A stretch of 64,000 nt of DNA from IMG/VR virus record IMGVR_UViG_3300046471_000229. The stretch is one strand, 5' to 3'. The DNA is from an uncultured virus (IMG/VR IMGVR_UViG_3300046471_000229). Its lineage: Duplodnaviria > Heunggongvirae > Uroviricota > Caudoviricetes. The position numbers and the translations under genes were made by a program. A model generated the notes under the pieces. The model saw only the letters and a program-made list of their open reading frames with translations. It had not been told where the DNA came from and made no database searches. Positions 1-64,000 of the stretch are shown in pieces (positions within the stretch are counted from its first letter, which is position 1; the number at the start of each line of letters is the position of its first letter).

Positions 1-294
1 ATGACCAGAGACGATGAAATATCCGTTGATATGGGCCTTCTTGGAACCCTTAGCCTCAAGCTGTCGAAAGAAATCGGACACCTGATGGCCCAGGACATCT
101 CGTCAAAAGAGAAAGCCATTCTCGAGGGTTTCCTGACCCTCATTCACACGTCACTTGCCTTAATAAAGGCCATAAATGAAGGGCTGAGACCTGAAAATTT
201 GGACTTGGGTAAATACGTTATTACCCAATCCGACGCGCTCAAGGAAATATCAGCCCTTGTTCACTCCCATCCGCAGTTCAGGCCTGTGGATTGA
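1..294 (+). CDS. hypothetical protein (may be 5'-truncated by the window edge)
   Basis: 97-aa ORF from base 1, followed by a hairpin at ~326-346. Confidence 0.55.
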   Translation: MTRDDEISVDMGLLGTLSLKLSKEIGHLMAQDISSKEKAILEGFLTLIHTSLALIKAINEGLRPENLDLGKYVITQSDALKEISALVHSHPQFRPVD

Positions 295-375
295 GCCGCC
301 AGTAGCCTGTCATTTTGATTGCAAAGAACCGCCAAATGGCGGTTCCTTACTATCCTGTGATCAGCTCAGCCAAGG

Positions 376-1176
376 TTAAAATGTCGGCTCGTCTGGACGT
401 GTGTTCTTAGCTGCATCCGGGGTCTTGTAGTGTGACATCCAGTCTTTGATGGATTCCTGGTTAAAGCGCAGGCCTGCTGACCCCACCTGTTTGTGGAGCG
501 CGTCGATGTCGGTCACCGAGGCGTTTGGATCAAAATCAGCAGGAATGATGTCTGCCCGCGACTTGATCTGTGCGGGATCCGCTTCGATGACCACCTTCAT
601 GCCCTCGAACTTTGTCAGCAACGGCTCCAGCTCCCTGTAGTCCTGGAGATCGCCGTAGTGCTTCTGGAGCCTGGCTGGCTCAGAAATATCGACACCCCGT
701 GGGTCAAAGCCAGGCGTATCGAGGATTATCCGCACATCCCGAGGGCTACCAACCGATACGGCCACTTCGATTGGCGTTTGACCGTCACTGTTCTTCGCGT
801 TGATGTCGCCACCGGCGAGCAGGTAGTTTTCTAGGTTGGTGGTCTTGCCGTTGAACAGGTTTTTGTACTCAACCAGCTTCAGCGGCGGCAGGCTCACGGG
901 CTCAGACGGATAAATCCCCAGTTCCTGTTCGGTAGGTCTGGTGTAAATGAGCTTTTCCGTATTGCCTTGATACTCCTGCGGCAGGAACGGAATCTCTTTG
1001 GCATTCGCCAGGATCTCATCAACCGCAGTGACTATTGCACTAGAATTGCCGACGATTTCATCGAGCAACGGCTGATGGTTGTTATTGTTCGTGGCCCAGA
1101 CCTTGTCCATCGGAACGGCGTTACGGACGATGTCTTCCAGCAGGTTATCAGCTGGATTGGATTCCTTGTTTCCCAT
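376..1176 (-). CDS. ankyrin-repeat-containing protein
   Basis: LLAGGDINAKNSDGQTPIEVAV matches the ankyrin consensus; A-rich leader upstream. Confidence 0.6.
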   Translation of the reverse strand: MGNKESNPADNLLEDIVRNAVPMDKVWATNNNNHQPLLDEIVGNSSAIVTAVDEILANAKEIPFLPQEYQGNTEKLIYTRPTEQELGIYPSEPVSLPPLKLVEYKNLFNGKTTNLENYLLAGGDINAKNSDGQTPIEVAVSVGSPRDVRIILDTPGFDPRGVDISEPARLQKHYGDLQDYRELEPLLTKFEGMKVVIEADPAQIKSRADIIPADFDPNASVTDIDALHKQVGSAGLRFNQESIKDWMSHYKTPDAAKNTRPDEPTF

Positions 1177-1240
1177 CAGGTATTCCCTTGTTTTTATTGT
1201 TATTTATTCTAGATTACCAGGCGCTGGCAGAACGCTGCAA

Positions 1241-2569
1241 TCAGAGTCCCAAATCCTGGCTGAAGACATGACCCAGTTGCTTCAAGGTCAGATCCTTGAT
1301 CCGCTCAGGATGGTTGGCGCGTATATAATTGGCGAATATTGCCTTTCCGCCTGGCGTGGCTTTCTTCTGCACCTCAGCAAAGTCGACATGAGGGAACAGT
1401 TGGTTCAGGAAATCCCTCTGTCTATCAAGACTCACATCTTTCTTGAAGGTGGCATTGCCAAACACGGAAACAGCTGTCGCAAAGATGTTGGTGTACCCGG
1501 CCTTGAGTTGTTCTGGGCTGCAACCAAGCCTCAGGAGGTTCGAATGAAGCTCTGCACACTCTCTGGTGAGGTCTCTAAACGCGATGTACCTGTCCCCAGG
1601 GCTACCGACCGCCAAGAATGACGGGCGGAGTAACTTGGAAGGCGCCTCCAGGGTAGCTAGAACCAGCGCAACAGCCTTTTCAGGATCGCGGGCATGGGAT
1701 TCGTAGCGATAGGCATCGGGAGCCTCGTTGGCTTTTTCCAAGAGCGTGTTGGCGTTACCAATGACGGCGACCAGGTTAGACCCCAGATGGAGCTTCTTTC
1801 CGGTGTCCGCGATCATTGCATCGAACCGGTCATTAAGCCGGCCCATCAGACCTTCATCGACCCGGATCGCATCCCCCTCTTGATGAATGAAAAGCGTGGT
1901 GAGATTTTTCTCGAGCGCTAGAAATTGAGGGAATCGACTTGAATACGTCTCCAGCTCAGGGAGCCATCGATTGACGGCACGCTTCACCTCGGCGTCCATC
2001 TCGATCATGAAAGGGTATTCTTTGTTCAGCTTGACGACTACCGCCGCGAACACCTCACAAGCCCGGTGCCACGGCGTGATCTTGGCGTCTTTTTTCACCG
2101 CTAGGTGCCGGCTAAGCTGGTTCAGCATGCAGGCCGCCGCTTTCAGACTCGGCTCACCGATTGCTTCGAGCGAAAACTTCGTGGCCAGCGACAGTGTGAA
2201 GTGGTCGCCAAGGTAATCCTGATACTCAGCGTCCAACGCCGAAAATAGCATTGTCGCCGTCAGGGGAAGCCTCTTCTGACTCCACCTCACAAATTCCGAC
2301 ACCAGGTTCCAGTTGTACTTGCTGTTAACCATCATGTGACGCCCAAGCACATGGGTCATCACGTCATCGACGCCAGAGATATCCGCCCAGTCCGAGCCTT
2401 CGTTGTCGATGATGATGGCCAAGACCTGTAGCAGAGTGGGATCAACAAGCTCTTGTGGGACGAGGAGGATTTTGCGGGCCTTCTCACTCAGCTCAAAAGG
2501 TTCTTCCATTCGTCTCTTTCTCCAGGCGCTTTTCTTCTCATCATGACCGGTCAGTCGTCTCCGGATCAA
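1241..2569 (-). CDS. hypothetical protein with C-terminal FSQDLGL tag (start may be Met at 2509)
   Basis: 442-aa ORF; C-terminal heptapeptide shared with 51940..53718. Confidence 0.75.
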   Translation of the reverse strand: MIRRRLTGHDEKKSAWRKRRMEEPFELSEKARKILLVPQELVDPTLLQVLAIIIDNEGSDWADISGVDDVMTHVLGRHMMVNSKYNWNLVSEFVRWSQKRLPLTATMLFSALDAEYQDYLGDHFTLSLATKFSLEAIGEPSLKAAACMLNQLSRHLAVKKDAKITPWHRACEVFAAVVVKLNKEYPFMIEMDAEVKRAVNRWLPELETYSSRFPQFLALEKNLTTLFIHQEGDAIRVDEGLMGRLNDRFDAMIADTGKKLHLGSNLVAVIGNANTLLEKANEAPDAYRYESHARDPEKAVALVLATLEAPSKLLRPSFLAVGSPGDRYIAFRDLTRECAELHSNLLRLGCSPEQLKAGYTNIFATAVSVFGNATFKKDVSLDRQRDFLNQLFPHVDFAEVQKKATPGGKAIFANYIRANHPERIKDLTLKQLGHVFSQDLGL

Positions 2570-2748
2570 TCAGAATGCCATTTTACGGGCAACAAAAAAC
2601 CGCCCGTAGGCGGTTCGTTGAACTTCTTTACTTTCACAGCAGACGGTATTAGCCGTGTCGCCGGGGTGGAGTGCTGCTCTCTTAGCCCGACCGAGTTACT
2701 CATCATACCTTTAGAGAATCTTTCAATTCAACTGTCAATTTACATGCT

Positions 2749-3522
2749 TTAAGGGATGAGAAGTCCCTGCCCTGGCTTGAGTTTTTCGATGTGTTTTTGC
2801 AGTTCCTCCATCGAGACATCGACCCGCACCACGCTCAACTGACCGTTACCCTTCCACTCAGGCGTTCTGCCCTTGTAAGCGCCGGTGTCTATTGCCACCA
2901 CGTTGCCGAGAATGCGTGGACGTCTGACGATGTTATGACCCACGTACACGCGTTCAACACCAGGTACCGGTGTGCAGTCGTTGTTTTTAATCCGCTCGCG
3001 ATTGCTGAGCAGGCGCCGCTGCTGCTGAAAGTCAGGATCATTAATCAGGTCAACGATGGCGTCCCAATGCATGCCGCTTGGCACATCGGCGTGAATGATC
3101 CCTACCCGGCCAATCGTGGTTTCAAGTTCTGCGGCGATGGGAAGCTTGCCAACCTTCTCGATGAAGGCTCGACGGAACGCCGGCGAGGTCTTACCCCACC
3201 ATCCGAAACCGGAATCCTTGTATTCCAGGGCGTCCTTCAAGGCCGCTGGCGAAGGGTTACCGTCGCGGTACAGCTTGAGTATGAACGCTTCGTGGTTGCC
3301 TAAGATTGCCCTGAACCAGTCTTCGTCCAGGTAGTCGAGCACCATCTCGTTATGAGGGCCCCGGTCTACCAGATCTCCAGCGGCTACTGCTAAATCGATC
3401 TTCTTATCAAAGCCCACAGCAGCCAAGCGCTTCTCAAGCAACTTGTAGCAGCCATGAATGTCACTGATCGCAAAGGTGCGCCCTTTGGTGTTGAGCGGAA
3501 TTTTTTGAATCCAATTACCCAT
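2749..3522 (-). CDS. metallophosphoesterase, PPP/PphA-like Ser/Thr phosphatase family
   Basis: motifs DIHG, GDLVDRG, GNHE, HAD, GH, IDTG. Confidence 0.9.
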   Translation of the reverse strand: MGNWIQKIPLNTKGRTFAISDIHGCYKLLEKRLAAVGFDKKIDLAVAAGDLVDRGPHNEMVLDYLDEDWFRAILGNHEAFILKLYRDGNPSPAALKDALEYKDSGFGWWGKTSPAFRRAFIEKVGKLPIAAELETTIGRVGIIHADVPSGMHWDAIVDLINDPDFQQQRRLLSNRERIKNNDCTPVPGVERVYVGHNIVRRPRILGNVVAIDTGAYKGRTPEWKGNGQLSVVRVDVSMEELQKHIEKLKPGQGLLIP

Positions 3523-3532
3523 GGAACAACCT

Positions 3533-4147
3533 CTAAACTGACTTTTGCTTGGTGATTAGCATGTGAGCAAAGCTGGCCAGATCCTTGAGGGCGGACTCTC
3601 CCTTTCGATCTAGATACCAGCCTTGCATGCCAAACTCAGTCGGGCCGGTTTGGTCACACCGTTGCGAATCACCCACCATGTCAATCAGGTAGGGTTTCAC
3701 ATCGATCCTGGTGCAGGCATCTTGGTAGATCGCGAATTCTGGTTTTACGGTACCGACCTCAAAGCTGTAGCTGTAGCCATCCAGGGATGGATAGAGACGC
3801 TCGATAGCCGCAGCGTAAGGTAACGCAAGGTTGCTGCAGACCGCTACCTTGAACCCGGAATTTTTCAGTAAATCTACGGCTTCAAGTCCATCCGGATAGG
3901 CCGTAATCTGCGAAAGCTCCTCGTCTAGTTGAGCCTGAATGTGCTCAAGGTCGCTGTCTACGACGGCAATACCCAGGCGCTTCGCGGCTTCGGCCAGGCC
4001 CCACGGGTTTGTCATCAAAGTCTTGGCATCTTCGGGCTGTGGTCGACGTCCTTGCTGGCTACCCAGCTTCAGGATCTGGCGATACGGGTGGTTACCCTCA
4101 TGGATTTTCACCAGGGTGCCGAAAGCATCGAATATCACACCGCGCAT
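3533..4147 (-). CDS. HAD-superfamily hydrolase
   Basis: motif I variant IFDAFGTL, CSN, KP, GDS..D; likely start MRGVIFD at 4147. Confidence 0.85.
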   Translation of the reverse strand: MRGVIFDAFGTLVKIHEGNHPYRQILKLGSQQGRRPQPEDAKTLMTNPWGLAEAAKRLGIAVVDSDLEHIQAQLDEELSQITAYPDGLEAVDLLKNSGFKVAVCSNLALPYAAAIERLYPSLDGYSYSFEVGTVKPEFAIYQDACTRIDVKPYLIDMVGDSQRCDQTGPTEFGMQGWYLDRKGESALKDLASFAHMLITKQKSV

Positions 4148-4326
4148 GAACACCTCTGACCGAAGATGGGCTGGTCTCTCGTGAGCCAGCAGTACCAAGC
4201 CTATCAAAATTAGGGGATTTACGCACGGTGGCCAGAGGTTCGCTCGGCTTGTTGAGCCGGCTACTCGCGTATGGTCTACTGGTTAAATAGACAGACTTGA
4301 TAGGCCGGAAGGAAGGATAAACCACG

Positions 4327-4602
4327 ATGACCACAGAAGATGGCTACGAACTGGTAAAAATCGACAGCCAAAGCGCGATGAATGCGCCAAAGGACGTCTA
4401 CTTTGATACTGACGGGGTGTCGGCCTACTCCTGCTTGATCCCAGAAAATAATGAGCTGGCCAAGCGTGTTCACTTTGTAAGCGGTGCCGATGGCGACGAA
4501 TACGGCCAATTCACAACCAAAGATAAAGCGAAGGCAAAGGCGGCCAGTGTTGTCCGCAACGCTAAACAGAAAGACGCTTCTGACGATTTTTCCTTCCGCT
4601 AA
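4327..4602 (+). CDS. hypothetical protein
   Basis: 91-aa ORF with purine-rich RBS (GGAAGGAAGGA) upstream. Confidence 0.6.
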   Translation: MTTEDGYELVKIDSQSAMNAPKDVYFDTDGVSAYSCLIPENNELAKRVHFVSGADGDEYGQFTTKDKAKAKAASVVRNAKQKDASDDFSFR

Positions 4603-4628
4603 GCCTGACAAGTGATCGCTGCTGGCGG

Positions 4629-5018
4629 CTAAAGCCCTGGCGGCGATTTCTCTCGAGCAAGAGCCTCTTCGATGTACTCCTGCACTGCGTCATCGTCGCT
4701 GTCGCATCCCCTTCCCGCCCCCAGCATGTCCGCATGCAGCTTCTTCAGCGCAAGTTCACCCTGGTGGGCTTTGCCAATGTCATCAATCGCCTTCCAGGTT
4801 TCAAGCTCGTCTTCCTCCATAAACCGGTAGGGGTCGACCACCATTCCGCATTGGAAGCTGCCGTCAGTGGATTGCATCAAGGCTTTACAGTTCACGTCAT
4901 CACCCAATTCAACGCCGATCTCGCAGACTTTCGCTATGCAGCAGACACCACAGCCATTGCACGGGTCGCCCATGACAGGTTTTTCCAGGGTCACTGAATG
5001 GATAATGTGCCACTGCAT
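4629..5018 (-). CDS. cysteine-cluster (Fe-S/Zn) protein
   Basis: CNGCGVCC plus further Cys residues (VC, NC, QC, GC). Confidence 0.65.
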   Translation of the reverse strand: MQWHIIHSVTLEKPVMGDPCNGCGVCCIAKVCEIGVELGDDVNCKALMQSTDGSFQCGMVVDPYRFMEEDELETWKAIDDIGKAHQGELALKKLHADMLGAGRGCDSDDDAVQEYIEEALAREKSPPGL

Positions 5019-5140
5019 TGAGGCTTACTCCGGCTCTCGGTTTTGTAAATTGGTCGTACTGTGAAATATCCATTTGATAGCACAATACTATGCCATCTGA
5101 TATAAATTGAACAGACTAACCAGCGCACGGACGTCAGACC

Positions 5141-6832
5141 ATGAGTGGACAGACAATCGACACAAACGCCCTGAAGAAAATCGTACAGCAGTTAACCAGG
5201 CCATCTCTGACAGAGAAGATAAAGCTTCAGGTTCAGTCGTCATCGGCGCCAGAATCGAAAAACCCGATCAAGGCACAAGGGAAAGCCTATGCAAACAGGC
5301 ATCGCAAACTCCAGGGGCGGTCTGGATCAATTGCAAAATCTGAGAAGGAACAAGAAATCCACGAGATAATCCGCGACAACCCCATTCTGCTGCACACCCC
5401 TGAGTTGTACTCAGGCGGACTGTACTTGAATGCGGTTGTAAGCAAGCACCGCCTGCCATGTTTATTGGTGCCGGATTTCCTTTATATAACCGTACACAAC
5501 CGAGTCATACGCTTCACGTTGGTCGAAATTGAGAAGCCCGCGCATGGTGTATTCAGTGGCAGCTCATTCATGGCAGGAGTTAATACTGGATTGACCCAGG
5601 TGCGTAAGTGGATCACGCACATGGAACCTAGAGCTCAGCGAGAAGCCCTCCTACTGAATCTTAAGGGGCTATTCGAGCATTACCCTATCGAGCTTTTTAC
5701 AGCTGATGGATCGGTCAGCAAAAACACCCAGATCGAAATGGGTTATGTGCTCATCGTCGGCTCAGAAACGATTGAGTCAGATCTGCAGCAAAAGATGGTC
5801 GACGAGCTTTACCTCAAAGAAGGCATTCTGTTCATGACCTACCCGATGATGGTCGAACAGGTTAAGAGGCATCCATTGCCAAAAAACATGCTGAAGTCCG
5901 GCCCCCACGGCATCAGCGCATTCAAGCTCGATAGCCCGGAGATCTTCCTCAGGAAAGGCCCTTACATTGGTCATGAACGCCTAGAAGACAATGACCCTTA
6001 CGGTATTACCACCGGCGCTTTAGGGTGGAAGATCTACAAAGTCAGACTCCGCGAATACAGTAGGCATCCTGAGTCAATGAAGGAGATTTTCTATCGAGCG
6101 AATGGGCAGTGCGAGCATCCCGAGTGTGCCGAGCGAATCGTCCAAGATGGTGAGGTACACGGCAATCTTGGACGTATCTACAACATGTTCGAGAAGGCTT
6201 CAGATGTGAGCCAGCTGTGGAATACTGACTACACCCCTTTGTTGTGCCCAAAACACCGCGAGGCCTCGAACGCTACCTACCCGCCATGCTCATTGTTTTC
6301 TGACCATCCGATGAAGCTGGCGCTCCAGGCCCGCAGACCCTACCGACCGCACCTGGATGCTGAGCTATCCATATGTCTGGCGAAATGGCGTGACTCCATT
6401 GGCCAGTCAGTACTCAACATCCTTGAAATCGATCAAAAACTTGAGCCTGGGTTTGCAGCGCAGATACATGAATGGATGCTGGCCGTCACTTCACTTCCGT
6501 GGCAATGGGCAATGCTACTGAAGGACTTGGTTCTGGATCATTTTCAAATAATCCGATGGTATGAGGTGAGCCGTGCCGAGAAAATGCTCGATAGCCATCC
6601 GGGTTGGCGCTATCTCCTGAGGGCTGGCTTGATCAGGGTTAACCCATCGGCGAGAGCGCACCTGAAAATTGAGCCAAATGTTTTCAGCCGGGCATTCATC
6701 GACCGCGTACTCGAGAAGTTTCCAGAGAATGGTTACGTTGCTCTCGCAGACGTCTGCACCGCGAATGTCTATAAGCTAGCCAGCCGAGGGAAAGAACTGG
6801 GGGATCCCCATAGGCTGGTGGCCATTTTGTAA
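5141..6832 (+). CDS. Shedu (SduA/DUF4263)-like PD-(D/E)XK nuclease with C-terminal extension
   Basis: EQEIHEIIRDNPILL...PDF...LVEIEKP...F...GLTQVRKW pattern in the N-terminal half; CEHPEC...CPKH in the C-terminal half. Confidence 0.6.
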   Translation: MSGQTIDTNALKKIVQQLTRPSLTEKIKLQVQSSSAPESKNPIKAQGKAYANRHRKLQGRSGSIAKSEKEQEIHEIIRDNPILLHTPELYSGGLYLNAVVSKHRLPCLLVPDFLYITVHNRVIRFTLVEIEKPAHGVFSGSSFMAGVNTGLTQVRKWITHMEPRAQREALLLNLKGLFEHYPIELFTADGSVSKNTQIEMGYVLIVGSETIESDLQQKMVDELYLKEGILFMTYPMMVEQVKRHPLPKNMLKSGPHGISAFKLDSPEIFLRKGPYIGHERLEDNDPYGITTGALGWKIYKVRLREYSRHPESMKEIFYRANGQCEHPECAERIVQDGEVHGNLGRIYNMFEKASDVSQLWNTDYTPLLCPKHREASNATYPPCSLFSDHPMKLALQARRPYRPHLDAELSICLAKWRDSIGQSVLNILEIDQKLEPGFAAQIHEWMLAVTSLPWQWAMLLKDLVLDHFQIIRWYEVSRAEKMLDSHPGWRYLLRAGLIRVNPSARAHLKIEPNVFSRAFIDRVLEKFPENGYVALADVCTANVYKLASRGKELGDPHRLVAIL

Positions 6833-6930
6833 GGCAAGGCCCAGCCGCCTTTGGGCGGAAGTACGACTGCCCCGTTCGTGGCTTCCTGGATTCCTCACTC
6901 TATCTCCATTGCTTTTTGATGATCTGGCCC

Positions 6931-7749
6931 CTAGCAGGAAGCCAACTCCGGTTGCGTTGTGACTGGGGTTTTTGTTGATTTTTTCAGCAGCCCGTCCAGC
7001 ATGTCCTCAGAGACGTAGGGGATCACGTCCGACTGAATGCGTGAGATGGGCGATAGGTTGTAGACTTTGAACGAGTCGTTAACTACTCGCTTGGACATGA
7101 GCTTCAGAGAGGGGAGTATCCGCGTTTCAAAATGGCTATCCAGCCCGCAAGGCGACTTGTAGTCCAATCCGCCCTCATAGAAACGACCGACTGACTCGTT
7201 CATGTCGAAACCGACCATAAATACCTGTTCAAATCCAGTGTGGTAGGCGATCTGCAGGGCGATGTAGGCCACCGTTCGAGCGTCGAAATAACCTTGGCTG
7301 AGATCCTTGCTGAAACCGATAGGGCGCACTTGGAAGCCTTTTCGCGACGCCCCGCGAATCAGATCACGGTTAGGAACAAGCCACTCCATCATTGATTTTT
7401 TTGTGGCCTTTTTCAGGGCGTAGGTTTCGTTAGGTAGCTGCCCCTGGAAGCTGTCAATCACATCTGGCCATAGCGCGACTCGCTGACTCAAGCGCAGAGC
7501 CTCGTTAAAAAGCTCTGGTTGCTGCGAATAGAAGCTTTTATCCGAGCATGTGTAGAAGAATGGACGGACGCCGGTGTCTTTGAACATGGCAATGCCACCG
7601 TTCATGGTGATCATCGGATACTGAGCATATTTCTTGAAGGAGAAGTCTTTTGCTGAGCTGCCGGAAGCGACGATGAACACTGACCCGTTACCGATACCTT
7701 TGCAGTGGTCAAAGCTGATGGCTTCATTCGTTTTGGGTGCCTTGCTCAT
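6931..7749 (-). CDS. WaaZ/RfaZ-like LPS core biosynthesis (Kdo transferase-like) protein
   Basis: IVASGSS, MNG, YTCSD, RTVAYIALQIAY, GFDM, VYNLS motifs resemble the RfaZ/DUF115 fold. Confidence 0.65.
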   Translation of the reverse strand: MSKAPKTNEAISFDHCKGIGNGSVFIVASGSSAKDFSFKKYAQYPMITMNGGIAMFKDTGVRPFFYTCSDKSFYSQQPELFNEALRLSQRVALWPDVIDSFQGQLPNETYALKKATKKSMMEWLVPNRDLIRGASRKGFQVRPIGFSKDLSQGYFDARTVAYIALQIAYHTGFEQVFMVGFDMNESVGRFYEGGLDYKSPCGLDSHFETRILPSLKLMSKRVVNDSFKVYNLSPISRIQSDVIPYVSEDMLDGLLKKSTKTPVTTQPELASC

Positions 7750-7976
7750 AGTCTTGCTTTTCCTCGCGTCCGGGCGATTAGATCTTCGGTCAATGTTCAG
7801 ATAATTTTTTACACGTGTTCGTCATTTTCTCACGCAAATCCCATTTAATCAAAGGCTTGAACTGGTTTATCGGACAACCAACTGGGCTCGGTATGGCCAC
7901 CAAGCCGTGCTGCAGAGATCATGACCAGCAGGAGCGCAATGTCGAGGGTGATTGGCCGTTTAATTCAGGCCGAGGT

Positions 7977-8210
7977 TCAGCGCAGGGAATATGAGTCCAG
8001 TGCATCCTCGAAGGCTTGAGCCTTCTCGATCCGGGCGGCCTCATCGGGGCCATTCAAGATCAGTGCCTCAGCCCTGGCAGTCGCGGCGTCGGTGATAAAC
8101 GCCGTACGATTAACACCTTCCATTGCAGCTGCAATGTCAATCAGACGTATCCTGTCCGCTGCGACACGCATGTTGATCGGTACTTGCTTGGTCACTGGAC
8201 GCATTAACAA
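7977..8210 (-). CDS. DUF1778/TacA-like ribbon-helix-helix antitoxin
   Basis: INMRV...IDIAAAMEGVNRTAFITDAATARAEALI. Confidence 0.75.
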   Translation of the reverse strand: MLMRPVTKQVPINMRVAADRIRLIDIAAAMEGVNRTAFITDAATARAEALILNGPDEAARIEKAQAFEDALDSYSLR

Positions 8211-8364
8211 ATCTCAAATAATAGCCATCAATTGTCTACCCGATGGCGCTAGGCCTGGGGTTATTTTGACGGAAAAGTCATTGTATTTTCAATGAGTTGG
8301 GTATTTCATTCGCCAAAGCTCACCGCTAATCTTGCTTCAGGTAGCAATCAAGTGAGGTTTTCTC

Positions 8365-8634
8365 ATGAATTACAATCGCGAATACAGCAAGCGTTTCGGC
8401 ACCGGTTTGATGGCCCTTGGTCTGGCCATCCTCGTGGCCTTCGGCTCGTTCCTTCTGAACTTCGATGTCTGGGGCGCCGAATCCCACACGTTCCTGCCCT
8501 ACACCATCCTGGTGGCGTTCAGCTCCGTGGCAACGTTCTTCACCGGCGCCGCGTTTCGCCGTGGCGTATTCCTGATGTCTGAACAGGTGATCAAGCCGCC
8601 CGTTAAGCAGGGAACTCCAAGCGCCGCTGCCTGA
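8365..8634 (+). CDS. small membrane protein (2 TM)
   Basis: two hydrophobic segments; GAGG RBS; followed by a terminator. Confidence 0.65.
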   Translation: MNYNREYSKRFGTGLMALGLAILVAFGSFLLNFDVWGAESHTFLPYTILVAFSSVATFFTGAAFRRGVFLMSEQVIKPPVKQGTPSAAA

Positions 8635-8646
8635 GTGGCACCCATC

Positions 8647-8672
8647 AAAAAGCCCGCCTCGGCGGGTTTTTT
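8647..8672 (+). terminator. intrinsic terminator (probably bidirectional)
   Basis: AAAAA-GCCCGCC-TC-GGCGGGT-TTTTT. Confidence 0.8.
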
Positions 8673-8781
8673 GTGTTCAGGCTTGTTCCAGCGGTGTATA
8701 GCTGTGGCATTAATTGCACTTCAGAAAAAGCCCTGTAGTATGGACACCCTTCGATAGCCTTGCCGCTGGCTGGATAAATCT

Positions 8782-9162
8782 ATGCGCCACGAGAAAATCG
8801 CTGAAGAAATAAGCGCAAAATCCTGTTGGAATACCATTCGTTGGGGATGGCGCGACTTTGGTTCAGAAGCCAACACAATAATAGACAGCCTTCTAGAGCA
8901 CCGCGAAGGGGTACAGCCAGAGTTTTTTCTGATAGGCGCTGCCGCTGTGGACGAGGTGAAACAATCAGGTTTGTTTCAAGCGACATCAGAGCCGGGTGTT
9001 AAAATCGGCTACATCAGGGGACTTCCAGTCTATGTGACTGAAAATATGCCACCTGATTTGATTGCCGTAATTGCTCCAGGCTCGAGGCTGTTTCCTGGTG
9101 AGCCCAAATATGAGGTAACTCACAATGTGGCAAGCTGGCTCTTAATACAGGGAAGCCACTAA
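8782..9162 (+). CDS. hypothetical protein
   Basis: 126-aa ORF, non-overlapping. Confidence 0.5.
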   Translation: MRHEKIAEEISAKSCWNTIRWGWRDFGSEANTIIDSLLEHREGVQPEFFLIGAAAVDEVKQSGLFQATSEPGVKIGYIRGLPVYVTENMPPDLIAVIAPGSRLFPGEPKYEVTHNVASWLLIQGSH

Positions 9163-9195
9163 CGCGACACCCCTGTAAACAAATTTGAATAAATG

Positions 9196-10809
9196 TCAGA
9201 GACGGAAGCGGTCGACCGATTGCGACAACTTGCCGGCCAGCGTAGATAGCTCATCGGTCGTTGAGGCCGTCTGGCCAATCACCTTGCTGTTCCCTTCCGA
9301 CATGTTGGCGATCATGGTCACCTGGTGCGCAATTTCGTTGCTGGCCAGGCTTTGTTCGCCGATGGTGCGGCTGATGTCATTCACCAGCTGTGTGGTGCTC
9401 AGCGTCGCCTCGAGGATTTCACGGATCGCACGCTCAACATCGGCAGTAACAGCCATGCCTTTGTCCACCTGCACTACACCGGCTTCGATGCTGCTCACCG
9501 CCTCGCGGGTGCTTTGCTGAATGCGTGAGACCATATTGGAGATTTCTTGAGTCGATGCGCTGGTGCGCCCGGCCAGGCTGCGCACCTCATCCGCGACTAC
9601 GGCAAAGCCGCGACCTTGTTCGCCGGCACGGGCTGCCTCGATGGCGGCGTTGAGCGCCAGTAGGTTGGTCTGGTCAGCAATGCCCTTGATCACTTGGATG
9701 ATGTTGAAAATTCCTTCAGACTCCTTGTCCAGCGTGCGGATGACTTGTGCTGACTGTTGGGACGACCGCGCAATGCCATCCATATCGTTCACCACTTGGT
9801 GAATGACTCTGCCGCCGTCCTTTGCCAGTGTTTCAGCTTGGTGGGCCATATTCAGTGCGCGCTCTGCATGCCGGGTGATTTCCTCAATGCTGGCGGTCAT
9901 TTCGCTGGCAGCAGCGGCCATGGTGCTGGCGGCGGCGCTTTGCTGCTGACTGCTGTCAGAGACCTGATGGCAACCGCTGCTCAACTGTTCACTCATTCCG
10001 CTCACGCCGTGGGCGTTGCTGCGTACCACTTCGATCATTCCACGCAGGTCTCGCTGCATCGTCGCTAGGTTCCGAATCAGGGTACTAGCCTCATCCTTCT
10101 GCGTTGGCTCAACAATCGCCTCACTCAAGTTACCCATGGCAATACTGTTGGCAATCCGGGTGGCGATCTGCAGCGGAACCATGATACTGGAGATCACCCA
10201 GCGCCCCTGTATGAGCAGCAACACCAGAGTGACGGTAAGCACTAGACCCAGGGTCAAGTTGGCACCCTGGATCGCTTGCTGGGTGCCCTGGCTGGTCTGT
10301 TGCGTGTCGGATTCGATTAACGAGCTGAGGCTGGCCATCTGTTCTTCCAGTTGGCTGAAGGCGGCATTGAACGAGCCCAGGTCTTTCTGCGCAGCCTCAG
10401 GATTCTCCAGCGCTAGGCCAACGATGCGCTCGGCGGCGCCGATGTAGGTATCGAGGCTTGGCTTAACCTTGTTCAGACCGGCCCTGATGGTGTCGTTCAC
10501 CGGCAACTTGAAGTTATCCCCCAAGACGTCCCGAAAATGCTTGGCATGCTCCTCGATTGAGCTGCTCACATCACCTTTGCTGCTGGCGCTTTTACCCAAC
10601 CCAACCAGCATGGCGGACATCACATCGGCCCGCAGGGCGTCATGCATCATGTCGGCCTCGAGGTGGTTGCGCAGCGCTGCCATGCTGACCTCACTCTCCT
10701 TCACCGCCTCTGCCATTTGCGTGTTCCCTACGTAGCTGACCAGGCTCACGATCAGCGCGGCGAGCAAACTGGTACCAATCAACAGGAGCAACCTGAGCTT
10801 TATCGACAA
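9196..10809 (-). CDS. methyl-accepting chemotaxis protein (TM-sensor-TM-HAMP-MA)
   Basis: [34 protein letters not shown] signature; two TM helices. Confidence 0.95.
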
Positions 10810-11015
10810 AGTGGAACCCTCTTTTTGGACGTCTCTTGTCTAAAAGCAATCGACTGCTCCGCCCAGATATTTAAGGTGCATTCAAGATTTTCAGGGGTAT
10901 TCGACCTGTGGCGCTGGATTGCGGCGTGTTTGGCATCTCAAGGCCCGTGTACACGCCAATCGCTGGGTAAAACCCGACAACAGTCGCTACGACATGGCCG
11001 GCCAGCTATCGACAG

Positions 11016-11381
11016 GTGTCCACTTATTTGCGCAGAGTGCTTGGCACACTTGGTATGATGGGAGCATTGGATGCACAGGCAAAAGGGGTTGGAATCATGA
11101 ACTACGTCATGTGGGCTATGATGCTGTTTATTGCTGTTTACGCAGGTGCATTATCTGGCTATCCAATAGGTAATCGGTTGTTTTCGCGTGTCTGGAATTT
11201 TGTTTTTAGCGTTATATCAGCCGCTTTCGGCTTGACGTTGGGCGTGTTTATCACGGTGAATTTCATGGGCAAAATGCCGGACAACATCCCACTCATCCTG
11301 ATTCTGGTACTTACTGTAGCGCCTGGGCTCATTGGCGCGATGTTGGCAGAGTGGATCCGCCGTTGTGGCAAAAAGTCCTAA
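11016..11381 (+). CDS. small membrane protein (start possibly Met at 11097)
   Basis: three hydrophobic helices. Confidence 0.55.
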   Translation: MSTYLRRVLGTLGMMGALDAQAKGVGIMNYVMWAMMLFIAVYAGALSGYPIGNRLFSRVWNFVFSVISAAFGLTLGVFITVNFMGKMPDNIPLILILVLTVAPGLIGAMLAEWIRRCGKKS

Positions 11382-11505
11382 ACGGCTTCTTCCGGTCATT
11401 CCTGAGCGGTCGGGCCGCGTTCTGACATGCCTGGAGCCACCTAGGCATGTTCTATAGTCAATTTATCAGCTATATTCGGCAAAAATTGCACTGGAGCATC
11501 ACGCA

Positions 11506-11814
11506 ATGCTGGTCATTCTCGGGTCACTGGTACTGTGTGTTGTGTCCGGCCTCCTAATGACGGATACCAAGCGGACTTCGTTCTGGATGGCCTTGTTAGA
11601 CTATCTCGTCGCGATGGCGTATTTAGGATTCGGCCTGCAGTTTAGCCAGAGCTTGATGGACTATCTCCCTACCCCGAACACGGGCCGCCCTCTTCTCAAT
11701 AGTCTGCTGGAGTGGGGAGGCCTTGGCTTTTTCTGCCTGGGAGCAGTGGCCTTGGGTTTGGTGGCAAACATCGCACTGAATAACTGGAAGTCGCGCACCG
11801 GCAAGAATTTCTGA
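11506..11814 (+). CDS. small membrane protein
   Basis: three hydrophobic helices; GGAG RBS. Confidence 0.6.
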   Translation: MLVILGSLVLCVVSGLLMTDTKRTSFWMALLDYLVAMAYLGFGLQFSQSLMDYLPTPNTGRPLLNSLLEWGGLGFFCLGAVALGLVANIALNNWKSRTGKNF

Positions 11815-11846
11815 ACCCCACCATCGAAAAAACAGGAAGAACAACA

Positions 11847-12194
11847 ATGCTCGCCATTATTGGCTATTTGGCTCTCGCAACACTCATGTCCGCACTGGCC
11901 AATCTCATACACTCCAAGAAAGGTCGCCTGTGGGACTGGGTCGGAAACGTCCCGTTTTTCGCCTCGCTGATTTTCAGCGTAGCGTTCGGGACTCAGCTTA
12001 TCCACTGGATACCCCACCCCAGCGTCGACTCGATGCAAACCAGAATTGTATTCGACCTCATCGGTGTCGTGATTTTCATCATGATTGGCACAGTCACGTC
12101 CTACGTGGCAGGCGGCGTATTGTTCAGCGAGGCCTCTGCCTATGCGGCATCACGCCGAGGCAAGCCGCAGGAAGCTAAGGTCAACCATCAGTAA
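11847..12194 (+). CDS. small membrane protein
   Basis: three hydrophobic helices; AGGA RBS. Confidence 0.6.
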   Translation: MLAIIGYLALATLMSALANLIHSKKGRLWDWVGNVPFFASLIFSVAFGTQLIHWIPHPSVDSMQTRIVFDLIGVVIFIMIGTVTSYVAGGVLFSEASAYAASRRGKPQEAKVNHQ

Positions 12195-12222
12195 CCACGT
12201 TGCCTGGCTCTACGTCACTACG

Positions 12223-12660
12223 TCAGCCAGGCAATTTCAATGCAGCCTTGTCGATTACTTCAAAGAGCTCATCGTCCGCGACCGCAGGAATATCCAGAAA
12301 TGTAACCTTTGGCCGAGTCCTCGCCGTCGCCAGACAGTGGATTCTGCTCACCAGGTAATGACTGAAAAGGTAACCCACCAATTCGCCATCTTCGTACTCA
12401 GGCTCCAGCGCTCTGACCTCGGCAGCCAGTCGTTTAGGATCAATGCGCATGATCGTCTTCGCCAGAGGCCGGCCCGGAAACACATAGTCGTCAAGCACTT
12501 TAGCCACGCGCTTAGCCAATGCATCGGGGACGAGCCACACCAGCGGTTCGCCTCGGCTTTCAATCGGCGTACCGAACGTAATTTCGTTGAGCAGGCCGGC
12601 AACCTCGTCATTTAGCTGAGTACCAGACAAAATCACCTGCTGAATACCGGTCGTTGCCAT
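12223..12660 (-). CDS. hypothetical protein
   Basis: 145-aa ORF translationally coupled to the upstream gene. Confidence 0.65.
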   Translation of the reverse strand: MATTGIQQVILSGTQLNDEVAGLLNEITFGTPIESRGEPLVWLVPDALAKRVAKVLDDYVFPGRPLAKTIMRIDPKRLAAEVRALEPEYEDGELVGYLFSHYLVSRIHCLATARTRPKVTFLDIPAVADDELFEVIDKAALKLPG

Positions 12661-12989
12661 TATTTTCTGTCCCTCAATTTGTCTTCAGCCTTAATGGCTG
12701 CTTTGACCCACTCGTCGACAGAGTTATGGGTTTTGTCGAGCTGACTGCCCTTGAGAAACGTCGACCCGGTGATCTCCACATAGGTCAGCTTGTCATCAGT
12801 CCAGGTTGTCCTGAAGGCAATTCGATCACGCAGCCACTCATACCACTTGCCGTAATGGTGAAGATCTTTAGCCCGCTGGCGCGAATGCTCGATCTCTGCC
12901 ATTGCAGTGGCCACCGCCTCTGCATCACGGGGTTCCAGCCGCTTGATGAGCGCCATCAACTGATCCAGGTTAGCTTTCACTTCTGCCAT
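12660..12989 (-). CDS. hypothetical protein
   Basis: 109-aa ORF in a tight minus-strand operon. Confidence 0.65.
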   Translation of the reverse strand: MAEVKANLDQLMALIKRLEPRDAEAVATAMAEIEHSRQRAKDLHHYGKWYEWLRDRIAFRTTWTDDKLTYVEITGSTFLKGSQLDKTHNSVDEWVKAAIKAEDKLRDRK

Positions 12990-12992
12990 GGT

Positions 12993-13178
12993 TCAGCCCT
13001 CGCTCCAGTTGGGGTCGTCTTTTGCAACCAAAGCAATGCCCTTCACGATCATTTCCTTGCCTGTATCGACGCGAACAACGGCCCAGCTGCCTTTGCCGGT
13101 GTAGTCAGTGGGTTCCACCGTGCGCACCATGTTCCCGCTCTTTTTGAATCGGTACTCGGTGTCTGGTTCGATCTTCAT
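12993..13178 (-). CDS. small hypothetical protein
   Basis: 61-aa ORF in the same operon. Confidence 0.55.
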   Translation of the reverse strand: MKIEPDTEYRFKKSGNMVRTVEPTDYTGKGSWAVVRVDTGKEMIVKGIALVAKDDPNWSEG

Positions 13179-13274
13179 GATCTTGGTGCCCTTTAAAATG
13201 CTGATCCTGCAGATTACAGCCTGGACTGCAACATGTCGCTCATCCAGGGCTATCAGACAATTCGCATCAGCTCG

Positions 13275-13592
13275 CTAACCCATGACCGATACCGCTAGCG
13301 CGATAATCAGCGCCGTAACACTGCCGTGGATAGCTATAAATGCCCAGATGCAAAGCCAAAGCACTGGCCTGCGCAAAAATTCACGATAGCCCATGCGCCA
13401 TTTGATCAGGGCAAGACCGAGTCCGCATGCAACAGTACCGATGGCCCCGAGCATCACCTTGACGTCAATGGTCAAACTCTTCGTCATTAGAAATGTTAAG
13501 CCCATAGCCATACATGTGACCACCAGGACGAAACCCAGGAGTGTTTTCTCGTCCACATCAGGCACTTCGCTTAACTCTGCAGTTTTATTCAT
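13275..13592 (-). CDS. membrane protein
   Basis: three hydrophobic segments; overlaps the upstream stop codon. Confidence 0.6.
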   Translation of the reverse strand: MNKTAELSEVPDVDEKTLLGFVLVVTCMAMGLTFLMTKSLTIDVKVMLGAIGTVACGLGLALIKWRMGYREFLRRPVLWLCIWAFIAIHGSVTALIIALAVSVMG

Positions 13593-14022
13593 GTCCTGAA
13601 CTCACTGTCTGGGCACGCTGCTTGAATACCGGGAGAGCCCCGGCCAATTCACGGACGGTTTTCATCTCCGCTTCGTCGTATCCCCAGATATTGGAGTCGT
13701 CAAAACGCTCCGGGCCCAGGTAACCCGGATGCAGGGGCTCACCGGTGCGGATGTAGTCCCGAAACTCTTTGACCAAATCCTTCAACGTGCCGCCGTTGGA
13801 GAATCCCTTCCAGCGCCCACCCCAGGCGGTCTCTGTGGTCAGGATCGCTTTACCTGTGTAGTGATCGACGAACCAGACCTTACCGTATCTATCAACGTGC
13901 ATACTGGAATAGGTTTGGGCGGTTGCATTGTAAAAGAACCGGCGCCCGTGGTCGGCGATGATCTTGATCACTTGATTCACGTGCTCGGCACGCTGGTGTT
14001 TTTGTGCTGTTTTGCTCGCCAC
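13585..14022 (-). CDS. phage/plasmid-type hypothetical protein
   Basis: GRRFF...WFVDHY...GFSNGGTL...WGY; GAGG RBS. Confidence 0.65.
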   Translation of the reverse strand: MASKTAQKHQRAEHVNQVIKIIADHGRRFFYNATAQTYSSMHVDRYGKVWFVDHYTGKAILTTETAWGGRWKGFSNGGTLKDLVKEFRDYIRTGEPLHPGYLGPERFDDSNIWGYDEAEMKTVRELAGALPVFKQRAQTVSSGHE

Positions 14023-14077
14023 AATTACCTCAATATCCCTAATGATTTACGCGCTCTGACGCGCACTCTCGGTGTAA

Positions 14078-14473
14078 TCAGTCCAGCTTCATGCCTTGCT
14101 TAATCAAGCTCTCGCGAACGTCTTGCGGACGATACAGTTTCTCGCCGATGACCTTGGTGCCGACCGGACGATAAAAGAACTCGTTGTCTTGGATCATGAT
14201 GTGACCTACGGTCTTACCCTCAACGGTCACAACCGAATGTTCGTCCGGGGCGGCATAGGATTTCAGCGCGCTTTTGAGGCTGGCCAGGCTCGATTCTTCA
14301 TAGCGGTCACCGGACGGTGCATTGGCAACGTATAGCCGTACATTTGGTTTGTACCAAACGGAAAACACAATACCTTCGGATTCAACCTTGATTCGTTTGT
14401 CCCATTCAGGAACATCTGAAGCCTTGAGTTTCGAGACGTTCAGTGCATTGTGTTTGTTCTGTGATTCAGCCAT
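14078..14473 (-). CDS. hypothetical protein
   Basis: 131-aa ORF. Confidence 0.6.
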   Translation of the reverse strand: MAESQNKHNALNVSKLKASDVPEWDKRIKVESEGIVFSVWYKPNVRLYVANAPSGDRYEESSLASLKSALKSYAAPDEHSVVTVEGKTVGHIMIQDNEFFYRPVGTKVIGEKLYRPQDVRESLIKQGMKLD

Positions 14474-14543
14474 GTTCTCTCTCTTAACCGCCTGAAAAGG
14501 TCAGTTGTAAACTAATGGTTTACAACTGAACGAGGTATACCGA

Positions 14544-15299
14544 CTAATTTTTGTACTGATCAGGCTTGCTCTGGGTAAAGATCTGCGGCGCAAAATCGAC
14601 GATTTGCCGATTACTGATCAATCCACAGATACCAAAGCCTTTGATCACACCGTAAAGCATAATCGCCGGCGTCTGTAGGGCACGCGGTCTCCCCGCCTCG
14701 TCCTCAAGGTTGATCAGATGGCACAGCTCGCGGACTTCAGAAATCGCCAGATCGGCGCTCATCAACCTGGCAGATCGAACAGCAATGGCTAATTCGTTGA
14801 CCAGAGCTTCCAGATCATCAGGGAGCTGATCAGCACTATTTCGCACACCACCGGTCTGCGCAGCGGTCGGAAGTGGCGTGGTGACGCGGCCCAACCAGTT
14901 CTCAACGTTTTCACGAAAGTAAGGCTCGAGCTTCAAGGCCTGGGCGATACCAGGATCTACATTGCCCATGTGTCCGCCTGCCTGGCTTCTCGACCAGTAC
15001 TGACGCATCGCCTCCAACATCTCTCCGACGGAAGCGCCGCTGGTGAGGGCATGCAGCGCGGCTCGGACACAATCACCTGCGCCAGGAACACGTCCGTCGG
15101 CCATCACCTCGGCTGAGCCGACCTCGGTTGCTGGAGCTGTGACCTGAGCAATGTCAGGATATAGCGCCATGATCGAGCAGGCGATGACAACCGGGTGCCC
15201 TGGAAATACCAAGTCAGCGCCGGAGACCTGGCGAATCCACGAGAGCACTTCGTTAGTTTCGTGGAGCTTCGGGAGTTCATGCTGCAAGCGGCTGGTCAT
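14544..15299 (-). CDS. hypothetical protein
   Basis: 251-aa ORF; AGGA RBS. Confidence 0.65.
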   Translation of the reverse strand: MTSRLQHELPKLHETNEVLSWIRQVSGADLVFPGHPVVIACSIMALYPDIAQVTAPATEVGSAEVMADGRVPGAGDCVRAALHALTSGASVGEMLEAMRQYWSRSQAGGHMGNVDPGIAQALKLEPYFRENVENWLGRVTTPLPTAAQTGGVRNSADQLPDDLEALVNELAIAVRSARLMSADLAISEVRELCHLINLEDEAGRPRALQTPAIMLYGVIKGFGICGLISNRQIVDFAPQIFTQSKPDQYKN

Positions 15300-15504
15300 T
15301 TAGTCATCCTTGGTAAGCTAAGTGGCATTAATGGCATATTAGTACCATAAATTCGTGAGCGCAATCAAACCAACCTTGTTCAAGGATCGAGGGTGGAGAT
15401 ATCAACTCAAGGGAACCAAATAAACAATAGCCATATATTGCATTTTTTCTGCTGCTGATTCGCTGCACATGATATGATGGCTCAATGATACTTTTCACAA
15501 GGGT

Positions 15505-16701
15505 GTGCAAAACTTGAATCAAGATCGTCTGAGAGCACTGGTCAGTCAAATTGTCCAGATCGGCCCAGAGGCTGCCGTCCTGCCGCTACCGCGTCGCTTC
15601 AAAATTACTCCTTTGCGACTTCTGAATGAGGAAGTCATGGGCCCGGCCATCGATTTCTTCAAGGAGCACGCTAAGCGCGAGTCATGCACCACTAGCATGC
15701 TGCTTAGCTTGAATGAATGCCAGGATCTGTCCGACTACTTCAAGCAGCAAGGGACTTCATTCTCGACGCTTCGAATGATGCAGATCCGTGCCCGGCACGA
15801 GTACACCAACGCACCCATTTTTACGGTAGCGCCGGGCCTCAAGGGGATGCTCAAAGAAACAGGCCTGAAGGGCAACATCCCTGCCAAATTCTTCACCGGC
15901 CCCTTCCGCACCTCCTATCTTGAATTCGATCCGGCTGAAGACCGCCGTGTTCTGGCGATGAGCAAAACGGAGCCAGCCGATCTGGTGGAGGGTGTGTTTT
16001 TCCAGGAGCAGGTGCTAGACACCCCGCCTCCAATGCCCCGACACCAGAGGGAAATCCTAGAGCTCGACCCGCACAAGCCGGTGCGGGTTATCGATGTGGC
16101 GTTTACCTACTCCCCGATCAACTCTGCCGATAAGGCGATACAAGGCGCTCCCCTGGTGCTGGGCGACCGGATGTCCTACATTCAGATCTACGTTCAGGAT
16201 GAGCTTGAGCCCATCGCCGAGTTACTGGAGCGGTCGATCCAATTTGCCGCTTCTGATCCGCTCGGGATGGAGTCGGTCGGCGCCGAAAACGTTGAGGCCT
16301 TCAAAGAGTCCCTACGCACGAACTTCAGCAAGCTGACCAAAATCCTGTTCTATATGCATGTCGAGCGCAAGGCGCAGGTACATCAGACACCAGCCAAGGA
16401 GCTCGAGGAGCGCATCCTGGCGGTTGGGGACAAAAAGAAACCCAAGCTGCAACGGATGCTCAATCGCGTCTATGACCGCATCGTGGTCGGCCCGATGACC
16501 TACATCCCTCTGGCTGATCGACTGGCGCCAGGGGAAAAGATCAAAGGTCGCAAGGCAACGCACTACCGAAGCAGCTACTTTGCCATCCGCTGGAACGGCT
16601 CTGGCCAGGCCAAGGTGCCAGAACTCACGAAGATCAAGGAATCGATCATCAATGAAGATCAACTGAAGGTCAGACCGGAGCGGGAATACGAGATCCGGTG
16701 A
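15505..16701 (+). CDS. hypothetical protein with a basic C-terminal HxRxxY/W-type motif
   Basis: 398-aa ORF; KATHYRSSYFAIRWNGSG near the C-terminus. Confidence 0.75.
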   Translation: MQNLNQDRLRALVSQIVQIGPEAAVLPLPRRFKITPLRLLNEEVMGPAIDFFKEHAKRESCTTSMLLSLNECQDLSDYFKQQGTSFSTLRMMQIRARHEYTNAPIFTVAPGLKGMLKETGLKGNIPAKFFTGPFRTSYLEFDPAEDRRVLAMSKTEPADLVEGVFFQEQVLDTPPPMPRHQREILELDPHKPVRVIDVAFTYSPINSADKAIQGAPLVLGDRMSYIQIYVQDELEPIAELLERSIQFAASDPLGMESVGAENVEAFKESLRTNFSKLTKILFYMHVERKAQVHQTPAKELEERILAVGDKKKPKLQRMLNRVYDRIVVGPMTYIPLADRLAPGEKIKGRKATHYRSSYFAIRWNGSGQAKVPELTKIKESIINEDQLKVRPEREYEIR

Positions 16702-16855
16702 AGTCTTGACCATCTGAATCAGTTGAGGGCGAAGGAAGCATCACATTCACAAAGAATTGACGACTTGCGCCTTCTTCCTTGCAACTGGCCCTGCCCGGCT
16801 AAACTGCCTGGTTTGTTAACTTGTGCGCGGATATTGGACAGTGCTTACTCAACCG

Positions 16856-16874
16856 GTAGACAACGATCTAATTT
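16856..16874. repeat. 19-bp dispersed intergenic repeat, copy 1
   Basis: GTAGACAACGATCTAATTT, identical at 21433-21451. Confidence 0.7.
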
Positions 16875-16902
16875 ACAGACGGTGTTGTGATTGACGTACC
16901 CG

Positions 16903-17112
16903 TCAGAATGGCGGGCAGGACTCATCCAAGACTTGCTTGTGGTGACCCTGGGCCAGTTCGACGGCTTGCTCGGCGCTGATCTCGCCTTTGATGTAACGCT
17001 TGGACATCTTTCTGATGAAGGCCCCAGCCTCGGCTGGTGAGGTGTCGGTATGTTCTGTCGTTTGGCCGTGAGGAGCCGCTGCATCTGCGCGTTGATCAGT
17101 CCTTTCTACCAC
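16903..17112 (-). CDS. small protein, possibly VbhA-antitoxin-like
   Basis: RYIKGEISAEQAV resembles the VbhA-family C-terminal helix; strong RBS. Confidence 0.35.
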   Translation of the reverse strand: MVERTDQRADAAAPHGQTTEHTDTSPAEAGAFIRKMSKRYIKGEISAEQAVELAQGHHKQVLDESCPPF

Positions 17113-17293
17113 GTTGCTTCCCCTTCTCTCTTCGTTTTCCTGCGCAGTGAGCGAATCATTTTACACAAGGTAGAACAGTAATTATGATGCCTCCGACCAA
17201 GGGAAATCCACCTACCAAAGTGGAATATTTCTGTTAATTGCCACTTGTTATTCATCGATTTTTGTTGCTGATAAACCCCTCCCCGGAGCATAC

Positions 17294-17710
17294 GTGGACG
17301 CTATCAAAAAAGGCTGGATCGACAACACCTTTGAGGCTATTGAGTCGTGCGAACAGTACTTAAAGCTCCAGGGCGATGAGTACGACGACTTTAGAACCCT
17401 GGCCAACTGGATCTACTTCACCAACCTGAATGACTACCTGTTCATGCCGGTCGGTTGGGAAGCCGCCAAGCACACCGCCCGTGACTTCAGCAGCTTTCTC
17501 CACGTGCTCCATCTCGCGATGATCAAGGAAGGAAACTGGTGCATCGTTGAACCGCAGGTGCAATGCAGCTTCCTGGTGCTGGGTGTCGATGTCCGTGATG
17601 AAGAGAAACTTCAGGCTTTGGTCGACAAGAAAATTGGGTTGTCTTATCGCAGACCCTTCTTGGTTCACCAGGATGTGGAGCGCTTCATTCAGCTCGTCGA
17701 AAAACACTGA
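17294..17710 (+). CDS. hypothetical protein
   Basis: 138-aa ORF; GGAG RBS, GTG start. Confidence 0.6.
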   Translation: MDAIKKGWIDNTFEAIESCEQYLKLQGDEYDDFRTLANWIYFTNLNDYLFMPVGWEAAKHTARDFSSFLHVLHLAMIKEGNWCIVEPQVQCSFLVLGVDVRDEEKLQALVDKKIGLSYRRPFLVHQDVERFIQLVEKH

Positions 17711-17769
17711 CTCCGCTTGGCGCACACGCGACACCAAATACCGCATTTGGCCTGTTGATCTGGTTGTGC

Positions 17770-18354
17770 CTAAGGCCAGTCATCATCCATGTCGCCATCG
17801 TACATGTGGCGCGGATCACGAGGTAGGCCATCGTCGCCGTCGAATGTGGTACCGGTCACCACCCTGTAGATCTCGAGAGCCCGGTGTCGTGGCCGATTGG
17901 AATATTCGAGCGTCTTGCAACTACCGTTACTATGGGTGACGGTCACGATCCTGTCCCAGGCTGGGAGGCCGTAGTCATCGGTCACCTCTTGCCCGCGTGA
18001 GGCCTTAATGACCCAATCACCCCAGCTGAGCTTGTTACCCTTATCCATCGCATCAAAGATGACGCGTGGCGTGAGCTCTTGACACTCAACCGGCCTCCAC
18101 TGCTCATAGGCTTCTTCATAGTGGACAGCCATGGGGCCAAAACTCTCGTAGAGCGGCGAAGTTCTCGCATCTCTCCCCTCAGCCTTACTGGCGGCAGCAA
18201 GCGCCAACAACGCGCTCATGGCCTCATCAGCGGCTCTATCCGGGTAATGACTGTTATCATCGTCTTTGTAAAGCTCCAGCATGCGCCGATGGTGGACGCA
18301 GGCCAGAGCCGTCATTACGAGCATCTCGAAATAGGACACTTTTTTGCGCTGCAT
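17770..18354 (-). CDS. hypothetical protein
   Basis: 194-aa ORF. Confidence 0.6.
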   Translation of the reverse strand: MQRKKVSYFEMLVMTALACVHHRRMLELYKDDDNSHYPDRAADEAMSALLALAAASKAEGRDARTSPLYESFGPMAVHYEEAYEQWRPVECQELTPRVIFDAMDKGNKLSWGDWVIKASRGQEVTDDYGLPAWDRIVTVTHSNGSCKTLEYSNRPRHRALEIYRVVTGTTFDGDDGLPRDPRHMYDGDMDDDWP

Positions 18355-18570
18355 GATTACCCCCCATCGGGTTTATGCCTTATACGTCGCTTCCGGAAAC
18401 CGGACATAACCTGTGGAAACCAGGCTGCTGTCTGTCCGCTGCGTATTCATAGCACGAATAATACCAATACGCTGGGCACGGCTGGCAACCAATTTTTGAT
18501 CATTGCCGTTGAACTGCAGGACACGCGATCTGTAATCTGAAGAAAGCTATTTACCCAGGATTTCCATCAT

Positions 18571-19056
18571 ATGGCACAGAGTATTGCCGCAGAGAACCGT
18601 CGCTTCAGAAAGGCACTGTATGAGCCGGTTATCTCCTTGTATCACTACAACGGTTGCGGTTTTTTCGACGGCGGGTGTTTATTACTCGCTGATGCCCTGG
18701 TGCAGTGGAGCGATGGCGAGCTGAAGCTTGGCGCAATTGACCGAGTGAGCAACAAGAGTGAATCCGGTGGCGACCACTGGTTTGTGTCCATGGACGTGGT
18801 AGGAAAGACGTTCCTTCTGGATGCCAATGGCCTGAAATTGCCGGCCCCATATCGTAGGTACTTTGAAAGAGAGGAAGTTCAGGAGCCATGCGTGTTCCTC
18901 GAGAATCCACAGCACAACCCTGAATCTGAAGTACCAAGGGACGCGGCTTTCAGCAAAATCCTTTGCGATCAACTTTTCGCTGCCCTGGGCGCGTATCCCC
19001 TTTGGAAAGCAGATATTGCGCGTGTCTTCGAGACTGATCTGTCGCTCGCGCCTTAG
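18571..19056 (+). CDS. papain/transglutaminase-like fold protein (putative Cys-His-Asp triad)
   Basis: GGCLLLADAL...DHWFV...LLDANG. Confidence 0.5.
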   Translation: MAQSIAAENRRFRKALYEPVISLYHYNGCGFFDGGCLLLADALVQWSDGELKLGAIDRVSNKSESGGDHWFVSMDVVGKTFLLDANGLKLPAPYRRYFEREEVQEPCVFLENPQHNPESEVPRDAAFSKILCDQLFAALGAYPLWKADIARVFETDLSLAP

Positions 19057-19196
19057 TCCGTCGCTTCGGTGGCGCAATTCTCGCAGGCTCTATTTCGTGC
19101 CTGTAATCCTGGATCCAATTTTCCAAATTGGCTGGATTTTTAGGCTTTTCAATGAGATTCTGGTACGAATGTTCCGTTCCGCGAGCTTCTGCCATC

Positions 19197-20513
19197 ATGT
19201 TGTTCAAAGGCCATAAAGACACCATCAACGCCCTGCAACAGACCGTCGCACAGCAAGCCAGCCTTCTCGAAGCAGTCAATCACTCCATGGCTGTCATCCA
19301 ATTTGACCTTAATGGCATCGTCCTGCAGGCCAATGAAAACTTCTTCAACACCATGGGGTACCGACCAGAGCAAGTGATTGGTCAGCCCCATCGTCAGTTC
19401 TGCCTCCAGGAGTACGCACGCAGTGCTGAGTACCAGGATTTTTGGCGACGTCTGAAAAGCGGCCAGTACGAATCTGGTACGTTTGAGCGTGTAGCTGGGG
19501 ATGGTCGCCCTATCTGGCTGGAAGCCAGCTACAACCCGGTCAAGGACGAATGCGGCAACGTGGTGAAGGTGATCAAGTATGCGCTCGATGTCACCGCGAA
19601 GGTGCAGCGTGAGAGTGAGGCTAAAGGCAAGTTGCAAGCGCTAGACCGAGCCATGGGCATTATTGAGTTTAACCTCGATGGCAGCATCGTGGATGCCAAC
19701 CAAAATTTCCTCTCTCTGGTCGGCTACAGCCTGGCTGAAATCAAGGGCAAGCATCACCGGACGTTCTGCAAGCCGGCCTTGGCCAACAGCAGCGAATACC
19801 AGGACTTCTGGCGCCGCCTGAATAAAGGCGAGTTTTTCAGCGGACAGTTCGAACGGGTCGGTAGACGCGGTCAGACCATCTGGCTCGAAGCAAACTACAA
19901 CCCGGTGTATGACGCCAGCGGCCACCTATACAAAGTGGTGAAATTCGCTTCCGACGTAACGGCCAGGGTCGAGCAGCATGACCAGGACGCCCGCAGTGCC
20001 AGCCAGGCCTATCACATCTCAGTAGAAACGCGAAAAGCTGCTGAGCACGGCACCGAAGTGATTCAGCAAGCAGCGAGTGAAATGCGGGACATCGCCCACA
20101 ATATTGAGGACTCGTCCGTCATCGTCGCCAAACTCGGTGAACGCTCCAAGCAGATCACCACCATCGTCAACACCATTCGTGGGATAGCTGAGCAGACCAA
20201 CCTACTGGCGCTGAACGCAGCCATTGAGGCCGCCCGCGCCGGCGAACAAGGTCGCGGCTTTGCTGTTGTCGCGGATGAAGTACGCAAGCTGGCCGCAAGC
20301 ACCAGTCGCTCGACGATGGAAATTTCTGAGATGGTCAACGTTATCCAGAATGAAACGCTGATCGCGATCAAGAGCATGGACAACACCCGTGAGCGGGCCA
20401 CGACCGGGGTTGATCTCGCTGATCAGGCCGGGGTCGTCATCCAGCAGATTCGGGATGGCGCCAGCAATGCGGTGGAGGCAGTCAGCATGCTGGCCAACGG
20501 GCGAGGCGATTAA
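19197..20513 (+). CDS. cytoplasmic PAS-PAS methyl-accepting chemotaxis protein (BdlA-like)
   Basis: two PAS/PAC repeats (ANENF..GY..E..G..H..F..FW..L..WLEA.YNPV) plus the MA signature; no TM segments. Confidence 0.9.
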
Positions 20514-20583
20514 TCAGCGCAATGTATGGGTGCTGGTGATTGTGCAAGGGGGCTGCTTCGGAGCCCCATTTTTTCTTGAGCTA

Positions 20584-21384
20584 TCAGAGGCCCAGGTCGT
20601 TGTCGAATCTAAAACGATCTGGTTTTGATCGATCTGGTTCGAATGGAAGCATTTCTCGGACTTCGTCCCTCCGAGCTTGAGCCGACTTCGCTGTCGCGAG
20701 CTTACTTGCGCTGATGATCTGTTGACAGAGGTTTTCGTAATGGGGCATTTCGAGAACGCCGACTTCGATGTTTCGCAGATAACCATCCACCGCATAAGCA
20801 ATCGCATCTTGGTGAAAGTTGAAAACAAAACCTGGATCCCTGGCAAAAGGTTCCTTAGCGTTCATTCGGGAGCCAACCCACTCACCCATGTTTTGAACTT
20901 CTGAAAGCAGCGATATACCCTGCTCGATGCTGGCCAGTCGCGAGGTGTTTAAATCGTCTAGCGTGGTTGGATTTGCCAGGTTTTTTATAGCTTTGGTGAT
21001 GAACGTGATCTTTTTTTGTTCGGCAGCTGCCGGATCCATGAAAAGGACATCACTGATCCGCCCTAAGAGCGACTTTGGCGGGTTGTACACTGAAATATTC
21101 AGTGCGAGTTTCATAAGACCGTCCACTAGCTTGTCACGCAAATCATGATCATGCAGTGAAATCAGGCCGTTAACCTTTTTCTGCTTGGATTTCCATTCCT
21201 CAACAAGATCCGCCATCAATTTTCCGTTCTCGCTGTTTTCGGCGGGTACCTGAGCCATTTTTTGAATCCTCAAAAGGTTACTTTCACTACTGTGCCACGC
21301 CAGCGCAGTGTCCGTAAACGTAGAGAAAACCTGACGCAGCAGTTCGGGTGGCGTTGAACGACGCGCTACCCCCAGGAGCCCCAC
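20584..21384 (-). CDS. hypothetical protein with C-terminal DNDLGL tag
   Basis: 266-aa ORF. Confidence 0.6.
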   Translation of the reverse strand: MGLLGVARRSTPPELLRQVFSTFTDTALAWHSSESNLLRIQKMAQVPAENSENGKLMADLVEEWKSKQKKVNGLISLHDHDLRDKLVDGLMKLALNISVYNPPKSLLGRISDVLFMDPAAAEQKKITFITKAIKNLANPTTLDDLNTSRLASIEQGISLLSEVQNMGEWVGSRMNAKEPFARDPGFVFNFHQDAIAYAVDGYLRNIEVGVLEMPHYENLCQQIISASKLATAKSAQARRDEVREMLPFEPDRSKPDRFRFDNDLGL

Positions 21385-21432
21385 CCTGCTGATTACCCGG
21401 AGCGCGGTTTGAGGACATACGTATCCGCAAAA

Positions 21433-21451
21433 GTAGACAACGATCTAATTT
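21433..21451. repeat. 19-bp dispersed intergenic repeat, copy 2
   Basis: identical to 16856-16874. Confidence 0.7.
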
Positions 21452-21467
21452 TAAAGCCGGCGATATA

Positions 21468-22019
21468 TTGCTCTGGAACAAGAACGAATGTGGTGCGATC
21501 ATGCGCATCGTCGGCGGCCCGAGTCCCAACGCCAGCCGCGATACCCATTCCAAGGAGCCTTTGGTGTCAAACCAGTTCGTGTCTATCCCTAAACTGTCCC
21601 GTGTCTGCCTCAGGGGCCGCCGCATCATCGGCCTTATCGCTGCGCTCTCGGTATTATCCCTCACGGGCTGCGCCAGCATGGTCAACGGCAGCAAACAATC
21701 GCTGAAAATTGAGGCTGTTGACGCAACAACCAGGGCTCCTAAATCAGCCACCTGCAACGTATCTAAACCAGACCTGAGTATGGCCGTTAAGAGTTCAGAG
21801 GCATTTCAAGTCAAACGAAGCTCAAGATCCCTCTACATCACTTGCGAAGATGGCTCATCAATCGGCCATTTGCGGGAAAAAAGTGACTTTGCCCAGCGCT
21901 TTCTGTTCTTGGATCTCGCGACGGACTTATGCCTGGTGTCGTGCTTCATCGACGGCTACCACAAGGCCTGGTATGAATACCCAAGCACACTGGTTGTAGA
22001 AATGAAGCCGGCTTCATGA
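21468..22019 (+). CDS. lipoprotein (true start probably downstream)
   Basis: lipobox LTGC followed by ASMVNGSKQ. Confidence 0.6.
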   Translation: MLWNKNECGAIMRIVGGPSPNASRDTHSKEPLVSNQFVSIPKLSRVCLRGRRIIGLIAALSVLSLTGCASMVNGSKQSLKIEAVDATTRAPKSATCNVSKPDLSMAVKSSEAFQVKRSSRSLYITCEDGSSIGHLREKSDFAQRFLFLDLATDLCLVSCFIDGYHKAWYEYPSTLVVEMKPAS

Positions 22020-22038
22020 GCCAGCGAGGGCTGCCAGG

Positions 22039-22677
22039 TCATACAGGATCTGGCGCCTTAGCCTGTAATTGCTTGGCGAAGATTTCCCACTCTTTTTGAA
22101 TCTCGTCGTAAGGCATGAAAATGCTGACGCGTTGACTGTTGGCAATCTCAGGGTTGGGTGATTTCGAGAAGTACCGGTGAGGAAGGAAGGACGTCACAAT
22201 CCCAACGACTTTAGCGTCATCGGCAAACACCGGGCCTCCGGACATCCCTTTCACGAGGGGAAGGTCGGCGACGGAATATCGGACTCCGTCATTGACGTCG
22301 GAAAGCACAACCCGTGAAGCCAGCGCATGGCCAGTCCCCTTCACCGGGATAAAGAATGGGCTGAATCCTGCTGCAGTCAGCCGCTCGCCACCCGTGTACT
22401 GCCGCCACTGCGGCACCTTTTTAGACTTGTGCTTGAAGAAAACAAGATCACCCTTCCCTTCATGCGCGACGTGCCAGAGGAATGGGATGTGTTTTGCCGT
22501 CACGGCGTAGTCTTCGTTCCACTGGATTGCAGATCCTTGGAACATCAGCGGCAACGGCGGGCCGGAGTTGACTACGAAAAACTGACTCAAGACCGGATCC
22601 GTTACAAACGGCGTGGGAATCCCGTTGCACCCAGTCAGAAGAGCGCAGAGCGCCAGGCCAGCGGCCAAGGTTTTCAC
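22039..22677 (-). CDS. trypsin-like serine protease lipoprotein
   Basis: lipobox LTGC; TAKH, D and GMSGGP catalytic motifs. Confidence 0.8.
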   Translation of the reverse strand: MKTLAAGLALCALLTGCNGIPTPFVTDPVLSQFFVVNSGPPLPLMFQGSAIQWNEDYAVTAKHIPFLWHVAHEGKGDLVFFKHKSKKVPQWRQYTGGERLTAAGFSPFFIPVKGTGHALASRVVLSDVNDGVRYSVADLPLVKGMSGGPVFADDAKVVGIVTSFLPHRYFSKSPNPEIANSQRVSIFMPYDEIQKEWEIFAKQLQAKAPDPV

Positions 22678-22787
22678 AGAGGTGTTCCTTTTTTATTATT
22701 TTTTTTAGGACTGTACCCCCCGCTCAGTCGAGCGTCAATTGATGGCCTATGATGCATTCAGCTGCTTCCTACTGCCGCATTGGATCA

Positions 22788-23378
22788 TTATCCCAAGTCG
22801 AAAGTGGATTCGCTGATGGCGTTCGTTTTGTTGAAAAATGGCGTGGCCGCTGGAATTCCACTGGCCTCGAATAAATGCCAGGAACTGTCTACAGGCAGAA
22901 TGACCATGCACGGGTACTGCTGGAGTTCCTTGACGTAGAATCCCAAAGCTTCCTGTTCACCAGGTAGAAAATCTTCCAGCCTCCCGGACGCAATCCATTG
23001 ACGAATTAAATTTTCTGCATCAATGCCTGAAATCTGCTCAGGCTCGAACGCCTCGTTATATTCACGCTGGATCTCTACACGACTACGAACGCCACGCGCA
23101 TCATGGACATAGCCGGTCATAGAGCCCTCCAATTCGCAGAAGGCATGGTCAAGCGCCGCAACGGGTTCATCATCAGCATCGTAACCCGCCTCAAGGTCAA
23201 GCATGACGCCACACTGCAACCCGGTTTGCTCCCGGATAGCCAACGCCATCAGATGGCAACGACCGTGCAAATAGTCTTCTACGCGATATTCACCAAACAC
23301 CACAAAATCTTCGTGAACACTTAGATGCTCGCCGTCGTGGACGTACAAATGTTCTTTAATTGGCATCTCTTCCATCAC
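22788..23378 (-). CDS. papain/transglutaminase-like fold protein (putative Cys-His-Asp triad)
   Basis: GRCHLMALAI...DHAFC...VHDARG. Confidence 0.5.
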   Translation of the reverse strand: MMEEMPIKEHLYVHDGEHLSVHEDFVVFGEYRVEDYLHGRCHLMALAIREQTGLQCGVMLDLEAGYDADDEPVAALDHAFCELEGSMTGYVHDARGVRSRVEIQREYNEAFEPEQISGIDAENLIRQWIASGRLEDFLPGEQEALGFYVKELQQYPCMVILPVDSSWHLFEASGIPAATPFFNKTNAISESTFDLG

Positions 23379-23501
23379 CCCTTACACATCGATCTTCTCT
23401 TATCTTGGCTGGTACCTGACGGTAAATTCAACGCATAGCGCTTGGCTTATTTGAGCCATACGAGAAATTTCGGGATGGTGAGTAGAGCTAGCCTCGGCGA
23501 C

Positions 23502-23900
23502 CTAGTGCTGCGTATTCACATCAATCATCACACCCGTATACCGTAAAACCACATCATCCTTACCCAAGGCGATGACGATGATGGCTTCAGGATTCCACAA
23601 CTGATCATTGGTAAAGGCTTGAACGTCCGCATGGCTGATATTACCGATGATCGCGCCAGGCCCAGCCTCAATCATGAATTCTTTAGGTGTTCCAAGTACC
23701 TCGCGGTTCAGTAGGCGCTGGCGAACCTCCCGGCCAACGGCCCAAACCACCTGATGGGCTTCCGATGTCTTGGTGTAATGCCGGAGCGCTTCAAACGTGG
23801 TGTCGTTCAACAGCATCGGCGCACTACGCAAGAAGCACCCATCGGTAAGGGAATTAATCCCCTTTTCCAGCAACTCATCCAAGATCATCTCATGCTCCAA
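23502..23900 (-). CDS. hypothetical protein
   Basis: 132-aa ORF. Confidence 0.5.
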   Translation of the reverse strand: MEHEMILDELLEKGINSLTDGCFLRSAPMLLNDTTFEALRHYTKTSEAHQVVWAVGREVRQRLLNREVLGTPKEFMIEAGPGAIIGNISHADVQAFTNDQLWNPEAIIVIALGKDDVVLRYTGVMIDVNTQH

Positions 23901-23936
23901 ACGACCAGAATTTTACTGTACTGAGGTTGTCAATTT

Positions 23937-24380
23937 TTGACAATTGTCCGCTTCTTCGATAGATTCCAGAGATTCTCTCATGAGTTATCCAGCATGTTCG
24001 TCCTCATCCTCAAACGTTACCTGACATTCCTGATTGGCTATGTCTTCACCGCAGCTGCTCTATGGATCCTCGCCATCTGGTTTACGGATGGAGTGTTGCC
24101 GGTGTTGGCCTTTTTGGCGGTGATCTTCGCCATCATTTTCACTGTCCCGTACAAAATGTACACGGACTACACCGACATCAAAAATCAGACCATCGAACTC
24201 CTGGCGATCAGTCGAGGTCAGGGTGACGCGACACCGTATTTGGACAACCTCAAAGAGATGGTTGCCGAGAAAACAGGCATCCCAGCCCCTCTGGTGAGTT
24301 TCCTCGCGAACCGCTCGAAACAATTCGTCAGCGTTGTCCTCGACAAATCGAAAGCCAAAGCGCTAAGCCAACAGGCCTGA
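23937..24380 (+). CDS. membrane protein
   Basis: two TM helices. Confidence 0.55.
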   Translation: MTIVRFFDRFQRFSHELSSMFVLILKRYLTFLIGYVFTAAALWILAIWFTDGVLPVLAFLAVIFAIIFTVPYKMYTDYTDIKNQTIELLAISRGQGDATPYLDNLKEMVAEKTGIPAPLVSFLANRSKQFVSVVLDKSKAKALSQQA

Positions 24381-24506
24381 TCGCGTAACCTTGTAATGGT
24401 AGATGCTTCAGGATGACGAAGGAAGAGAAGGAATTTGCAGAAGGCATGGTTCGGGTCGAGAAGTACCATGCCTCGACCAGAGAACAATGGGCCAAAGTCC
24501 TGAAAG

Positions 24507-24887
24507 ATGCATCAGAGGCGAATCTTACCTTTGCCGGGCCCTTGGCCGGCAACACGCCTAAGCAGAAAAGCCCTCCCAAAGATGCCTAGAAAGCTCACTA
24601 TTTCCAGCCCAACGAATGCACCCCAAAAGCCTCAAGGGCTTGGACTTCAAATGCCTACATCGAAACGGAAAAAAGGCTATTACCATGCGCTTGCGGCTGG
24701 TGCCTCAGATGCTGACATAATCCTCTACTACGACGGCGAGCATTTGTTGGCTCATGGCAGCGCAGAGGCGGTAGCCCCAGGTCTGCTTGTTTTCATCCGC
24801 GAGGAGCCGATCAGCTTTCACAGGCCGGATGGCAGCTATGATGCACCGTTCATTGATGTCGACCAATGGTTGACTCAGGAATCATAA
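24507..24887 (+). CDS. hypothetical protein (start probably near 24651)
   Basis: ORF with a plausible C-terminal domain. Confidence 0.4.
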   Translation: MHQRRILPLPGPWPATRLSRKALPKMPRKLTISSPTNAPQKPQGLGLQMPTSKRKKGYYHALAAGASDADIILYYDGEHLLAHGSAEAVAPGLLVFIREEPISFHRPDGSYDAPFIDVDQWLTQES

Positions 24888-25024
24888 CTACCAACGGGGA
24901 TTTATTTCCATGCTGGCGGCTTGAACAAGAGCCACCAGAATCACACCGAGTTTACCGCAGCCCAGCCAGAAAGCACCGCTTTGAATGGGCCACATGGTAT
25001 GCCATCGCTAAACGGGAGGCTTTG

Positions 25025-25375
25025 TCAGGGGAAAATTCCATAGTTAGCGAGATAGGTCAAAATGATAGTCAGATTCTTAGGCCCCATACCTCGAAGGTCA
25101 CTCAGTTCCTTTCTGCTCATGGATCGCAACTGGCCAAAGGTCTGAATATCATTGCTACGAAGTACGTTGGCAGCTAGATAAAGGTCTGAATCGTAGAGAT
25201 TAAAATCATCGGGCGGCTGCGTGTTGTTAAGCGTATTTGCCTGGAGCTCTAGTGCTGACAATATTTCCCTGGCAGCCTGTGCGGATTCGCACTCGACCAA
25301 CGCCTTTGTGCCCTTTCCGTCGTGCTTGGTAATGACGAAGCGAGTAACTTCGCGAATTCGGAATTCTGGTTTCAT
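25025..25375 (-). CDS. protein with an RNA polymerase alpha-CTD-like domain
   Basis: AANVLRSNDIQTFGQLRSMSRKELSDLRGMGPKNLTII matches the alpha-CTD helix-hairpin pattern. Confidence 0.7.
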   Translation of the reverse strand: MKPEFRIREVTRFVITKHDGKGTKALVECESAQAAREILSALELQANTLNNTQPPDDFNLYDSDLYLAANVLRSNDIQTFGQLRSMSRKELSDLRGMGPKNLTIILTYLANYGIFP

Positions 25376-25760
25376 GGTGCTTCTCCGGCCTGCGCACAGG
25401 CTGAGTGAATTAAGAAAGTTACCTTGATAGCAATGACATCATAATGAGATCAGACCTGAAGCGCAATAACTCCGGGTGTTTATAGGTTGCAGGTCTTGGC
25501 CAGTAGAGCTGGTGTGACTTCTTGAGCAGCGAACTCGCGGGCAAGACGGCGGTTGGTCTCAGCCATACGGTCACGCGCAGCCTTCAGGCTCTCTTCATGA
25601 GTCCCGTTTCGGGTGCGGGCTTCTTCGATCATGCGTTCCAGAGTCAAAGCTCCAACTCCCTAGGATATAGGTTCCACAGTACAACAATGATTCGCAATCT
25701 ACGAGCTGTAGCTTTACTCACCTTTCACATTACAAAGCCAGACCTTCAGAAATCTAGCGC

Positions 25761-26225
25761 TTAACATGGTGGGTAATCGGGACGTTCGTAAGTATTCACG
25801 CCTGAGGCTCTTAGCCGCTCCATGTGCGCCGGAAAGTCGTTTCGCGGGTAGATCATCACCATTTGATCTATCCCCAGGTCTTTCTCTACTTCGTAATTAT
25901 GGCGGCTTACGTGCTTCATGCCTTTGCTGAGCCACTTGTACATCTCTTTACTAGCGCAAATGGCACGAGAGTAGCCCCACGATCTGCGGCATTGTAAATC
26001 GAGCTTGCCTTGCTTCCAGTTAAGGCGACGGCCAACCCCGTTATAGCGCACCATCACATCCAGGTCGCTGGGTTCTTGAGACCCCTTAACGGTCGAACCG
26101 AAAATCCAAACCTGATAAATCCTGACGGCTTCGAAATCACAAAGCGGTGTTGCCAGCAAACCATTAACTGCCTTGCAGCGTTCAGCAATCCGTTGCGCAT
26201 AGCGCTCAGCCAAATCTATTTTCAT
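25761..26225 (-). CDS. minimal nucleotidyltransferase (Pol-beta superfamily)
   Basis: WIFGSTVKG...SDLDV. Confidence 0.7.
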   Translation of the reverse strand: MKIDLAERYAQRIAERCKAVNGLLATPLCDFEAVRIYQVWIFGSTVKGSQEPSDLDVMVRYNGVGRRLNWKQGKLDLQCRRSWGYSRAICASKEMYKWLSKGMKHVSRHNYEVEKDLGIDQMVMIYPRNDFPAHMERLRASGVNTYERPDYPPC

Positions 26226-26295
26226 CTGAGGGTTACCGGAAAATTCGTATGCCCATGATCATAGTGTTGAATTGACAAAATGCCAAACAGCTCCT

Positions 26296-26733
26296 TCAGC
26301 CGTGAATGGACATCACCACGTCAGGATCAGCCGTTTTGGCAAGCCCAGGGCCCACAAGCACATAAACGGTGTTCACCGTTTCAAATAGCCCACTATGGGT
26401 AAAGGAGACCTGAAGCGTGCTGCGTACCCACTGACCACGGTAAAAGCGCCCAGCGCTGTCCTGAAGCACGTTGTGGGCATAAACCAGGTACGGCTCGCTG
26501 CCTATGCGTTGGATTGCCTTCAAAGAACGCTCATCGGCGTCCATCTTGATCAGCATCCAGTTTGAGACCAGGCAGTACGGTTTATTCGGAAAGTGACTCT
26601 TCACAAATGCAATGGCCTCCCCTTCGGTCATGTCTAAACCCATGAGCGATTCACCCGGAGTATTCAGGAAGCCTGAGACTGTGACTAGGTAGCTGTCTAC
26701 TGACTGCGGGAAAGTCGGCTCTTTTACGTTCAT
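26296..26733 (-). CDS. conserved hypothetical protein, related to 62584..63024
   Basis: DSAGRF..G.WVRST...FETVNTVYVLVG; likely start Met at 26733. Confidence 0.6.
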   Translation of the reverse strand: MNVKEPTFPQSVDSYLVTVSGFLNTPGESLMGLDMTEGEAIAFVKSHFPNKPYCLVSNWMLIKMDADERSLKAIQRIGSEPYLVYAHNVLQDSAGRFYRGQWVRSTLQVSFTHSGLFETVNTVYVLVGPGLAKTADPDVVMSIHG

Positions 26734-26843
26734 AGGGCTTATCCAATCTTTACGGTCTGTGGAGAATGCGGTGACTTGGTGGTTGTCACCTTCCGCCGCT
26801 TTGCAATCATATGGCATGAATTGCCGGCATCACAACTCGGTTG

Positions 26844-29639
26844 TCAGCCTTCGTGGTAAAACCCAAAACTCTCATCTCGATGGATTACCCGGTCTACCTG
26901 ATCAGGCTGGTAGTTGGCCAACTCGAAGACCATCGCCTCGTCCGGCTGGATGCCCAGCTCGATGCTCTTCTCCACCAGATACTCATCTGGCCAGACCAGC
27001 CAGGCGTTGGAAGCCGGCGCTGTCCTTCGGTAAGCCCGACGCTCCCAGGAGGATTTGTCAGTCGAGTTAACGACTTTCTGCAACACGAACTCACCGCAGT
27101 CCTGATCAACTGCAATCCGGTACCGATCCGTCGACGTTGACCCGCGCAACGGGTACCGCTCGTAGAAAGCTTGGGTCATCCAAGCCGCTTCGCACCCTTC
27201 CCGCCTGAGGATGATGTCCATACCCTCCTCAAGGCGCTTGCTGATGATTCTGTCCTCGTCCTTGGCAATCTGCCGCCCACTGAGTCGGAATGACGCGTCA
27301 ATGCGCTCCAGCGGTGTCTCAGCCCCGCCCACGTGAAGCATCTCACTGATCTTTGTTGAACTGTACCGGCAGGCCCTGACTTCGAATCCTGGTTTAACAA
27401 AACATGGTTGGCTGCCAAGCCCCTTACGCTGGCTCCCCTTCAGCGACCGTAGGTTGCAATCTAGGATCACCACGTTTGGCTTATCCACTTCCACCAGGCG
27501 ATGCCGGTTCACCCGCCCACTGGTTTGCACGATGGACTGAGCGCTCGACGGTTCGATGACAGCCCAGTCAAAGTCATGATCGCGCCCCACTTCTTCCACC
27601 GGCGTTGCGATGACAATCATTGGGACAGAGCCAGCCCCTGTCGGGAAAGCAGCGAGCAGCTCTGGATCTGACCCTAGCCTCTCATGGTGACCGCTTTTAC
27701 GGTTAAGCAGGTAGTCGAGCCTTTGTTCCTTCAGGTGCCGCTGAATGCGCAGCTCATTCGAGTGGTAACACGCGATCTTGGGCCCGGTGTCGCCGAATTG
27801 CTCACTTAGGTACCTGGCCACTTTAATGGCGGTCGAGATGTTGGCCACCCTAATCAGACCGAATGACAGGTGTTTGCCCGGCGCCAGCTCCCATTGGTGG
27901 TCGGCATGCAACTGCAGAACCGAATTCCGGATAATTTCGAGATAGGCCTGATCACTGTTCCCCGCCACCTTGGCGATCCTCGGCTGGCGATACACCGCCT
28001 TCTGCTGAAGGGAGTCGATCATTTCCGCGTAGCGGGCTGCGACAAAGGCACCGAACTCGCCGGCACCGTCGTGGAACCCAGCTGGCGGCAACAAATCATC
28101 GATCATGACCACAACCGGCCTCGTTGAGCCAGGCTCTACGGCCCCCCGCATCCGGGCACCACTCAGAAACGCTTCATGTACCGCAACCGCCACCGGTACC
28201 GATAACGTCGCCGACGAGCAAATCACATTCCGCCCGAGCATGGCACTCAGCTGTATCAGCCGCAGCACTGCGACCATCGCTTGGGGGTCGTAACTGTCTA
28301 TCTCGTCAAGTATGAGATCGCTGTTCATGACACGGAGCAGCGCCAGCGCATGGTGCCCCTGGCGGCCCGGCTCACTGGCGTTGATGATGAAGTCGATGGT
28401 CGACACAAGAACGGGTGGCATCAGCAGCTGGGGGGCCTTCTGGCTCCTTGCGAGAGGCTGAAGCCAAGTCGGAATCACGAAGTCATCACAGCTGACCTCG
28501 ATTTCTGTTTGATCACCGGCGTTACCATTCATTGAGAAGGCGTCCGAACTCGCCCTATGCATCTGCTCTGTGATGCGGTCACCGATCACGACCGCTATTT
28601 CGTCTGATCTGATTTGCAGGTCGATGCGAAGACTATCGCCGGTTTGGAGTGTCAGAGAGCGAAGGTTGAGAGCAACACAGAACCGAGGGTTTGCAGAAAG
28701 CGCACACGCTATTTTCGCATTGCCTCTGGTCTTTCCCGCCCCGGTGCCGGCGCCGCAGAAAACGAGTGCTGGAGCACAATTATTTTCTCTCACCGCCTTC
28801 AGGTAGGCCACTGCCTGATCTTGCCAATCGAAACGTGGATGCGTTGCCGGCGCCATGATCGAGGCAATCGTGGCCGGGCTCAACCCTGGGTACTCTTGCC
28901 TGCCCATTTCCATAGCAATGTCACCCGCCAGGTCGCCAACACTTCGCAAATGCCAATCGAGGGGCTGGTCATATCGACGCTGCCCGCTGGAAGTGTCCTT
29001 AGTATTTGCGAAAAGGCATGACGCCGCAGGCTGGCCGTGCAGCGCTTGATAATCCACTGAAGAAATGAAGTGGTCGGCCAGGATCAGGGCTGCTCGAGAA
29101 AATACGGCTATCAACTCCCAGTGTTCTGCTCCGTAAGCTTCGGGAATCCTGGTAAGAAGCCTCGAAGCGTCTGCGTAGAGGCCGCCATCGATATTTCCGG
29201 CAGACCTCACGCCACTAACTGGGATGTGTCCTTGTATGTGGGCCGCACCACTCAGAGCAATATCGCGCCCACCGAGGAGCTTATGGTGACTGACGAGCAG
29301 GTACTCGAGCACCCTGTCACGATCTACCAAACCTTTCTTCAGCGACTCGCAGTCATTGATCAACGACTGAGTGCTGGCGCCAACCCACGCAGCTTCAAAT
29401 CCGTGCACTCTCGCCGCCTTAAGCAGCGCGTACGAAAGCCATTCATGGCGAACCGGTTCGACCCGTCGCTCCCGGCCTTGTACGGAGTCTTCAAGCTTCA
29501 GGAAGAAATCTAGGCTGCTCTTGCCCCAATCATGGAGATAACCAGCCGCACGGGCCAGAAGGCAGGCTTGATCGAGCCATGTTGTGAGGCTAGTTTCACG
29601 CTGGATGGAGCTCGAAATGGGGACGAGAAGTGAGGTCAC
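26844..29639 (-). CDS. cas3: type I-F Cas3 HD nuclease/SF2 helicase lacking the N-terminal Cas2 domain
   Basis: HD motifs LHDWGK, RHE, SHH, ADH; Walker A GTGAGKT; ALNLRSLTLQTG; DEID; SAT; EVGRDHDFDWAV; QTSGRVNRH. Confidence 0.95.
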   Translation of the reverse strand: MTSLLVPISSSIQRETSLTTWLDQACLLARAAGYLHDWGKSSLDFFLKLEDSVQGRERRVEPVRHEWLSYALLKAARVHGFEAAWVGASTQSLINDCESLKKGLVDRDRVLEYLLVSHHKLLGGRDIALSGAAHIQGHIPVSGVRSAGNIDGGLYADASRLLTRIPEAYGAEHWELIAVFSRAALILADHFISSVDYQALHGQPAASCLFANTKDTSSGQRRYDQPLDWHLRSVGDLAGDIAMEMGRQEYPGLSPATIASIMAPATHPRFDWQDQAVAYLKAVRENNCAPALVFCGAGTGAGKTRGNAKIACALSANPRFCVALNLRSLTLQTGDSLRIDLQIRSDEIAVVIGDRITEQMHRASSDAFSMNGNAGDQTEIEVSCDDFVIPTWLQPLARSQKAPQLLMPPVLVSTIDFIINASEPGRQGHHALALLRVMNSDLILDEIDSYDPQAMVAVLRLIQLSAMLGRNVICSSATLSVPVAVAVHEAFLSGARMRGAVEPGSTRPVVVMIDDLLPPAGFHDGAGEFGAFVAARYAEMIDSLQQKAVYRQPRIAKVAGNSDQAYLEIIRNSVLQLHADHQWELAPGKHLSFGLIRVANISTAIKVARYLSEQFGDTGPKIACYHSNELRIQRHLKEQRLDYLLNRKSGHHERLGSDPELLAAFPTGAGSVPMIVIATPVEEVGRDHDFDWAVIEPSSAQSIVQTSGRVNRHRLVEVDKPNVVILDCNLRSLKGSQRKGLGSQPCFVKPGFEVRACRYSSTKISEMLHVGGAETPLERIDASFRLSGRQIAKDEDRIISKRLEEGMDIILRREGCEAAWMTQAFYERYPLRGSTSTDRYRIAVDQDCGEFVLQKVVNSTDKSSWERRAYRRTAPASNAWLVWPDEYLVEKSIELGIQPDEAMVFELANYQPDQVDRVIHRDESFGFYHEG

Positions 29640-29662
29640 TGAGCACCAACATATCGCATGTA

Positions 29663-29691
29663 TTGACGGAGGCCGGCATAGTACATATATT
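29663..29691 (+). promoter_or_regulatory. putative sigma70 promoter of the CRISPR array
   Basis: TTGACG-N17-TATATT followed by CCGCCCCCATC. Confidence 0.7.
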
Positions 29692-29782
29692 CCGCCCCCA
29701 TCTGAAGCCCTGGGTCTTTCTGCTGGTCAGGGAAATCCCTCTCACGCCGGGCACGTTCTTTAACATTCTCCTTTCCCCGTTT

Positions 29783-30846
29783 GTCCTCCACCGCCAAGGT
29801 GGTTTTGAAATGAATTTACCAACCAGGGTCAACTCAAGGTTTGTTCTCCACCTTGTGGGTGGTTTTGAATGATTAGCGGTTAAGTACTAGCTGCACAGCT
29901 GTTCACCACCTGCGGGTGGTTTAGAAATACAACGTGGTACCGACCCTTGTGAGCGCAGCGTTGACCAACGTCCAGGTGGTTTTTATAAGGATTGGCACGA
30001 CCCTGACGTCCCCCACCCTGAGGGTGGTTTTGAAAGCCGTTGGATGGCAGCTTGGCATTTACCACATTGAGGTGGTTTTGACACAGAAAGATCAAGCGGA
30101 CATTGGTTCTCCACCGTTCAGGTGGTTTTGAAAACTGGATAAATGACTTAACCACCTGCTTGGTGGTTTTGACACAGGAAGATCATGCGGTCAGTAGTTC
30201 TCCACCGACCTGGTGGTTTTGAGATCTATAAAAATGAAATTTTTCACCACTTTCGCTGTGGTTGTGAAATATCGTATTGCCCCGCGTCCATGGTGGCATG
30301 CATTCACCACTGCTGAGGTGGTTTGTGAAAAGACTGTAGGTACTGTCGTCCACCCTTGTGGTGGTTTTGATATTGCTAATGGCCATAGGCTTCATCCGTT
30401 TACCACCCACCGGTGGTTTTGAAATCAGCCTGGATACCGTTTGCTGTCCACCCTTGAGTGGTTTCGAAGTCATAGTGCTCCCCACGTGTTCCCCACCCTA
30501 AAGGGTGGTTTTGAAGAAGACTGAACCCAGCTTCCTGTTCTCCACTTTCGAGTGGTTTGGAATCTATATTCTGCGCTCCCGCGTGCCCGATCCCCGATTT
30601 ATCGGGGCTGGGCACGCTCGTTCTTCATCCCCACCGCACTGGTGGTTTAGAAGAAACACAATTCGAGTTCACCACCCTGCGGGTGGTTTGGAAAAACCCC
30701 AGTGAAGACGCGATTCTGTACCATTTGTTCACCACCCTACGGGTGGTTTTGAAGAGACTGTAGCCCGTCGACGCCATTCGCCTCCTCAGGCGACTGTTTC
30801 GAACAATCGGCTCTCCAGCGTCCGCCACCTTCGGGTGGTCTGAGCT
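29783..30846 (+). CRISPR. atypical type I-F CRISPR array, ~20 repeats with variable loops and 13-65 nt spacers
   Basis: consensus GTTCH-CCACC-N(4-6)-GGTGG-TTTTGAAA (27-29 nt), same geometry as the I-F repeat GTTCA-CTGCC-GTATA-GGCAG-CTAAGAAA; repeat starts at 29783, 29843, 29901, 29960, 30008, 30057, 30106, 30147, 30197, 30242, 30302, 30345, 30398, 30443, 30488, 30537, 30626, 30667, 30727, 30820; flanked by cas3 and cas8f. Confidence 0.92.
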
Positions 30847-30980
30847 TTTTCTGCGAAATTGCGGAGTCAATCAGCCAGCTTCCGATGGGTTTTTTACGTT
30901 TGAAGAATGAACCGTGGAGATTCCGTAAACCCTTACGCCGCAACGTTTTTCGCGATTTTTACCCAAACATAATTCAAGTG

Positions 30981-31009
30981 TTGACGAGTCATAACGTATT
31001 GCATATATT
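30981..31009 (+). promoter_or_regulatory. putative sigma70 promoter of the cas8f-cas6f operon
   Basis: TTGACG-N17-TATATT followed by GCCGCCCCATC. Confidence 0.7.
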
Positions 31010-31041
31010 GCCGCCCCATCACGACTAACGATGCACACAAA

Positions 31042-32142
31042 ATGACAAAAGAATCAGCGACAGCCGAAGCTGCAGATATCAAGGAGTGGAAAAGCCATCC
31101 TCTGGATGACTACTCCACAGCCATCGAAAAGCTTGTGCACCACTCGTTCAAAACTGTGAACACCAATGCTGAAGCCGGTGGCGTCCGGATCGCTAAAACG
31201 AACGGCACCAAACTGCCCTACGTTGGCGTGCGCACTCTGCTGGGCCACGGCATCGATGTCCTGATGGATCGCTACGAAGGCGCTGCGACCTCTCGGATCT
31301 ACTCCCAGATCAGTGAAGTTGCCCAGGGCCGTGTTGAAGGCGTTCCACCCCTGGAACTTGCTCATATCCAGCAATCCCTGGATCTGATCAAATCCAGGAG
31401 CCTGGTGCAGAGCCGGCAGATCTCGCCACGTGTGCGTCAGATCTTGCTGCCGCGCCCTGATGGTGGCTACCTGAGTGTTACGCCAATCTCTGCTGCCGGC
31501 GTTAGCCATCAGCTGAAGTCGTCCGCGCTGGCTCACAACCAGATGATCCATGAGCTTCGAAAGGCCAAGGATGAATCGGCTGAAGGCTTCAGGCGCATTA
31601 CGCTCGCCGACTTCCCTATCGGCGGCGCTAAGCCCCTGAACCCTGGCGGCATGGTGTTTTCCATGCGAGCACCTATCGTTGGGAAATTTCCGGCCATGGC
31701 CAGCGAGCGTTCACGCGCCCTTTCGCTGCATTACTACGGCATTCGCAACCTGCGTTTGCCCAAGGGCCTGCAAGCGGAGTACGTGAGCTGGCGCAACAAG
31801 CACAAAGGCATGGTTGAGGCTGATCAAGCTACTCGCACCGAGCATGCCAATTTGATCTCGCGCATGGTTCAGCACCTGCTGCGCTTGGGCTCGGACGCTT
31901 ACGAACTGCTCCAGCAAAATGCCGACAAACTCCCAGGCGGCGTGCTGCTGAGTGCCCAGGTCGGTCACCTTGAAGCTGGCCTGATTGATCCAGATCGTCG
32001 CACGACCAACTGGCGATACGACGCTGGTTCGGCACTTGCCCGGCGCTTCGCAGCGATTGAACGCGACGACACGCGCCAATACGAATATTCGCAAGGCGAG
32101 ATCAATGCGATTGCCGGCCTGGTGAGGAATAGCCTGAAATGA
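31042..32142 (+). CDS. cas8f: type I-F Cascade large subunit Cas8f (Csy1), short and divergent
   Basis: HSFK..NTNA, YVG..TL, RQILLP..DGGYLSVTPI and GGAKPLN correspond to Csy1 motifs; first gene of the operon. Confidence 0.8.
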   Translation: MTKESATAEAADIKEWKSHPLDDYSTAIEKLVHHSFKTVNTNAEAGGVRIAKTNGTKLPYVGVRTLLGHGIDVLMDRYEGAATSRIYSQISEVAQGRVEGVPPLELAHIQQSLDLIKSRSLVQSRQISPRVRQILLPRPDGGYLSVTPISAAGVSHQLKSSALAHNQMIHELRKAKDESAEGFRRITLADFPIGGAKPLNPGGMVFSMRAPIVGKFPAMASERSRALSLHYYGIRNLRLPKGLQAEYVSWRNKHKGMVEADQATRTEHANLISRMVQHLLRLGSDAYELLQQNADKLPGGVLLSAQVGHLEAGLIDPDRRTTNWRYDAGSALARRFAAIERDDTRQYEYSQGEINAIAGLVRNSLK

Positions 32143-32948
32143 GCTACTACCTGATTCTGAAACACCTTAACGTTCGCCATGCCAACGCATTGTCGAGCAA
32201 CTACGCGGTTACGGCGGCGCCCATCATGGCGGTCAACCTCTTTGCCCATGCAATGGGCCTGAAGATCGGTTGCCAGGCAGACGGCGTGGCGATGATCCAC
32301 CACGACGCCAAGTACTTGGCTGAGATGGACTTCCACAGCGGCTATAAGCGGCCTCAGTTCCAGCAGCGCCGCGCCTCAACCTACATCGACAAGAACGACT
32401 ATGTCGGTACCACCATGGCGCTCTCGTTGCAGCCGGTGGCCACCGTTCATTTGAAGATCAGTCTGGTAATCGAGTTTGCGACCAAACCTGACTTGGGCCT
32501 GGTAAAAGAGTTCCTGCATGAGGGTCGTCTTGCTGGCGGTGTAATCGAAAGCTACGCCACCCCGCAGGAATTCCATGAAAGCGATGACAAGCTGTTCGAT
32601 GCCATCCCTGGTAACGGGTTCTGGCTCATCGACCGTCAAGACTTGTTGGTTGGCGAAAACCCTGTGGATCTGCTGGTCAGCGAACTTGGTACTCGGGCGC
32701 AGTCTGACGCAAACGACTCGTGGCTCACTCCGGTTGTGCCGGCTTACGCCTTGACGTCCGAGCCTGCTGAACGTGTTGTGGGTGTCAGGAGCCTCTCAGA
32801 TGGCACCTACCCGGCCCACGCCTACGGCGAGCCACTGATGGGCCTGGCGCAGTACGTTTCAGTTCGTGAATTCGAGGGCGAATCCCTCCCGTTCTGGCGC
32901 AGCCGCTGGATCGACGACACCGTTTTCGCTGTAAGCACAACCTACTAA
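32139..32948 (+). CDS. cas5f: type I-F Cas5f (Csy2)
   Basis: LNVRHANALSS...FAHAM, RLAGGVI, YGEPLMGLAQY; overlaps the cas8f stop. Confidence 0.9.
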   Translation: MSYYLILKHLNVRHANALSSNYAVTAAPIMAVNLFAHAMGLKIGCQADGVAMIHHDAKYLAEMDFHSGYKRPQFQQRRASTYIDKNDYVGTTMALSLQPVATVHLKISLVIEFATKPDLGLVKEFLHEGRLAGGVIESYATPQEFHESDDKLFDAIPGNGFWLIDRQDLLVGENPVDLLVSELGTRAQSDANDSWLTPVVPAYALTSEPAERVVGVRSLSDGTYPAHAYGEPLMGLAQYVSVREFEGESLPFWRSRWIDDTVFAVSTTY

Positions 32949-32968
32949 TTTTTTAGAGAAGACCGACA

Positions 32969-34051
32969 ATGACCACACCGACTATTAAATTTTCGAAACT
33001 CCCAGGCGTCCTGTCTTTTACACGCCGTATCAACGTCACCGACTGCCTGTTCTTCAGTGGCATGCCTGACGGCTCGCTGAAGCCCCTGCTGGTAACCCGC
33101 AGCGGCCTGCGTGGTACGCAGAACATCAACAAGAAGGCCACCGGTGATCGCCAGGAAGTCTCGAACATCCAACTGACCGACTCGGCCAAAACCGATGTTG
33201 AAGCGGCGTCCCTGGTTGTTCAGATGGGCATCGGCTTCTATGCGCTGCAGAATGGCCTGAACTCCTGCGCTCTGTCCAAGACCGACGACGAGTCGTTGCT
33301 GGGTCAGTTCAAGGCCAGCTTTAACGGCTTCCTCGAACGCAGTGCCGGCGCCACCGGGATCTCTGCAGGTCTTCAAGAAGTCGCCAACCGCTATGCCCGA
33401 AACATCGCCAATGGTCGTTGGCTGTGGCGCAATCGTCAGTACGCACAGACCGTCAGTGTGACCGTCCAGTGTGGCGACGACATCATGACTTTCGACGCCC
33501 TGAAGACACCGCTGAACCGCTTCGACAACTACACCGCCGATGAACTTAAACTGGGCGGCTACATCGCCAGCTGCCTGGCCGGCCAGGCCCAACACAAGCT
33601 GACCGTCGGTGCCATCCTGAACTTCGGTGAAGGCATGAACGGCAGCATGGAAGTCTACCCATCTCAGAACTACCTGGGCGGAGACAAGCCAAAAGGCTTC
33701 GCTCGTTCGTTGTACGCGGTCGGTGAGTCCTTCCTGACCCCTGCAACTGACCTGATGGCGCTGCAGTCCAGCCGTATCGTCGGCCAGGCGGCATTGCGTG
33801 ACACCAAGGTGGCCAACGCCTTGCGCACCATGGATACCTGGTACCCTGATTTCGAATCCCACGGCCTGCCAATCTCGGTTGAACCGTGCGGTGCGAACCT
33901 GGACGCTCAAAAGATGTTCCGTGGCAACAAGGAATCGTCCTTCACCTTCATGCGCCAGCTCAATGCCACTGACGTCAACAGCGGCGAAGGCATGTTCATG
34001 ATCGCCTCGCTGATTCGTGGCGGCGTGTACTCCGAGGGTGGTGACAAGTAA
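32969..34051 (+). CDS. cas7f: type I-F Cas7f (Csy3)
   Basis: VLSFTRRI, YARNIANGRWLWRNR, EVYPSQ, KVANALRTMDTWYP, LIRGGVY. Confidence 0.95.
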   Translation: MTTPTIKFSKLPGVLSFTRRINVTDCLFFSGMPDGSLKPLLVTRSGLRGTQNINKKATGDRQEVSNIQLTDSAKTDVEAASLVVQMGIGFYALQNGLNSCALSKTDDESLLGQFKASFNGFLERSAGATGISAGLQEVANRYARNIANGRWLWRNRQYAQTVSVTVQCGDDIMTFDALKTPLNRFDNYTADELKLGGYIASCLAGQAQHKLTVGAILNFGEGMNGSMEVYPSQNYLGGDKPKGFARSLYAVGESFLTPATDLMALQSSRIVGQAALRDTKVANALRTMDTWYPDFESHGLPISVEPCGANLDAQKMFRGNKESSFTFMRQLNATDVNSGEGMFMIASLIRGGVYSEGGDK

Positions 34052-34602
34052 TGAAGCCCGCCACTTATGTTGACTACACCTTGAAGGTGGCCAACAGGGC
34101 GTCCGTTGCGGAGGTGTCCCAGGGCGCCTCCCTGCTGATGAAGGCACTGCACGCTGGCTTTTCCGAGTACAAGGAGAAGTTCGCGCTAGCCCTGCCGTTC
34201 CTCGACGAGTCCAGCCCTCAGAAGAAGCTGTCCACGTTCCGGGTGTTTGCCCAGAGCATGGAAGATCACGTCATGCTTCACGAATTCATGCAGCGCTCGG
34301 GGTATCTAGACACCTACTTTGTCGCCGGCTTCCCGAAAATGGTGCCAGCGGACTTCGCCGGCACGTACAAGGCCTTCAGCCGCGTGCGGATCAAGTCCCG
34401 AGCCGATGGCGTCAAGCGCCTGAAGAAAATGCTCGAGGTCGAATCCAACGGCAATCCATGGTTCAACGTCCAAAGCCGTGAAAACGGCCACCGGTTCCGG
34501 ATGTACGTCCAGAGCCACGTTGCAGAGGCAGGTAGTGAGGGGGTTCTCAACGGTTACGGGATGTCGCAGGCCGAAAACCTGCAATACCTACCACACCTTT
34601 GA
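34051..34602 (+). CDS. cas6f: type I-F crRNA endoribonuclease Cas6f (Csy4)
   Basis: KALH (catalytic His position), ALP, RVFA, SRENGHRF, NGYGMS glycine loop, LP terminus. Confidence 0.88.
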   Translation: MKPATYVDYTLKVANRASVAEVSQGASLLMKALHAGFSEYKEKFALALPFLDESSPQKKLSTFRVFAQSMEDHVMLHEFMQRSGYLDTYFVAGFPKMVPADFAGTYKAFSRVRIKSRADGVKRLKKMLEVESNGNPWFNVQSRENGHRFRMYVQSHVAEAGSEGVLNGYGMSQAENLQYLPHL

Positions 34603-34610
34603 TAACCGAC

Positions 34611-34634
34611 AAAAAAAGGGGTGCCAAGCACCCC
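34611..34634. terminator. hairpin after cas6f (terminator in minus orientation, or an operator)
   Basis: AAAAAAA-GGGGTGC-CAA-GCACCCC. Confidence 0.5.
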
Positions 34635-34681
34635 GCTCCTATTGGTTTGTAAAAACGCCATAAAGATTCGGAGCCCACCAA

Positions 34682-35242
34682 ATGCCCTACCGTTCTCCAG
34701 CTCTAACATGCCACACCAATGATACCGCCGTCCTGCGCGACTATGTCGAGCGCATCAAGCTCCGCCATGGGATTAGCCAACGTGACCAGGCAGCAGCCCT
34801 TGGCGTAGGCTGGACGACCTATCGTGATTGGCTCAATGGCACTGCGAAGTGGCCAAAAACGGCGCAGATAGCCCTGGAATCTTGGGCGCTTGCGCCGCTG
34901 GAAAACGACGATGACGACATTGCTGCACGGTGCCCGATCAACTTGCTGCTCGATGACGAACGAGCCCTGGTTGCGGCTTGGCGCTGCATACGCGGTGATG
35001 ACAAGATCTACAACCTGCCCTTGCCGTCGACGGTGAACATGTGGCCCGTGGAAATGCTCAAGTGTTTTGCCCGCGATGGTCACCTATACCCGGCATTTCA
35101 GATGGCGGTTAAGGCTGAATTGTATGACTTGGACGGGAACGAGGTACCACTGCCGAAAGTCGGGGCCGAGATGGTGTATCTCGCCGCATACGAATGGTGC
35201 GCACCAGAAGTTTTTAAGCGCCTGACCGAACTGATCGAGTGA
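34682..35242 (+). CDS. HTH regulator with an Aca1-like N-terminal domain and an unknown C-terminal domain
   Basis: GISQRDQAAALGV...P.TAQIALE pattern. Confidence 0.65.
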   Translation: MPYRSPALTCHTNDTAVLRDYVERIKLRHGISQRDQAAALGVGWTTYRDWLNGTAKWPKTAQIALESWALAPLENDDDDIAARCPINLLLDDERALVAAWRCIRGDDKIYNLPLPSTVNMWPVEMLKCFARDGHLYPAFQMAVKAELYDLDGNEVPLPKVGAEMVYLAAYEWCAPEVFKRLTELIE

Positions 35243-35396
35243 TCGTTACCAAATAGTTAACAGCTGATCGGGCGCTTCAAATTCGTATCTGTTTTCTTAC
35301 TGCCTGGATAAAAATCTTGGGCAAAAAAGTTGAGATGGTGCTTGAGGCCGGCTTCTAGGATGAGACAAGAAAGCGTTGGATCTGGTACTGATGCCA

Positions 35397-36017
35397 TCAA
35401 TGAGGTGAGGGAGAGTTCTCAACCACCTTCGGCTTGCTGACCTTGGTCGCGGCGGTTTTTTCCACTTCATCGCCGGCCATGATCATCGACGTCAGCATTT
35501 GAACCTGATTTTCAACCTCAGCCAGCACCTCGGCTTCGGTTTGCGTATGTGCAAACTTGGTCAGCGTGCGCTGCAAATAATCCTTAGGGAAGGTCATCAC
35601 TGGATCCAGGCCCAAAAGCTCGCCGGCTACGCCACCCGCAAAGTCGACACCCGTTTGACCACCGGAGATGACCCTCTCCAACGGCCAGTGCTTATGCACC
35701 AGATCCAGCACCTGGTACATCCACAGGTTGAGGTGTTCCTGGCGCCAGCCATAGTCCTTCAGCGTGTAGATGCCGTTACCCGCGATGTTGAGGACTTTTG
35801 CGCCTCGCTTACGGCATTCCGCGAACACCAGGCGGGCCGCCTCAATCGGCGACAAGCTCAGGTCGATGTGCAGGTATTTGTCGCCTGCGGCGGTCATGGT
35901 CAGTGCTTCGCCCTTGGAGGTGAAATCCTCGGCGAAAGCAACCGTCAGATCAGCCGTTTTGGCGTTGTGATAGGTGCGTGGCGGATAGGTAGCTTTTGTG
36001 TGTGCAACTGCTTTCAT
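35397..36017 (-). CDS. SLOG-family (YpsA/'MoCo carrier'-like) nucleotide-binding protein
   Basis: VISGGQTGVD and VLNIAGN motifs. Confidence 0.65.
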   Translation of the reverse strand: MKAVAHTKATYPPRTYHNAKTADLTVAFAEDFTSKGEALTMTAAGDKYLHIDLSLSPIEAARLVFAECRKRGAKVLNIAGNGIYTLKDYGWRQEHLNLWMYQVLDLVHKHWPLERVISGGQTGVDFAGGVAGELLGLDPVMTFPKDYLQRTLTKFAHTQTEAEVLAEVENQVQMLTSMIMAGDEVEKTAATKVSKPKVVENSPSPH

Positions 36018-36208
36018 GGGTGGCATCCGCCTTTTAGTGTCACTGAGAGATTGTTGAATTTTAACCATAACATTTGAGCTGTATTGACCGCTAGATCAGG
36101 GCTTTCATGGGGCTTCCAGCAGTCGCGTGTCATTGACAATACCTTAACAATCATTAAGATCGCCCTTCGCCGTTTTGCGGGCCCGTCTACCGATACCCAG
36201 AGCTTTAA

Positions 36209-37012
36209 ATGACCAGTCACAACCCAAACGTTCAATTCCTGAGCGCGCCAGAAGATTTGGTTGAACTTGAGCAGTATTGCCCACGCTGCAAGGACTGCTG
36301 GCCATTGACCTCTGAGTTCTGGTGGAAGGACTTGAAGCGACCTAGTGGTTTCTCGCGAAACTGCAAGGCGTGCAAGGCGGATTCCAAGAAAAAGGTTCCA
36401 TGCACCGTTGTCCCGGACACTCCCTCAAAAGCCTGTATCGGCTGCAAGGTGATCAAGCCCGTGACAAAAGCCTGTTGGCACCCTCGTCCAGGCTCTCCAG
36501 ATGGCTTTCGCAACAAGTGCATTGACTGCAATGCCAAAGCGAGGAAGGAACGCCGGGCGATGATCACGGCGTTGGTAGTGCCACCACCCCCAGTGTTTGT
36601 CATCACCCCGGAAACTCTGTTCAAGGTTTGCAGAATCTGTTTCGAGAGTAAGCCAAACGACCTCGCTTTTTGGCACAAGTGTCAACGCTATGGCTTACGT
36701 AGAGACTGCAAGTCATGCCGTAAGCTTGAGGAGACTCGCCGGCGTCGTAAGCTACTTGCACCCCCTGTTGAGCTGGCACCACTTGAAGATCGCATGTATG
36801 GGATCAGGCGCACATATGTGAAAAAAACTGTGGCTCCCAACGTTACGTGCCGTGTGTGCAGGGAATCAAAAGCTTTAACCACAGAATTTTTTCACAGAAA
36901 CAATCAGAGCCCGACCGGCTTCAAACACAAGTGCAAGGTGTGCTGCTCAGCCTATGAGAGAGCATCCAGCAAAAATCGCCGGGACGCCATGGCGGCGCTA
37001 CAGGGAAAATGA
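36209..37012 (+). CDS. protein with four CxxC...CxxC zinc-ribbon repeats
   Basis: CPRC/CKAC, CIGC/CIDC, CRIC/CKSC, CRVC/CKVC. Confidence 0.75.
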   Translation: MTSHNPNVQFLSAPEDLVELEQYCPRCKDCWPLTSEFWWKDLKRPSGFSRNCKACKADSKKKVPCTVVPDTPSKACIGCKVIKPVTKACWHPRPGSPDGFRNKCIDCNAKARKERRAMITALVVPPPPVFVITPETLFKVCRICFESKPNDLAFWHKCQRYGLRRDCKSCRKLEETRRRRKLLAPPVELAPLEDRMYGIRRTYVKKTVAPNVTCRVCRESKALTTEFFHRNNQSPTGFKHKCKVCCSAYERASSKNRRDAMAALQGK

Positions 37013-37033
37013 TGGAACCGGCCAAGCGGGCTG

Positions 37034-37639
37034 TTGATTTTAGATTACGGCAAACGAACGGAAAATTATCCAGGCATCAGAAGGCTTAAACAAATGGGTA
37101 CCCCTGACTATTCAGCTTTGAGACCAAAAAAGCTCGACAAACTTTACGCGGTGGTCGCGGCGTCGGGCATCGATGTCAGTGAATGGCACACCGGCAAAGG
37201 TCATTACGAGACCAACCCGAGCTTTTGCTTTCGTTGGGCATTTGTGGGGGAAAAAACCGCCCTGCTCTGCCTATGGGCGGACTCCATAAAATGCGTCGGC
37301 GGGGTCTGGACTTACGAGGGCAATGCCCGAGCTGACCAGCTTGAGCGTGCGGCTGCCGGCGCCGACCACTGGGATAAAGTCGTGCGTAATCGGGCGAGAC
37401 AGCGGGCCACAATTGCTTACCAAATTGACGAGGTTCTGAAGCAGGCTTACCGGAACAAGCTCGGCGTCAGAATCTGCATTGTTGATGCTCGTGCCAAGGT
37501 TTCTGAGTCCGAGATCACAAGAGCGGACTATCGCGAGCTCGACCCTGTGTCATGGCAATTGACCTACGACATGATGACGGGCGCCTACAGCGTTCGTCGC
37601 GACGTCGAGACTCAGCATTTTGAATCTGCTGTCGCCTGA
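37034..37639 (+). CDS. hypothetical protein
   Basis: 201-aa ORF. Confidence 0.6.
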   Translation: MILDYGKRTENYPGIRRLKQMGTPDYSALRPKKLDKLYAVVAASGIDVSEWHTGKGHYETNPSFCFRWAFVGEKTALLCLWADSIKCVGGVWTYEGNARADQLERAAAGADHWDKVVRNRARQRATIAYQIDEVLKQAYRNKLGVRICIVDARAKVSESEITRADYRELDPVSWQLTYDMMTGAYSVRRDVETQHFESAVA

Positions 37640-37828
37640 TGGATTATCAGTAGGTACTGGGTTACGCTCCCCCGAAGCACGCCACATCGATGGAAAGTCG
37701 GCGTGCTGACGAAACTTATGTTGCACCCGCCGTAGGCACGTAAGGCGGGCCGAAAGAGGCACGCGGCCTCCGGTCGACACCAAGCAAAATGACTCATCTA
37801 GCCAATGAGCCCTCTGAGGTGATTACGA

Positions 37829-38725
37829 ATGCCACACTCAAACGTAGGAATCACGCAGCAGCTCCTTGATCGATTTCAGCCTGGGAAAGATGCAAAGGCT
37901 GTTCTGTCCCATTGGAGACTAGGTTCATCAAGGAACGTTACGCCCGACGTGATTATCCTTTCCAACCTGCTCCACGATGGGTTTGCTCAAACGGAACGAG
38001 CCGTACGAACGCCGAGACCCGCCGTCGATATCATGGAGCCTTCCTTTTTGCTCAAGGAATTGCTCTACCGGTACCTCACAGAGGTGCTCGATCCTGAATT
38101 CATCAGCCACAGTCGAGTTCTATTCGACCAGGCGTACACCTATCGCCTATTGTCGTTGCAGGTGGCGAAGGACGTCCGCAAAATCATGCGTGAGAAGACC
38201 TTTCTGTCGTTACAAAAAGATGGCGCCAAGGCCATCGAAAAGAACGAGAAGCTCGGCTGGGATGTCTACTTCATGGGGGACGCTAATCGCCTTTTGCATG
38301 AAACGCTCGGACACAAGATCCGAGACCTGTATTTCTCGGGTGAGGTGCAATATGTACCAGGAATTGGCGCAGTCAAGCGCACGCTCAATCCGGCCAAAAT
38401 TGAAGTCTTCGAAGGCATTCGAAAAAGCCAGGAGGAGTCACTGGCCGTCATTGAGCAGATGAACAACAAGGAGCTGTGCCTCAGGTTGCTCAGAAGCTTT
38501 GAGGACACCCACGAAGCGAAACACCAGGGTGAGCCACCCATATACGGGGTGAAGACCATTTTTGCCTATGCCCCCATCCTCATTGATCGGCTGTTAAACG
38601 GTTGGAGCTTTGACAACAAATCGATGATAGAAACGCTGTCAGATCATCTGACCAGCGCAACGGCAGAGTTACAGGCCATCAAGGCCAGGTTTGATCGACT
38701 ACAGACCGCCGCTGAATGCCACTAA
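37829..38725 (+). CDS. hypothetical protein
   Basis: 298-aa ORF; GAGGT RBS. Confidence 0.7.
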   Translation: MPHSNVGITQQLLDRFQPGKDAKAVLSHWRLGSSRNVTPDVIILSNLLHDGFAQTERAVRTPRPAVDIMEPSFLLKELLYRYLTEVLDPEFISHSRVLFDQAYTYRLLSLQVAKDVRKIMREKTFLSLQKDGAKAIEKNEKLGWDVYFMGDANRLLHETLGHKIRDLYFSGEVQYVPGIGAVKRTLNPAKIEVFEGIRKSQEESLAVIEQMNNKELCLRLLRSFEDTHEAKHQGEPPIYGVKTIFAYAPILIDRLLNGWSFDNKSMIETLSDHLTSATAELQAIKARFDRLQTAAECH

Positions 38726-38802
38726 CCCAGCTGCACGCAGGAGCTAGAAAAAAATTGCCGCATTGAGGCTAATCGCGGATATTGTCCGGCGACCCAGGCG
38801 TT

Positions 38803-38829
38803 AAAAAACCCGGCATCAAGTCCGGGTTT
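38803..38829. terminator. terminator between convergent genes
   Basis: AAAAAACCCGG-N7-CCGGGTTT. Confidence 0.6.
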
Positions 38830-38851
38830 CGATTTAGCAGTTCAGGCTGTA

Positions 38852-39409
38852 TTAAGCGGCATCAGGCTTGGGGCTTTCATCGGCATCCCAGCGACGATCT
38901 AGCCACTTGTCGATGTCCTGCTCGATGTCCTTACCTGTGAGCGTGAAAAAGTATTTTGCTGCCTGCTTGGCCTTGTTCTTGATTTCCAAAAGTCCTTCTT
39001 CAGTAGCCTCTTTCGACGCCTGGTATGGTCTTCCCACGTTATGGATCAGGTTGTTGATGGAAAACTCCAGATCGTCAGCCTTCCTATGCTCAATCAAAGA
39101 TAGTTTATTGACCCTTCCGGCCCGCATTAGGCGCGTGGTCTTGATACTCTGGTAAATCATCCCTGGAAAAATACCGAAGGCCATCGGCGTTAGGATCATG
39201 ACACCTAAGAAAAAGGTCGAATAGTGGCATAGGAAAATTATGCCAAGGGTACCAATTGGAATTCGATAGTCGAAACGGCCAGTCGGAAAACAACTAGGAA
39301 GCCGTTGCGACTCGTAAAAACAGTAGCCCATCAGTGCGAAAAAGTAGACAGCAAAAATTGCCCAGCCAGTACCAAAGTGTTCAAAAGCAAAGAAATGACC
39401 ACTACCCAT
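38852..39409 (-). CDS. membrane protein
   Basis: N-terminal hydrophobic helices; locally AT-richer. Confidence 0.6.
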   Translation of the reverse strand: MGSGHFFAFEHFGTGWAIFAVYFFALMGYCFYESQRLPSCFPTGRFDYRIPIGTLGIIFLCHYSTFFLGVMILTPMAFGIFPGMIYQSIKTTRLMRAGRVNKLSLIEHRKADDLEFSINNLIHNVGRPYQASKEATEEGLLEIKNKAKQAAKYFFTLTGKDIEQDIDKWLDRRWDADESPKPDAA

Positions 39410-39517
39410 ATGTAAACCCCTTCTGACTTATTGTTATTTTTATGCAGTTGAAGCTGACTACTAATCATGCCATATCCGGATCTGACAAAGCTCACGAAAT
39501 TCATGGACAAAACATAG

Positions 39518-39539
39518 AAACGGGCCTTTCGGCCCGTTT
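39518..39539. terminator. intrinsic terminator
   Basis: AAACGGGCC-TTTC-GGCCCGTTT. Confidence 0.65.
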
Positions 39540-39557
39540 ACTGATTTTCTACCCGCG

Positions 39558-40511
39558 TTAAGGCGAAGGGCTATCGTCCTCGGGGGAAACCTCTGGCTTC
39601 CAGTCTTTTAGCCGCTTGGTCATTCCTACCAGATCCGATTGTAAGTCCCGGATGTCGGAGACAAGCCTGGCCTCGTAGGATCTGAATGAACTCGCCCACC
39701 GGGAACTGGCCTTGGTGATCGTCACTCTCTCGCCGGCAATTCGAATCGGCAGGCTTTCGATGGTATCTTTTTCCGCCTGCAATTGGATTGTGTGCGTCAA
39801 CCTCGCCTGGTGATTTTCGATCATCCACTGCAAGCCGGCGCTCGATACCTCGAGAGGCGGAAAATGAATGCCTGGGCAACTTGCGGTCTGCCCACCGTCG
39901 CCCGGTCGCTCATACCCGTGGTGCGCCATGTGGCTACCGACAACCGCGATAGGTCTGTTGCAGCACGGGCAGGTTTTGACCACCTTGTTCGGATTGACCT
40001 CTTTAGGAGGCTCAGTACTCGGAGCCCTACCCTTCACAATACTTGCTTTTAGAGAGTCAATCGTTGTGGCCAGTGGCATCAACTCAGCCAGCAGCTCGCG
40101 CATCGCATCGATCATGGGATGTGTCAGCTTGGTTTTCTGAATCTTCTTGTCTACGGAAGGTAGAGTATGGATACCCATAATCATGATCGAGAAATTCAAG
40201 TTCCGGACGTCTTCTGGCAGGCTCGCATGCTTCCCGCAATTGGAGTACACGTCGGAGATCTTCTCTTCCCACAGATCCATCGCGATATCGCTCGCCCAAC
40301 GCTTCACGTCTTTCATCTCGGTGTTGCGGATGGAACCGTTGAGAATTGAGCGATTCAAGGTCTCCATCACATTCTCGAACCGAACGATTTGACGCTCGGC
40401 GCCGCGACCCTTGCTCGAGTAAACGGATGGAAAATTTTCGCGAAGAATCATAAGTATCGCCCCATTTTCTTTAAGTATGACCTTGGCGACGCTTGCCCTA
40501 CCAGTCCTCAC
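39558..40511 (-). CDS. hypothetical protein with a Cys/His cluster and C-terminal DDSPSP (start may be 40451)
   Basis: TCPCC...HHGY...SCPG. Confidence 0.7.
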   Translation of the reverse strand: MRTGRASVAKVILKENGAILMILRENFPSVYSSKGRGAERQIVRFENVMETLNRSILNGSIRNTEMKDVKRWASDIAMDLWEEKISDVYSNCGKHASLPEDVRNLNFSIMIMGIHTLPSVDKKIQKTKLTHPMIDAMRELLAELMPLATTIDSLKASIVKGRAPSTEPPKEVNPNKVVKTCPCCNRPIAVVGSHMAHHGYERPGDGGQTASCPGIHFPPLEVSSAGLQWMIENHQARLTHTIQLQAEKDTIESLPIRIAGERVTITKASSRWASSFRSYEARLVSDIRDLQSDLVGMTKRLKDWKPEVSPEDDSPSP

Positions 40512-40582
40512 ACCGACAATTTGTTTGCAATGTTCAAGCGCTATACAATCTCTAAAAAATCCACGATCAAAAGGATCGGCTC

Positions 40583-41338
40583 ATGTACATCGAGATTCCC
40601 GGTTTTGAAGCAAGAGGTGTTTGGGAAATTACCCAGAAGGTCGGTAACCTGTCCGGCGCCGTCAACATTCACTCGATGGCCTATGACTCTGCAACCGGTA
40701 AGGCGCTTTGGCTTGGACAAGAAGTTGTTGGCAAAAAACTCATGCGCCATAGCCTGGGCTTTGGCCTGTCGCAAAAAATGAGCGAAGACGACGTTCTTTG
40801 CAGGATCCGTTACACCAACCTGGAAGACATCTTCGCAATCGAAGCAGTCTTCGCTGAAATGACGCGACTGATTCCGCTAATCGAGAGCGGTGAAGTGGCC
40901 CCGGAATCAGGCTATGTAGAGATTCACCGACAAGGTGCAGTGTTCGCGTTCAAAATGAACCTCAGCACCAACAGCGTCCTGGCCTACACACGCGGCGAAG
41001 ATGACAAACTTGAACCTGTTGGCTTGAAGACAGGTTCACCATTTACAAACTATCTCCAAATCCTTGTTATCACTCCGAATGGTGAAATTGATATCGGTGG
41101 CTATGACCTTTACTGCGGCATCGACTCTGCTCTTCGAGTGGCTCACGATTTCGAGGTCATGAGAGCGCTCATAGATGGCAAGCCTGAAGCTGAAATCCTG
41201 GCCATGAAGCCCATACGCGAGCCGGAACCCAGGCTGAAAATAGACTTAGGGGCGATAGCCGAAAAAGCGCTCGAAGATATGCTTTCCTCTATCGAAACAT
41301 CAGAAGAAGCCGAACCGGAAAAAACTGTGATTCATTGA
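40583..41338 (+). CDS. hypothetical protein
   Basis: 251-aa ORF; AGGA RBS. Confidence 0.7.
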   Translation: MYIEIPGFEARGVWEITQKVGNLSGAVNIHSMAYDSATGKALWLGQEVVGKKLMRHSLGFGLSQKMSEDDVLCRIRYTNLEDIFAIEAVFAEMTRLIPLIESGEVAPESGYVEIHRQGAVFAFKMNLSTNSVLAYTRGEDDKLEPVGLKTGSPFTNYLQILVITPNGEIDIGGYDLYCGIDSALRVAHDFEVMRALIDGKPEAEILAMKPIREPEPRLKIDLGAIAEKALEDMLSSIETSEEAEPEKTVIH

Positions 41339-41359
41339 CGCCGATGCTGTCATGGTCTG

Positions 41360-41385
41360 AAAAAACCCAGCTCGGCTGGGTTTTT
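41360..41385. terminator. bidirectional intrinsic terminator
   Basis: AAAAAACCCAGC-TCG-GCTGGGTTTTT between convergent genes. Confidence 0.85.
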
Positions 41386-41409
41386 CGTTTCAAGTGGCGG
41401 CTCGGTTAC

Positions 41410-42669
41410 CTAGCTGCACTGCGGTAGATCCCCCCACCGATAGGTGTAGCCCGGCGAGAGCATGTCCCGGCGCATCACCCAGTCTGGATCCGGTTTTAGC
41501 CTGGCGGAGTGAATCGCCTGACGGCCATACCGCAGATTGATCGTGTCCATCACCGCCCCGATCTTGTCAGAGCCTGCCGGCGCCGGCGCCGCAAACAAAT
41601 CCTCGGTGAATTCACCGCGCTGGTGAAGCCTGGTCAGCCGCACCGAACACTTCGAATACGCGTACCCCTTGCGATAGATACGCTCCAAGCCCGCCAGCGC
41701 CGCGCTCAGGAGGATTCGCGTGTCGTCGGAGGGATTGGTCAACTTCATGTCGATGCTGTTGTAATAGCGCTTAGAGGCCTCCTCGAATTGCCCGGTCTGT
41801 ACCGACACGCTCACCTGCTGACAGAGAGAACGCTGCGAGCGCATCTTTTCGGCAGCGACACTGGTGTAGCTCGCTGTGGCCTGGCGCAACTCATCCAGCA
41901 GATGAACGCGCTGCCCGAACATGCAGGACTTCATAATTTCCTGTTTCAGATCCGGGGCCTGGTGCATCTCCAGGCAGGCCTCGCCGGCGAGTTCCCTGGC
42001 GGTGCGTTCAACATTGACATTGAACATCTTGCGCAGCGACTTCCGGTCGTACCGGGACAAGTCCCAGGCCGTCTTGATGTTCATGATATCCAGGTGAGCA
42101 CCGAGCTTTCTGCCGATCCCCCACACTTCCCCAACGGGGGCTATGCGCAGCAGCTTTTCCTGCCGGTCTTTAGCCGTCAGATCGACCACCCCCTTGGTGC
42201 CCGGCCAGGTCTTCGATGCCCACTGCGCCAGCTTGGCCAGTGTTTTTGTCGTGGATATGCCCATACCCACCGGCATGCCGACGTCGCGCATGACCTTATC
42301 TTTTATCACAAAGCCCAACGCTTCCAAGCTCCCTGGAACGCCAGTTAGATCGGCCCAACATTCATCAATGCTGTAACACTCAATATCGGGTACTTGCGAA
42401 TGGATGGTCTGCATCACGCGGCGGGAGATGTCTGCGTATAGGGCGTAGTTGCTGGAGAACACGTTAACGCCCTCCTGGCGCAGGTAATCCTTCACCTGGA
42501 AGTACGGCACGCCCATCTTTACACCAAGCGCTTTGACCTGCTTGTTTCGGGCAATCACGCATCCGTCGTTGTTCGCGAGTACACAGACGGGCTTGTCCGT
42601 TAGGTCGGGTCGAAACAGCATTTCACACCGGGCGTAAAAGCTCTCACAGTCGATCAGTGCGATGACCAT
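41410..42669 (-). CDS. umuC: Y-family DNA polymerase V catalytic subunit (UmuC/RulB-like)
   Basis: DCESFYARCE, NNDGCVIAR, SSNYALYAD, YSIDE, WVMRRDMLSPGYT. Confidence 0.95.
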   Translation of the reverse strand: MVIALIDCESFYARCEMLFRPDLTDKPVCVLANNDGCVIARNKQVKALGVKMGVPYFQVKDYLRQEGVNVFSSNYALYADISRRVMQTIHSQVPDIECYSIDECWADLTGVPGSLEALGFVIKDKVMRDVGMPVGMGISTTKTLAKLAQWASKTWPGTKGVVDLTAKDRQEKLLRIAPVGEVWGIGRKLGAHLDIMNIKTAWDLSRYDRKSLRKMFNVNVERTARELAGEACLEMHQAPDLKQEIMKSCMFGQRVHLLDELRQATASYTSVAAEKMRSQRSLCQQVSVSVQTGQFEEASKRYYNSIDMKLTNPSDDTRILLSAALAGLERIYRKGYAYSKCSVRLTRLHQRGEFTEDLFAAPAPAGSDKIGAVMDTINLRYGRQAIHSARLKPDPDWVMRRDMLSPGYTYRWGDLPQCS

Positions 42670-43106
42670 CAGAACCTGGTCGCCCGCAGATCTCGAACCA
42701 CAAAGTCGACGACACCCCAGACGTTAACCTCCTCCGTTTTTTCGATGGCCACCCTCTCCCCGCAGGCGGATACCGTTACCAGGTTTAAAGCTCCAGCCTG
42801 CCCTTCGGCCAGGAAGACCCGATAGACCCCATCCGCAGCGAACACCGCGATCTTTCCCGGCGCCAGCTCGGTCTGACGATTCACAATCAACAGGTCACCC
42901 GCGTGCAGGCTCAGTCCAGCGAGCGCTTCACTTGTCAGGCGCCAGAAGAAGATATGGGGCGCCCCCAGGCCGGTGATCTCGTCGAGCGACAGTTGTAGTT
43001 GCTCGTAATCCGCAGCCGGCGAGCTGAAACCAGTGATCTTGATCTTTTCTGGGAGGTTGGCCAGGGTGCCGGATCGGCGTCCTGGTGAGATAAAGGCTTC
43101 TGACAT
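42669..43106 (-). CDS. umuD: UmuD/RulA-like subunit with catalytic Ser/Lys apparently substituted
   Basis: GFSSPAADY, GDLLIV, VWGVV; coupled to umuC; likely start MSEAF at 43106. Confidence 0.8.
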   Translation of the reverse strand: MSEAFISPGRRSGTLANLPEKIKITGFSSPAADYEQLQLSLDEITGLGAPHIFFWRLTSEALAGLSLHAGDLLIVNRQTELAPGKIAVFAADGVYRVFLAEGQAGALNLVTVSACGERVAIEKTEEVNVWGVVDFVVRDLRATRF

Positions 43107-43130
43107 GATGGCGGAGATCGGGGAGAAAGA

Positions 43131-43146
43131 CTGTATATCTATCCAG
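43131..43146. promoter_or_regulatory. LexA (SOS) box upstream of umuDC
   Basis: CTGTATATCTATCCAG = CTG-N10-CAG, about 25 bp upstream of the umuD start. Confidence 0.85.
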
Positions 43147-43221
43147 CAAATGGGTATCTTAGTCAAGCTCCGCCTGAAAATGGCACCTTGCAGCCGACTG
43201 AAGGCGTTTCAACAAGCTCAG

Positions 43222-44190
43222 TCAGCTCAATGGGTCGACTGGCGTCTCTATCGACACTTCCGTTGCCGCTATGTCAGCCCTCAATGCCACAAAAACCCCA
43301 TGCCTGACGCGCCCCTTGCGAGTGATTTCGGCAAACTTCACCTCGCAAACAAGAATGGGTTGTACCCAAATCACGTGCCTGACTGTCACTGCTCCCGGAT
43401 CGATCAGTGCGCTGGTGTCGGTCACGATGGGCTTGAGCGCCTTATGGACGCTTTGCAGATTCTTGGCGTTGAAGCCGGAACCTACCCTGCCCGCATACTT
43501 CAAGGCACCAGCATCGTCGTAGCTCGCAAGCAGCACTGATCCGAGCCCGGTCGCGGATTGGGTGAAGCCGACGATTACGAACTCCTGGCGATTCCGGCAT
43601 TTGAGCTTCAGCCAGTCGGTGCTCCTGCCGGAGAGGTATGGACTGCCGGCGCGTTTGCCAATCAGGCCCTCCAGATTCATGGCGCAGGCGGATGCCAGGA
43701 GTGACTCCACGGGCTGATCAAAATCCTCGGAGATCCGAACTTGTTCCGTCTCGTGGCCTGAGAGCAGTTTCTTGAGCTTCGCTCTGCGGAACTCAAGCTT
43801 CCTGGGCCTTAGGTCGGTCTTGTCGTAGAACATCAGATCAAACACGTACAGGACGAGCTCCCCGGTATTCTTCTGACCGATTGCCTCCTGTAGGGCGCCA
43901 AAGTCAGGCCGACCCTCGGCATCCTGCATGACCAACTCGCCATCCAGCCAGGCGTCCAGAAGGCCGAGCGACTCAACCGCCGCCGCGACGCTCTTGAACT
44001 TCGACGTCCAGTCAGCACCATTTTTCGTGTAAAGGGTTACCTTTCCAGCGTGAACCCTAGCCATCATTCGATAGCCGTCGAACTTTATTTCCCAGAAGTA
44101 CTTTCCATGGGGAGGCCTGGTCGCCAGCGAAGCGAGTTGAGGCGGGAACCTTGGAGGTAGTTCGGCGGATGATCCTTTGGTACTTGGCAT
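43222..44190 (-). CDS. ATP-dependent DNA ligase (LigD ligase + OB domains only)
   Basis: EIKFDGYR, LDGE, FDL, EGLIGK, WLKLK, YAGRVGSGF. Confidence 0.9.
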   Translation of the reverse strand: MPSTKGSSAELPPRFPPQLASLATRPPHGKYFWEIKFDGYRMMARVHAGKVTLYTKNGADWTSKFKSVAAAVESLGLLDAWLDGELVMQDAEGRPDFGALQEAIGQKNTGELVLYVFDLMFYDKTDLRPRKLEFRRAKLKKLLSGHETEQVRISEDFDQPVESLLASACAMNLEGLIGKRAGSPYLSGRSTDWLKLKCRNRQEFVIVGFTQSATGLGSVLLASYDDAGALKYAGRVGSGFNAKNLQSVHKALKPIVTDTSALIDPGAVTVRHVIWVQPILVCEVKFAEITRKGRVRHGVFVALRADIAATEVSIETPVDPLS

Positions 44191-44254
44191 GATCGTGAAC
44201 TACAGGCGGGCATGTGTAGTTGTGACCACCAGTTGGTTGCGTGATTCAAATCTG

Positions 44255-44779
44255 TTAAATCGAGAACACGCCTTCGCTCAAACTTTCCGGAGGTCGGCTA
44301 ACCACCGGGTTGCTGACTGGGCATTTTGGCGGCGGTACAACATCCTCAGGTAGAACCTCGTCCGTAGGTATCCCCTTTAGTCGTAAAGCGTGTATGACGG
44401 ATCGGCGGTAAAGCGGCAACTCAAAAAAACTCGACACGCCCTCCGGGCACTCCGCGTCGTAGAAGCGCCGCTCTGAATGATCCGCGACGAAAACATGCCC
44501 ACCGACATCAATAGTGTCCATCTCTTCGGCAGACAACCCTTCAGGTGGCGCAATGCCCCAAAACTTGTGCAAAAGCGGCCAATCCCATCCGCCATCATCA
44601 GTCTGAAAATTGCCGCCTTCAACATCATACAAATGGGCTGGTGATCCTAGCTGGAGTACCACCATGATTGCGAATTCATCGCATAAGCCATTGTTGATTT
44701 CAAAGTATGAGGGTACGCCATTGGTGCGCAAAAACTCATCTCGGAGTCGTCTTATCGTAGAACCAATGATTTCACTCAT
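44255..44779 (-). CDS. papain/transglutaminase-like fold protein (putative Cys-His-Asp triad)
   Basis: INNGLCDEFA...GHVFV...FYDAECPEGV; likely start MSEII at 44779. Confidence 0.5.
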   Translation of the reverse strand: MSEIIGSTIRRLRDEFLRTNGVPSYFEINNGLCDEFAIMVVLQLGSPAHLYDVEGGNFQTDDGGWDWPLLHKFWGIAPPEGLSAEEMDTIDVGGHVFVADHSERRFYDAECPEGVSSFFELPLYRRSVIHALRLKGIPTDEVLPEDVVPPPKCPVSNPVVSRPPESLSEGVFSI

Positions 44780-44888
44780 AGCGACCCCTAGACTTTCAGA
44801 TTGTGAAATGACACGCGATCCTTTGGCGTGTGTACGCAGGATGGCTTTTATACAGTCTATGGGGTGCGGATATCGCGGTTCAAACGGG

Positions 44889-45254
44889 TCAGTTGCGAGC
44901 CGGAGGTTCCACGTGATCTTGGCAGGCAACACGGATCCATGGGCCGCGTACCATAGCACCAGGCTTGCCGCAGGTGTCGCAGGTTTTGGCCGACTTCGCT
45001 TCAGCCTCAGTGATGAACTCCCGGCAAGCCGAATCACCGCCCGATTTATAAAACCGCAGCGTACCGAACTTTTCCTTTATCTGATCCGCGACCACTTGCT
45101 GGCAGCCTGACTCGTCGACCCTGGCCTGAATTTTAGCCAGGGCCTCATCCAGCAGGTCGTACCAGCCATCTCCAAGCTCAAAGCACCTGAACCGCCCCCC
45201 GGTGAGAATCTTCGGATACTTGCTTTTGAGTTGCTCGCTCAGCTCTTTTTTCAT
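44889..45254 (-). CDS. phage-type conserved hypothetical protein
   Basis: GDGWY...QIKEKFGTLRFY...CDTCG...C..H. Confidence 0.7.
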   Translation of the reverse strand: MKKELSEQLKSKYPKILTGGRFRCFELGDGWYDLLDEALAKIQARVDESGCQQVVADQIKEKFGTLRFYKSGGDSACREFITEAEAKSAKTCDTCGKPGAMVRGPWIRVACQDHVEPPARN

Positions 45255-45406
45255 GACTTGCTCCTGCGCACTTCGGCGCGTCTGGGTAACGGAATTGTGC
45301 AGCTATTTATAGCCATGGATAGGTATTGGCGCGATCTAACAATGATGGTAAATTGCCCGCCTCTTGCAAAAAACCCTTGATTCAGCCACCTATCGAGCCG
45401 GAAAAG

Positions 45407-45781
45407 ATGTCGACCTCTCCATGCACGTCCTGCGGCGCCTGCTGCGCGTTTTTCCGTGTCTCGTTCTTCTGGGGCGAGTGCCAATCAAGCGGTGGGACTG
45501 TCCCTGACGACACCGTTGAGCTTGTCACGCCGAGCCTGGTGGCGATGCGTGGCACCAGCCAACCGAATCCACGTTGCACCAAGCTTGCCGGCGAGATCGG
45601 TGAAGATGTTCGCTGCACCATGTACGAACAACGCTCCTCGTCCTGCCGTGATTTCGATGCGTCCTGGGAAAATGGCGAGCACAATCCACGGTGCGACGAT
45701 GCTAGGGCAAAACACGGGTTGCCGCCACTGTCGCCGCAGCCTGTGATCAACCACATCCCCGTGCTTCAGTTGAGAAGCTGA
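45407..45781 (+). CDS. YkgJ-family cysteine cluster protein
   Basis: CTSCGACC...C...CTMYEQRSSSCRDF. Confidence 0.85.
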   Translation: MSTSPCTSCGACCAFFRVSFFWGECQSSGGTVPDDTVELVTPSLVAMRGTSQPNPRCTKLAGEIGEDVRCTMYEQRSSSCRDFDASWENGEHNPRCDDARAKHGLPPLSPQPVINHIPVLQLRS

Positions 45782-46113
45782 TTCTCAAGGTAGTACGTGG
45801 CTTCTTGCGTTGTTACGGCGGTTTCGGTGGTCACCACTTGAGCTTCCTTGATCCAGCAATGCAGATCCACCGTATCGGCGATGATTTTGGTGAGCTTCTT
45901 TCGGCCCAGGGCCGTGACGAAGGCTTTGGTGACAAACACGTAGACATCCACGCCGCCATTTTTGTGTCCGGAGTAGCCTTGGCGGCGAAGTTCATTGCGC
46001 AACCAGGGGCGGAAGTTCAAAGGCGTGACGGCTGCGCCGGCGTTGACTATCGTTGCATACCGCTCGTTAGACATGCTGTTCTCACTGACCTTAGGCTTCT
46101 GTGGCATGGCCAC
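45766..46113 (-). CDS. hypothetical protein
   Basis: 115-aa ORF. Confidence 0.5.
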   Translation of the reverse strand: MAMPQKPKVSENSMSNERYATIVNAGAAVTPLNFRPWLRNELRRQGYSGHKNGGVDVYVFVTKAFVTALGRKKLTKIIADTVDLHCWIKEAQVVTTETAVTTQEATYYLENQLLN

Positions 46114-46282
46114 GGCGCCGGCATTGATTGATTCTCAGCCACATCATATCGGACGGCTAATCACCGTCAATTGATGTAAAATATTGAAGACGGCCAAAAA
46201 TCGCAGATTTCTTGATTGCCGGCTGGAGTCCTAAGCACCTTGGAGGTCGAATGAAGTACATCCACGATAAGAGCTCTCGATT

Positions 46283-46645
46283 GTGTTACTCAATCGGAGA
46301 AGCACAATGTCCAGAACCATCCGCCGCACCCGCGTCGCCACCACCATGCGCGGTTACATCGATCTTGAGATCCTGAAAAGCCGTCATGACTTTGAAGGTG
46401 ATGAAGATTACAGCCAGTATGTCCAGCTGGCGCTGATCGACTTTCACCGTGACAAGCACAGGCCAATGAGCCGGTTTGATGTGTATTCCACTGGGGTGCC
46501 ACGCTGCGTGCGCATCATAGACGTGAAGCGTCAATCACGCGAAAGCGCAGCAATCCTGCGCAAGGCCGTGGAGCGCAATGATTTCGATGTCGTGCTGCCC
46601 CTGCTAGGGAAACGCGCCTTCGACGCTTGGTTCATGTACTGGTAG
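46283..46645 (+). CDS. phage-type hypothetical protein (start probably MSRTIRR at 46307)
   Basis: GGAG RBS; followed by a hairpin and T-run. Confidence 0.6.
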   Translation: MLLNRRSTMSRTIRRTRVATTMRGYIDLEILKSRHDFEGDEDYSQYVQLALIDFHRDKHRPMSRFDVYSTGVPRCVRIIDVKRQSRESAAILRKAVERNDFDVVLPLLGKRAFDAWFMYW

Positions 46646-46787
46646 CAGAAGGCCCCGAAGAGTTCGAGCTCCTAGGGGCTTTTTTCTGGTCGGAAACATG
46701 GCGAACACCAGTGCAGAGTTGATGATAATTAGCTATCATTAAACCCGTTGCATACCTTCTGCCGGCCTTCCGAATTGAGCCCAAATC

Positions 46788-47408
46788 ATGGCGACCACGA
46801 CTACCGCTGTCACACTCATTCCACTCCTGGCGGTGGCCCCTACCAAGGAAGAGGTAACCGCTCAGGCTGAAAAGAATCTGGCTCTGATTCGCCAGGAAGG
46901 CGCTATGGAGAAGTATGGCCAAGCGTTTATGGATGAGCTCAGGGCTCCGATTCAACCCCGTGCCAAGATGAACCGCCTGAAGAAGCTGGCCGACAAGATC
47001 AGTGGCGCCGTCGTGCCGCACAGCGCTTGTCGAAACAGTTGCAGTCACTGCTGCAACATATCCGCGATCATCACTCAGACCGAGGCGAATGCCCTCGCCA
47101 CTGCCAGTGGTCGCAAGGCCAAGCAACTGAGTGGGCCGCCGCCGTCGTCAGAAGCGATCATGAAATACTTTCGTGTGCCCTGCCCGTTTCTGAAGAAAGG
47201 TCGCTGCTCGGTCTACGAAGACCGTCCACTGGTTTGCCGCCTTCAGTTCAATATCGCCGATAACCCACACTTCTGCGACACGGCCATCGAACCCAAAGAC
47301 AGCCATGTGACCATGCTCAATGTCCACCAGCTTGAAGAGGGCTACATGATGGCCTTCCTAAAAGACACCTGGGGCGATATCCGCGATTTCTTTCCTCCTT
47401 CGGCTTGA
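46788..47408 (+). CDS. YkgJ/FliB-like cysteine cluster protein
   Basis: CRNSCSHCC...CPFL...CSVYEDRPLVCR. Confidence 0.85.
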   Translation: MATTTTAVTLIPLLAVAPTKEEVTAQAEKNLALIRQEGAMEKYGQAFMDELRAPIQPRAKMNRLKKLADKISGAVVPHSACRNSCSHCCNISAIITQTEANALATASGRKAKQLSGPPPSSEAIMKYFRVPCPFLKKGRCSVYEDRPLVCRLQFNIADNPHFCDTAIEPKDSHVTMLNVHQLEEGYMMAFLKDTWGDIRDFFPPSA

Positions 47409-47489
47409 CCATGCCCTGGCAATTCCATGGCTATTGATCAGTTTCCGGTGGCAAGATATGAGTAATTGGTAACGAAACGTGAGGGCGGT

Positions 47490-48272
47490 ATGCAATTCAA
47501 GAATTTTGACGAGCGCAAGAGTGAAGTCTTTCGTTTCCGGATGACAACGCACTTTGAAACCATGAAGGACATGCTCACCGCCGTCGATCAATGTCCTAGT
47601 GGGTTCAGGCATTTTATTGCCTCAGGCGAATACAAAGTCGTCAGCGATGTGATTGACGGTAACTGCGTGGTCATCAAACGTCAGATGCACGTGAGTAATA
47701 AAGAGGCCTATGCCGCTTATTTCATCGATGCTCAGGGCCATGCCGACAGAATTCGTGGCGGAATTGAGCATGAACACAACCTGGAAGACCAAATGGGCTG
47801 GTTGCAATCTGTCGAGTTCACGCAAAACAAACTCGGCCATCTCCTGCGTTGTGACCTGCCACACCATCAGTACGACATGACTGCTGAGGAGCTCGAGTTT
47901 GAGCCGGGATCAGCCCACGAGAAACTGTTCAATAACTTCCAGGCGGCCTTTTCACAGTGGTGTTCAGCACCTCAAGCAACTCCAGGGCCTGCGTTCTATG
48001 CCTATACCAACGAGAGCTACTCCAGAGCCGGAGGAAAATCCCTAAGCGCCCTAAAAGCAGAGCTTCAAACCGTGTATGATGCCTACCCGGAGTACAGCGC
48101 CCCTGAAGAGGGTCAGGGTGATTTTATGGGCATGGTGCGCCTGTTCGCTGAAGACAATTTCTTCAACCTGCACTTCGTGGCTAAGCATTACCTGCTGTTG
48201 AGCCAGGAGCTGGAATTGGCCAATAAACAAAAGCCCCGAACGCGTGACAGCGAGCCCGGTTTAGAGATGTGA
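47490..48272 (+). CDS. hypothetical protein
   Basis: long ORF; GAGG RBS before Met at 47490. Confidence 0.65.
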   Translation: MQFKNFDERKSEVFRFRMTTHFETMKDMLTAVDQCPSGFRHFIASGEYKVVSDVIDGNCVVIKRQMHVSNKEAYAAYFIDAQGHADRIRGGIEHEHNLEDQMGWLQSVEFTQNKLGHLLRCDLPHHQYDMTAEELEFEPGSAHEKLFNNFQAAFSQWCSAPQATPGPAFYAYTNESYSRAGGKSLSALKAELQTVYDAYPEYSAPEEGQGDFMGMVRLFAEDNFFNLHFVAKHYLLLSQELELANKQKPRTRDSEPGLEM

Positions 48273-48501
48273 CGCGCCCCTTCCCGCCCGGCTGAACCTG
48301 GGCGTCGCTTCGATCAATGAACGGTGGCTGAGGCCGCCGTTCCTGCTTTCGGCGCATGCCAAGCACGCGAAAGATCGCAATCCAGGACGGAGATGGCTAT
48401 CATTGGCAAATTGACATTATCTGATAATTGTCGAAGACAGACAGCGCCAACGAAAGCCCAACCGGCCTGGAAAGCTCAGCATTAAACTGGATCTGGACGC
48501 C

Positions 48502-48960
48502 ATGCCAACTTACGACCTGAAAAAAATCAGTGACACGATGTTCGTGGCCACGCGTGCCGATGCTGCGGCGGTTTTCAACCTGACGCATAAAACACACCAC
48601 GGCTTTTTGCAATGGGTTTTGGAGTTTGATGGAAAATTCCATGTAGATCACGACAAGAGCAAAACCTACCTGGTCAACCGACTTCAGGCCGGCGCCTACG
48701 ACGACTACCTGATCACCAGCGTAACGATTGGGGATCGCCAATACCCGGTAGTCAGCAGATCCGAGCTTTATGATGCGAAGTTAGACACTGAACGCCTGGC
48801 TCCTCTGAACACCGTACACTGGTGGGTCAAGGGCACTGACGACGCGCCCTACTTTAAGTGCTCGCTTCATACGGATGAGATTTCACTTGAACCCGGTGGA
48901 GACACTCTGATGGAGGCACTTAATGCCCTTCGTTCCGAGCTCCTGTGGTACGACATCTAA
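48502..48960 (+). CDS. hypothetical protein
   Basis: 152-aa ORF. Confidence 0.6.
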   Translation: MPTYDLKKISDTMFVATRADAAAVFNLTHKTHHGFLQWVLEFDGKFHVDHDKSKTYLVNRLQAGAYDDYLITSVTIGDRQYPVVSRSELYDAKLDTERLAPLNTVHWWVKGTDDAPYFKCSLHTDEISLEPGGDTLMEALNALRSELLWYDI

Positions 48961-49056
48961 AGTCTGGTGGCGCCGGCGTTTGTGACCAATCAGCCTCCAC
49001 ACCTATAATGGGAAATCGGCTATTAAAAAGGCCCACTCGATGCTGGGGATTGGTTC

Positions 49057-49578
49057 ATGGACAAAGGCTTGGCGCGGATTGCTGAATTCAGGCAGATCTT
49101 TGAGCAGTGCACGGATCGGGATTCCGAACTCGATATGCTTGCCTACAACGGCGCCCATGCAGAGCTCAGGCTTGATTTCGCCAAGATAAGGCGGCACAGA
49201 CCTGACAAGATTGAATACCTCCAGCCTATGGAATCGCTGATTGATGAGTATCCACAGCTTCCGCAGGTGGTGTTCGATAACGCTGAGATTCACACGGCCA
49301 AGCGATTCGACCGTGTCGAGATGCTCATTTCGAAGTACACGCACACCGATGACCTGAAGAATCTGTACGCCGTCATAGCCATCAGGATGGCCCTGGACAG
49401 CACCGACGCAAGCTTCCGGATGGGCGCAATGATGCGAGAAAGCCGGACTGATGGTGGGCCGAAAACGTTGTCCGCGAATGACCAGGCCCTGGTGGATAAG
49501 CTGGCCGAGTTGCGCCGGGTTTGCTTGAACCCGAGAGCGGTGCCGGCCCCATCGGCTGACAGCTCCCCTTCCCCTTAA
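49057..49578 (+). CDS. hypothetical protein with C-terminal DSSPSP
   Basis: 173-aa ORF. Confidence 0.6.
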   Translation: MDKGLARIAEFRQIFEQCTDRDSELDMLAYNGAHAELRLDFAKIRRHRPDKIEYLQPMESLIDEYPQLPQVVFDNAEIHTAKRFDRVEMLISKYTHTDDLKNLYAVIAIRMALDSTDASFRMGAMMRESRTDGGPKTLSANDQALVDKLAELRRVCLNPRAVPAPSADSSPSP

Positions 49579-49585
49579 ACGACAA

Positions 49586-50674
49586 TCAAGGCTTCAGCGT
49601 TGGCACTTGCTCGAACGAGCGGTCAACACGCGGAGAGCATTTAAGCCTGGCCAATGCTGTCCTCGCATAGTCCGAAGTGAAGGTGACCGGATTCAGGCCA
49701 CGGGCTGCCCCACAATGCGCACAATGAGCTGAAGCTGGCGGGTTGGCCATCAAGCAGGTGTCGCATTGAGCCGCCTGGCCTCCCCACTCCGCGACTGAGC
49801 GTTGAATACTGGCCGCGATCAACTCAGCACGCTGCAGGATCTTCTGGCGTAAGGCGCTCTTATCCTCCCGCAGGGGCTGCCTTACAGGTAGGTTGACCGC
49901 TTGAGTCACCCTACTGCTTCCGAAGTCTTTTATCCCCTGTCCACGAAGCCTTATAGCCTCTGCCCTGGCTTTACGCTCAGCTGCAGCGGCCTCCAACCGC
50001 AGTCGGATGGTTTCATTCTTGGCTTTGATCTCCGTTGCCAGTTCGGCCTTGGCCTCGTTAACCATCTGAACGCCGCGATTTGAATGCACCCAGTGCTTGT
50101 TGCTGGGGTCATGCAAAAGCGCCTTCTCAAAGAGTCCAGGGTCGCAGATCGTGCGCATGTCCAGACTGGAAATGTTGATTTCCAGGGTAGATAGACCCAA
50201 AGCTCGCAATCGTGTGTGTTCGTCGTGGTCGATTTTTTTGGCGACCCGCACTTCGATCAATAGCTGATGACCATCGACCTCGTAGATTACATCCGGCGTG
50301 ACCCCCGATAACACCACTTCCGCATCAGCGCGTGTGGCTGTCAGACTTCGCCCCTTGAAGCGAACCACCTTGCTCAAGGCACCGCCATCATGGGTCGATC
50401 CGCTGATGATTTCCTCAAAGTCGGGTGTAACAATGAACTTGCGCTCTACCAAGAGAGCTATCGCAACTTTGTGTAGCGAGGACTCGTAGCCTGCCCGGCA
50501 GTCGACCATCTTGGCGTGACGAAAGTGTGGGACGTTCTTCAGGCCTGCGTTAGCGGCGATCAGAGAGGTTTTGCAGCCTGGGCAAAGGCATCCGCAGGCC
50601 AACCCATTGGCAACCTCGATAGCGCGTACCAGGCGGCCCTCAAGGAGCCCGAAAGGGATCAGCGTTTGTTCCAT
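49586..50674 (-). CDS. CoiA-like Zn-finger/PD-(D/E)XK nuclease-fold protein
   Basis: CLCPGC...HFRH...ESSLH...PDV...LLIEVRV...LEI. Confidence 0.7.
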   Translation of the reverse strand: MEQTLIPFGLLEGRLVRAIEVANGLACGCLCPGCKTSLIAANAGLKNVPHFRHAKMVDCRAGYESSLHKVAIALLVERKFIVTPDFEEIISGSTHDGGALSKVVRFKGRSLTATRADAEVVLSGVTPDVIYEVDGHQLLIEVRVAKKIDHDEHTRLRALGLSTLEINISSLDMRTICDPGLFEKALLHDPSNKHWVHSNRGVQMVNEAKAELATEIKAKNETIRLRLEAAAAERKARAEAIRLRGQGIKDFGSSRVTQAVNLPVRQPLREDKSALRQKILQRAELIAASIQRSVAEWGGQAAQCDTCLMANPPASAHCAHCGAARGLNPVTFTSDYARTALARLKCSPRVDRSFEQVPTLKP

Positions 50675-50786
50675 CGTAACCGTCCTGGGTATCTGAGGAT
50701 GTCTTGAGTTGCCGGCGCTAAGCTTCGAGGATCTTATCTCAGATGATAGCTAATCGTAGATGCTTTCTTGAATACCTGTTGGGGGT

Positions 50787-51281
50787 TCAGGCTGTCTGAG
50801 GATTAGCTGATAACCGCCGTGCGATTGAGTACAACGCACGCCTTTCTGCCTCCTCATTTGGTTCATGCTGGAATTCGCGCCAGTTCCCCATTACCGCCTC
50901 AGCGGAAGCGCTTACACGCAGCGCCGGCCAGAGATTTCCGTCTGCTTTTACAACAGCAATCACCGATCTGCCTTTGGCGTACAGCAGTCCCCATTTCGGC
51001 GGAAGCTCCTCAGGGGTAATCATCCCCTCCGGGCAAAGATAAAACCGGTACAAGCCCAGACCGCCAACGGAGCGTTCAGGCTTTTTCCGGTCAGCGAAAA
51101 AGTCTGACCGACTGACCTTCACCTCGATGATTGCCGAGCAGCTACTGCGAAACCCGATCACGTCTGGCTGCTCACGGCTGCCGAAACACGTTAGCTCTGT
51201 GGCAATAACGCCAAAGCCGCTCTTTCGGAACCAGCCTGCACCCAGTGCAGTCAGCCTTTTGTGCTCATCAGAGACAGCCAT
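50787..51281 (-). CDS. MmcB-like PD-(D/E)XK putative nuclease
   Basis: EQPDVIG...IEVKVSRSDFFAD..K...ELP..WGL. Confidence 0.7.
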   Translation of the reverse strand: MAVSDEHKRLTALGAGWFRKSGFGVIATELTCFGSREQPDVIGFRSSCSAIIEVKVSRSDFFADRKKPERSVGGLGLYRFYLCPEGMITPEELPPKWGLLYAKGRSVIAVVKADGNLWPALRVSASAEAVMGNWREFQHEPNEEAERRALYSIARRLSANPQTA

Positions 51282-51500
51282 TTTCTGTTCTCATTAGGTC
51301 AACCGGATGACCATCAGATTGATTCGCGAGACTCGCCAAAAGTCTTCCTGCAGTCAGAGGCCACACACTCTGGATACCGCGCAGGATTCACCTACCGACC
51401 GCCCGGATCATTCCATGGATCAGCGCAAATACTACGTGAACGAAAAGACCGGGGATAGCCCGGCCTTGCCGTGATTGTGGCGACCGTCCATCTCTATGAA

Positions 51501-51917
51501 TCAGGGTGATGGAGTCTCGTCAACTTCAGCAGCGAACTGGCTGTAATGAGCAATCACCTCCTTCAGTGGCTTCGCTTGCTCATCCATGTTCTGACGCATC
51601 GCACGAGCATTCGAAGCCCGTGTCCAGCCTGACGCAGTATCGTTGCGCACGATCAGCGTATTCTTGAATCGAAGAAACGGGTCGACGAAGCCGTAATTCC
51701 GGCGAGCCAGTTTAATCAGCTCAGAAAACTGCTGGTATTGGCTATCATCCGTTAAAGCGGTGTCCGAAAGATCGACAAACACATCGATGTCTCCAGGCTG
51801 TAACGAGCCTTCCGCCATCGAGCCGAAGACCTTGATTTTGTCAGCATACGGCAGTCGGGCCATTGCCTTTGCAATGCCTAAAAGTTTCTGGTTGAAGTTG
51901 ATCATCTTCGAATGCAC
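51501..51917 (-). CDS. minimal nucleotidyltransferase
   Basis: VFGSMAEG...GDIDVFVD. Confidence 0.7.
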   Translation of the reverse strand: MHSKMINFNQKLLGIAKAMARLPYADKIKVFGSMAEGSLQPGDIDVFVDLSDTALTDDSQYQQFSELIKLARRNYGFVDPFLRFKNTLIVRNDTASGWTRASNARAMRQNMDEQAKPLKEVIAHYSQFAAEVDETPSP

Positions 51918-51939
51918 CGCATGCTAAAAGTGGTTGATA

Positions 51940-53718
51940 TCACAAGCCCAAATCCTGGGAAAACGCCTGCGCCAAAGGTTTTGAAGGCATTTGATGCAAG
52001 TATGGGCGCATCGCATCAACGCCCAGTAATTCCAGAAGAAACGTCCACTCCTTTACCGACCTGGCGGCAGCCGTACAGGCCTCAGCGCCAGCGCTGACCA
52101 AAAACGTTCGGTTTGCTATTGCCGGCTGAGTGAAATTGCCCATCGGGTCTTTCATCCGCCCGCAGACCTTAAGCGCGTCGGCAACACTCCCAGGTGCGTG
52201 TTTCTCAAAAGGCCATATCCCCATCTGCGCCAAGCGATAGCAACTCTGATTCGAATCACTCTTGAAGTAGTCCGGCAATGTCTTGGTCGCCCCAATGATT
52301 GTGCTGAACAGCGTTGTAAGGTCGACTATCGTCTCGCCGCTCGAGCGGAACGCATAAGCGTTTGAGTCCGCAAATTTGTTTCCGATTACCTGACTCCCAG
52401 GATAAAACTTGAAACCCTGGTCGTGGAGAGCCTCGATGGACTGCTGACTGGGGCTCATCAGAAACCCCTGATTGTCGATGCCCAACTCGGCATGCAGCCG
52501 GCTCATAGCACTTCCCTTGATGACACAGGATCTTCCGAGCGCCCGCCATTGCTCCGGGCTCATCAGCCTCGCCAGGTTCGAACCAACTGCGTCGTCTAGA
52601 GCCAGTGCATCAAAGACATCACTGATACTGCTACTCACCAGTCCATTGGAGATCGAATGAGATAATTTTCCGTCAGGAAATGCCTCGAGCGTCAGTAAAT
52701 CAAATGGCAAATACTGACTCATAAATTGCTCGACCAGGGCAAGGTTGGCCGTGTTGCAGGCTTGCGGTATCTGAAACTCGGAGAGAAACGACGTCGTTGT
52801 GTGGCACAACTGCAGGTTGTCGTTTTCAAGAAAGCCATAACGGGCTGTCGCTGGCGCCATCGCGTGCAGAACGTATTGACCCTTGAGGTCATCCGAAACC
52901 GCCTCAGCTGAGATGGTCAGGTTCCACAGATCTGGCACAGGCTCATTCGCTTCAGTAGCCGCTGCAAAACGCGCCTGCCAGGCGGAAAGGCTTTGGGTAG
53001 TCCCCATTCTTTGTACGGTTGAGCGGCAGGATGCTTCATGCCGAGCGTGAAACGGATGAAGGTGTTCAGGGTAGGCAGCCACCATTGCTGGCGTTGCCCA
53101 GCACAGCATCGGCTCGAACGCCCGGCCCGCAATAGAGTCCTTACCCGCTTCAAGGAGACCCATCAACAGCTCAGGGTCTTTCAAGCGCTCGTTGTCCAGC
53201 GTTGGCACTACACCCTCGAAGATCACTGTCCTGCAGACGTCCGCAACCGAAGTGACCCCAGTGCCTGCACGAAAGATCCCCTGGCCTGTCTCGTTCGTAC
53301 TGACGAGGCCGTTCACCTGCATGTCCCGTATATTTTGAAAAAGCCTCATCAGCTCAGGGGCAGATCTGGACGTGTAGAGCAGGCCATTCTGTTGGTAATG
53401 CACTAGTTGATGCGGCTGCCCGTTGAGTTCGTACGCGCCATTGCTTTGCCGAACAAGCTGAACCGGGAACGGGCCGCGTTGCTGCCACAGGCGCTCTGCG
53501 ATGAAATTATCGCCATTCATCAGTGCATACAGCAGCGCCGGCGCCAGCTCGGCATCAGGCATCGCCTGGCAATTGTCGTCGAGCACCTTAACGTCGAATC
53601 CCCATGCTTCGGTCGATAATTGGCGATTCTTGATTTTGTTGTCGCTAGCGCGAGCGTAAACCGCCTGTTTCAATCCAACTAGGGCATCGGTTCCATCAAA
53701 TTTCTTTGCCATCGACAT
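51940..53718 (-). CDS. hypothetical protein with C-terminal FSQDLGL tag
   Basis: 592-aa ORF. Confidence 0.8.
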   Translation of the reverse strand: MSMAKKFDGTDALVGLKQAVYARASDNKIKNRQLSTEAWGFDVKVLDDNCQAMPDAELAPALLYALMNGDNFIAERLWQQRGPFPVQLVRQSNGAYELNGQPHQLVHYQQNGLLYTSRSAPELMRLFQNIRDMQVNGLVSTNETGQGIFRAGTGVTSVADVCRTVIFEGVVPTLDNERLKDPELLMGLLEAGKDSIAGRAFEPMLCWATPAMVAAYPEHLHPFHARHEASCRSTVQRMGTTQSLSAWQARFAAATEANEPVPDLWNLTISAEAVSDDLKGQYVLHAMAPATARYGFLENDNLQLCHTTTSFLSEFQIPQACNTANLALVEQFMSQYLPFDLLTLEAFPDGKLSHSISNGLVSSSISDVFDALALDDAVGSNLARLMSPEQWRALGRSCVIKGSAMSRLHAELGIDNQGFLMSPSQQSIEALHDQGFKFYPGSQVIGNKFADSNAYAFRSSGETIVDLTTLFSTIIGATKTLPDYFKSDSNQSCYRLAQMGIWPFEKHAPGSVADALKVCGRMKDPMGNFTQPAIANRTFLVSAGAEACTAAARSVKEWTFLLELLGVDAMRPYLHQMPSKPLAQAFSQDLGL

Positions 53719-53933
53719 TAAGCCTGTGATTATTTTCTTCTAGTATGCCGTTGCCGACGACAGTGCCACAAATTGCGGAATCTAGGCGGATCGGGCTCGA
53801 CCACTGCGCCACCGGCGCCTGCAACTCAAGGAAAGGCTGAATTTCTACAATAAATTGACGGCTGACTTCTAATCAGCTGGTAAGCAGAAGGACTCCATTC
53901 ATAGAATAGTGAAATACCCAGTAGGAGATTTTC

Positions 53934-54266
53934 ATGCAATACATCCATGGCGAATGGCAACACAAGTTCCCGACCTCCCCAACCCGCGATACCACCTGCC
54001 GCATCCTGGTAGACGCGGACAACGTGAATCTGGTCGCCGGCGAGATCTGTACTCGCCAGGAAGGCTCCCAGCCTGCCATCTGGCGCCCGATGCGTGCTGA
54101 TGAAAGAGCCGATCTGCTCGACAGCCTCAAGCATGGCAACGACGAGATGTTCGACAATCCAAGTGACTACGGCCTCGACGTTTCCGACGATGCTCCAGAT
54201 TGGGCGAAGCTGGCTTTGCAACCAACCATCAAAGCACACCAGGTTGACGGCGGCTACGCACCTTAA
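53934..54266 (+). CDS. hypothetical protein
   Basis: AGGAG RBS; followed by a terminator. Confidence 0.7.
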   Translation: MQYIHGEWQHKFPTSPTRDTTCRILVDADNVNLVAGEICTRQEGSQPAIWRPMRADERADLLDSLKHGNDEMFDNPSDYGLDVSDDAPDWAKLALQPTIKAHQVDGGYAP

Positions 54267-54286
54267 GCGGCACCTAGCCTGCGCAG

Positions 54287-54313
54287 AAAAGCCCCGCTAT
54301 TGCGGGGCTTTTT
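54287..54313 (+). terminator. intrinsic terminator
   Basis: AAAAGCCCCGC-TATT-GCGGGGCTTTTT. Confidence 0.85.
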
Positions 54314-54341
54314 ATTGCCCTCCTTGCGCAATCACAATCAA

Positions 54342-54371
54342 ATTGACATCACGTCAATATATGCTAATAAT
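54342..54371 (+). promoter_or_regulatory. promoter with palindromic operator over the -35 element
   Basis: ATTGAC-ATCAC-GTCAAT, then ATATGCT-AATAAT. Confidence 0.65.
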
Positions 54372-54422
54372 TCGCGTCCCACCATGAGATAAAGCCCTTA
54401 TTTGCTGACCTAAAGGATTGTC

Positions 54423-55469
54423 ATGCGCAAGTTAGTAACCGTTCGACGAGTGTCCTCGCTTAAGCCCATTCCCGAAGCCGATCTGATCGAGTGCGCCACC
54501 GTCGAAGGGTGGAAATGCGTTGCACTGAAAGGCGATTTCGCTGTTGGGGATCACTGTCTCTACTTTGAGATTGACTCATTTCTGCTCGATTCCGACCCTC
54601 GTTTTGAGGTTCTGATGAAGGACAGTAAGCGGGAATGGAATGGCCTCGTTGGGATGAAAATCTCGACCCGCGAGTTCCGCAAGCAAATCTCCCAAGGTTT
54701 GGCCCTGCCACTTAAGGACTTCCCTGAGGTGCAGCAGCTCATTGAAGGGTTGGACGACAAGTCGATCCGCGCTATGGATTTCACGGACGTCGTTGGCGTC
54801 GTCAAGTGGGAAGCCATTGTTCCTGATGAAATCATGGAAACAGTGCGTGGCGGTATGCCCACCTACCTCCCGGCTACCGGTGGTGAACGCATTCAAAACA
54901 TCCCGGCGTTGATTGAAGACTGCCCCGAGGAAATGTTCGAGGAGAGCGTGAAATTGGACGGGTTTTCCATGACCGTTTTCAAGCATGGCGATGATCACGG
55001 TGTGTGCGACCGGAGCTGGTGGTTCAAAGACGACACCGTGAATGAATACATGACGACTGCGGCCCGCATGGGGCTGGTCGAAGCCTTGAAAAAGCACCCG
55101 ATGAGTTTAGGTCTGCAGGGTGAGCTGATTGGCCCTGGCGTGCGCAAAAACAAGGAAAAGCTGGCTCAGAAAGAGTTCCGCCTGTTCCGCATCTGGGATA
55201 TTGCCAACAGCCGTCGATGCACTCCGGAGGAGCGAGATCGCATCGTGCGCGAACTGCGTGAGCTCGGGGCTAAGCTGGAAACCACTGTGTTTACGGGTAT
55301 TTTCAAGCTGTCTGAGCTAGGGACAATGGAAGACATGCTGGCGAGAGCCGATGGCCCATCTCTGAACCCGAACACAAAGCGGGAAGGCCTGTTCTACCAC
55401 AGCGTCCACGGTCGCGGCTCGTTCAAGGTCATCAGCAACCGTTACCTTCTGAAGAACAGAGAAGCCTGA
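54423..55469 (+). CDS. ATP-dependent RNA ligase (Rnl2/DRB0094-like) with N-terminal OB domain
   Basis: YFEIDS, ISQGL, KLDG, QGELIGPG, REGL, FKVISNRYL. Confidence 0.88.
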   Translation: MRKLVTVRRVSSLKPIPEADLIECATVEGWKCVALKGDFAVGDHCLYFEIDSFLLDSDPRFEVLMKDSKREWNGLVGMKISTREFRKQISQGLALPLKDFPEVQQLIEGLDDKSIRAMDFTDVVGVVKWEAIVPDEIMETVRGGMPTYLPATGGERIQNIPALIEDCPEEMFEESVKLDGFSMTVFKHGDDHGVCDRSWWFKDDTVNEYMTTAARMGLVEALKKHPMSLGLQGELIGPGVRKNKEKLAQKEFRLFRIWDIANSRRCTPEERDRIVRELRELGAKLETTVFTGIFKLSELGTMEDMLARADGPSLNPNTKREGLFYHSVHGRGSFKVISNRYLLKNREA

Positions 55470-55486
55470 TCTGACTTGAAACACCT

Positions 55487-55511
55487 AAAGCCCCGCATCG
55501 CGGGGTTTTTT
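55487..55511 (+). terminator. intrinsic terminator
   Basis: CCCCGC-ATC-GCGGGG followed by a T-run. Confidence 0.8.
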
Positions 55512-55559
55512 CTTTTGGCGCCTACGCCAGATCTGCGGCTCAGTATGTATTGGTGGTCG

Positions 55560-55588
55560 ATTGACAGTCGTCAATATATGCCAATAAT
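55560..55588 (+). promoter_or_regulatory. promoter with palindromic operator over the -35 element
   Basis: ATTGAC-AGTC-GTCAAT, then ATATGCC-AATAAT. Confidence 0.65.
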
Positions 55589-55628
55589 ACTTTCACAATA
55601 GGCACTTCAGTCTGGACAGAAAACGCCA

Positions 55629-56174
55629 ATGACCCCTGCCCTTATCCGCTGCATCGGAAAAACACCAGAAACGACCATAGACATCCTCGTCTACTCCGAC
55701 GGCGGCCTGTTACGCTTGGGCGAAGTCCTCGCTACCGCGTCGAAAGACATACTTTGGGGGGATCGGTTCTGCATCCATTTGCTGAACGAGCAGCACCCCG
55801 ACCACAACATTCGCCTGGGCAGCGAGCGCCACCTTGGTTCGCTCATCTTCGGCCTGGTATGGGAAGAGTTCGACAAACTGACTTCGTTCACAGTGCGCGG
55901 CAAGGATTACCCTGTCCGGTACTCGCACAGCCAGTTCCAAATCGTGCCCGCCAGTGCCGATAACATGAGCTTGGCTGCCTGGGTGTACCAGGTGGAATTT
56001 CGTGACTATCCAAACGAGTTTATGAGTTTCACAGATCCTATGCGAGTCTGGATCAAGGTCATACACCCCGCTAACTCGTTCGAAGGTTGGCCGGAGGACG
56101 TGCTCGAGTTTATTACCCTGAAAAACGCCGAGCGAGAGCTGGCCGTAAAATCTGAAATCGAGGCCTGCCAATGA
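55629..56174 (+). CDS. hypothetical protein, tandem paralog 1
   Basis: MTPALIRC...SDGG...RYSH.QF...FEGWPEDVL shared with the next gene. Confidence 0.75.
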   Translation: MTPALIRCIGKTPETTIDILVYSDGGLLRLGEVLATASKDILWGDRFCIHLLNEQHPDHNIRLGSERHLGSLIFGLVWEEFDKLTSFTVRGKDYPVRYSHSQFQIVPASADNMSLAAWVYQVEFRDYPNEFMSFTDPMRVWIKVIHPANSFEGWPEDVLEFITLKNAERELAVKSEIEACQ

Positions 56175-56740
56175 CGCCCGCACTGATCCGCTGCGCCGGT
56201 AAAACCCCTGAGCAAGCCATCGACATCATGGTTCAATCCGATGGCGGTATCACCGCCCTTGGCGAATGTCTCTCATCGCTGTGCAGGGACATCCTCTGGG
56301 GTCACCACATGTCTTTGGAATTCCTCAAAGACAAAGACCCTGATATGCGCATCAGGTTTGGCCGTGAAGAGAATCTTGGCTCACTGGTCTTCGGAATGCT
56401 GTGGCCTCATTTCGATGACATTGGAACCGTTGAAATGATGAGTAGGACACTCACCAGACGCTACTCTCACAACCAGTTCGTGATCGCCCCTGTCAACGAC
56501 AAGAACCTGGAACGAGCCTACTACGTCTACCATCTGGAGTTCCGCCCCTACCCTGGCCGCTACCTAGACTTTGCCGGTACCAAGCGGGTATGGATCACCA
56601 TTACGAACGATCAACTGGTGACGGAATTTGAAGGCTGGCCAGAGGACGTGCTCGCAATGGCGGCGGCCCAGGCTAAGGTCGATGAGCAGGATGAGCTGGA
56701 AGATCAGTTCGCAGATGATACTCAGCGACAGGATGATTAA
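56171..56740 (+). CDS. hypothetical protein, tandem paralog 2
   Basis: ATGA overlap with paralog 1; same motifs. Confidence 0.75.
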   Translation: MTPALIRCAGKTPEQAIDIMVQSDGGITALGECLSSLCRDILWGHHMSLEFLKDKDPDMRIRFGREENLGSLVFGMLWPHFDDIGTVEMMSRTLTRRYSHNQFVIAPVNDKNLERAYYVYHLEFRPYPGRYLDFAGTKRVWITITNDQLVTEFEGWPEDVLAMAAAQAKVDEQDELEDQFADDTQRQDD

Positions 56741-56797
56741 CACCACGTAGCCGTTGTGAGATCATGACGGTATCGTCTCCCGCTATCCAGGGCCGTC

Positions 56798-57067
56798 TTG
56801 GACGCTTTGGATGGCGCCATCGCCATGGTGTCCAACTTGTTATTCCTCAAGATTCTTGCCTGTATCTGGGTCTGCGTGTTCCTGTACTACACCGTATTTG
56901 CTTTCGTCGAGGATGGCAAATTTGGCCGGTACTGCTGGCAAGTCTCTCTGCTCTGTGGCCTGTTCTATTCGACTGGCCTGCCGATCATGCTGATCTTCGA
57001 CGCGATTGAAAATCCGAAAGCCCCCTTTGCGAGGCTGAAGTACCTAAGAAAGAGTAAACAACTGTGA
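56798..57067 (+). CDS. small membrane protein
   Basis: two hydrophobic segments. Confidence 0.5.
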   Translation: MDALDGAIAMVSNLLFLKILACIWVCVFLYYTVFAFVEDGKFGRYCWQVSLLCGLFYSTGLPIMLIFDAIENPKAPFARLKYLRKSKQL

Positions 57068-57333
57068 TAGTCCGACCGGGCCTCACCTTACTCTGGAAAG
57101 TGCCACCATTTTGCGGATCAGTGATGGTAAAAGGCTGGACGGAATCGGGGCTGATCGAGCTGTATCACATGGACAGCGATCTGTTCTTCAGCGTTGTTCC
57201 GGATGTATTCAGCCAGTGCCGGACGCTAACTTTCAAGGATGAAACGTTACGGCTGATCAACCCACCACAATGGGAAATCCAGACTGCGATTTGGGCCAGA
57301 GCTTACCTACGTTGCGGCGTGCCTGCGACGTAG
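57064..57333 (+). CDS. hypothetical protein
   Basis: GTGA overlap with the upstream ORF. Confidence 0.45.
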   Translation: MIVRPGLTLLWKVPPFCGSVMVKGWTESGLIELYHMDSDLFFSVVPDVFSQCRTLTFKDETLRLINPPQWEIQTAIWARAYLRCGVPAT

Positions 57334-57384
57334 CCGACGACATCTGGCAACCTAAACAACATCACAAGACAAGCGGGTGCCATA

Positions 57385-57699
57385 ATGAAATTCCCTCAGA
57401 ACAACCCATTCATGCATTACCGCGACAACCTGATTCTTGCTGCGTTGGTTGAAATTGATCATTTGAATCGCCTCAGCGCCGCGTCGAGAAGCCTCTCCAA
57501 TGCGCTAGCTCCCTTCAATGAGCCAGAGGGCTTTCTGGGCCTTGTAAACGAACTGGCCTATAACGCTATCAATCACTCGGTACCGGAGATGATTGCTGAC
57601 CAGGTGCAGGAGGAATTGGAAGAGATGCCCATCACTCAGCTGGAACTGGATGATGTACTCAATAGGCCAATCGGCTCGGCCCTTCAGACTACTCTGTGA
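57385..57699 (+). CDS. hypothetical protein
   Basis: 104-aa ORF. Confidence 0.5.
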   Translation: MKFPQNNPFMHYRDNLILAALVEIDHLNRLSAASRSLSNALAPFNEPEGFLGLVNELAYNAINHSVPEMIADQVQEELEEMPITQLELDDVLNRPIGSALQTTL

Positions 57700-58954
57700 A
57701 CTTTTTGACCGGGCTCCGGCGAAAGCCTTTTCCCAGTGCGGGGTGTAATGCCATGACAATCCCAGCCTCCCACTCCTGACTGATCGCGGCGTGCAGGGTC
57801 GCGTCGAGGCGATCACGGTTGATTCGGAGGGCTTCGTACATTGCCTCGGCAATCCGACTGATCACGTCTTCTGGACGACGCACCATGCACTGGTTGGCGC
57901 CGAAGGCCAAAAGCTCCTCTCGGGTCGGATAGCTCTTCTGTCTATTCAACTTGAGCGCCATTGTGCGATCCACCAGGCTTTGCCCTGATTTCGGGTTGTA
58001 GTGGTCGTAGATTGTGGTTGTGGTCACGTCGAAAATCGGCGATAGCCTCACTGACGCCCTATCCCCTGGGTGGGTGTACAACAGGCCGAAATTCTTGAGG
58101 TGTGCGTCGCCGTTGCGCACCATCACCGAGAGGCAGAACGAGGCGAAGAACGCTTCCAGCTCGCGGCCCTTGTCGTAGCACAGGTCATTCACCACCCTGG
58201 AGACCACCTCGTAGCTCTGGGAGTACTTGTAGTTGTCGTGCTGATCCTTGGGCAGCCTGAGCAACACCGCCATGTCCTCGAAGCCCAGAGGGCCTTCCGG
58301 GGTTAAGTCGAACCGCTCCATGATAAACAGCTCGCCATTGTCCGAGAGCCAATAGGCCGGCGTCGAAATACCCGCCAACCGGGCCGCCTCCATGCACAGG
58401 AACTCATTCTGAGCCAAACCCTGGTACAGCTCGGAACCCGATTTCACAATCAAGTCAGAGGTCACCAGGTTAGCGCGACCGCCAGGCTCTTTATCCAGAT
58501 CCGGAATGAGCACCTTGGGTTGTACACCGGAAATGCCTGACGCAAAGTAAGCGTCGACCAGGAACTCAAAGATCTTTGCAGACTGCTTCTCGTTGAGAAG
58601 CTCTTTGAGTCCAACCTGCGGTGTTATCGGCGCCCCTGTCAACAGCGGATCGCGGAGCGTAAGGCGTCCAATCTGGTTTTCACCGATCAACGAGAGCATC
58701 CGCATCTCATCGAGCGGAAGATGCTTGGCCATCCTGCGCCGGATCTGATCGGCCAGGTACCCTTCAGGTACATTCATGTCGAAGATAGGGTGCAGTGTAC
58801 TCGACCTGAAGGGAGAGTTTGCGCTTGGCATGACCAGCGAAACTTCCCTCGCTTGCTCATCAGCTCCCTCATAGCTGTAAAGGAACTGGGAGCCTTTGTG
58901 CAAGACGCCCGACGGGCCTTCTGGTATGGCTACGTTCAGGTTCTTGATCTTCAT
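57689..58954 (-). CDS. hipA: HipA-family kinase toxin (with HipA N-terminal domain)
   Basis: PEGYL, ISGVQPK, NEF.CM, ERFD, FED, NGDAHLKNF, LSPIFD. Confidence 0.9.
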   Translation of the reverse strand: MKIKNLNVAIPEGPSGVLHKGSQFLYSYEGADEQAREVSLVMPSANSPFRSSTLHPIFDMNVPEGYLADQIRRRMAKHLPLDEMRMLSLIGENQIGRLTLRDPLLTGAPITPQVGLKELLNEKQSAKIFEFLVDAYFASGISGVQPKVLIPDLDKEPGGRANLVTSDLIVKSGSELYQGLAQNEFLCMEAARLAGISTPAYWLSDNGELFIMERFDLTPEGPLGFEDMAVLLRLPKDQHDNYKYSQSYEVVSRVVNDLCYDKGRELEAFFASFCLSVMVRNGDAHLKNFGLLYTHPGDRASVRLSPIFDVTTTTIYDHYNPKSGQSLVDRTMALKLNRQKSYPTREELLAFGANQCMVRRPEDVISRIAEAMYEALRINRDRLDATLHAAISQEWEAGIVMALHPALGKGFRRSPVKKFTE

Positions 58955-59163
58955 GCAATAACCTACCTTCACTTTCCCTTCGTTGTAACGAGAATGTTCA
59001 AGATATGGTAGCTGGTCAAGGGTTAATCGCTGCGATGACCATATGGTGAAATGGCCCCTCTAATCGATGGTAAACCCGCCTGAAAGGATCATTAGCCACA
59101 CAGCCATTCTGATATGATCTGCTCATTGCGCAATTCCACCAGGTCGCCCAGGAGGCCACTGCT

Positions 59164-59886
59164 TTGTCTATCGACTACATGGGGATCAAACGCACCAACA
59201 ATGCCATGGAGCTGGCCCTCACGCCTGAATGCGCCGATTTCAACACTGCTGTGCTGACCTGGTGGTTTGAGGCCACTGTGGAAATGTACCGGCGTGGAAA
59301 CACCCGTGCTGTGCTGGATGGCCCTACCCAGGCGTTTGTCGACGCAAATCGCCATGGGGCCAATACTGCTCGGTCGGCACTGAGCATGCCGGGAAAGCTG
59401 CTTCTCCAGTCCACGATCACCGCGTACGAGTCGCACCTGCGCAAAGGCATCGACAAGAACCTGTTGTTAATTGCCGCCGCTTACGAACATGCCCTCAAAT
59501 TGGCTGCGTGCACAGTCGAGAAGAAGTCGATTAGCTACACCCTGAAAAAGCACCGCGACAACAGCGCCCTTAGGGTTATGACTGTGCGCTCCGACGTACT
59601 GCAGGACTTTGGATTCGAAGGTGCAAGCCTGGCCCTCACTGTTCTAGTCAAGGCGGTTGAGCGGGATCTCAACAAAAAGGTCTCGATCTGGAACCTGCAT
59701 GAGGTATTCGGACAACACGACGCTGCACGCGTTTCTCCTGACTACGTAAGTGACGAGGTGTTTTTCCTTCACACTCACCTGGTCGAATACCTGTGCAGTA
59801 ACCTGACGCTGGCGGAAGTTAAGGCCAACCTCGGCGTGATCAAGACCCTGAACGACTACTTTGTAACCCTTGAAATACCCGCTTAA
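59164..59886 (+). CDS. hypothetical protein
   Basis: 240-aa ORF; AGGAGG RBS. Confidence 0.7.
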   Translation: MSIDYMGIKRTNNAMELALTPECADFNTAVLTWWFEATVEMYRRGNTRAVLDGPTQAFVDANRHGANTARSALSMPGKLLLQSTITAYESHLRKGIDKNLLLIAAAYEHALKLAACTVEKKSISYTLKKHRDNSALRVMTVRSDVLQDFGFEGASLALTVLVKAVERDLNKKVSIWNLHEVFGQHDAARVSPDYVSDEVFFLHTHLVEYLCSNLTLAEVKANLGVIKTLNDYFVTLEIPA

Positions 59887-59927
59887 AACACGGCAAAGAT
59901 TTATTTCCATTTGGCGTGTTATATCAT

Positions 59928-59944
59928 ATTGACAGTATGTCAAT
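59928..59944. promoter_or_regulatory. palindromic operator/-35 element upstream of the lipoprotein gene
   Basis: ATTGAC-AGTAT-GTCAAT. Confidence 0.55.
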
Positions 59945-59996
59945 TCATGGGCATCATCAAAGCTCATCACTGACATGTGTTTAAGGAAAGCCCTGC

Positions 59997-60386
59997 ATGA
60001 AAAAGACTCTGTTGCTGTCCGCCGCCGTAATGTCCCTGGCTCTGCTGGGTGGCTGTGCGCAAGTTAACTCCGTCGTGAAAAAGATGGATTACACCACCGG
60101 TACCCAAGTGACCGATCAGCAGCTGCAAAGCTTCAAGAAAGGCAAAACCACCCAGGATCAAGTGGTAGCTGCCATCGGTTATCCGGCCAGCAAAGCTGAA
60201 GTCACCGGCAAAGAAGTGTGGAGCTACCCCTACACCCTGATCGCGGCAATGCCGTTCGCGCCGAACAAGCAGGAAACCACAGTTTTCGAGTGGAACGCCA
60301 AGGGCGTCCTGCTGAACTTCTACAAAGCGGGCGGTTCTGCTGGTGGCTCGGGCAACGCCCTGCTGGACGCGGCCAACATCAAGTAA
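59997..60386 (+). CDS. BamE/SmpA/OmlA-domain lipoprotein
   Basis: lipobox LGGC; GKTTQDQVVAAIGYP...VWSY. Confidence 0.75.
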   Translation: MKKTLLLSAAVMSLALLGGCAQVNSVVKKMDYTTGTQVTDQQLQSFKKGKTTQDQVVAAIGYPASKAEVTGKEVWSYPYTLIAAMPFAPNKQETTVFEWNAKGVLLNFYKAGGSAGGSGNALLDAANIK

Positions 60387-60766
60387 CAATCCGTTTTCAA
60401 AGCAAGGTCAACATCGAAAGGTGTTGGCCTTTTCTTTTGCCACCCAAAAGTAACATGTCGGTAAAGATCTGTGCCGGGCAAGAGGAAAATCCAGAGCCCC
60501 TCGCCCACTCCGCGTCAGCGGCTTAAAGTTGGAGCCGACCACCCTGAGACACAAACGGGGGAACGCGGCGCCCGAGGTGATGCCCACTTTGCCGTCAACC
60601 GCCCTACACTGCACCTGGTTAAGCCAGATCTTCGATCTGAATGGGCGAGGCTTCTCTTGTCGAGGCCTCCACGACGGCTCGGGTTCCTGTGGCTATATAA
60701 TTATTATCCATATATTGACAACGACCCATAGGCGATTACCATCGTCTCCTCCTATTTCTCACCTGC

Positions 60767-62095
60767 TTGGCAAGGATCGTCGTGATGAGTACAGAAAGAC
60801 TGAGCATGCGCCGGGAACTCCTCGAGACCATCGAAAAGTCTTGGCGCGTGCCAAACGGTTACCCACAAAGCGTAAGCGAATATGCTGAAACGATGATCGT
60901 GAATGGCCTGCACGAATTGCGGGAAGCGCTGGCCAGGCCCGGCAAGACAGTGTCGCTGCTCCCGCTTCCTGAAACCCGCCATTCGCTGATGGGTGATCCC
61001 TCGACTGCAGCCTACACCGCAGAGCAGATGCAGGCATACGCCCTGTACAACGTTGATTCGCGAGTGGTCGCTTGGCACTTCCATCGGGATCCACGTGAGA
61101 ACGGCACCTTCGGCTTCAACTGGCCGGAGGTGAGTCGGATCATTCGCGAAGAAAAGAAGGCCATCAATGCCGCTGGCACCATCACGGAATCATCCCCCGG
61201 TACGCTCACGCCAATGGTGATTGACGACGTCCTCTCGATGCTAAGCAAGACGCTGATCAAGGTTTCCAGGCTTGAAAGCGCCGTCGAAGACGTAGAGAAG
61301 AAAAACGCTGAACTGACTCAGATGGTTCAGATCATGACGCCTGAGCGTGACATCTACAAGGCATCCAGCGAAGCCTTGGAAGATCAATGGGGTGAATCCC
61401 GACGGGAGCTGGAAAAGTTAGAGTCGCGGTTCGACCAGCAAGGTGCAACGCTGATCTCCTTGCGGAAGGTGCTCGACGGCGGCGATCCGGACTGGAAGGG
61501 CAAATCCATCAAGTTACTCGAGGAGTTGATTGCCTCATCGATTGAACCCGTTAGCGCACCTCGCAAGCATGTTGTGTCACTCGACGGCTCTGGTGCATTC
61601 AGCAGCGAACGTTCTAAATCAGCACAAACGATACTGGAATCGCTGTCCTCTCTTCCGATGGGCAAGGCCCCTGAGGGCGCGTTTAAGGCATGGCTGGAGC
61701 AAACCCACCCGATTGCCCTCGTCGAATCGGGGCGTTCCCTCAGCGATCAACACGCGGCCCTGCAGGCCCAGGTCGAAATGTTGAAAGACCCAGAGGTGGT
61801 TCTGGTCAACATGCTGCGAGGCAACATCGCCAAACCCAGTGTTCGTTCGATCAGTAAGCTCTTTGGCGAGGTTCTGAACGACGACGATGCCCAGTTGCTG
61901 GAGATTGCCATGCTGCGGGCTCACACCCGCGAGCTGAAGGAGCTCCTCAATCATTGGCTGCACCTGTCCAATGTCTGTGATGACAACCTGGCGCAGCTGG
62001 CGGTTGAAACCGCATCCGTTTTGAACGCCGGTGAAGTAGCCGAACGCACAAAACTGCAGAACGATGCAAACGGAGATCCAACCAATGGCCAATAA
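60767..62095 (+). CDS. hypothetical coiled-coil protein
   Basis: 442-aa ORF with a heptad-rich central region. Confidence 0.7.
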   Translation: MARIVVMSTERLSMRRELLETIEKSWRVPNGYPQSVSEYAETMIVNGLHELREALARPGKTVSLLPLPETRHSLMGDPSTAAYTAEQMQAYALYNVDSRVVAWHFHRDPRENGTFGFNWPEVSRIIREEKKAINAAGTITESSPGTLTPMVIDDVLSMLSKTLIKVSRLESAVEDVEKKNAELTQMVQIMTPERDIYKASSEALEDQWGESRRELEKLESRFDQQGATLISLRKVLDGGDPDWKGKSIKLLEELIASSIEPVSAPRKHVVSLDGSGAFSSERSKSAQTILESLSSLPMGKAPEGAFKAWLEQTHPIALVESGRSLSDQHAALQAQVEMLKDPEVVLVNMLRGNIAKPSVRSISKLFGEVLNDDDAQLLEIAMLRAHTRELKELLNHWLHLSNVCDDNLAQLAVETASVLNAGEVAERTKLQNDANGDPTNGQ

Positions 62096-62525
62096 ATGCG
62101 GACACGGTCGTAACTTTTGCATGGAGTGCCACACCCCCTCCACCCCGCCACAACCGGTGGTGACTCCAGACCCTGTGGCCTGGCGTATGTTCAATGGCGA
62201 AGGCGGCTACGACTTCACCGATGATGAAGAGACATCTGAGCGCTGGGCGAAGCACTTGGGGGAGAAATACGCCTCCTGGTTGACCAATCTCTACGACCAC
62301 CCGGACGCCCCTGAGATCGAGCGGATGAAGCGCGACTTGGTCGACCTACGTGAGAGCAGGATCAAGGAACTTGGGGAGATCCGCAAACTACGCGCCATGC
62401 TCACCCAGGCCACCGAACGCATCAAGGACATGTTGCAGGGCGATGATGGGCAAGCCTGGAAAGAGGCTGAGAAATTCATGAAAAGCTATGAAAGCTCAGA
62501 CCTGGTAGTTCAAAAAGCAGTTTGA
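62064..62525 (+). CDS. phage-type hypothetical protein
   Basis: PVAWR...LY..P pattern seen in phage early proteins. Confidence 0.55.
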   Translation: MQTEIQPMANKCGHGRNFCMECHTPSTPPQPVVTPDPVAWRMFNGEGGYDFTDDEETSERWAKHLGEKYASWLTNLYDHPDAPEIERMKRDLVDLRESRIKELGEIRKLRAMLTQATERIKDMLQGDDGQAWKEAEKFMKSYESSDLVVQKAV

Positions 62526-62583
62526 TTCTTGTTTGTTTCGATCCTGTGCCGGCTTTCTCGGCACAGGCTTCACGCGAATGGCC

Positions 62584-63024
62584 TTAGTGGCGACTGGCAG
62601 GCGTGTGGTGGTAGCTGCCTTTGGCAATGGCCAGGAACTTGTGAAGGCTCGCCCTGCCGATTTCCCTTTTAAACGAGGACACCACGTAGGTGCTGTTCAT
62701 CGTGGTCAGTACCCAGAAACGGCCCTGCTTTTCAGCCCGTTGAATGTCTGAGGTGCGGATGCGATGGCCGTCCACGAAACGCCCTGTAAAAGCGTTCTGA
62801 TTTTTGTGCTCAAACGTGACACCGACGGCAGTACAGGACGTGATGAACACATCACTCAAAAACGCGGTCACAGGTGTGTCAAAAACCTGAGCCTTCGCAC
62901 GCTCAAGTCGCTTTTGATGAAAGGCCGTGTGCCGCTTCTCGTGCACTTCAAGATCGATATTTTGAACCACTGCATAACTCCTTGCCTGTATAGTTAAGGT
63001 TCCTAATTTCCTGCACCTGATCAT
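62584..63024 (-). CDS. hypothetical protein, related to 26296..26733
   Basis: GRFVDGHRIRTSDI...TTMNSTYVV. Confidence 0.55.
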   Translation of the reverse strand: MIRCRKLGTLTIQARSYAVVQNIDLEVHEKRHTAFHQKRLERAKAQVFDTPVTAFLSDVFITSCTAVGVTFEHKNQNAFTGRFVDGHRIRTSDIQRAEKQGRFWVLTTMNSTYVVSSFKREIGRASLHKFLAIAKGSYHHTPASRH

Positions 63025-63102
63025 AGTTTTTTTGGCGATAGAAAAGGCTTTGATCGTAGGTTTTTAAATGATTTTTTATCCAACATTCAGGTTGGCCAGG
63101 AA

Positions 63103-63393
63103 GTGATCTTGAACGAGACGACGGCTAAATTGGTGTACAGCGTGCTGATCGACGAATGCGGTGCCCTGCCATCCGCCGAGAGCGCATTCACCCTGGCGTT
63201 CACCGAGGAAAATCCACCTCGCGAATTCCGCATCAATGGAAAGCTGGGGTTCGGCGGAAAATTCCGATTCCCAGGAATGTCTGTAGACTGCTACCCCGAA
63301 GATCACACCCCGGCCAGGGCAGTAATGATGCAGCAGGCGAACGACCGCCTTCGCTCAATTAATGAAATTGTGCTCAGTCAGCCTGTTTTCTGA
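63103..63393 (+). CDS. phage-type hypothetical protein
   Basis: EFRINGKLGFGGKF...CYPED. Confidence 0.6.
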   Translation: MILNETTAKLVYSVLIDECGALPSAESAFTLAFTEENPPREFRINGKLGFGGKFRFPGMSVDCYPEDHTPARAVMMQQANDRLRSINEIVLSQPVF

Positions 63394-63536
63394 TCCTCGC
63401 TGGCGCCAGTAATGCGATAGCCGGCGCACCAGAGATCAATTCGAAAAAACCACTTACCGTCATGGAGACCCGCGCCCACCCGGAGCATGCGGTTATTCGG
63501 GTCGAGGGGGATTTTCGTAAACTTCAGGTTTTTCAT
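63378..63536 (-). CDS. 52-aa small protein absent from the ORF track
   Basis: MKNLKFTKIPLDPNNRMLRVGAGLHDGKWFFRIDLWCAGYRITGASEDQKTG; GAGG RBS and A-rich leader. Confidence 0.5.
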   Translation of the reverse strand: MKNLKFTKIPLDPNNRMLRVGAGLHDGKWFFRIDLWCAGYRITGASEDQKTG

Positions 63537-63583
63537 TTGAGCCTCTTTGTTTTTATTTTTATTGGGCTTAATTCATTGCATGA

Positions 63584-63988
63584 TCAGGGCGCGTAGCCGT
63601 CGACCTCGTAGTCCCAGCGCTTTTCCAAGCGCTGATGCAGGTTCACCACACGACGCTTTTTAAAGTTGATCTCACCCTGGATGGTCAACCCCGTCGAACT
63701 CTTAATGGCAACGTCGAACATGCTGGAAATGCTTGGGGTCGTCTCAGCAAGTCGTGTAAGCACCTTTCCGAGTGAAAATAGCAACTCGCTGATCCCTTTG
63801 GTATTTTCAGGATTGAGGTAGCGAGCCTTCGTCTCCATAAATTCGTCCAGGATGCCGGTTACCTCAGCTCGTAAGGCTAAGTGCTCGTCTTCTGACAGGC
63901 CTGCCGGCCCACCGAACCCAACCTGGCCTTTCTCCAGCTCACGCTGATCTTTTATGCAACCACCATTGGGGAGATCATCTAGCTCCAA
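63584..63988 (-). CDS. hypothetical protein (may extend beyond the window) ending in DGYAP
   Basis: 134-aa ORF at the window edge. Confidence 0.5.
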   Translation of the reverse strand: MELDDLPNGGCIKDQRELEKGQVGFGGPAGLSEDEHLALRAEVTGILDEFMETKARYLNPENTKGISELLFSLGKVLTRLAETTPSISSMFDVAIKSSTGLTIQGEINFKKRRVVNLHQRLEKRWDYEVDGYAP

Positions 63989-64000
63989 AAAGAAGAGCCT

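Follow-up and report, generated by a model that had tools for sequence, protein, structure and literature searches.

A megaplasmid-borne type I-F1 derivative without adaptation genes and its probable battery of crRNA-like regulators

A CRISPR-Cas locus of type I-F found repeatedly on ~1 Mb Pseudomonas megaplasmids is probably a derivative of type I-F1 that now lacks Cas1 and the Cas2 part of Cas2-3, and the array beside its cas genes probably functions as a hard-wired set of crRNA-like regulators. The copy analyzed here lies in a stretch of 64,000 nucleotides (the window) assigned to an uncultured virus (IMG/VR IMGVR_UViG_3300046471_000229), and the nearest genome examined, G001 (100% complete, 90 contigs), carries the same locus at 98% identity. 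An earlier note on this DNA had proposed a mobile-element I-F derivative without an acquisition module, its array placed between divergent cas3 and Cascade genes. Both points hold: the carrier is a megaplasmid, and cas3f is divergent from cas8f-cas5f-cas7f-cas6f with the repeat region (29783-30846) in between. The genes are as follows.

26296..26817, minus strand: DUF6957 gene, directly downstream of cas3 (PF22275, E=6e-37)
26844..29639, minus strand: cas3f, 931 aa, GTG start; HD nuclease and SF2 helicase, without a Cas2 domain
31042..32142, plus strand: cas8f-like large subunit, 366 aa (Pfam Csy1 E=0.004, 16.7 bits against a cut-off of 22.7)
32139..32948, plus strand: cas5f (PF09614, 47.1 bits against a cut-off of 25)
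32969..34051, plus strand: cas7f (PF09615, Csy3, 205 bits against a cut-off of 25, 2e-60; TIGR02566, 215 against a cut-off of 158)
34051..34602, plus strand: cas6f (PF09618, 40.5 bits against a cut-off of 25)

The Cas7f (Csy3) signature, Cas5f (Csy2) and Cas6f (Csy4) of type I-F are all present; the NCBIfam equivalog scores for cas5f and cas6f fall under their cut-offs. The cas8f-like protein is 32% identical to the protein in the cas8f position of a canonical I-F1 locus (L010), and a PDB sequence search with it returned no match. In its AlphaFold model, residues 220-366 are all helical at pLDDT 80-93, so that a C-terminal helical bundle is confidently predicted. The top 12 Foldseek matches of the model were all entries for I-F Csy complexes, and 10 of these were chain A in complexes of the P. 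aeruginosa type (best E 1.6e-4, probability at most 0.99), at a TM of only 0.23 and with a mean pLDDT of 64 for the whole model. The window, L009 and pPL1 each have the full set of five cas ORFs intact, and pPLMAXa has four (68-100% identity); the Cas proteins of the window, pPL1 and pPLMAXa plasmids are 68-86% identical. Eight further full-length Cas8f relatives (365-368 aa) were found in the protein collection.

Cas3f proved to be what the earlier note had described, namely a 931-aa protein with the HD motif about 36 residues in, a stop ~90 nt upstream and no Cas2 domain. Specifically, the HD dipeptide occupies residues 36-37, and upstream the reading frame is closed by a stop 30 codons away. 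In the alignment with P. aeruginosa Cas2/3 structures (E=7e-76), residues 25-76 pair with 112-160 and residues 174-785 with 300-916; because the alignment opens at residue 112, the first ~110 residues of P. aeruginosa Cas2/3, which form its Cas2 domain, are without a counterpart. Likewise, a Pfam scan did not match PF21384 (the Cas2 domain of I-F Cas3) in the window protein; this family was matched at residues 1-78 of the 1060-aa Cas3 homologue in L010. TIGR02562 scored 559.2 bits and narrowly missed its cut-off of 565.95, since the Cas2 portion of the profile has nothing to match. PF22590 was also matched, and Walker A, a DExD-type box, a SAT-type motif and Q..GR..R were read directly from the translation. 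The window has the Cas3f helicase-nuclease of type I-F, then, and not its Cas2-Cas3 fusion, and the shortened N-terminus recurs several times among ~50%-identical relatives. In the pPLMAXa genome (G002), Cascade genes and array are present and the Cas3 query matched nowhere. Cas3 is optional for Cascade and the array, and the earlier claim that the system “keeps interference” is left unsupported, even though Cas3 looks intact in the window. The DUF6957 gene adjoins cas3 in L009 and pPL1 as well, and both genes are missing from the pPLMAXa locus, so that the two may be linked.

The window was searched by tblastn with four adaptation proteins, namely Cas1 and the Cas2 domain of the I-F locus L010 and the I-E Cas1 and Cas2 of L018, giving a best E of 0.29, and Pfam identified no cas1, cas2 or Tn7 genes among 43 of its larger ORFs, in agreement with the first reading. 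An HMM search for cas1 and cas2, of the kind that the earlier note had named as a check for the whole replicon, was run on the G001 genome in six frames; positive controls were detected, and no Cas1 (PF01867), Cas2 (PF09707, PF09827) or I-F Cas2 domain (PF21384) was found. The Cas1 expected in a type I-F locus is absent, that is, from the window and from the whole of G001. With Cas1 and the Cas2 domain lost, the arrays would no longer grow. The nearest outgroup, L010, is by comparison a canonical I-F1 system (Cas7f 48% identical) with a Cas2-3 fusion, cas8f/5f/7f/6f, cas1 and an array of 68 identical repeats at a 60-nt period.

The locus fits none of the variants I-F2, I-F3 and I-F4. Type I-F2 is marked by the absence of the cas8f large subunit and is ruled out by the 366-aa cas8f-like gene upstream of cas5f. 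Type I-F3, the Tn7-like CAST form, is characterized by tniQ/tnsABC linkage, a Cas8f-Cas5f fusion and the absence of Cas3; it is ruled out by the presence of Cas3, by separate cas8f and cas5f genes and by the lack of transposase families in the 43 flanking ORFs scanned with Pfam. Type I-F4, described in the available portion of its report as having an HNH nuclease fused to Cas8f and usually no Cas3 (PMC12669027), is ruled out by the presence of Cas3 and by a 366-aa Cas8f without an HNH match. The accessible part of one survey gives adaptation modules in 36% of plasmid CRISPR-Cas systems vs 88% of chromosomal ones (PMC9071438). Since plasmid systems commonly lack such modules, missing adaptation is by itself unsurprising.

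Like type I-F1 of P. aeruginosa PA14 and Pectobacterium, the window system has separate cas8f, cas5f, cas7f and cas6f genes, a Cas3f helicase-nuclease, 28-nt repeats that form a hairpin and carry an 8-nt handle, a period of 60 nt at full-length spacers, a putative CC PAM and a predicted Cas8f C-terminal helical bundle. Unlike I-F1, it lacks cas1 and the Cas2 domain of Cas3, its cas3 and its Cascade operon point away from each other on either side of the array, its repeats differ among themselves, and its cas-proximal spacers are mostly 13-25 nt long. The Vibrio phage ICP1 type I-F system, as far as the available text describes it (bioRxiv 10.1101/2024.03.09.584257), is also borne on a mobile genetic element and has small Cas proteins, and its 930-aa Cas2/3 formed the second-best group of solved-structure matches to the window Cas3. 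ICP1 retains the Cas2 domain (residues 1-78) and Cas1, however, and the window has neither. In the same account, ICP1 Cas8f has no helical bundle, so that Cas1 bridges Cas2/3 to Cascade; the window Cas8f, in contrast, is predicted to have the bundle.

The array and its surroundings comprise the following features.

29663..29691, plus strand: promoter-like site ahead of the array (10/12 consensus matches, 17-nt spacer)
29783..30846, plus strand: repeat array, ~20 I-F-type 28-nt repeats at irregular spacing (41-60 nt and longer)
29811-29842, 29871-29900, 29928-29959, 30270-30301 and 30695-30726, plus strand: canonical-length spacers
30084-30105 and 30175-30196, plus strand: duplicated 22-nt psi-spacer pair, the seeds differing at position 4
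30330..30625, plus strand: conserved short psi-spacers (30330-30344, 30373-30397, 30425-30442, 30470-30487, 30517-30536, 30564 onward), syntenic with pPL1 and pPLMAXa
30626..30694, plus strand: CreR-like unit of repeat, 13-nt psi-spacer (30654-30666) and repeat
30963..30979, plus strand: candidate target, a CC PAM (30963-30964) and a 15-nt protospacer that adjoins the cas8f promoter's -35 hexamer
30981..31009, plus strand: cas8f operon promoter-like site (10/12 consensus matches, 17-nt spacer)

About 56 nt around the promoter-like site at 29663..29691 are conserved in pPL1, pPLMAXa and G001. In the array repeats, the stem of the Cas6f hairpin and the handle are preserved and the loops hypervariable; across 93 aligned repeats from four plasmid arrays, the stem and the opening bases of the handle are either invariant or conserved to at least 90%, and the loop columns have no majority base. 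The 32-nt spacers of the first reading are found in part, since canonical length (30-33 nt) applies to only five of ~19 spacers, the others being 13-25 nt or longer stretches containing degenerate repeats. None of the five matched the window or the G001 plasmid, and protospacers for the 32-nt spacers were not found in the phage and plasmid collections searched. A sister plasmid has a remote array of 47 repeats with mostly 32-nt spacers, some of them duplicated.

A sign of selection on the short units may be seen across plasmids: the same short spacers occur in identical order on three diverged ones (window, pPL1 and pPLMAXa). For nine orthologous psi-spacers of the window and pPLMAXa, differences occur in 12 of 18 cases at positions 6 and 12 and in 0 of 90 at positions 1-5 and 7-11 (Fisher test, 6.7e-12), with 3' drift at positions 13-20 (24 of 49 differ). 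The chance of all 12 differences landing on two of 12 positions is 4.6e-10. Orthology was judged partly by similarity, which inflates the 0/90 figure yet leaves the confinement of differences to positions 6 and 12 unexplained. In five window-pPL1 pairs, positions 6 and 12 differ in 7/10 and positions 1-5 and 7-11 in 1/50. This pattern is the apparent footprint of Cascade seed pairing. The earlier description of a frozen, divergent array stands insofar as the repeats diverge; “frozen” falls short of what, judging from seed conservation, synteny and one self-promoter target, is a selectively maintained set of short guides.

One of these guides has a target that sequence matching makes secure, and this is the plasmid's own cas8f promoter. 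The 30654-30666 psi-spacer, extended by the first two nucleotides of the repeat that follows, matches 30965-30979 except at positions 6 and 12; none of 2000 shuffles paired at the 13 positions observed, the highest value being 9. In pPL1, another spacer occupies this place in the array and matches that plasmid's own, different promoter; the match overlaps the -35 hexamer and again fails at positions 6 and 12 only. In pPLMAXa the autoregulatory spacer is retained, and its target was not found within 10 kb of cas8f. Repeat-like flanks, a PAM-proximal partial match to the effector promoter, a cognate PAM and covariation in pPL1 together mark the unit as a predicted case of CreR-type autorepression. 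As in CreR/CreA systems (available text of bioRxiv 10.1101/2023.03.10.532045), a psi-spacer flanked by degenerate repeats has a site with a cognate PAM adjoining the effector-operon -35, with PAM-proximal partial complementarity over 13-15 positions. The part of that report at hand demonstrates CreR for I-B, I-E and V-A and gives I-F as a prediction only. Unlike the stand-alone CreR/CreA mini-array it describes, the window unit sits within an array of ~20 units, at least eight others of which show the same seed conservation yet do not match the cas promoter.

From what the sequences show, namely the gene content, the lack of adaptation genes, the build of the repeats and spacers, the pattern of conservation and the matches, we infer how transcription, processing, binding, repression and cleavage might proceed at this locus. 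The effector genes cas8f, cas5f, cas7f and cas6f are retained together with a stand-alone Cas3f. The promoter-like site at 29663 would drive transcription of the array, and Cas6f would cut the transcript at the conserved hairpins, yielding guides with spacers mostly of 13-25 nt, presumably too short for full R-loops. Such guides would place Cascade on DNA beside a CC PAM through ~11-16 PAM-proximal positions, without Cas3 cleavage. Guide 30654-30666 would bring Cascade to the -35 edge of the cas8f promoter for negative autoregulation of the CreR kind, and the remaining conserved guides would recognize conserved targets at other sites. Ordinary Cas3-dependent interference would fall to the few 32-nt spacers and to the remote 47-repeat array of the sister plasmid.

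It is also conceivable, if unlikely, that the locus serves ordinary defence or inter-plasmid competition without adaptation, in which only the 32-nt spacers matter, used with Cas3 and newly supplied in trans or by recombination, and the short units are harmless leftovers from spacers since deleted. Cas3 is indeed intact in three of the four plasmids, the sister plasmid's long array with its duplicated 32-nt spacers would suit such a role, plasmid systems often lack adaptation modules (available part of PMC9071438), and a complete I-E system lies 16 kb off on pPL1. Remnants, however, would not hold positions 1-5 and 7-11 invariant while 6, 12 and 13 onward drift, nor retain their order across plasmids with Cas proteins as diverged as these, nor covary with the cas8f promoter, and G001 has no Cas1 of any type for adaptation in trans. 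Still less probable is a decaying relic, disappearing with no part of it selected for CRISPR function. The loss of cas1, cas2, the Cas2 domain and, in pPLMAXa, Cas3 would be expected of a relic, as would degenerate repeats and the failure to find protospacers in the phage and plasmid collections, but the cas ORFs are intact across four plasmid loci, eight more full-length Cas8f relatives exist, the repeat stem and handle are invariant, and the seed pattern speaks against neutral decay.

The least probable reading is a Cracr-type RNA anti-CRISPR array, whose short guides would mimic host regulatory crRNAs and silence host I-F cas/creT promoters. Multiplexed, array-like sets of short-spacer I-F crRNA-like RNAs encoded by mobile genetic elements are known, and the window resembles them; in the available text on Cracrs (bioRxiv 10.1101/2024.10.29.618823), these hijack host Cas proteins and target host cas/creT promoters. 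The window element, in contrast, supplies its own Cascade and Cas6f, its repeats match those genes' own arrays, and the one secure target is its own cas8f promoter. In addition, G001 is without Cas1, and searching G002 with the Cas3 query did not reveal a second Cas3. Regulation by the plasmid's own guides, the preferred reading, finds a functional parallel in plasmid type IV-A systems, which, in the available portion of PMC11656645, are likewise borne on plasmids or megaplasmids, usually lack adaptation modules and carry out crRNA-guided transcriptional repression, one Pseudomonas megaplasmid system targeting host pilN. Such repression is only proposed for the window, which differs from type IV-A (DinG, full-length spacers) in its I-F effector, Cas3 and short, seed-only guides.

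Finally, it is tempting to ask what the other guides bind. Their seeds match 5' or regulatory regions of host genes (trxB, tkt, zwf, carA, the atpI promoter, the rplJ leader and rplM/rpsI), and those of the duplicated pair 30084-30105/30175-30196 correspond to two naturally occurring alleles of the 5' coding region of host trxB; in pPLMAXa, where the trxB-type spacer is single-copy, this spacer has a mismatch to the allele of its own host at seed position 4. With 12 specified bases, ~1 chance match per genome is expected, and the observed 1-2 for most seeds, and 7-10 for one, are within chance range. Seed matches on the sister plasmid were not enriched (9 vs 10 for reversed controls), a longer pattern for one psi-spacer had no match in 201 genomes, and the zwf match of the same psi-spacer was not at zwf in two other genomes. 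As targets, the housekeeping-gene matches are no more than suggestive; 5'/regulatory regions of host housekeeping genes are the best candidates for the other conserved guides, at roughly even odds. Taken as one joint reading, a little short of an even chance, the I-F Cascade of a ~1 Mb plasmid, with Cas3 dispensable, would use conserved seed-only guides for autoregulation and for multiplex CRISPR interference on host core genes, namely the ATP synthase operon promoter, the rplJ leader, rplM/rpsI, carA, tkt, zwf and trxB. If this is true, host growth physiology would be under plasmid control through CRISPR guides matched to genus-wide conserved sites.

The type I-F locus between positions 26844 and 34602 of the window carries its array between a divergent cas3 gene and the Cascade genes, as follows:

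26844-29639, minus strand: cas3f, a 931-aa ORF matching TIGR02562 (559 bits) and PF22590
29783-30846, plus strand: array of about 20 repeats, between cas3 and the Cascade genes
31042-32142, plus strand: candidate Cas8f/Csy1 gene, with a weak Csy1 match (E = 0.004) below the cut-off
32139-32948, plus strand: Cas5f gene, named by family scans
32969-34051, plus strand: Cas7f gene, named by family scans (205 bits)
34051-34602, plus strand: Cas6f gene, named by family scans

The translated cas3f ORF has the HD region at its N-terminus (H36-D37), an in-frame stop lies 30 codons upstream of its start, and the solved Cas2/3 of P. aeruginosa aligns to it only from P. aeruginosa residue 112 onward. In the window protein there is no match to the Cas2 domain that Pfam models for I-F Cas3; the same model matches residues 1-78 of the 1060-aa homologue at L010, a canonical I-F1 locus serving as outgroup. 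Searches for adaptation genes were likewise negative: tblastn of the window with four adaptation proteins, taken from L010 and from the I-E locus of plasmid pPL1, reached an E of no better than 0.29, and neither cas1 nor cas2 turned up when 43 window ORFs were scanned with Pfam. The whole-replicon search covered the nearest genome carrying the same locus, G001 (100% complete), where a six-frame HMM search yielded no match to Cas1, Cas2 or the I-F Cas2 domain, with positive controls. Together, the anatomy of Cas3 and these negatives in the window and in G001 confirm the observation in the earlier note of a Cas2-less, 931-aa Cas3 without accompanying cas1 or cas2. According to the available text of PMC9071438, adaptation genes are often missing from plasmid CRISPR-Cas systems.

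The Cas8f candidate has only 13 relatives in a collection of 5.8 billion proteins, and a sequence search against solved structures gave no match. Its predicted model includes a confident C-terminal helical bundle, and the best fold matches of the model are I-F Csy complex entries, mostly chain A. In P. aeruginosa, this helical bundle of Cas8f recruits Cas2/3, and it is absent from the phage ICP1 system, as the accessible part of bioRxiv 10.1101/2024.03.09.584257 describes.

G001 has the window locus at 98% identity on a contig of 1,059,468 bases, and the window is collinear with 188-253 kb of that contig; aligned blocks are 82-98% identical, most of them 96-98%. Three named records of large replicons carry related loci:

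L009, a Pseudomonas serbica plasmid contig of 1.06 Mb: Cas7f 100% identical
L008, plasmid pPLMAXa of Pseudomonas sp. PLMAX, 0.95 Mb: Cas7f 84% identical
L011, plasmid pPL1 of P. silesiensis, 1.17 Mb: Cas7f 84% identical

The sole further locus among 185,579 species genomes is L010, in a Bdellovibrionota MAG (Cas7f 48%), with a Cas2-3 fusion, cas8f, cas5f, cas7f and cas6f, cas1, and an array in which 68 identical repeats recur every 60 nt. Since this nearest other locus is a canonical I-F1, the megaplasmid form is itself a derived, adaptation-less I-F1. In a tree of 118 Cas3f relatives, all four megaplasmid-type proteins are Cas2-less and nest in a clade of about 50% identity, whose members are, by turns, full fusions with HD at residue 118 and forms shortened at the N-terminus with HD at 29-74; some of the latter may be gene-calling artefacts on short contigs. 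In the rest of the tree, nearly all proteins are fused. The Cas1 of pPL1 belongs to a complete I-E system 16 kb away (within 756000-775999 of the pPL1 record), which comprises an 886-aa Cas3, Cascade-sized ORFs, Cas1, Cas2 and an array of 21 near-identical repeats of another type than the I-F repeats, at a 61-nt period. In pPLMAXa, Cascade genes and array are present, though the whole genome holding it (G002) gave no Cas3 match.

The genes around the locus vary between plasmids. A DUF6957 gene (26296-26817) lies 26 nt downstream of cas3 and is adjoined by a small nucleotidyltransferase gene (25761-26225) with weak MntA-like and DUF6932 matches. Both cas3 and the DUF6957 gene are found in L009 and pPL1, and both are missing from pPLMAXa, which has two family-less ORFs in their place; the flanks of its Cascade locus (L008 739-2040 and 12256-17262) hold an IS605-type TnpB gene and several shufflon/type IV pilin-like genes. 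Directly 3' of cas6f in the window is a 186-aa ORF (34682-35242) without a family match, which could be an accessory or anti-defence gene. The segment 34603-35396 is missing from the otherwise collinear G001 contig and thus marks a variable slot beside the cas operon. Farther out (5141-6832, 41410-44190, 54423-55469 and 57689-58972), the window encodes a Shedu SduA_C-domain protein, umuDC beside an ATP-dependent DNA ligase, an RNA ligase with a PHA02142 OB fold and a HipA-family kinase; chemoreceptors also occur in the flanks. This is an accessory region rich in defence and repair genes.

The repeats of the window are laid out as in type I-F, with a 20-nt 5' part ending in a hairpin, followed by an 8-nt handle. 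When 93 repeats of four arrays are aligned, conservation reaches 90% or more, up to invariance, in the stem and the first bases of the handle, and the loop columns have no majority base. Spacing in the window is irregular, with spacers 1-10 measuring 32, 30, 32, 20, 21, 22, 13, 22, 17 and 32 nt and spacers 11-19 measuring 15, 25, 18, 18, 20, 62, 13, 32 and 64 nt; the short, conserved spacer-like units among them are referred to here as psi-spacers. The 62-nt stretch, which follows the psi-spacer at 30564, contains a perfect GC-rich palindrome (30588-30616) with no T run behind it; it may serve as a protein site or form an RNA structure.

A further array, with 47 repeats, is present in G001 some 630 kb away (G001:C1:852221-855034, minus strand), with repeats as diverse as the cas-proximal ones and spacers mostly of 32 nt. 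Several of these spacers are duplicated, and the array therefore shows growth by duplication, not acquisition. One spacer is present three times and another two to three times, a variant of the trxB-type 22-nt psi-spacer is included, and the distal end decays into irregular short units. Protospacer searches of plasmid and phage collections with this array returned nothing beyond repeat matches to pPL1 and one chance-level match. Its leader has no similarity to the promoter region at 29640-29782, and the two promoter-like sites of the window have one 16-nt stretch in common (E = 0.16).

Window, pPL1 and pPLMAXa each carry the short spacers of the cas-proximal array in identical order, and, when taken from sequence by coordinate, their differences fall at particular positions. 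Specifically, the nine orthologous pairs of window and pPLMAXa differ at 12 of 18 bases at positions 6 and 12, at none of 90 at positions 1-5 and 7-11 (Fisher 6.7e-12), and at 24 of 49 at positions 13-20. The five pairs of window and pPL1 differ at seven of 10 and one of 50 bases in the first two classes, respectively. The Cas proteins encoded by the window, pPL1 and pPLMAXa are down to 68-86% identity. Between the window and its close relatives, conserved spacers have changed only at position 6 (one spacer) and position 18 (another).

Orthologous spacers were recognised partly by their likeness, which biases the figure of 0/90. This bias leaves the concentration at positions 6 and 12 unexplained, because all 12 differences fall on two of 12 positions, an outcome with a probability of 4.6e-10. 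Conservation of the spacers as coding sequence was also considered and discarded; the differences have a period of six, not three, counted from the handle of each repeat. Structures of the I-E and I-F complexes show that in type I Cascades one spacer base in six is turned outward and stays unpaired. Read against that geometry, the pattern is the trace expected of selection acting on Cascade-guided pairing across some 11 PAM-proximal bases.

One of these units has a match ahead of the cas operon itself. The 13-nt spacer at 30654-30666, together with the first two bases of the next repeat, corresponds to 30965-30979, positions 6 and 12 being the sole mismatches. The presumed PAM, CC, stands directly before that site, and a single base separates its end from the -35 hexamer of a promoter-like site (30981-31009) upstream of cas8f. 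When the 200 nt ahead of cas8f were shuffled 2000 times, no shuffle exceeded nine paired positions, and 13 were observed. At the equivalent place in its array, pPL1 has a different spacer, the first 14 positions of which match a CC-flanked site overlapping the -35 hexamer of pPL1 itself, which differs from that of the window; here too, positions 6 and 12 alone are mismatched. The unit thus has the anatomy of a CreR-type RNA (a Cas-autoregulating crRNA-like RNA), as laid out in the accessible text of bioRxiv 10.1101/2023.03.10.532045, with spacer and promoter covarying between plasmids. pPLMAXa retains the window-type spacer, and no target was found near its cas8f. When all spacers were compared with the 1.06 Mb G001 plasmid contig, full-length or by seed (the PAM-proximal positions), only the cas8f-promoter site stood out, and seed matches were not enriched (nine, versus 10 for reversed controls).

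Host targets were sought as CC plus seed patterns in G001 and G002, with genes named by NCBIfam (the name carA is putative, read by eye from the translation). The 16-position seed of a duplicated 22-nt spacer has one match in each genome and none for controls, on the antisense strand of trxB at codons 8-13. A variant of this seed with another base at position 4 matches 17 of 201 Pseudomonas genomes (16 of 200 once the one marked as unpublished is excluded; controls 0/201), and both of the matches inspected are the same trxB site. Because both position-4 variants match there, the two window copies fit two naturally occurring wobble alleles of trxB. In pPL1, the variant of this spacer matches one trxB allele over 20 positions; that of pPLMAXa has a seed mismatch to its own host's allele.

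Three seeds with a single G001 match and no control match point to transketolase codons 12-17 (16 contiguous positions; of 30 genomes sampled, 24 have the site intact), to the 3' end of rplM, with rpsI beginning some 55 nt farther on, and to the -10 hexamer of a site that resembles a promoter ahead of atpI. Two seeds have two G001 matches, one of each pair in a 5' region: for one seed in the rplJ leader (same site in 3/3 genomes), for the other in zwf codons 9-13, although the latter seed does not match at zwf in two other genomes. A multi-match seed (seven matches, control three) has one of its matches in carA codons 7-11 in both genomes. The candidate site of the rplJ leader is covered by a match to the Rfam family 'Pseudomonas sRNA P27' (L103 1381-1569, 202 bits), on the strand opposite rplJ; Rfam gave no match at the atpI-promoter and rplM loci.

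In a null set of 241 chance matches of control seeds in 800 kb of the G001 chromosome, 16.6% were located between -150 and +60 relative to a gene start, with starts called crudely. Against this null, at least seven of 15 observed matches lie in such regions (P = 0.006), as do 4/4 single-hit seeds (P = 0.0008). The numbers of host seed matches are those expected by chance, and a long pattern for the psi-spacer at 30517 had no match in 201 genomes. On these sequence matches, we regard it as roughly an even call that the short guides target host genes.

Among known systems, the effector module is I-F1-like, but the Cas2-3 fusion and Cas1 that define I-F1 are absent. The system fits neither I-F2 nor I-F3, nor does it fit I-F4, in which, by the available text of PMC12669027, HNH is fused to Cas8f, usually without Cas3. 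Several of its elements have precedents, as far as the accessible parts of the sources go: CreR autoregulation (bioRxiv 10.1101/2023.03.10.532045), MGE arrays of short I-F crRNA-like RNAs (bioRxiv 10.1101/2024.10.29.618823), and repression of genes, a host gene included, by plasmid type IV-A systems (PMC11656645). The literature searched yielded neither an adaptation-less I-F system with a stand-alone Cas3f on Pseudomonas megaplasmids nor a seed-conserved guide battery, and for both, the supplementary tables of the preprints on CreR and on Cracr (MGE-encoded RNA anti-CRISPRs) may list related loci. The megaplasmid I-F system with stand-alone Cas3f, the conserved battery of seed-only guides with its position-6/12 signature, and the possible host housekeeping targets of the guides all appear to be undescribed in that literature.

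Taken as a whole, the locus would show the fate of a type I CRISPR-Cas system on a mobile element after adaptation has been lost: not a relic, but a fixed set of guides, selected precisely at those bases that take part in pairing within Cascade. The freedom of positions 6 and 12 would then provide an evolutionary readout of Cascade geometry, by which guides with a regulatory role could be spotted in degenerate arrays elsewhere. If genuine, the host matches would represent natural tuning of host energy, translation and pentose-phosphate genes by the CRISPR guides of a plasmid, and would offer a compact, short-guide I-F scaffold for multiplex repression.

What the first reader, a model, noticed from the sequence alone, without database searches (positions are those of the whole stretch)
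29783..30846. Repeats conserved in structure, not sequence: hypervariable loops on a fixed stem and handle
Seen: the 3' arm core GTGG is present in all 20 repeats and the 5' arm core CCAC in 19 of 20. The loops are almost all different: gccaa, ttgtg, tgcg, gtcca, ctgag, ttga, gttca, tgctt, gacct, ttcgc, gctga, cttgt, cacc, cttg, ctaaag, ttcg, gcact, ctgcg, ctacg, ttcg. The repeat at 30537 has a compensatory pair (CCACT/AGTGG) and the one at 30302 a G-U wobble. There is no leader-to-trailer decay gradient: near-consensus units occur at 29901 and at 30667/30727. Inference: this is an old array, no longer homogenised by Cas1-Cas2 copying but under selection for Cas6f cleavage and Cas5f/Cas8f handle binding. 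Diverged repeats would also resist recombinational loss, and standard CRISPR finders could miss them.
Basis: partly seen in the sequence, partly recalled or inferred. Interest (0 to 1): 0.85.

Follow-up and report, generated by a model that had tools for sequence, protein, structure and literature searches.

The report
Plasmid CRISPR array of short regulatory guides
A worn-looking CRISPR array on a giant Pseudomonas plasmid appears to be a fixed set of short guide RNAs, kept by selection, one aimed at its own cas promoter and others at conserved core genes of the host, which would make it a natural multi-guide gene-silencing device rather than an immune memory.

Summary
There are 20 type I-F-like repeats at 29783-30846: GTGG in 20/20, CCAC in 19/20, 19 different loops and 20 different repeats. 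Two corrections apply. The stem is conserved in sequence, with little covariation. The spacing is irregular, with spacers of 13-65 nt and only 4 of 19 at 32 nt.

The array lies between a Cas2-less cas3f and cas8f-like/cas5f/cas7f/cas6f. No cas1 was found in the nearest genome. Three related plasmid loci and one metagenome contig share the layout, and the PLMAX genome has no cas3.

Between these plasmids, loops differ at 53% of positions. That matches four-fold codon sites (40-57%), so the loops drift neutrally and are not hypermutable.

The main finding is in the spacers. Nine are conserved in order across plasmids, mostly over their first 11-16 nt. Within positions 1-12, changes fall almost only on 6 and 12, the bases a Cascade complex flips out.

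Spacer 17 matches a CC-PAM site 3 nt upstream of the -35 of the cas8f promoter, a known autoregulatory arrangement. Other conserved seeds match CC-PAM sites in both host chromosomes searched: the atpI promoter -10, the rplJ leader, rplM, zwf, tktA, trxB, serC and the livH 5'UTR.

Expression, processing and repression are untested.

The parts
26844..29639 (-). cas3f-like helicase-nuclease (931 aa) without a Cas2 domain
   Evidence: Pfam Cas3-like_C_2 at 8.7e-25. NCBIfam TIGR02562 scores 559.2 bits, just under its 565.95 cut-off; the best stretch covers model positions 308-1053 of 1110. The HD domain match is weak, 27.2 bits. No Cas2 part is matched.
29663..29691 (+). promoter-like site reading into the array (TTGACG-17-TATATT)
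   Evidence: Promoter scan, 10 of 12 matches. Conserved in G001, pPL1, pPLMAXa and L306 as TTGACG-N17-(C)ATATATT-CCGCC.
29783..30846 (+). array of 20 diverged I-F-type repeats (consensus GTTCACCACC-loop-GGTGGTTTTGAAA) with spacers of 13-65 nt
30084..30105 (+). guide Sa copy 1 (first 16 nt conserved in 4 arrays)
   Evidence: No CC+seed site was found for this form, which has A at position 4.
30175..30196 (+). guide Sa copy 2 (G at position 4)
   Evidence: With the PAM, 14 pairing positions fit trxB codons 7-12 on the antisense strand in G001 and G002.
30330..30344 (+). guide Sb (AAGACTGTAGG...)
   Evidence: Conserved in pPL1, pPLMAXa and L306. A CC+seed site lies in the rplA-rplJ intergenic region.
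30373..30397 (+). guide Sc (TTGCTnATGGC...)
   Evidence: Conserved in 3 plasmids. The target is ambiguous: 7 and 10 genome hits against 3 and 2 control hits.
30425..30442 (+). guide Sd (TCAGCnTGGATnCCG)
   Evidence: Conserved in pPLMAXa and L306, varying only at positions 6 and 12. The CC site is in tktA codons 14-19.
30470..30487 (+). guide Se (TCATAnTGCTC)
   Evidence: Conserved in pPLMAXa. The CC site lies 11 codons before the rplM stop codon, upstream of rpsI.
30517..30536 (+). guide Sf (AAGACnGAACC..GCTTCCT)
   Evidence: Conserved in pPLMAXa. The CC site is in zwf codons 10-13.
30564..30575 (+). guide Sg seed (CTATAnTCTGCG), first 12 nt of a 62-nt interval
   Evidence: Conserved in pPL1, pPLMAXa and L306. 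The CC site overlies the -10 of a TTGAAT-17-TATACT promoter-like site upstream of atpI. The site is present in 142 of 151 sampled genomes of the genus.
30654..30666 (+). guide Sh, 13-nt spacer (AAACACAATTCGA), autoregulatory
   Evidence: The only spacer with a CC+seed match inside the window.
30755..30767 (+). guide Si seed (AGACTGTAGCC..), start of a 65-nt interval
   Evidence: Conserved in pPLMAXa and pPL1. The CC site is intergenic, upstream of an HDOD-domain gene.
30963..30977 (+). target of guide Sh: PAM CC (30963-30964) plus AAACATAATTCAA
   Evidence: All 11 pairing positions match; the mismatches fall only at positions 6 and 12. The site ends 3 nt before the -35.
30981..31009 (+). promoter-like site of the cas8f-cas6f operon (TTGACG-17-TATATT)
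31042..32142 (+). cas8f-slot protein (366 aa), very divergent
   Evidence: No Pfam, NCBIfam or PDB sequence hit. Only 13 homologues exist among 5.8 billion proteins, all unnamed. For a medium-quality model (pLDDT 63.6), the top 12 Foldseek hits are all chains of solved type I-F Csy complexes (10 chain A, one B, one J), best E 5.3e-4.
32139..32948 (+). cas5f (Csy2)
   Evidence: Pfam Cas_Csy2 at 2.4e-12.
32969..34051 (+). cas7f (Csy3)
   Evidence: Pfam at 2.2e-60. TIGR02566 scores 214.7 bits, over its cut-off.
34051..34602 (+). cas6f (Csy4)
   Evidence: Pfam Cas_Csy4 at 4.2e-10, 40.5 bits against a cut-off of 25. NCBIfam is below its cut-off. No PDB sequence hit.

Best explanation
The array is an inherited, no-longer-growing type I-F CRISPR array carried by a family of roughly 1-Mb Pseudomonas megaplasmids. 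It has been turned into a fixed set of short guide RNAs.

Proposed mechanism:
1. The array is transcribed from the promoter-like site at 29663.
2. Cas6f cuts the transcript at each CCACC/GGTGG hairpin.
3. Each short spacer (13-25 nt) loads into a small Cas8f-Cas5f-Cas7f-Cas6f complex.
4. The complex binds DNA carrying a CC PAM and 11-17 nt of complementarity. That is enough to sit on DNA and hinder transcription but too little to license Cas3.

One guide (spacer 17) sits just upstream of the -35 of its own cas8f operon, giving autorepression. Most other conserved guides fit invariant sites in host core genes: the atp operon promoter, the rplJ leader, rplM-rpsI, zwf, tktA, trxB, serC and livH.

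Selection therefore keeps the stem, the TTT..GAAA handle and the seed. Loops, the sixth and twelfth spacer bases and the spacer tails drift at the neutral rate, which is what makes the repeats look 'hypervariable'.

Shown by computation: the anatomy, the rates, the conservation pattern and the matches. Inferred: transcription, Cas6f cutting, complex assembly on short guides, DNA binding and repression.
For: Locus and relatives:
- I-F genes flank the array.
- No Cas1 match was found in G001 or G002, and the Cas3 has no Cas2 domain.
- The same layout occurs in pPL1 (L008), pPLMAXa (L009), L010 and metagenome contig L306.
- pPLMAXa and its whole genome G002 have no cas3f by tblastn or TIGR02562, yet keep the array and the four Cascade genes.

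Rates between plasmids:
- Loops differ at 112/212 positions (53%).
- Four-fold codon sites differ at 40-57% in 12 gene comparisons.
- The arms differ at 7-15%.

Spacer conservation:
- Nine spacers are collinear across plasmids.
- Differences at spacer positions 1 to 18 are 0, 0, 0, 4, 0, 7, 0, 0, 0, 0, 0, 14, 8, 10, 9, 5, 11, 6, out of 16-21 comparisons per position.
- Position 6 varies in 5 of 9 groups, against 2 of 90 group-positions for the pairing positions. Fisher p = 3e-5.
- L306 adds Sd, Sb and Sg, again varying only at positions 6 and 12.
- Two pairs shared by the sister arrays of G001 and pPL1 (G001_B40/pPL1_B16 and G001_B42/pPL1_B21) differ only at positions 6 and 12 over their aligned 14-17 nt; other shared pairs also differ elsewhere.

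Own-promoter target:
- Spacer 17 is the only one of 19 window spacers with a CC+seed match in the 64 kb. The site lies at 30963-30977, next to the cas8f promoter.

Host sites:
- Exact CC+seed sites occur in both G001 and G002 for 9 of 11 conserved seed patterns.
- The reversed-pattern controls gave no hit in either genome for 5 of those 9.
- Uniform-model expectations per genome are 0.0009 to 0.9.
- The best cases match 16-17 contiguous nt plus the PAM.
- The atpI promoter site is present in 142/151 sampled genomes of the genus. That count includes unpublished G101 and G152; without them it is 140/149.
- Two non-conserved short spacers gave no exact site.

Precedent:
- Passages of PMC10120712 describe I-F1 mini-arrays between cas3 and cas8 with short spacers, mismatches at positions 6 and 12, a CC PAM and Cas3-independent repression.
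Against: - There is no evidence of expression or processing. No RNA run holds the locus.
- The 12-nt seed patterns (Sb, Se, Sf, Si) are expected about once per genome by chance. The two host chromosomes are related, so a site shared by both adds little.
- Extensions beyond the seed were read from whichever plasmid variant fitted best.
- Sc is ambiguous.
- The commonest form of Sa has no site.
- The win9/pPL1-4 seed has none.
- A 31-nt spacer conserved 30/31 between two plasmids has no match anywhere searched.
- Across all 131 spacers, CC+10-nt seed hits on the plasmids themselves equal the reversed-seed control, 17 against 19.
- Nine of 10 proposed targets have the protospacer on the sense strand. 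As I recall, though I did not check it here, that is not the orientation that best blocks elongation.
- pPLMAXa keeps guide Sh but lacks its target.
- Silencing of ATP synthase, ribosomal and pentose-phosphate genes by a resident plasmid has no obvious benefit.
- Whether Csy complexes assemble on 13-nt spacers is unknown here.
Confidence: 0.68

Rival explanations
1. A decaying relic. The array is an old immune array left without an adaptation module. It is eroding by point changes and small deletions, has no present function, and the host matches are chance or traces of old self-derived spacers.
For: - There is no cas1 or cas2.
- Spacer lengths are irregular.
- Three of 20 stems carry mispairs.
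- Two window-specific changes damage unit 4 relative to G001.
- Decayed units lacking GTGG occur in relatives.
- cas3 is absent in pPLMAXa.
- The 12-nt seed matches are individually near chance.
Against: - Neutral sites have diverged 40-57% between the plasmids, yet seed pairing positions differ in 4 of 210 position comparisons, and the changes fall on positions 6 and 12.
- The stems are retained.
- Spacer 17 fits its own cas promoter exactly at all pairing positions.
- Several host matches run 16-19 nt including the PAM.
Confidence: 0.08
2. An ordinary interference array. The units are normal immune crRNAs against plasmids or phages that are simply absent from databases. Cas3 degrades the targets, and repeat diversity is only a matter of age.
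For: - cas3f is intact in the window, G001 and pPL1.
- Four 32-nt spacers are present.
- Sister arrays carry mostly 32-nt spacers. pPL1 array B has 7 identical consensus repeats within its first 15 units.
- Metagenome contigs show consensus repeats flanking other 32-nt spacers.
Against: - Fifteen of 19 spacers are not 32 nt, and many are 13-22 nt.
- Conservation is confined to the seed.
- No match to 72,556 plasmid or 50,697 phage records was found apart from the sister plasmid.
- pPLMAXa works, if at all, without cas3.
Confidence: 0.1
3. Decoy or anti-CRISPR RNA. The repeat units act as RNA mimics that soak up Cas6f or Cas7f of a host or rival I-F system, so only the hairpin and handle matter.
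For: - Strong conservation of hairpin and handle with free loops.
- The element is a plasmid.
- RNA anti-CRISPRs of this kind are described in a review passage of PMC11656645.
Against: - The array sits with its own cognate cas genes.
- The spacer seeds are more conserved than the repeats and show the 6/12 pattern of target pairing, which a decoy does not need.
- No other I-F system (Cas1, Cas3f) was found in G002.
Confidence: 0.05
4. Guides for something other than repression. The conserved host sites serve as landing marks, for example for integration or transposition as in CRISPR-associated transposons, or for tethering the plasmid.
For: - The guides have atypical repeats and short matches to highly conserved chromosomal sites. 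This recalls the homing crRNAs of I-F CASTs, described in a review passage of PMC11656645.
- Nuclease-free versions exist.
Against: - No transposase or TniQ family appeared among the 21 window ORFs (20584-38725) scanned against Pfam or the 6 beside the pPLMAXa locus.
- cas8f and cas5f are separate genes.
- Most sites are at promoters or 5' ends, where an insertion would be harmful.
Confidence: 0.05

Closest known systems
Autoregulatory mini-arrays of type I-F1 / CreR-type 'degenerated mini-CRISPRs' (PMC10120712, passages read; bioRxiv 10.1101/2023.03.10.532045, listing and start of abstract only)
   Same: - It sits between cas3 and cas8f and is read away from cas3.
- The repeats are diverged with their stems kept.
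- The spacer is shorter than normal.
- The match to the cas8f-operon promoter has a CC PAM, with mismatches at positions 6 and 12.
- It is expected to repress without Cas3.
   Different: - Those elements have two repeats and one spacer. Here there are 20 units, at least 9 of them conserved guides, and only one is aimed at the cas promoter.
- The system lacks cas1 and cas2 altogether, and in one relative cas3 as well.
- It is carried by megaplasmids.
- Most proposed targets are host core genes.
CreTA (crRNA-like antitoxin repressing a small toxin gene; bioRxiv 10.64898/2026.06.02.729485, listing and start of abstract)
   Same: A Cascade complex is reprogrammed by a seed-length guide to silence a gene.
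   Different: No toxin gene was identified next to the array, and the proposed targets are distant chromosomal genes.
Plasmid-borne type IV-A systems, including the Pseudomonas oleovorans megaplasmid spacer against host pilN (review passage, PMC11656645)
   Same: It is a megaplasmid-encoded, adaptation-less CRISPR effector that silences rather than cuts, with a host gene among its targets.
   Different: - Type IV uses Csf proteins and DinG with full-length spacers.
- Here the genes are I-F, the guides are truncated to the seed, and many are aimed at housekeeping genes.
Canonical type I-F CRISPR arrays
   Same: The repeat is 28 nt of the form GTTCAC-5 bp stem-loop-stem-8 nt handle ending GAAA. 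Related loci carry CCACC/GGTGG stems.
   Different: - In canonical arrays a median of 95.5% of repeats equal the array consensus and the period is 60 nt.
- Here every repeat differs and the spacing is irregular.
Homing crRNAs of I-F3 CRISPR-associated transposons (review passage, PMC11656645)
   Same: The repeats are atypical, the matches are short and fall on conserved chromosomal sites, and no nuclease is involved.
   Different: No transposition genes were found among the ORFs scanned, cas8f and cas5f are not fused, and there are many guides rather than one.

Membership tests
Type I-F CRISPR-Cas | Cas7f (Csy3) | tested here: met
   TIGR02566 scores 214.7 bits against a cut-off of 157.55. Pfam 2.2e-60.
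Type I-F CRISPR-Cas | Cas5f (Csy2) and Cas6f (Csy4) | tested here: met
   Both pass the Pfam cut-offs, at 47.1 and 40.5 bits against 25. Both fall below the NCBIfam equivalog cut-offs, so they are divergent members.
Type I-F CRISPR-Cas | Cas8f (Csy1) | tested here: inconclusive
   No profile or PDB sequence hit. The model has mean pLDDT 63.6. The top 12 Foldseek hits are all chains of solved type I-F Csy complexes (10 chain A, one B, one J), but TM-scores are only 0.17-0.27.
Type I-F CRISPR-Cas | Cas2-Cas3 fusion and Cas1 | tested here: not met
   The Cas3f match starts beyond the Cas2 part of the model, at 559.2 bits against a cut-off of 565.95. No PF01867 match in G001 or G002. The Cas1 on pPL1 lies in a separate operon about 16 kb away.
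Type I-F CRISPR-Cas | 28-nt repeat with a 5-bp stem and 8-nt handle, and regular 32-nt spacers | tested here: not met
   The repeat form is met. Regular 32-nt spacing is not: only 4 of 19 spacers are 32 nt.
I-F1 autoregulatory mini-array / CreR | Short spacer matching the effector-operon promoter next to a CC PAM, with mismatches tolerated at every sixth base | tested here: met
   Spacer 17 against 30963-30977, 3 nt upstream of the -35. When no PAM was demanded, the seed hit beside the cas operon still carried CC.
I-F1 autoregulatory mini-array / CreR | Represses cas transcription without Cas3 | not testable with these tools
   Needs a reporter assay.
I-F1 autoregulatory mini-array / CreR | Stand-alone unit of two repeats and one spacer | tested here: not met
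   The unit is number 17 of a 20-unit array.
I-F3 CRISPR-associated transposon | tnsA/B/C and tniQ next to the cas genes; fused cas8/cas5 | tested here: not met
   No such Pfam family appeared among the 21 window ORFs (20584-38725) scanned or the 6 beside the pPLMAXa locus. cas8f-like and cas5f are separate ORFs. Only those ORFs were scanned.
Type IV-A | Csf proteins and DinG helicase | tested here: not met
   The genes are Csy2, Csy3 and Csy4.

The most novel reading that the evidence does not exclude
A family of Pseudomonas megaplasmids carries a hard-wired, multi-guide CRISPR interference programme. It uses a Cas1-less, and sometimes Cas3-less, I-F Cascade. About ten or more seed-length guides are aimed at genus-wide invariant sites in the host's energy, translation and pentose-phosphate/redox genes: the atp operon promoter, the rplJL-rpoBC leader, rplM-rpsI, zwf, tktA, trxB, serC and livH. 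One further guide sets the level of Cascade itself. The plasmid would thereby tune host growth and metabolism in whatever Pseudomonas it enters.
Probability: 0.4. Interest if true: 0.92.

Novelty: new variant of a known kind. Interest (0 to 1): 0.8.

Why it matters
If the reading is right, this is a natural example of multiplexed CRISPR interference encoded by a mobile element and directed at its host's core genes. Regulatory crRNA-like RNAs known so far are single units that control cas genes or a nearby toxin.

It would give:
- a new route of plasmid-chromosome crosstalk;
- a case where an array persists for guide function without any adaptation genes;
- a ready-made mutational scan of what Cas6f and Cascade need in a repeat (stem and TTT..GAAA needed, loop free) and in a guide (11-17 nt, with positions 6 and 12 free).

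There is also a practical lesson. Arrays like this escape period-based detection, so similar regulatory arrays may be under-counted.

Three literature searches of the held library listed no paper describing such an array. That library lacks most subscription journals.

Tried and rejected
- RNA evidence: no RNA holder was listed for window 29600-34602. The four DNA runs laid down gave only strain variants.
- Rfam: no family at gathering score anywhere in the window.
- Foreign protospacers: the window array and the G001 sister array, searched against plasmid and phage collections, matched only the sister plasmid pPL1. There was no match in E. coli genomes.
- On-plasmid targets: CC+10-nt seeds of all 131 spacers against their own plasmids gave 17 hits, against 19 for reversed seeds, so there is no enrichment. 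The Sb site among iteron-like repeats of G001:C1 and the Sc site inside an ORF are not conserved in the other plasmids and were dropped.
- Loop hypermutation: rejected, because loop divergence equals neutral divergence.
- Covariation as proof of structure: weak in this data set.
- Sequence search of Cas6f and the Cas8f-slot protein against the PDB: nothing found.
- Distribution: the Cas8f-slot protein was found in 1 of 401 sampled genomes of the genus, namely G001 itself.
- Seeds without host sites: Sa with A at position 4, the win9/pPL1-4 seed, spacers 4 and 5, and the fully conserved 31-nt spacer of the sister arrays.
- The long Sf pattern found no exact site.
- CRT, MinCED and CRISPRCasFinder are not available here.
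- Promoter calls: none at the Sb site. At the Si site the only promoter-like call lies on the opposite strand.
Full report
WHAT IS THERE

Between 29783 and 30846 the + strand carries 20 copies of a 26-29-nt unit. Its form is GTTCA-CCACC-loop-GGTGG-TTTTGAAA.

I built a covariance model from 122 such units, taken from this window and from relatives. Scored over the whole window with filters off, it finds these 20 and nothing else of note. The unit at 30057 was not used in training and was still found, at 16.9 bits.

- GTGG is present in 20 of 20 units and CCAC in 19 of 20.
- There are 19 different loops, and no two whole repeats are alike.
- 17 of 20 stems have five standard pairs.
- 19 of 20 units fold with the expected helix.

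First, the stem is conserved as sequence, and covariation is weak. Second, the spacing is irregular. Spacer lengths are 32, 30, 32, 20, 21, 22, 13, 22, 17, 32, 15, 25, 18, 18, 20, 62, 13, 32, 65.

SETTING

Upstream, on the other strand, lies a Cas3f-like gene (26844-29639) that lacks the Cas2 domain. Downstream lie a very divergent Cas8f-slot gene, then cas5f, cas7f and cas6f.

Two almost identical promoter-like sites, both TTGACG-17-TATATT, read rightwards. One reads into the array (29663) and one into the cas operon (30981).

The window's own assembly is not held. The nearest genome, G001, has the locus at 98% identity on a 1.06-Mb contig.

The same layout occurs in:
- a Pseudomonas silesiensis plasmid record (L008);
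- a Pseudomonas sp. PLMAX plasmid record (L009);
- the record behind L010;
- a metagenome contig (L306).

No Cas1 family match exists in G001 or G002. The Cas1 on the silesiensis plasmid belongs to another operon. G002 has no Cas3f at all. The Cas8f-slot protein was found in 1 of 401 sampled genomes of the genus.

HOW UNUSUAL

The other 74 relatives found through Cas7f (about 50% identity or less) carry regular arrays downstream of cas6f. In the 58 arrays analysed, 2 of them masked, a median of 95.5% of repeats equal the consensus.

In the megaplasmid family, distinct repeats number 20/20, 46/47, 17/17 and 16/16. In one sister array, 7 identical consensus repeats lie within the first 15 units and the remaining units are diverged. 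That pattern is what ageing without renewal would give.

RATES

I matched orthologous units across three plasmids by their shared spacers and order. The proportions of differing positions are:

| Part | Differing positions |
|---|---|
| Loops | 112/212 |
| 5' GTTCA | 90/210 |
| Handle | 101/336 |
| 5' arm | 32/210 |
| 3' arm | 15/210 |

Four of the five 3'-arm positions were fixed by my search anchor.

Four-fold degenerate sites of cas5f, cas6f, cas7f and the cas8f-slot gene differ at 40-57%. The loops are therefore neutral, not hypermutable, and the arms are constrained.

Searching with the model rather than with a GTGG anchor also brings out a few truly compensated stems: CCATC/GATGG in two plasmids and CCGC/GCGG twice in L306.

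THE SPACERS

Nine spacers recur in the same order in the window, L008 and L009. Three of them recur again in L306.

They are alike over their first 11-16 nt and unlike further on. Differences at spacer positions 1-18 are 0, 0, 0, 4, 0, 7, 0, 0, 0, 0, 0, 14, 8, 10, 9, 5, 11, 6. Within the first twelve positions, 21 of 25 differences fall on positions 6 and 12.

Counted by group, position 6 varies in 5 of 9 groups. The ten pairing positions vary in 2 of 90 group-positions (p = 3e-5).

The groups were found by similarity, which favours conserved runs. It does not favour this periodicity, and collinearity supports orthology independently.

In type I complexes every sixth guide base is flipped out and does not pair. 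This point is stated for I-F1 in the passages of PMC10120712 that I read. The pattern is therefore the footprint of selection on Cascade-type pairing.

Two spacer pairs shared by the sister arrays of G001 and the silesiensis plasmid differ only at positions 6 and 12 over their aligned 14-17 nt. Other shared pairs also differ elsewhere.

Recent differences between the window and its close relative spare the seeds. Two of them fall on flipped positions: spacer 12 position 6 and spacer 15 position 18.

TARGETS

Inside the window there is only one CC-PAM plus seed match. Spacer 17 (AAACACAATTCGA) matches CC-AAACATAATTCAA at 30963-30977, with mismatches only at positions 6 and 12. The site ends 3 nt before the -35 of the cas8f operon. 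This is the arrangement described for I-F1 regulatory mini-arrays.

Two relatives lack both this guide and this site. L009 keeps the guide but not the site.

On the plasmids themselves, seed hits are at background level.

In the whole genomes G001 and G002, exact CC+seed sites shared by both were found for 9 of 11 conserved seed patterns:

| Guide | Site |
|---|---|
| Sg | -10 hexamer of a TTGAAT-17-TATACT site upstream of atpI |
| Sb | rplA-rplJ intergenic region, within an Rfam P27 match |
| Se | 11 codons before the end of rplM, upstream of rpsI |
| Sf | zwf codons 10-13 |
| Sd | tktA codons 14-19 |
| Sa variant with G at position 4 | trxB codons 7-12, antisense |
| Si | upstream of an HDOD-domain gene |
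| Sister-array guide | 19-35 nt upstream of the livH start |
| Sister-array guide | within serC |

The tool's reversed-pattern controls gave no hit in either genome for 5 of those 9.

Uniform expectations per genome range from 0.0009 to about 1. The short patterns are therefore individually weak, and the case rests on the set and on the longer matches of 16-17 contiguous nt plus the PAM.

The atpI site is present in 142 of 151 sampled genomes of the genus. That count includes the unpublished G101 and G152; without them it is 140 of 149. The control rang in 2 genomes.

Negative or unclear results:
- Sc is ambiguous.
- The commonest form of Sa has no site.
- The win9-type seed has none.
- Spacers 4 and 5 have no exact site.
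- A 31-nt spacer conserved 30/31 between two plasmids has no match.

MECHANISM

The best-supported reading is a fixed guide set for a Cascade that binds but does not cut. Short complementarity avoids Cas3, and one lineage has dispensed with Cas3 altogether.

The following are inferred, not shown: autorepression through guide 17, repression of host genes through the others, and processing by Cas6f at a hairpin whose loop is free to vary.

Unexplained points are recorded in the notebook:
- the sense-strand bias of the targets (9 of 10; p = 0.02);
- the missing target of the main Sa form;
- repeated spacers flanked by unlike loops in the sister array;
- the benefit to a plasmid of damping such genes.

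KNOWN RELATIVES

The autoregulatory unit is a member of a described kind. The whole is not. It is a long, conserved, adaptation-less I-F array of seed-length guides on megaplasmids, apparently directed at host core genes.

The closest parallels are the single-unit mini-arrays (CreR, CreA), the type IV-A plasmid systems with their host pilN spacer, and CAST homing guides. Three searches of the held library listed nothing equivalent.

Noticed in passing
window 30071-30237: A 91-nt tandem duplication (1.8 copies, 82% matches) spans two repeat-spacer units, so guide Sa is present twice. The two copies differ at spacer positions 4, 12 and 17 within the first 19 nt.
   Followed up: partly
window 30581-30617: An imperfect palindrome (GCGTGCCCGATCCCCGAT..ATCGGGGCTGGGCACGC) lies inside the 62-nt interval after guide Sg. 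Relatives also have long, unlike sequence at this place.
   Followed up: no
G001:C1 852,217-855,034 (L007, L152); plasmid record behind L008 at 300,216-301,715 and 196,465-196,672: These are orphan sister arrays with the same repeat family, far from the cas genes, holding 47, 27 and 4 units. Their spacers are mostly 32 nt, some are shared in order between plasmids, and their far ends carry short spacers.
   Followed up: partly
G001 array B, units 1-9 (L007): One spacer occurs three times and another three times, almost unchanged, but the copies are flanked by repeats with quite different loops. Drift after block duplication cannot explain this.
   Followed up: no
G001:C1 371,134-373,764; plasmid record behind L008 at 957,817-959,670: A second, distant Cas3f-like gene (27% identity, open frame 1158 aa) lies elsewhere on the plasmids.
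   Followed up: no
L089 1433-9745 (plasmid record behind L008): An eight-gene operon ending in a Cas1 (295 aa) and a 94-aa ORF lies about 16 kb from the I-F locus and looks like a separate type I system. Only Cas1 was tested.
   Followed up: partly
G001:C1 about 697,900-698,140: Four iteron-like repeats (ATGTGGAC..GTGTC) sit in an intergenic stretch, possibly a replication origin. A CC+Sb seed site lies between them but is not conserved in the other plasmids.
   Followed up: partly
window 29664-29700 and 30981-31020; G001:C1 126,026; L306 about 4040-4090: A shared promoter motif, TTGAC-N17-CATATATT(G/C)CCGCC, recurs in front of the array, the cas operon and at least one other plasmid gene.
   Followed up: no
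window 25761-26817 (-): Next to cas3 lie a DUF6957 protein (173 aa, Pfam 6.1e-37) and a small protein with weak nucleotidyltransferase matches, below cut-off, including an MntA-antitoxin-like hit.
   Followed up: no
runs X5 and X3 laid on window 30663-30755: Contigs of other samples carry consensus repeats flanking other 32-nt spacers. Regular arrays with this repeat therefore exist elsewhere.
   Followed up: no
window 34682-38725: Five ORFs downstream of cas6f are mostly without any family hit. One has a SLOG (cpYpsA) domain at 35397-36068.
   Followed up: no

What the first reader, a model, noticed from the sequence alone, without database searches (positions are those of the whole stretch)
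29783..30846. Type I-F array with two spacer classes: canonical 30-32 nt and many short 13-25 nt guides
Seen: hand-parsed spacer lengths in order (each +/-1 where repeat edges are degenerate) are 32, 30, 32, 20, 21, 22, 13, 22, 17, 32, 14, 25, 18, 18, 20, 62, 13, 32, 65. Twelve of 19 are far below the ~32 nt fixed by I-F acquisition, yet each sits between intact stem-plus-handle units. Known: Cas7 coats the guide in 6-nt steps, and type I complexes with shortened guides can still bind DNA but license Cas3 poorly, giving repression. Natural short or atypical guides include CreA RNAs and CAST homing guides. Inference: this may be a dual-use system in which full-length guides drive Cas3 interference while short guides make Cascade a multiplexed RNA-guided repressor of host or element genes. 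Alternatively, the short units may act as decoys against host I-F complexes.
Basis: partly seen in the sequence, partly recalled or inferred. Interest (0 to 1): 0.93.

Follow-up and report, generated by a model that had tools for sequence, protein, structure and literature searches.

The report
Megaplasmid CRISPR array of conserved short guides
A CRISPR array on a giant Pseudomonas plasmid carries many unusually short guides whose first 11 bases have been kept by selection, and which most likely switch genes off (including the system's own) rather than cut DNA.

Summary
There are 20 hairpin repeats (GTTCNCCACC-loop-GGTGGTTTTGAA) at 29783-30846 (+), between cas3f (-) and a cas8f-like/csy2/csy3/csy4 operon (+). 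Spacers are 32,30,32,20,21,22,13,22,17,32,15,25,18,18,20,62,13,32,65 nt. The locus lies on a ~1 Mb Pseudomonas megaplasmid family. No Cas1 was found in 3 of 4 genomes or replicons searched.

The short spacers are not random decay. In 16 old spacer groups shared among six arrays of three plasmid lineages, positions 6 and 12 changed in 21 of 32 cases and the other positions 1-11 in 6 of 160 (p~5e-15). Cas-gene 4-fold sites are only 43-60% identical. This is the 6-nt signature of Cas7-bound base pairing, limited to the first two segments.

Spacer 17 matches the cas8f promoter with a CC PAM. pPL1 has a different guide matching its own cas8f promoter. Other conserved guides match CC-flanked host chromosomal sites. 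pPLMAXa keeps the Cascade genes and the array but has no Cas3.

Best reading: a large, inherited array of crRNA-like regulatory guides, a new variant of the CreR/CreA mini-array kind. No RNA or binding data exist. Most host targets are candidates, found in related hosts rather than the window's own.

The parts
26844..29639 (-). cas3f without a Cas2 domain (931 aa)
   Evidence: TIGR02562 559.2 bits (cut-off 565.95), matching model positions 308-1053 of 1110. A Cas3 HD domain hit covers residues 25-193, and PF22590 scores 87.5 bits.
29663..29691 (+). sigma-70-like promoter of the array (TTGACG-17-TATATT)
   Evidence: Consensus scan, 10 of 12 matches. It is nearly identical to the cas8f promoter and is conserved upstream of the pPLMAXa array.
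29783..30846 (+). array of 20 degenerate type I-F-like repeats with 19 spacers (12 short, 5 canonical, 2 composite)
30071..30237 (+). two-unit tandem duplication (91-nt period, 82-83% identity) giving the paralogous guides S06 and S08
30330..30344 (+). spacer 11 (guide B, AAGACTGTAGG seed), conserved in three lineages; candidate target in the host rplA-rplJ intergenic leader
   Evidence: The PAM was forced in the search, so the evidence is weak on its own.
30425..30442 (+). spacer 13 (guide D); matches a host site about 40 nt into a transketolase gene, with an unforced CC flank
   Evidence: Pairing positions 1-5, 7-11 and 13-16 match.
30564..30625 (+). spacer 16: 12-nt conserved seed (guide G) followed by a strong hairpin; candidate target is the -10 box of the host promoter upstream of atpI
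   Evidence: The PAM was forced in the search.
30654..30666 (+). spacer 17 (guide H, 13 nt): autoregulatory, CreR-like guide
   Evidence: It matches 30965-30977 with mismatches only at positions 6 and 12.
30755..30819 (+). spacer 19: guide I seed (AGACTGTAGCC), then a decayed repeat, then a further ~15-nt unit; candidate target in the host HDOD-gene/motA divergent intergenic region
   Evidence: The pPL1 version of the guide also matches positions 13-17 and 19.
30963..30977 (+). CC PAM (30963-30964) plus the protospacer of spacer 17, ending 3 nt before the -35 box
30981..31009 (+). sigma-70-like promoter of the cas8f operon (TTGACG-17-TATATT)
31042..32142 (+). cas8f-like gene (366 aa, very divergent)
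   Evidence: Pfam Csy1 gives only 16.7 bits (cut-off 22.7). The assignment rests on position and on synteny with annotated I-F loci.
32139..32948 (+). cas5f (csy2)
   Evidence: PF09614 47.1 bits.
32969..34051 (+). cas7f (csy3)
   Evidence: TIGR02566 214.7 bits, above the cut-off of 157.55.
34051..34602 (+). cas6f (csy4)
   Evidence: PF09618 40.5 bits. Weak alignment to solved Csy4 (E 0.02).

Best explanation
The array is a vertically inherited, multiplexed set of crRNA-like regulatory guides. It belongs to a divergent type I-F system on ~1 Mb Pseudomonas megaplasmids that has lost its adaptation module. INFERRED: the array is transcribed from its own promoter and Cas6f cuts at the conserved hairpins. 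Each RNA (8-nt handle, 13-25 nt guide, hairpin) assembles a shortened Csy complex. The complex binds CC-flanked DNA through only the first two, sometimes three, 5-nt segments. That is too little pairing to license Cas3, so the outcome is transcriptional repression. SHOWN by sequence comparison: selection acts on exactly the base-pairing positions of the seed. One guide per lineage matches that lineage's own cas8f promoter (negative feedback of the CreR type). Several other conserved guides match CC-flanked sites in host chromosomes. One lineage has no Cas3 at all. The host-gene regulon (atp promoter, rplJ leader, motA region, braD 5' UTR, and the 5' ends of tkt, a Mur ligase gene and an aminotransferase gene) is a candidate list, not a demonstrated one.
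For: (1) 16 old spacer groups were linked by a position-blind rule (>=10 of 12 identical) across six arrays. Positions 6/12 changed in 21 of 32 group-positions, the other positions 1-11 in 6 of 160 (Fisher p=4.6e-15; 0 of 200,000 permutations reached this). The first 11-group set gave 16 of 22 against 3 of 110. The periodicity is 6, not 3: positions 3+9 changed in 1 of 22. (2) In 26 inter-lineage pairs, pairing positions were 255/260 identical, flipped positions 23/52, and positions 19+ 49/113. Cas-gene 4-fold sites are 43-60% identical. (3) Window S17 matches CC|AAACAtAATTCaA, which ends 3 nt before the -35 of the cas8f promoter. pPL1 S15, a different sequence, matches CCCC|TGTAAgATTTGaCA over the -35 of its own cas8f promoter. 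(4) An exact 17-nt chromosomal match with an unforced CC flank lies in the braC-braD-like intergenic region of both hosts, where ~0.014 hits per genome are expected. Guide D has an unforced CC flank. Overall 6 of 11 unforced loci carry CC, against a background of 0.067-0.076 (P=6e-5). (5) pPLMAXa has intact cas8f-like, csy2, csy3 and csy4 genes but no Cas3f anywhere in its genome: 0 matches, with positive controls in the same call at E~1e-156 and 1e-162. No Cas1 was found in 3 of 4 genomes or replicons searched. (6) Cas1-bearing relatives with the same gene layout have strict 60-nt arrays with identical repeats. (7) Published work shows that I-F crRNA-like RNAs with 17-27 nt spacers are processed, load 4-5 Csy3 subunits and repress without cleavage (PMC10120712 passages; bioRxiv 10.1101/2024.10.29.618823 sections 11-12).
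Against: There are no expression, processing or binding data, and no RNA run is listed. The window's own host genome is not held, so host targets were sought in two related hosts. On the whole P. serbica plasmid, seed matches equal chance (38 found, 38.4 expected; 4 of 38 with CC). The most widely conserved guide, A (5 copies in 4 arrays), has no convincing target. No convincing target was found either for C, J, S04, S05, or two other conserved guides. Guides E, K, S07, S09 and S14 were not searched in chromosomes. Guide F's best match, in RNase P RNA, has a TC flank. The hits for B, G and I came from PAM-forced 12-nt patterns, which are expected ~0.9 times per genome. The two hosts are close relatives, so shared hits are not independent. 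pPLMAXa has no exact-seed guide for its own cas8f promoter. Guides of 13-15 nt are shorter than any crlRNA shown to work in the papers I read. Cas3 is intact in two lineages, so interference by the 30-32 nt spacers is not excluded.
Confidence: 0.72

Rival explanations
1. Guides for competition between mobile elements. The conserved seeds recognise conserved sequences of rival plasmids or phages that are absent from the databases searched. The system silences or excludes them by binding alone, as plasmid type IV-A systems do, and the host-chromosome matches are incidental.
For: Guide A, the most conserved, and several others have no host or plasmid target. The system is plasmid-borne and lacks adaptation genes, like type IV (review PMC11656645, passages). 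pPL1 has a cas-remote array with 14 near-identical repeats and strict 32-nt spacers, which suggests recent acquisition against something.
Against: The whole array has no match in 50,697 phage or 72,556 plasmid records beyond noise at E~4. CC flanks are enriched at host-chromosome matches (6 of 11). An 11-nt seed is a poor discriminator of foreign DNA.
Confidence: 0.15
2. Neutral decay. After Cas1 and Cas2 were lost, the array froze and is eroding through point mutations, small deletions and duplications. The short spacers are scars with no function.
For: No Cas1 was found in 3 of 4 genomes or replicons searched. Repeat loops have diverged. The array contains a tandem duplication, a decayed repeat inside spacer 19 and composite spacers. 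The trailer ends of the cas-remote arrays are also ragged.
Against: Pairing positions of the seeds are 98% identical, while neighbouring flipped positions, repeat loops and synonymous sites are near saturation. Decay cannot produce a 6-nt periodic pattern. The stems keep pairing through compensatory changes. The Cascade genes are intact in all three lineages.
Confidence: 0.05
3. Autoimmunity scars that are now tolerated. Spacers were once acquired from the host chromosome with a CC PAM, then truncated at the 3' end to stop Cas3 cleavage. They persist without any regulatory role.
For: Host matches carry the acquisition PAM. The truncation removes the PAM-distal pairing needed for Cas3 recruitment.
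Against: Escape by seed mutation would be at least as easy, yet the seeds are the conserved part across lineages in different host species. Cas3 loss in pPLMAXa did not relax the seeds.
Confidence: 0.05
4. Decoy or anti-CRISPR RNAs (Racr/Cracr-like). The plasmid units soak up or reprogram the Cas proteins of a host type I-F system.
For: Plasmids and phages do carry such RNAs, sometimes in small arrays, with spacers of 17-21 nt (bioRxiv 10.1101/2024.10.29.618823, sections 7 and 11).
Against: The cognate cas genes lie directly beside the array. The promoter that is targeted is the plasmid's own. The two host genomes examined have no Cas1, and their only Cas3f-family hits are on the plasmid contigs. 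Published Cracr arrays have 2-3 spacers, not 19.
Confidence: 0.03

Closest known systems
CreR / autoregulatory I-F1 mini-arrays between cas3 and cas8 (Shmakov et al. 2023, PMC10120712, passages read; 'Degenerated CRISPRs widely regulate Cas expression', bioRxiv 10.1101/2023.03.10.532045, search listing and start of abstract only)
   Same: Same position between cas3 and cas8. Degenerate repeats with a conserved stem. A short spacer and a CC PAM. The target lies in the cas8 promoter. Mismatches fall at positions 6 and 12. Repression without cleavage is expected.
   Different: Published elements have two repeats and one spacer, rarely 2-3 spacers. Here there are 20 repeats and at least 12 short guides, most of which do not match the cas locus. 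Some guides are shorter (13-18 nt). The system lacks Cas1 and the Cas2 domain, and in one lineage lacks Cas3.
CreA of CreTA modules and viral/plasmid Cracr RNAs (bioRxiv 10.1101/2024.10.29.618823; abstract and sections 7, 11, 12 read)
   Same: crRNA-like RNAs with 17-27 nt spacers that load into Csy complexes with 4-5 Csy3 subunits and silence promoters. They can be stacked into array-like units.
   Different: Those RNAs target cas or creT promoters only. Cracrs hijack a host's Cas proteins, and the largest arrays reported hold 2-3 spacers (one 3-spacer I-F array). No CreT-like toxin was looked for or seen here.
Type IV-A CRISPR-Cas of the Pseudomonas oleovorans megaplasmid (Guo et al. 2022, known to me only through the review PMC11656645, passages read)
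   Same: A plasmid-borne class 1 effector without an adaptation module that acts by crRNA-guided transcriptional repression, including of a host chromosomal gene (pilN).
   Different: That system is type IV-A (Csf proteins, DinG helicase) with canonical full-length spacers. This one is a type I-F derivative that achieves non-cleaving binding through short, seed-only guides.
Canonical type I-F1 CRISPR-Cas (for example the Cas1-bearing relatives on A. baumannii p1DB053 and Allochromatium pAt1)
   Same: Homologous Cas7f, Cas5f, Cas6f and Cas3f. The same divergent cas3 | array | cas8-5-7-6 layout. A 28-nt repeat of the same design (GTTC..stem-loop-stem..8-nt handle).
   Different: Those loci have Cas1, a longer Cas3f (1021-1078 aa), identical repeats and strict 60-nt periodicity.

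Membership tests
Type I-F CRISPR-Cas | Cas7f (Csy3), Cas5f (Csy2) and Cas6f (Csy4) are present | tested here: met
   TIGR02566 214.7 bits (cut-off 157.55), PF09614 47.1 bits, PF09618 40.5 bits.
Type I-F CRISPR-Cas | Cas8f (Csy1) large subunit | tested here: inconclusive
   PF09611 gives 16.7 bits, below the 22.7 cut-off. The gene sits in the syntenic position, and the equivalent gene is also annotated 'hypothetical' in the I-F relatives.
Type I-F CRISPR-Cas | Cas2-Cas3 fusion protein | tested here: not met
   Cas3f is 931 aa and matches TIGR02562 positions 308-1053 only, at 559.2 bits (cut-off 565.95), so the Cas2 part is missing. pPLMAXa has no Cas3f at all.
Type I-F CRISPR-Cas | Cas1 adaptation gene | tested here: not met
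   PF01867 has no match in G001, G002 or G003. Only pPL1 has a Cas1, about 19 kb from its locus and next to a Cas5-family gene. The window's own assembly is not held.
Type I-F CRISPR-Cas | 28-nt repeats with a 5-bp stem and an 8-nt 5' handle, alternating with 32-nt spacers | tested here: inconclusive
   The repeat design is met. Only 5 of 19 spacers are 30-34 nt. The cleavage site and handle length are recalled from canonical I-F and were not tested.
Type I-F CRISPR-Cas | 5'-CC PAM | tested here: met
   6 of 11 unforced matches carry a CC flank, against a background of ~0.07 (P=6e-5).
crRNA-like regulatory RNAs (CreR-type autoregulatory mini-array) | A short spacer partially complementary to the cas8 promoter, PAM-flanked, with mismatches tolerated at every sixth position | tested here: met
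   Window S17 against 30965-30977, and pPL1 S15 against its own promoter. Not met in pPLMAXa, which has no exact-seed guide.
crRNA-like regulatory RNAs (CreR-type autoregulatory mini-array) | A stand-alone mini-array of two repeat-like sequences (1-3 spacers) | tested here: not met
   There are 20 repeats and 19 spacers. The largest published crlRNA arrays have 2-3 spacers.
crRNA-like regulatory RNAs (CreR-type autoregulatory mini-array) | Represses its target without cleaving it | not testable with these tools
   Inferred from seed-only conservation and from the Cas3-less lineage.
Racr / Cracr RNA anti-CRISPRs | Encoded on a mobile element away from cognate cas genes, acting on a host's Cas proteins | tested here: not met
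   The cognate cas genes flank the array. The hosts' only Cas3f-family hits are on the plasmid contigs.
Nuclease-free class 1 derivatives (type IV-A, I-F3 CAST) | DinG helicase, or TniQ/Tns transposition genes, beside the effector genes | tested here: not met
   None of the 18 flanking ORFs scanned gave such a Pfam hit. Only ORFs between 19128 and 38725 were scanned.

The most novel reading that the evidence does not exclude
A megaplasmid has domesticated an adaptation-less type I-F Cascade (Cas3-less in one lineage) as a programmable, multiplexed transcription factor. A hard-wired array of a dozen or more seed-only guides, inherited for long enough that synonymous sites have saturated, feeds back on its own cas promoter. 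It also reaches into the host chromosome to tune core operons: the ATP synthase promoter, the rplJL leader, the motA region, branched-chain amino-acid transport, transketolase and a Mur ligase. That would be plasmid-host crosstalk carried out by natural CRISPR interference.
Probability: 0.4. Interest if true: 0.9.

Novelty: new variant of a known kind. Interest (0 to 1): 0.78.

Why it matters
Regulatory crRNA-like RNAs are so far known as single units, or at most triplets, that control cas or toxin genes. This locus suggests the same principle can scale to a whole inherited regulon carried by a plasmid. It also offers a purely computational way to recognise such guides: conservation of positions 1-5 and 7-11 with free variation at 6 and 12, and loss of constraint beyond that. 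The pattern gives a natural readout of how much pairing a Csy complex needs for a selectable function. The Cas3-less lineage is a natural experiment separating binding from cleavage. The candidate host targets make plasmid control of host physiology by CRISPR interference directly testable. Guides of 13-18 nt would also extend the known lower size limit of functional type I-F guides.

Tried and rejected
(1) Protospacer search of the whole array against phages and plasmids at E<=5 gave only noise at E~4, plus the related arrays of pPL1. (2) BLAST of the array against two host genomes at E<=10 gave no significant non-array match to any canonical-length spacer; the best were 16-18 nt at E>=0.6, mostly inside repeats. 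(3) Self-targeting of the megaplasmid: 38 seed hits against 38.4 expected, so rejected as a general explanation. (4) Guide A as a 16-mer with up to 2 mismatches, and as PAM plus seed: only coding-region hits without extension. (5) Guide C: 10 and 7 hits, against controls of 2 and 3. The four I examined (two in each host) lie in a repetitive coding region and the rest were not examined; treated as chance. (6) Guide F lies in RNase P RNA with a TC flank; treated as unconvincing. (7) Guide J, S04, S05, TNAAANAGCGCCCGTAA and TTTCTNCCTTTTGG: no convincing target. (8) A codon-wobble explanation for the substitution pattern is rejected, because the period is 6 and not 3. One pair of 32-nt spacers in the cas-remote arrays does differ with period 3, which suggests independent acquisition from diverged alleles. 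(9) 6-nt quantisation of spacer length is not seen. (10) Sequencing runs: no RNA holder is listed, and read laying was not used. (11) Earlier scan notes returned nothing. (12) The window's own assembly is not held, so all whole-genome work used related genomes. I did not run structure prediction, complex prediction, the large protein-homology searches or the metagenome scan.
Full report
WHAT IS THERE. Window 29783-30846 (+) holds 20 repeat units of the form GTTCNCCACC-(3-6 nt loop)-GGTGGTTTTGAA. A covariance model built from them finds 20 of 20 full-length matches in the window inside this interval, all on the + strand. The only other window hits are partial matches with E>=2.7. The spacers measure 32,30,32,20,21,22,13,22,17,32,15,25,18,18,20,62,13,32,65 nt. 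The stem is invariant or changes in a compensatory way, while the loop is free: 97.6% of cells are paired, 3 of 5 pairs show double changes, and 0 of 500 shuffles reach this. A 91-nt two-unit tandem duplication at 82-83% identity shows the array has also grown by duplication and then drifted.

CONTEXT. The array lies between cas3f on the minus strand and a plus-strand operon. Cas3f is 931 aa; its HD and helicase parts are present but the Cas2 part is missing. The operon encodes a very divergent cas8f-like gene, csy2, csy3 and csy4. Two near-identical sigma-70-type promoters (TTGACG-17-TATATT) precede the array (29663-29691) and cas8f (30981-31009). Cas7f relatives place the locus on ~1 Mb Pseudomonas plasmids:
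- a P. serbica plasmid (100% Cas7f identity; array 98% identical);
- pPLMAXa (84%);
- pPL1 of P. silesiensis (84%).
The window's own assembly is not held. More distant relatives have the same gene layout plus Cas1, a longer Cas3f, identical repeats and strict 60-nt periodicity. These are A. baumannii p1DB053, Allochromatium pAt1 and a Bdellovibrionota MAG, at 42-48% Cas7f identity. Cas1 (PF01867) is absent from the three whole genomes searched. Only pPL1 has one, about 19 kb from its locus and next to a Cas5-family gene.

THE SHORT SPACERS ARE CONSERVED IN A TELLING WAY. All three megaplasmid lineages have ragged cas-adjacent arrays: short spacers are 12 of 19, 11 of 15 and 9 of 17. Many spacers are orthologous. 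An anchored, ungapped all-against-all comparison of the first 12 nt is bimodal, with 31 pairs at >=8 of 12 matches against a shuffled mean of 4.1.

In the 11 groups first defined, positions 6 and 12 changed in 16 of 22 group-positions and the ten other positions in 3 of 110 (Fisher p=4e-13). A permutation conditioned on each group's number of changes never reached the observed value. Positions 3 and 9 changed in 1 of 22, so the period is 6, not the 3 expected from codon wobble.

I then added three cas-remote arrays of the same repeat family: one on the P. serbica plasmid at 852-855 kb and two on pPL1. Using a position-blind linkage rule (>=10 of 12) gave 20 groups. I set 4 of them aside as recent (<=10% variable). 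In the 16 old groups, positions 6/12 changed in 21 of 32 and the others in 6 of 160 (p=4.6e-15; 0 of 200,000 permutations). Positions 13-17 changed in 33 of 73, position 18 in 8 of 12, and positions 19-23 in 28 of 40.

In 26 inter-lineage pairs, pairing positions are 255/260 identical, flipped positions 23/52 and positions 19+ 49/113. Four-fold degenerate sites of the four Cascade genes are 43-60% identical. So neutral sites are near saturation, and the ten pairing positions of the first two 5-nt segments are under strong purifying selection.

That every sixth guide base does not pair in I-F complexes is stated in the passages I read of PMC10120712. It is also general knowledge of type I effectors.

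TARGETS. Spacer 17 (13 nt) matches window 30965-30977. A CC lies immediately 5' of the match, the only mismatches are at positions 6 and 12, and the match ends 3 nt before the -35 hexamer of the cas8f promoter. pPL1 has no orthologue of that guide. Instead its spacer 15, a different sequence, matches CCCC|TGTAAgATTTGaCA across the -35 of its own cas8f promoter, again mismatching only at 6 and 12 within the first 14 nt. pPLMAXa has no exact-seed guide for its promoter.

On the complete P. serbica plasmid, seed matches are at chance: 38 found against 38.4 expected, 4 with CC. In the chromosomes of the two hosts available, several conserved guides hit single shared sites:
- An exact 17-nt match of a guide from the cas-remote arrays, with an unforced CC, lies about 20 nt upstream of a braD/livH-like permease gene.
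- Window guide D, with an unforced CC, lies about 40 nt into a transketolase gene.
- Two more cas-remote guides, with unforced CC, lie in a Mur-ligase gene (near its 5' end) and in a class-V aminotransferase gene.
- From PAM-forced patterns: window guide G on the -10 box of the promoter before atpI, guide B in the rplA-rplJ leader, and guide I between an HDOD-domain gene and motA.

For guide I, the pPL1 version extends the match through positions 13-17 and 19 while mismatching at 6, 12 and 18. It also has one seed mismatch, at position 4. Counting all unforced loci, 6 of 11 have a CC flank against a background of 0.067-0.076 (binomial P=6e-5).

Against this, several results are negative. Guides A, C, J, S04, S05 and two other conserved guides gave nothing convincing. 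Guide F's site in RNase P RNA has a TC flank. PAM-forced 12-nt patterns are expected ~0.9 times per genome. The two hosts are close relatives, so shared hits are one observation and not two. No canonical-length spacer has a match in the phage or plasmid collections or in the host genomes.

A NATURAL CAS3-LESS LINEAGE. pPLMAXa keeps intact cas8f-like, csy2, csy3 and csy4 genes and an array with the conserved seeds. tblastn of the window Cas3 finds nothing in its 17-kb locus. A protein search and a TIGR02562 family search find nothing in its whole genome. The same family search rings at E~1e-156 and 1e-162 in the other two replicons.

MECHANISM. Shown by comparison:
- selection on seed pairing positions;
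- guide-promoter matching in two lineages;
- PAM enrichment at matches;
- dispensability of Cas3 and Cas1 for retention of Cascade and the array.
Inferred:
- transcription from the array promoter;
- Cas6f cleavage at the base of each hairpin. Cas6f aligns only weakly to solved Csy4 (E 0.02). The His and Ser I recall as catalytic align, but that identification is recalled, not tested;
- assembly of shortened Csy complexes;
- PAM-dependent binding with an incomplete R-loop, no Cas3 licensing, and transcriptional repression.
By analogy, the papers I read report that an I-F1 mini-array between cas3 and cas8 represses the cas8 promoter without cleaving it (PMC10120712, passages). They also report that I-F crRNA-like RNAs with 26- and 21-nt spacers assemble with five and four Csy3 subunits (bioRxiv 10.1101/2024.10.29.618823, sections 11-12).

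COMPARISON AND NOVELTY. Spacer 17 is a member of the known CreR/autoregulatory mini-array kind. Four things are not described in what I searched and read:
- the scale, 20 repeats against the 2-3 spacers of the largest reported crlRNA arrays;
- long-term inheritance of many seed-only guides on a plasmid;
- guides as short as 13-18 nt;
- loss of adaptation genes, and in one lineage of Cas3, together with candidate host housekeeping targets.
The nearest functional analogue is the type IV-A system of a P. oleovorans megaplasmid that represses host pilN, which I know only through the review PMC11656645. My literature searches cover open-access papers and bioRxiv only. I did not open the supplements of the two key papers, and their tables of crlRNAs might already list related loci.

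VERDICT. The dual-use and decoy parts are not. I rate it a new variant of a known kind with high interest. It needs RNA and binding experiments.

Noticed in passing
L063:12217-15034 (P. serbica plasmid contig 852,217-855,034, minus strand; outside the window): A second, cas-remote array of 48 units of the same repeat family. 36 of its 47 spacers are 30-34 nt, yet the repeat loops still vary. The leader end holds tandemly repeated spacers (S01=S05=S08; S02~S03=S04). The trailer end is ragged and shares seed-conserved guides with the cas-adjacent arrays of the other plasmids.
   Followed up: partly
L085 (pPL1 300,216-301,715) and L084 (pPL1 196,465-196,672): pPL1 has two further arrays. One has 14 leader-proximal near-identical repeats (GTTCACCACCCTGCGGGTGGTTTTGAAA) with strict 32-nt spacers, which suggests recent acquisition, followed by a degenerate trailer with short spacers.
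   Followed up: partly
L007:363-1956 (pPL1 ~766-767 kb): The only Cas1 found in the family overlaps the end of a Cas5-family gene (PF09704). It may belong to another CRISPR type, so which Cas1 fed pPL1's regular array is open.
   Followed up: no
G003:C1:371134-373764 and W01:C1:957805-960432: Second Cas3f-like open frames (1158 and 1192 aa; 278 and 302 bits to TIGR02562) lie elsewhere on two of the megaplasmids, hinting at a second class 1 system per plasmid. Cas7f also had two places in pPL1.
   Followed up: no
window 30581-30617: A strong imperfect hairpin lies inside the 62-nt spacer 16 (-29.1 kcal/mol, z -4.6). It is absent from the 23-nt pPL1 orthologue of that unit. Its role is unknown; an insertion, a terminator or an insulator are possibilities.
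   Followed up: partly
window 30780-30819: The 65-nt 'spacer' 19 contains a decayed repeat that aligns to a recognisable repeat of pPLMAXa, followed by a further ~15-nt unit (AATCGGCTCTCCAGC) that is orthologous in pPLMAXa.
   Followed up: partly
L001:~6000-6015 (pPLMAXa, just upstream of its cas8f -35 box): A repeat-like 3' half (GAGTGGTTTTGAT) abuts the -35 hexamer of the cas8f promoter in pPLMAXa, the lineage without Cas3 and without an exact-seed promoter guide.
   Followed up: no
L094:1487-1840 (host chromosome, upstream of mraZ): The seed of conserved guide F matches the 3' part of RNase P RNA through position 17, but the flank is TC. This may be coincidence, or a hint that some guides have non-DNA or non-PAM targets.
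   Followed up: partly
PL1b S13 against ser2 S19 (cas-remote arrays): Two 32-nt spacers differ at positions 22, 25, 28 and 31 (period 3), as if acquired independently from diverged alleles of one coding target.
   Followed up: no
window 25761-26817 and 35397-36068: The genes flanking the cas locus are a DUF6957 protein beside a small nucleotidyltransferase with weak MntA-antitoxin similarity, and a cpYpsA SLOG-family protein. They may be defence or toxin-antitoxin cargo.
   Followed up: no
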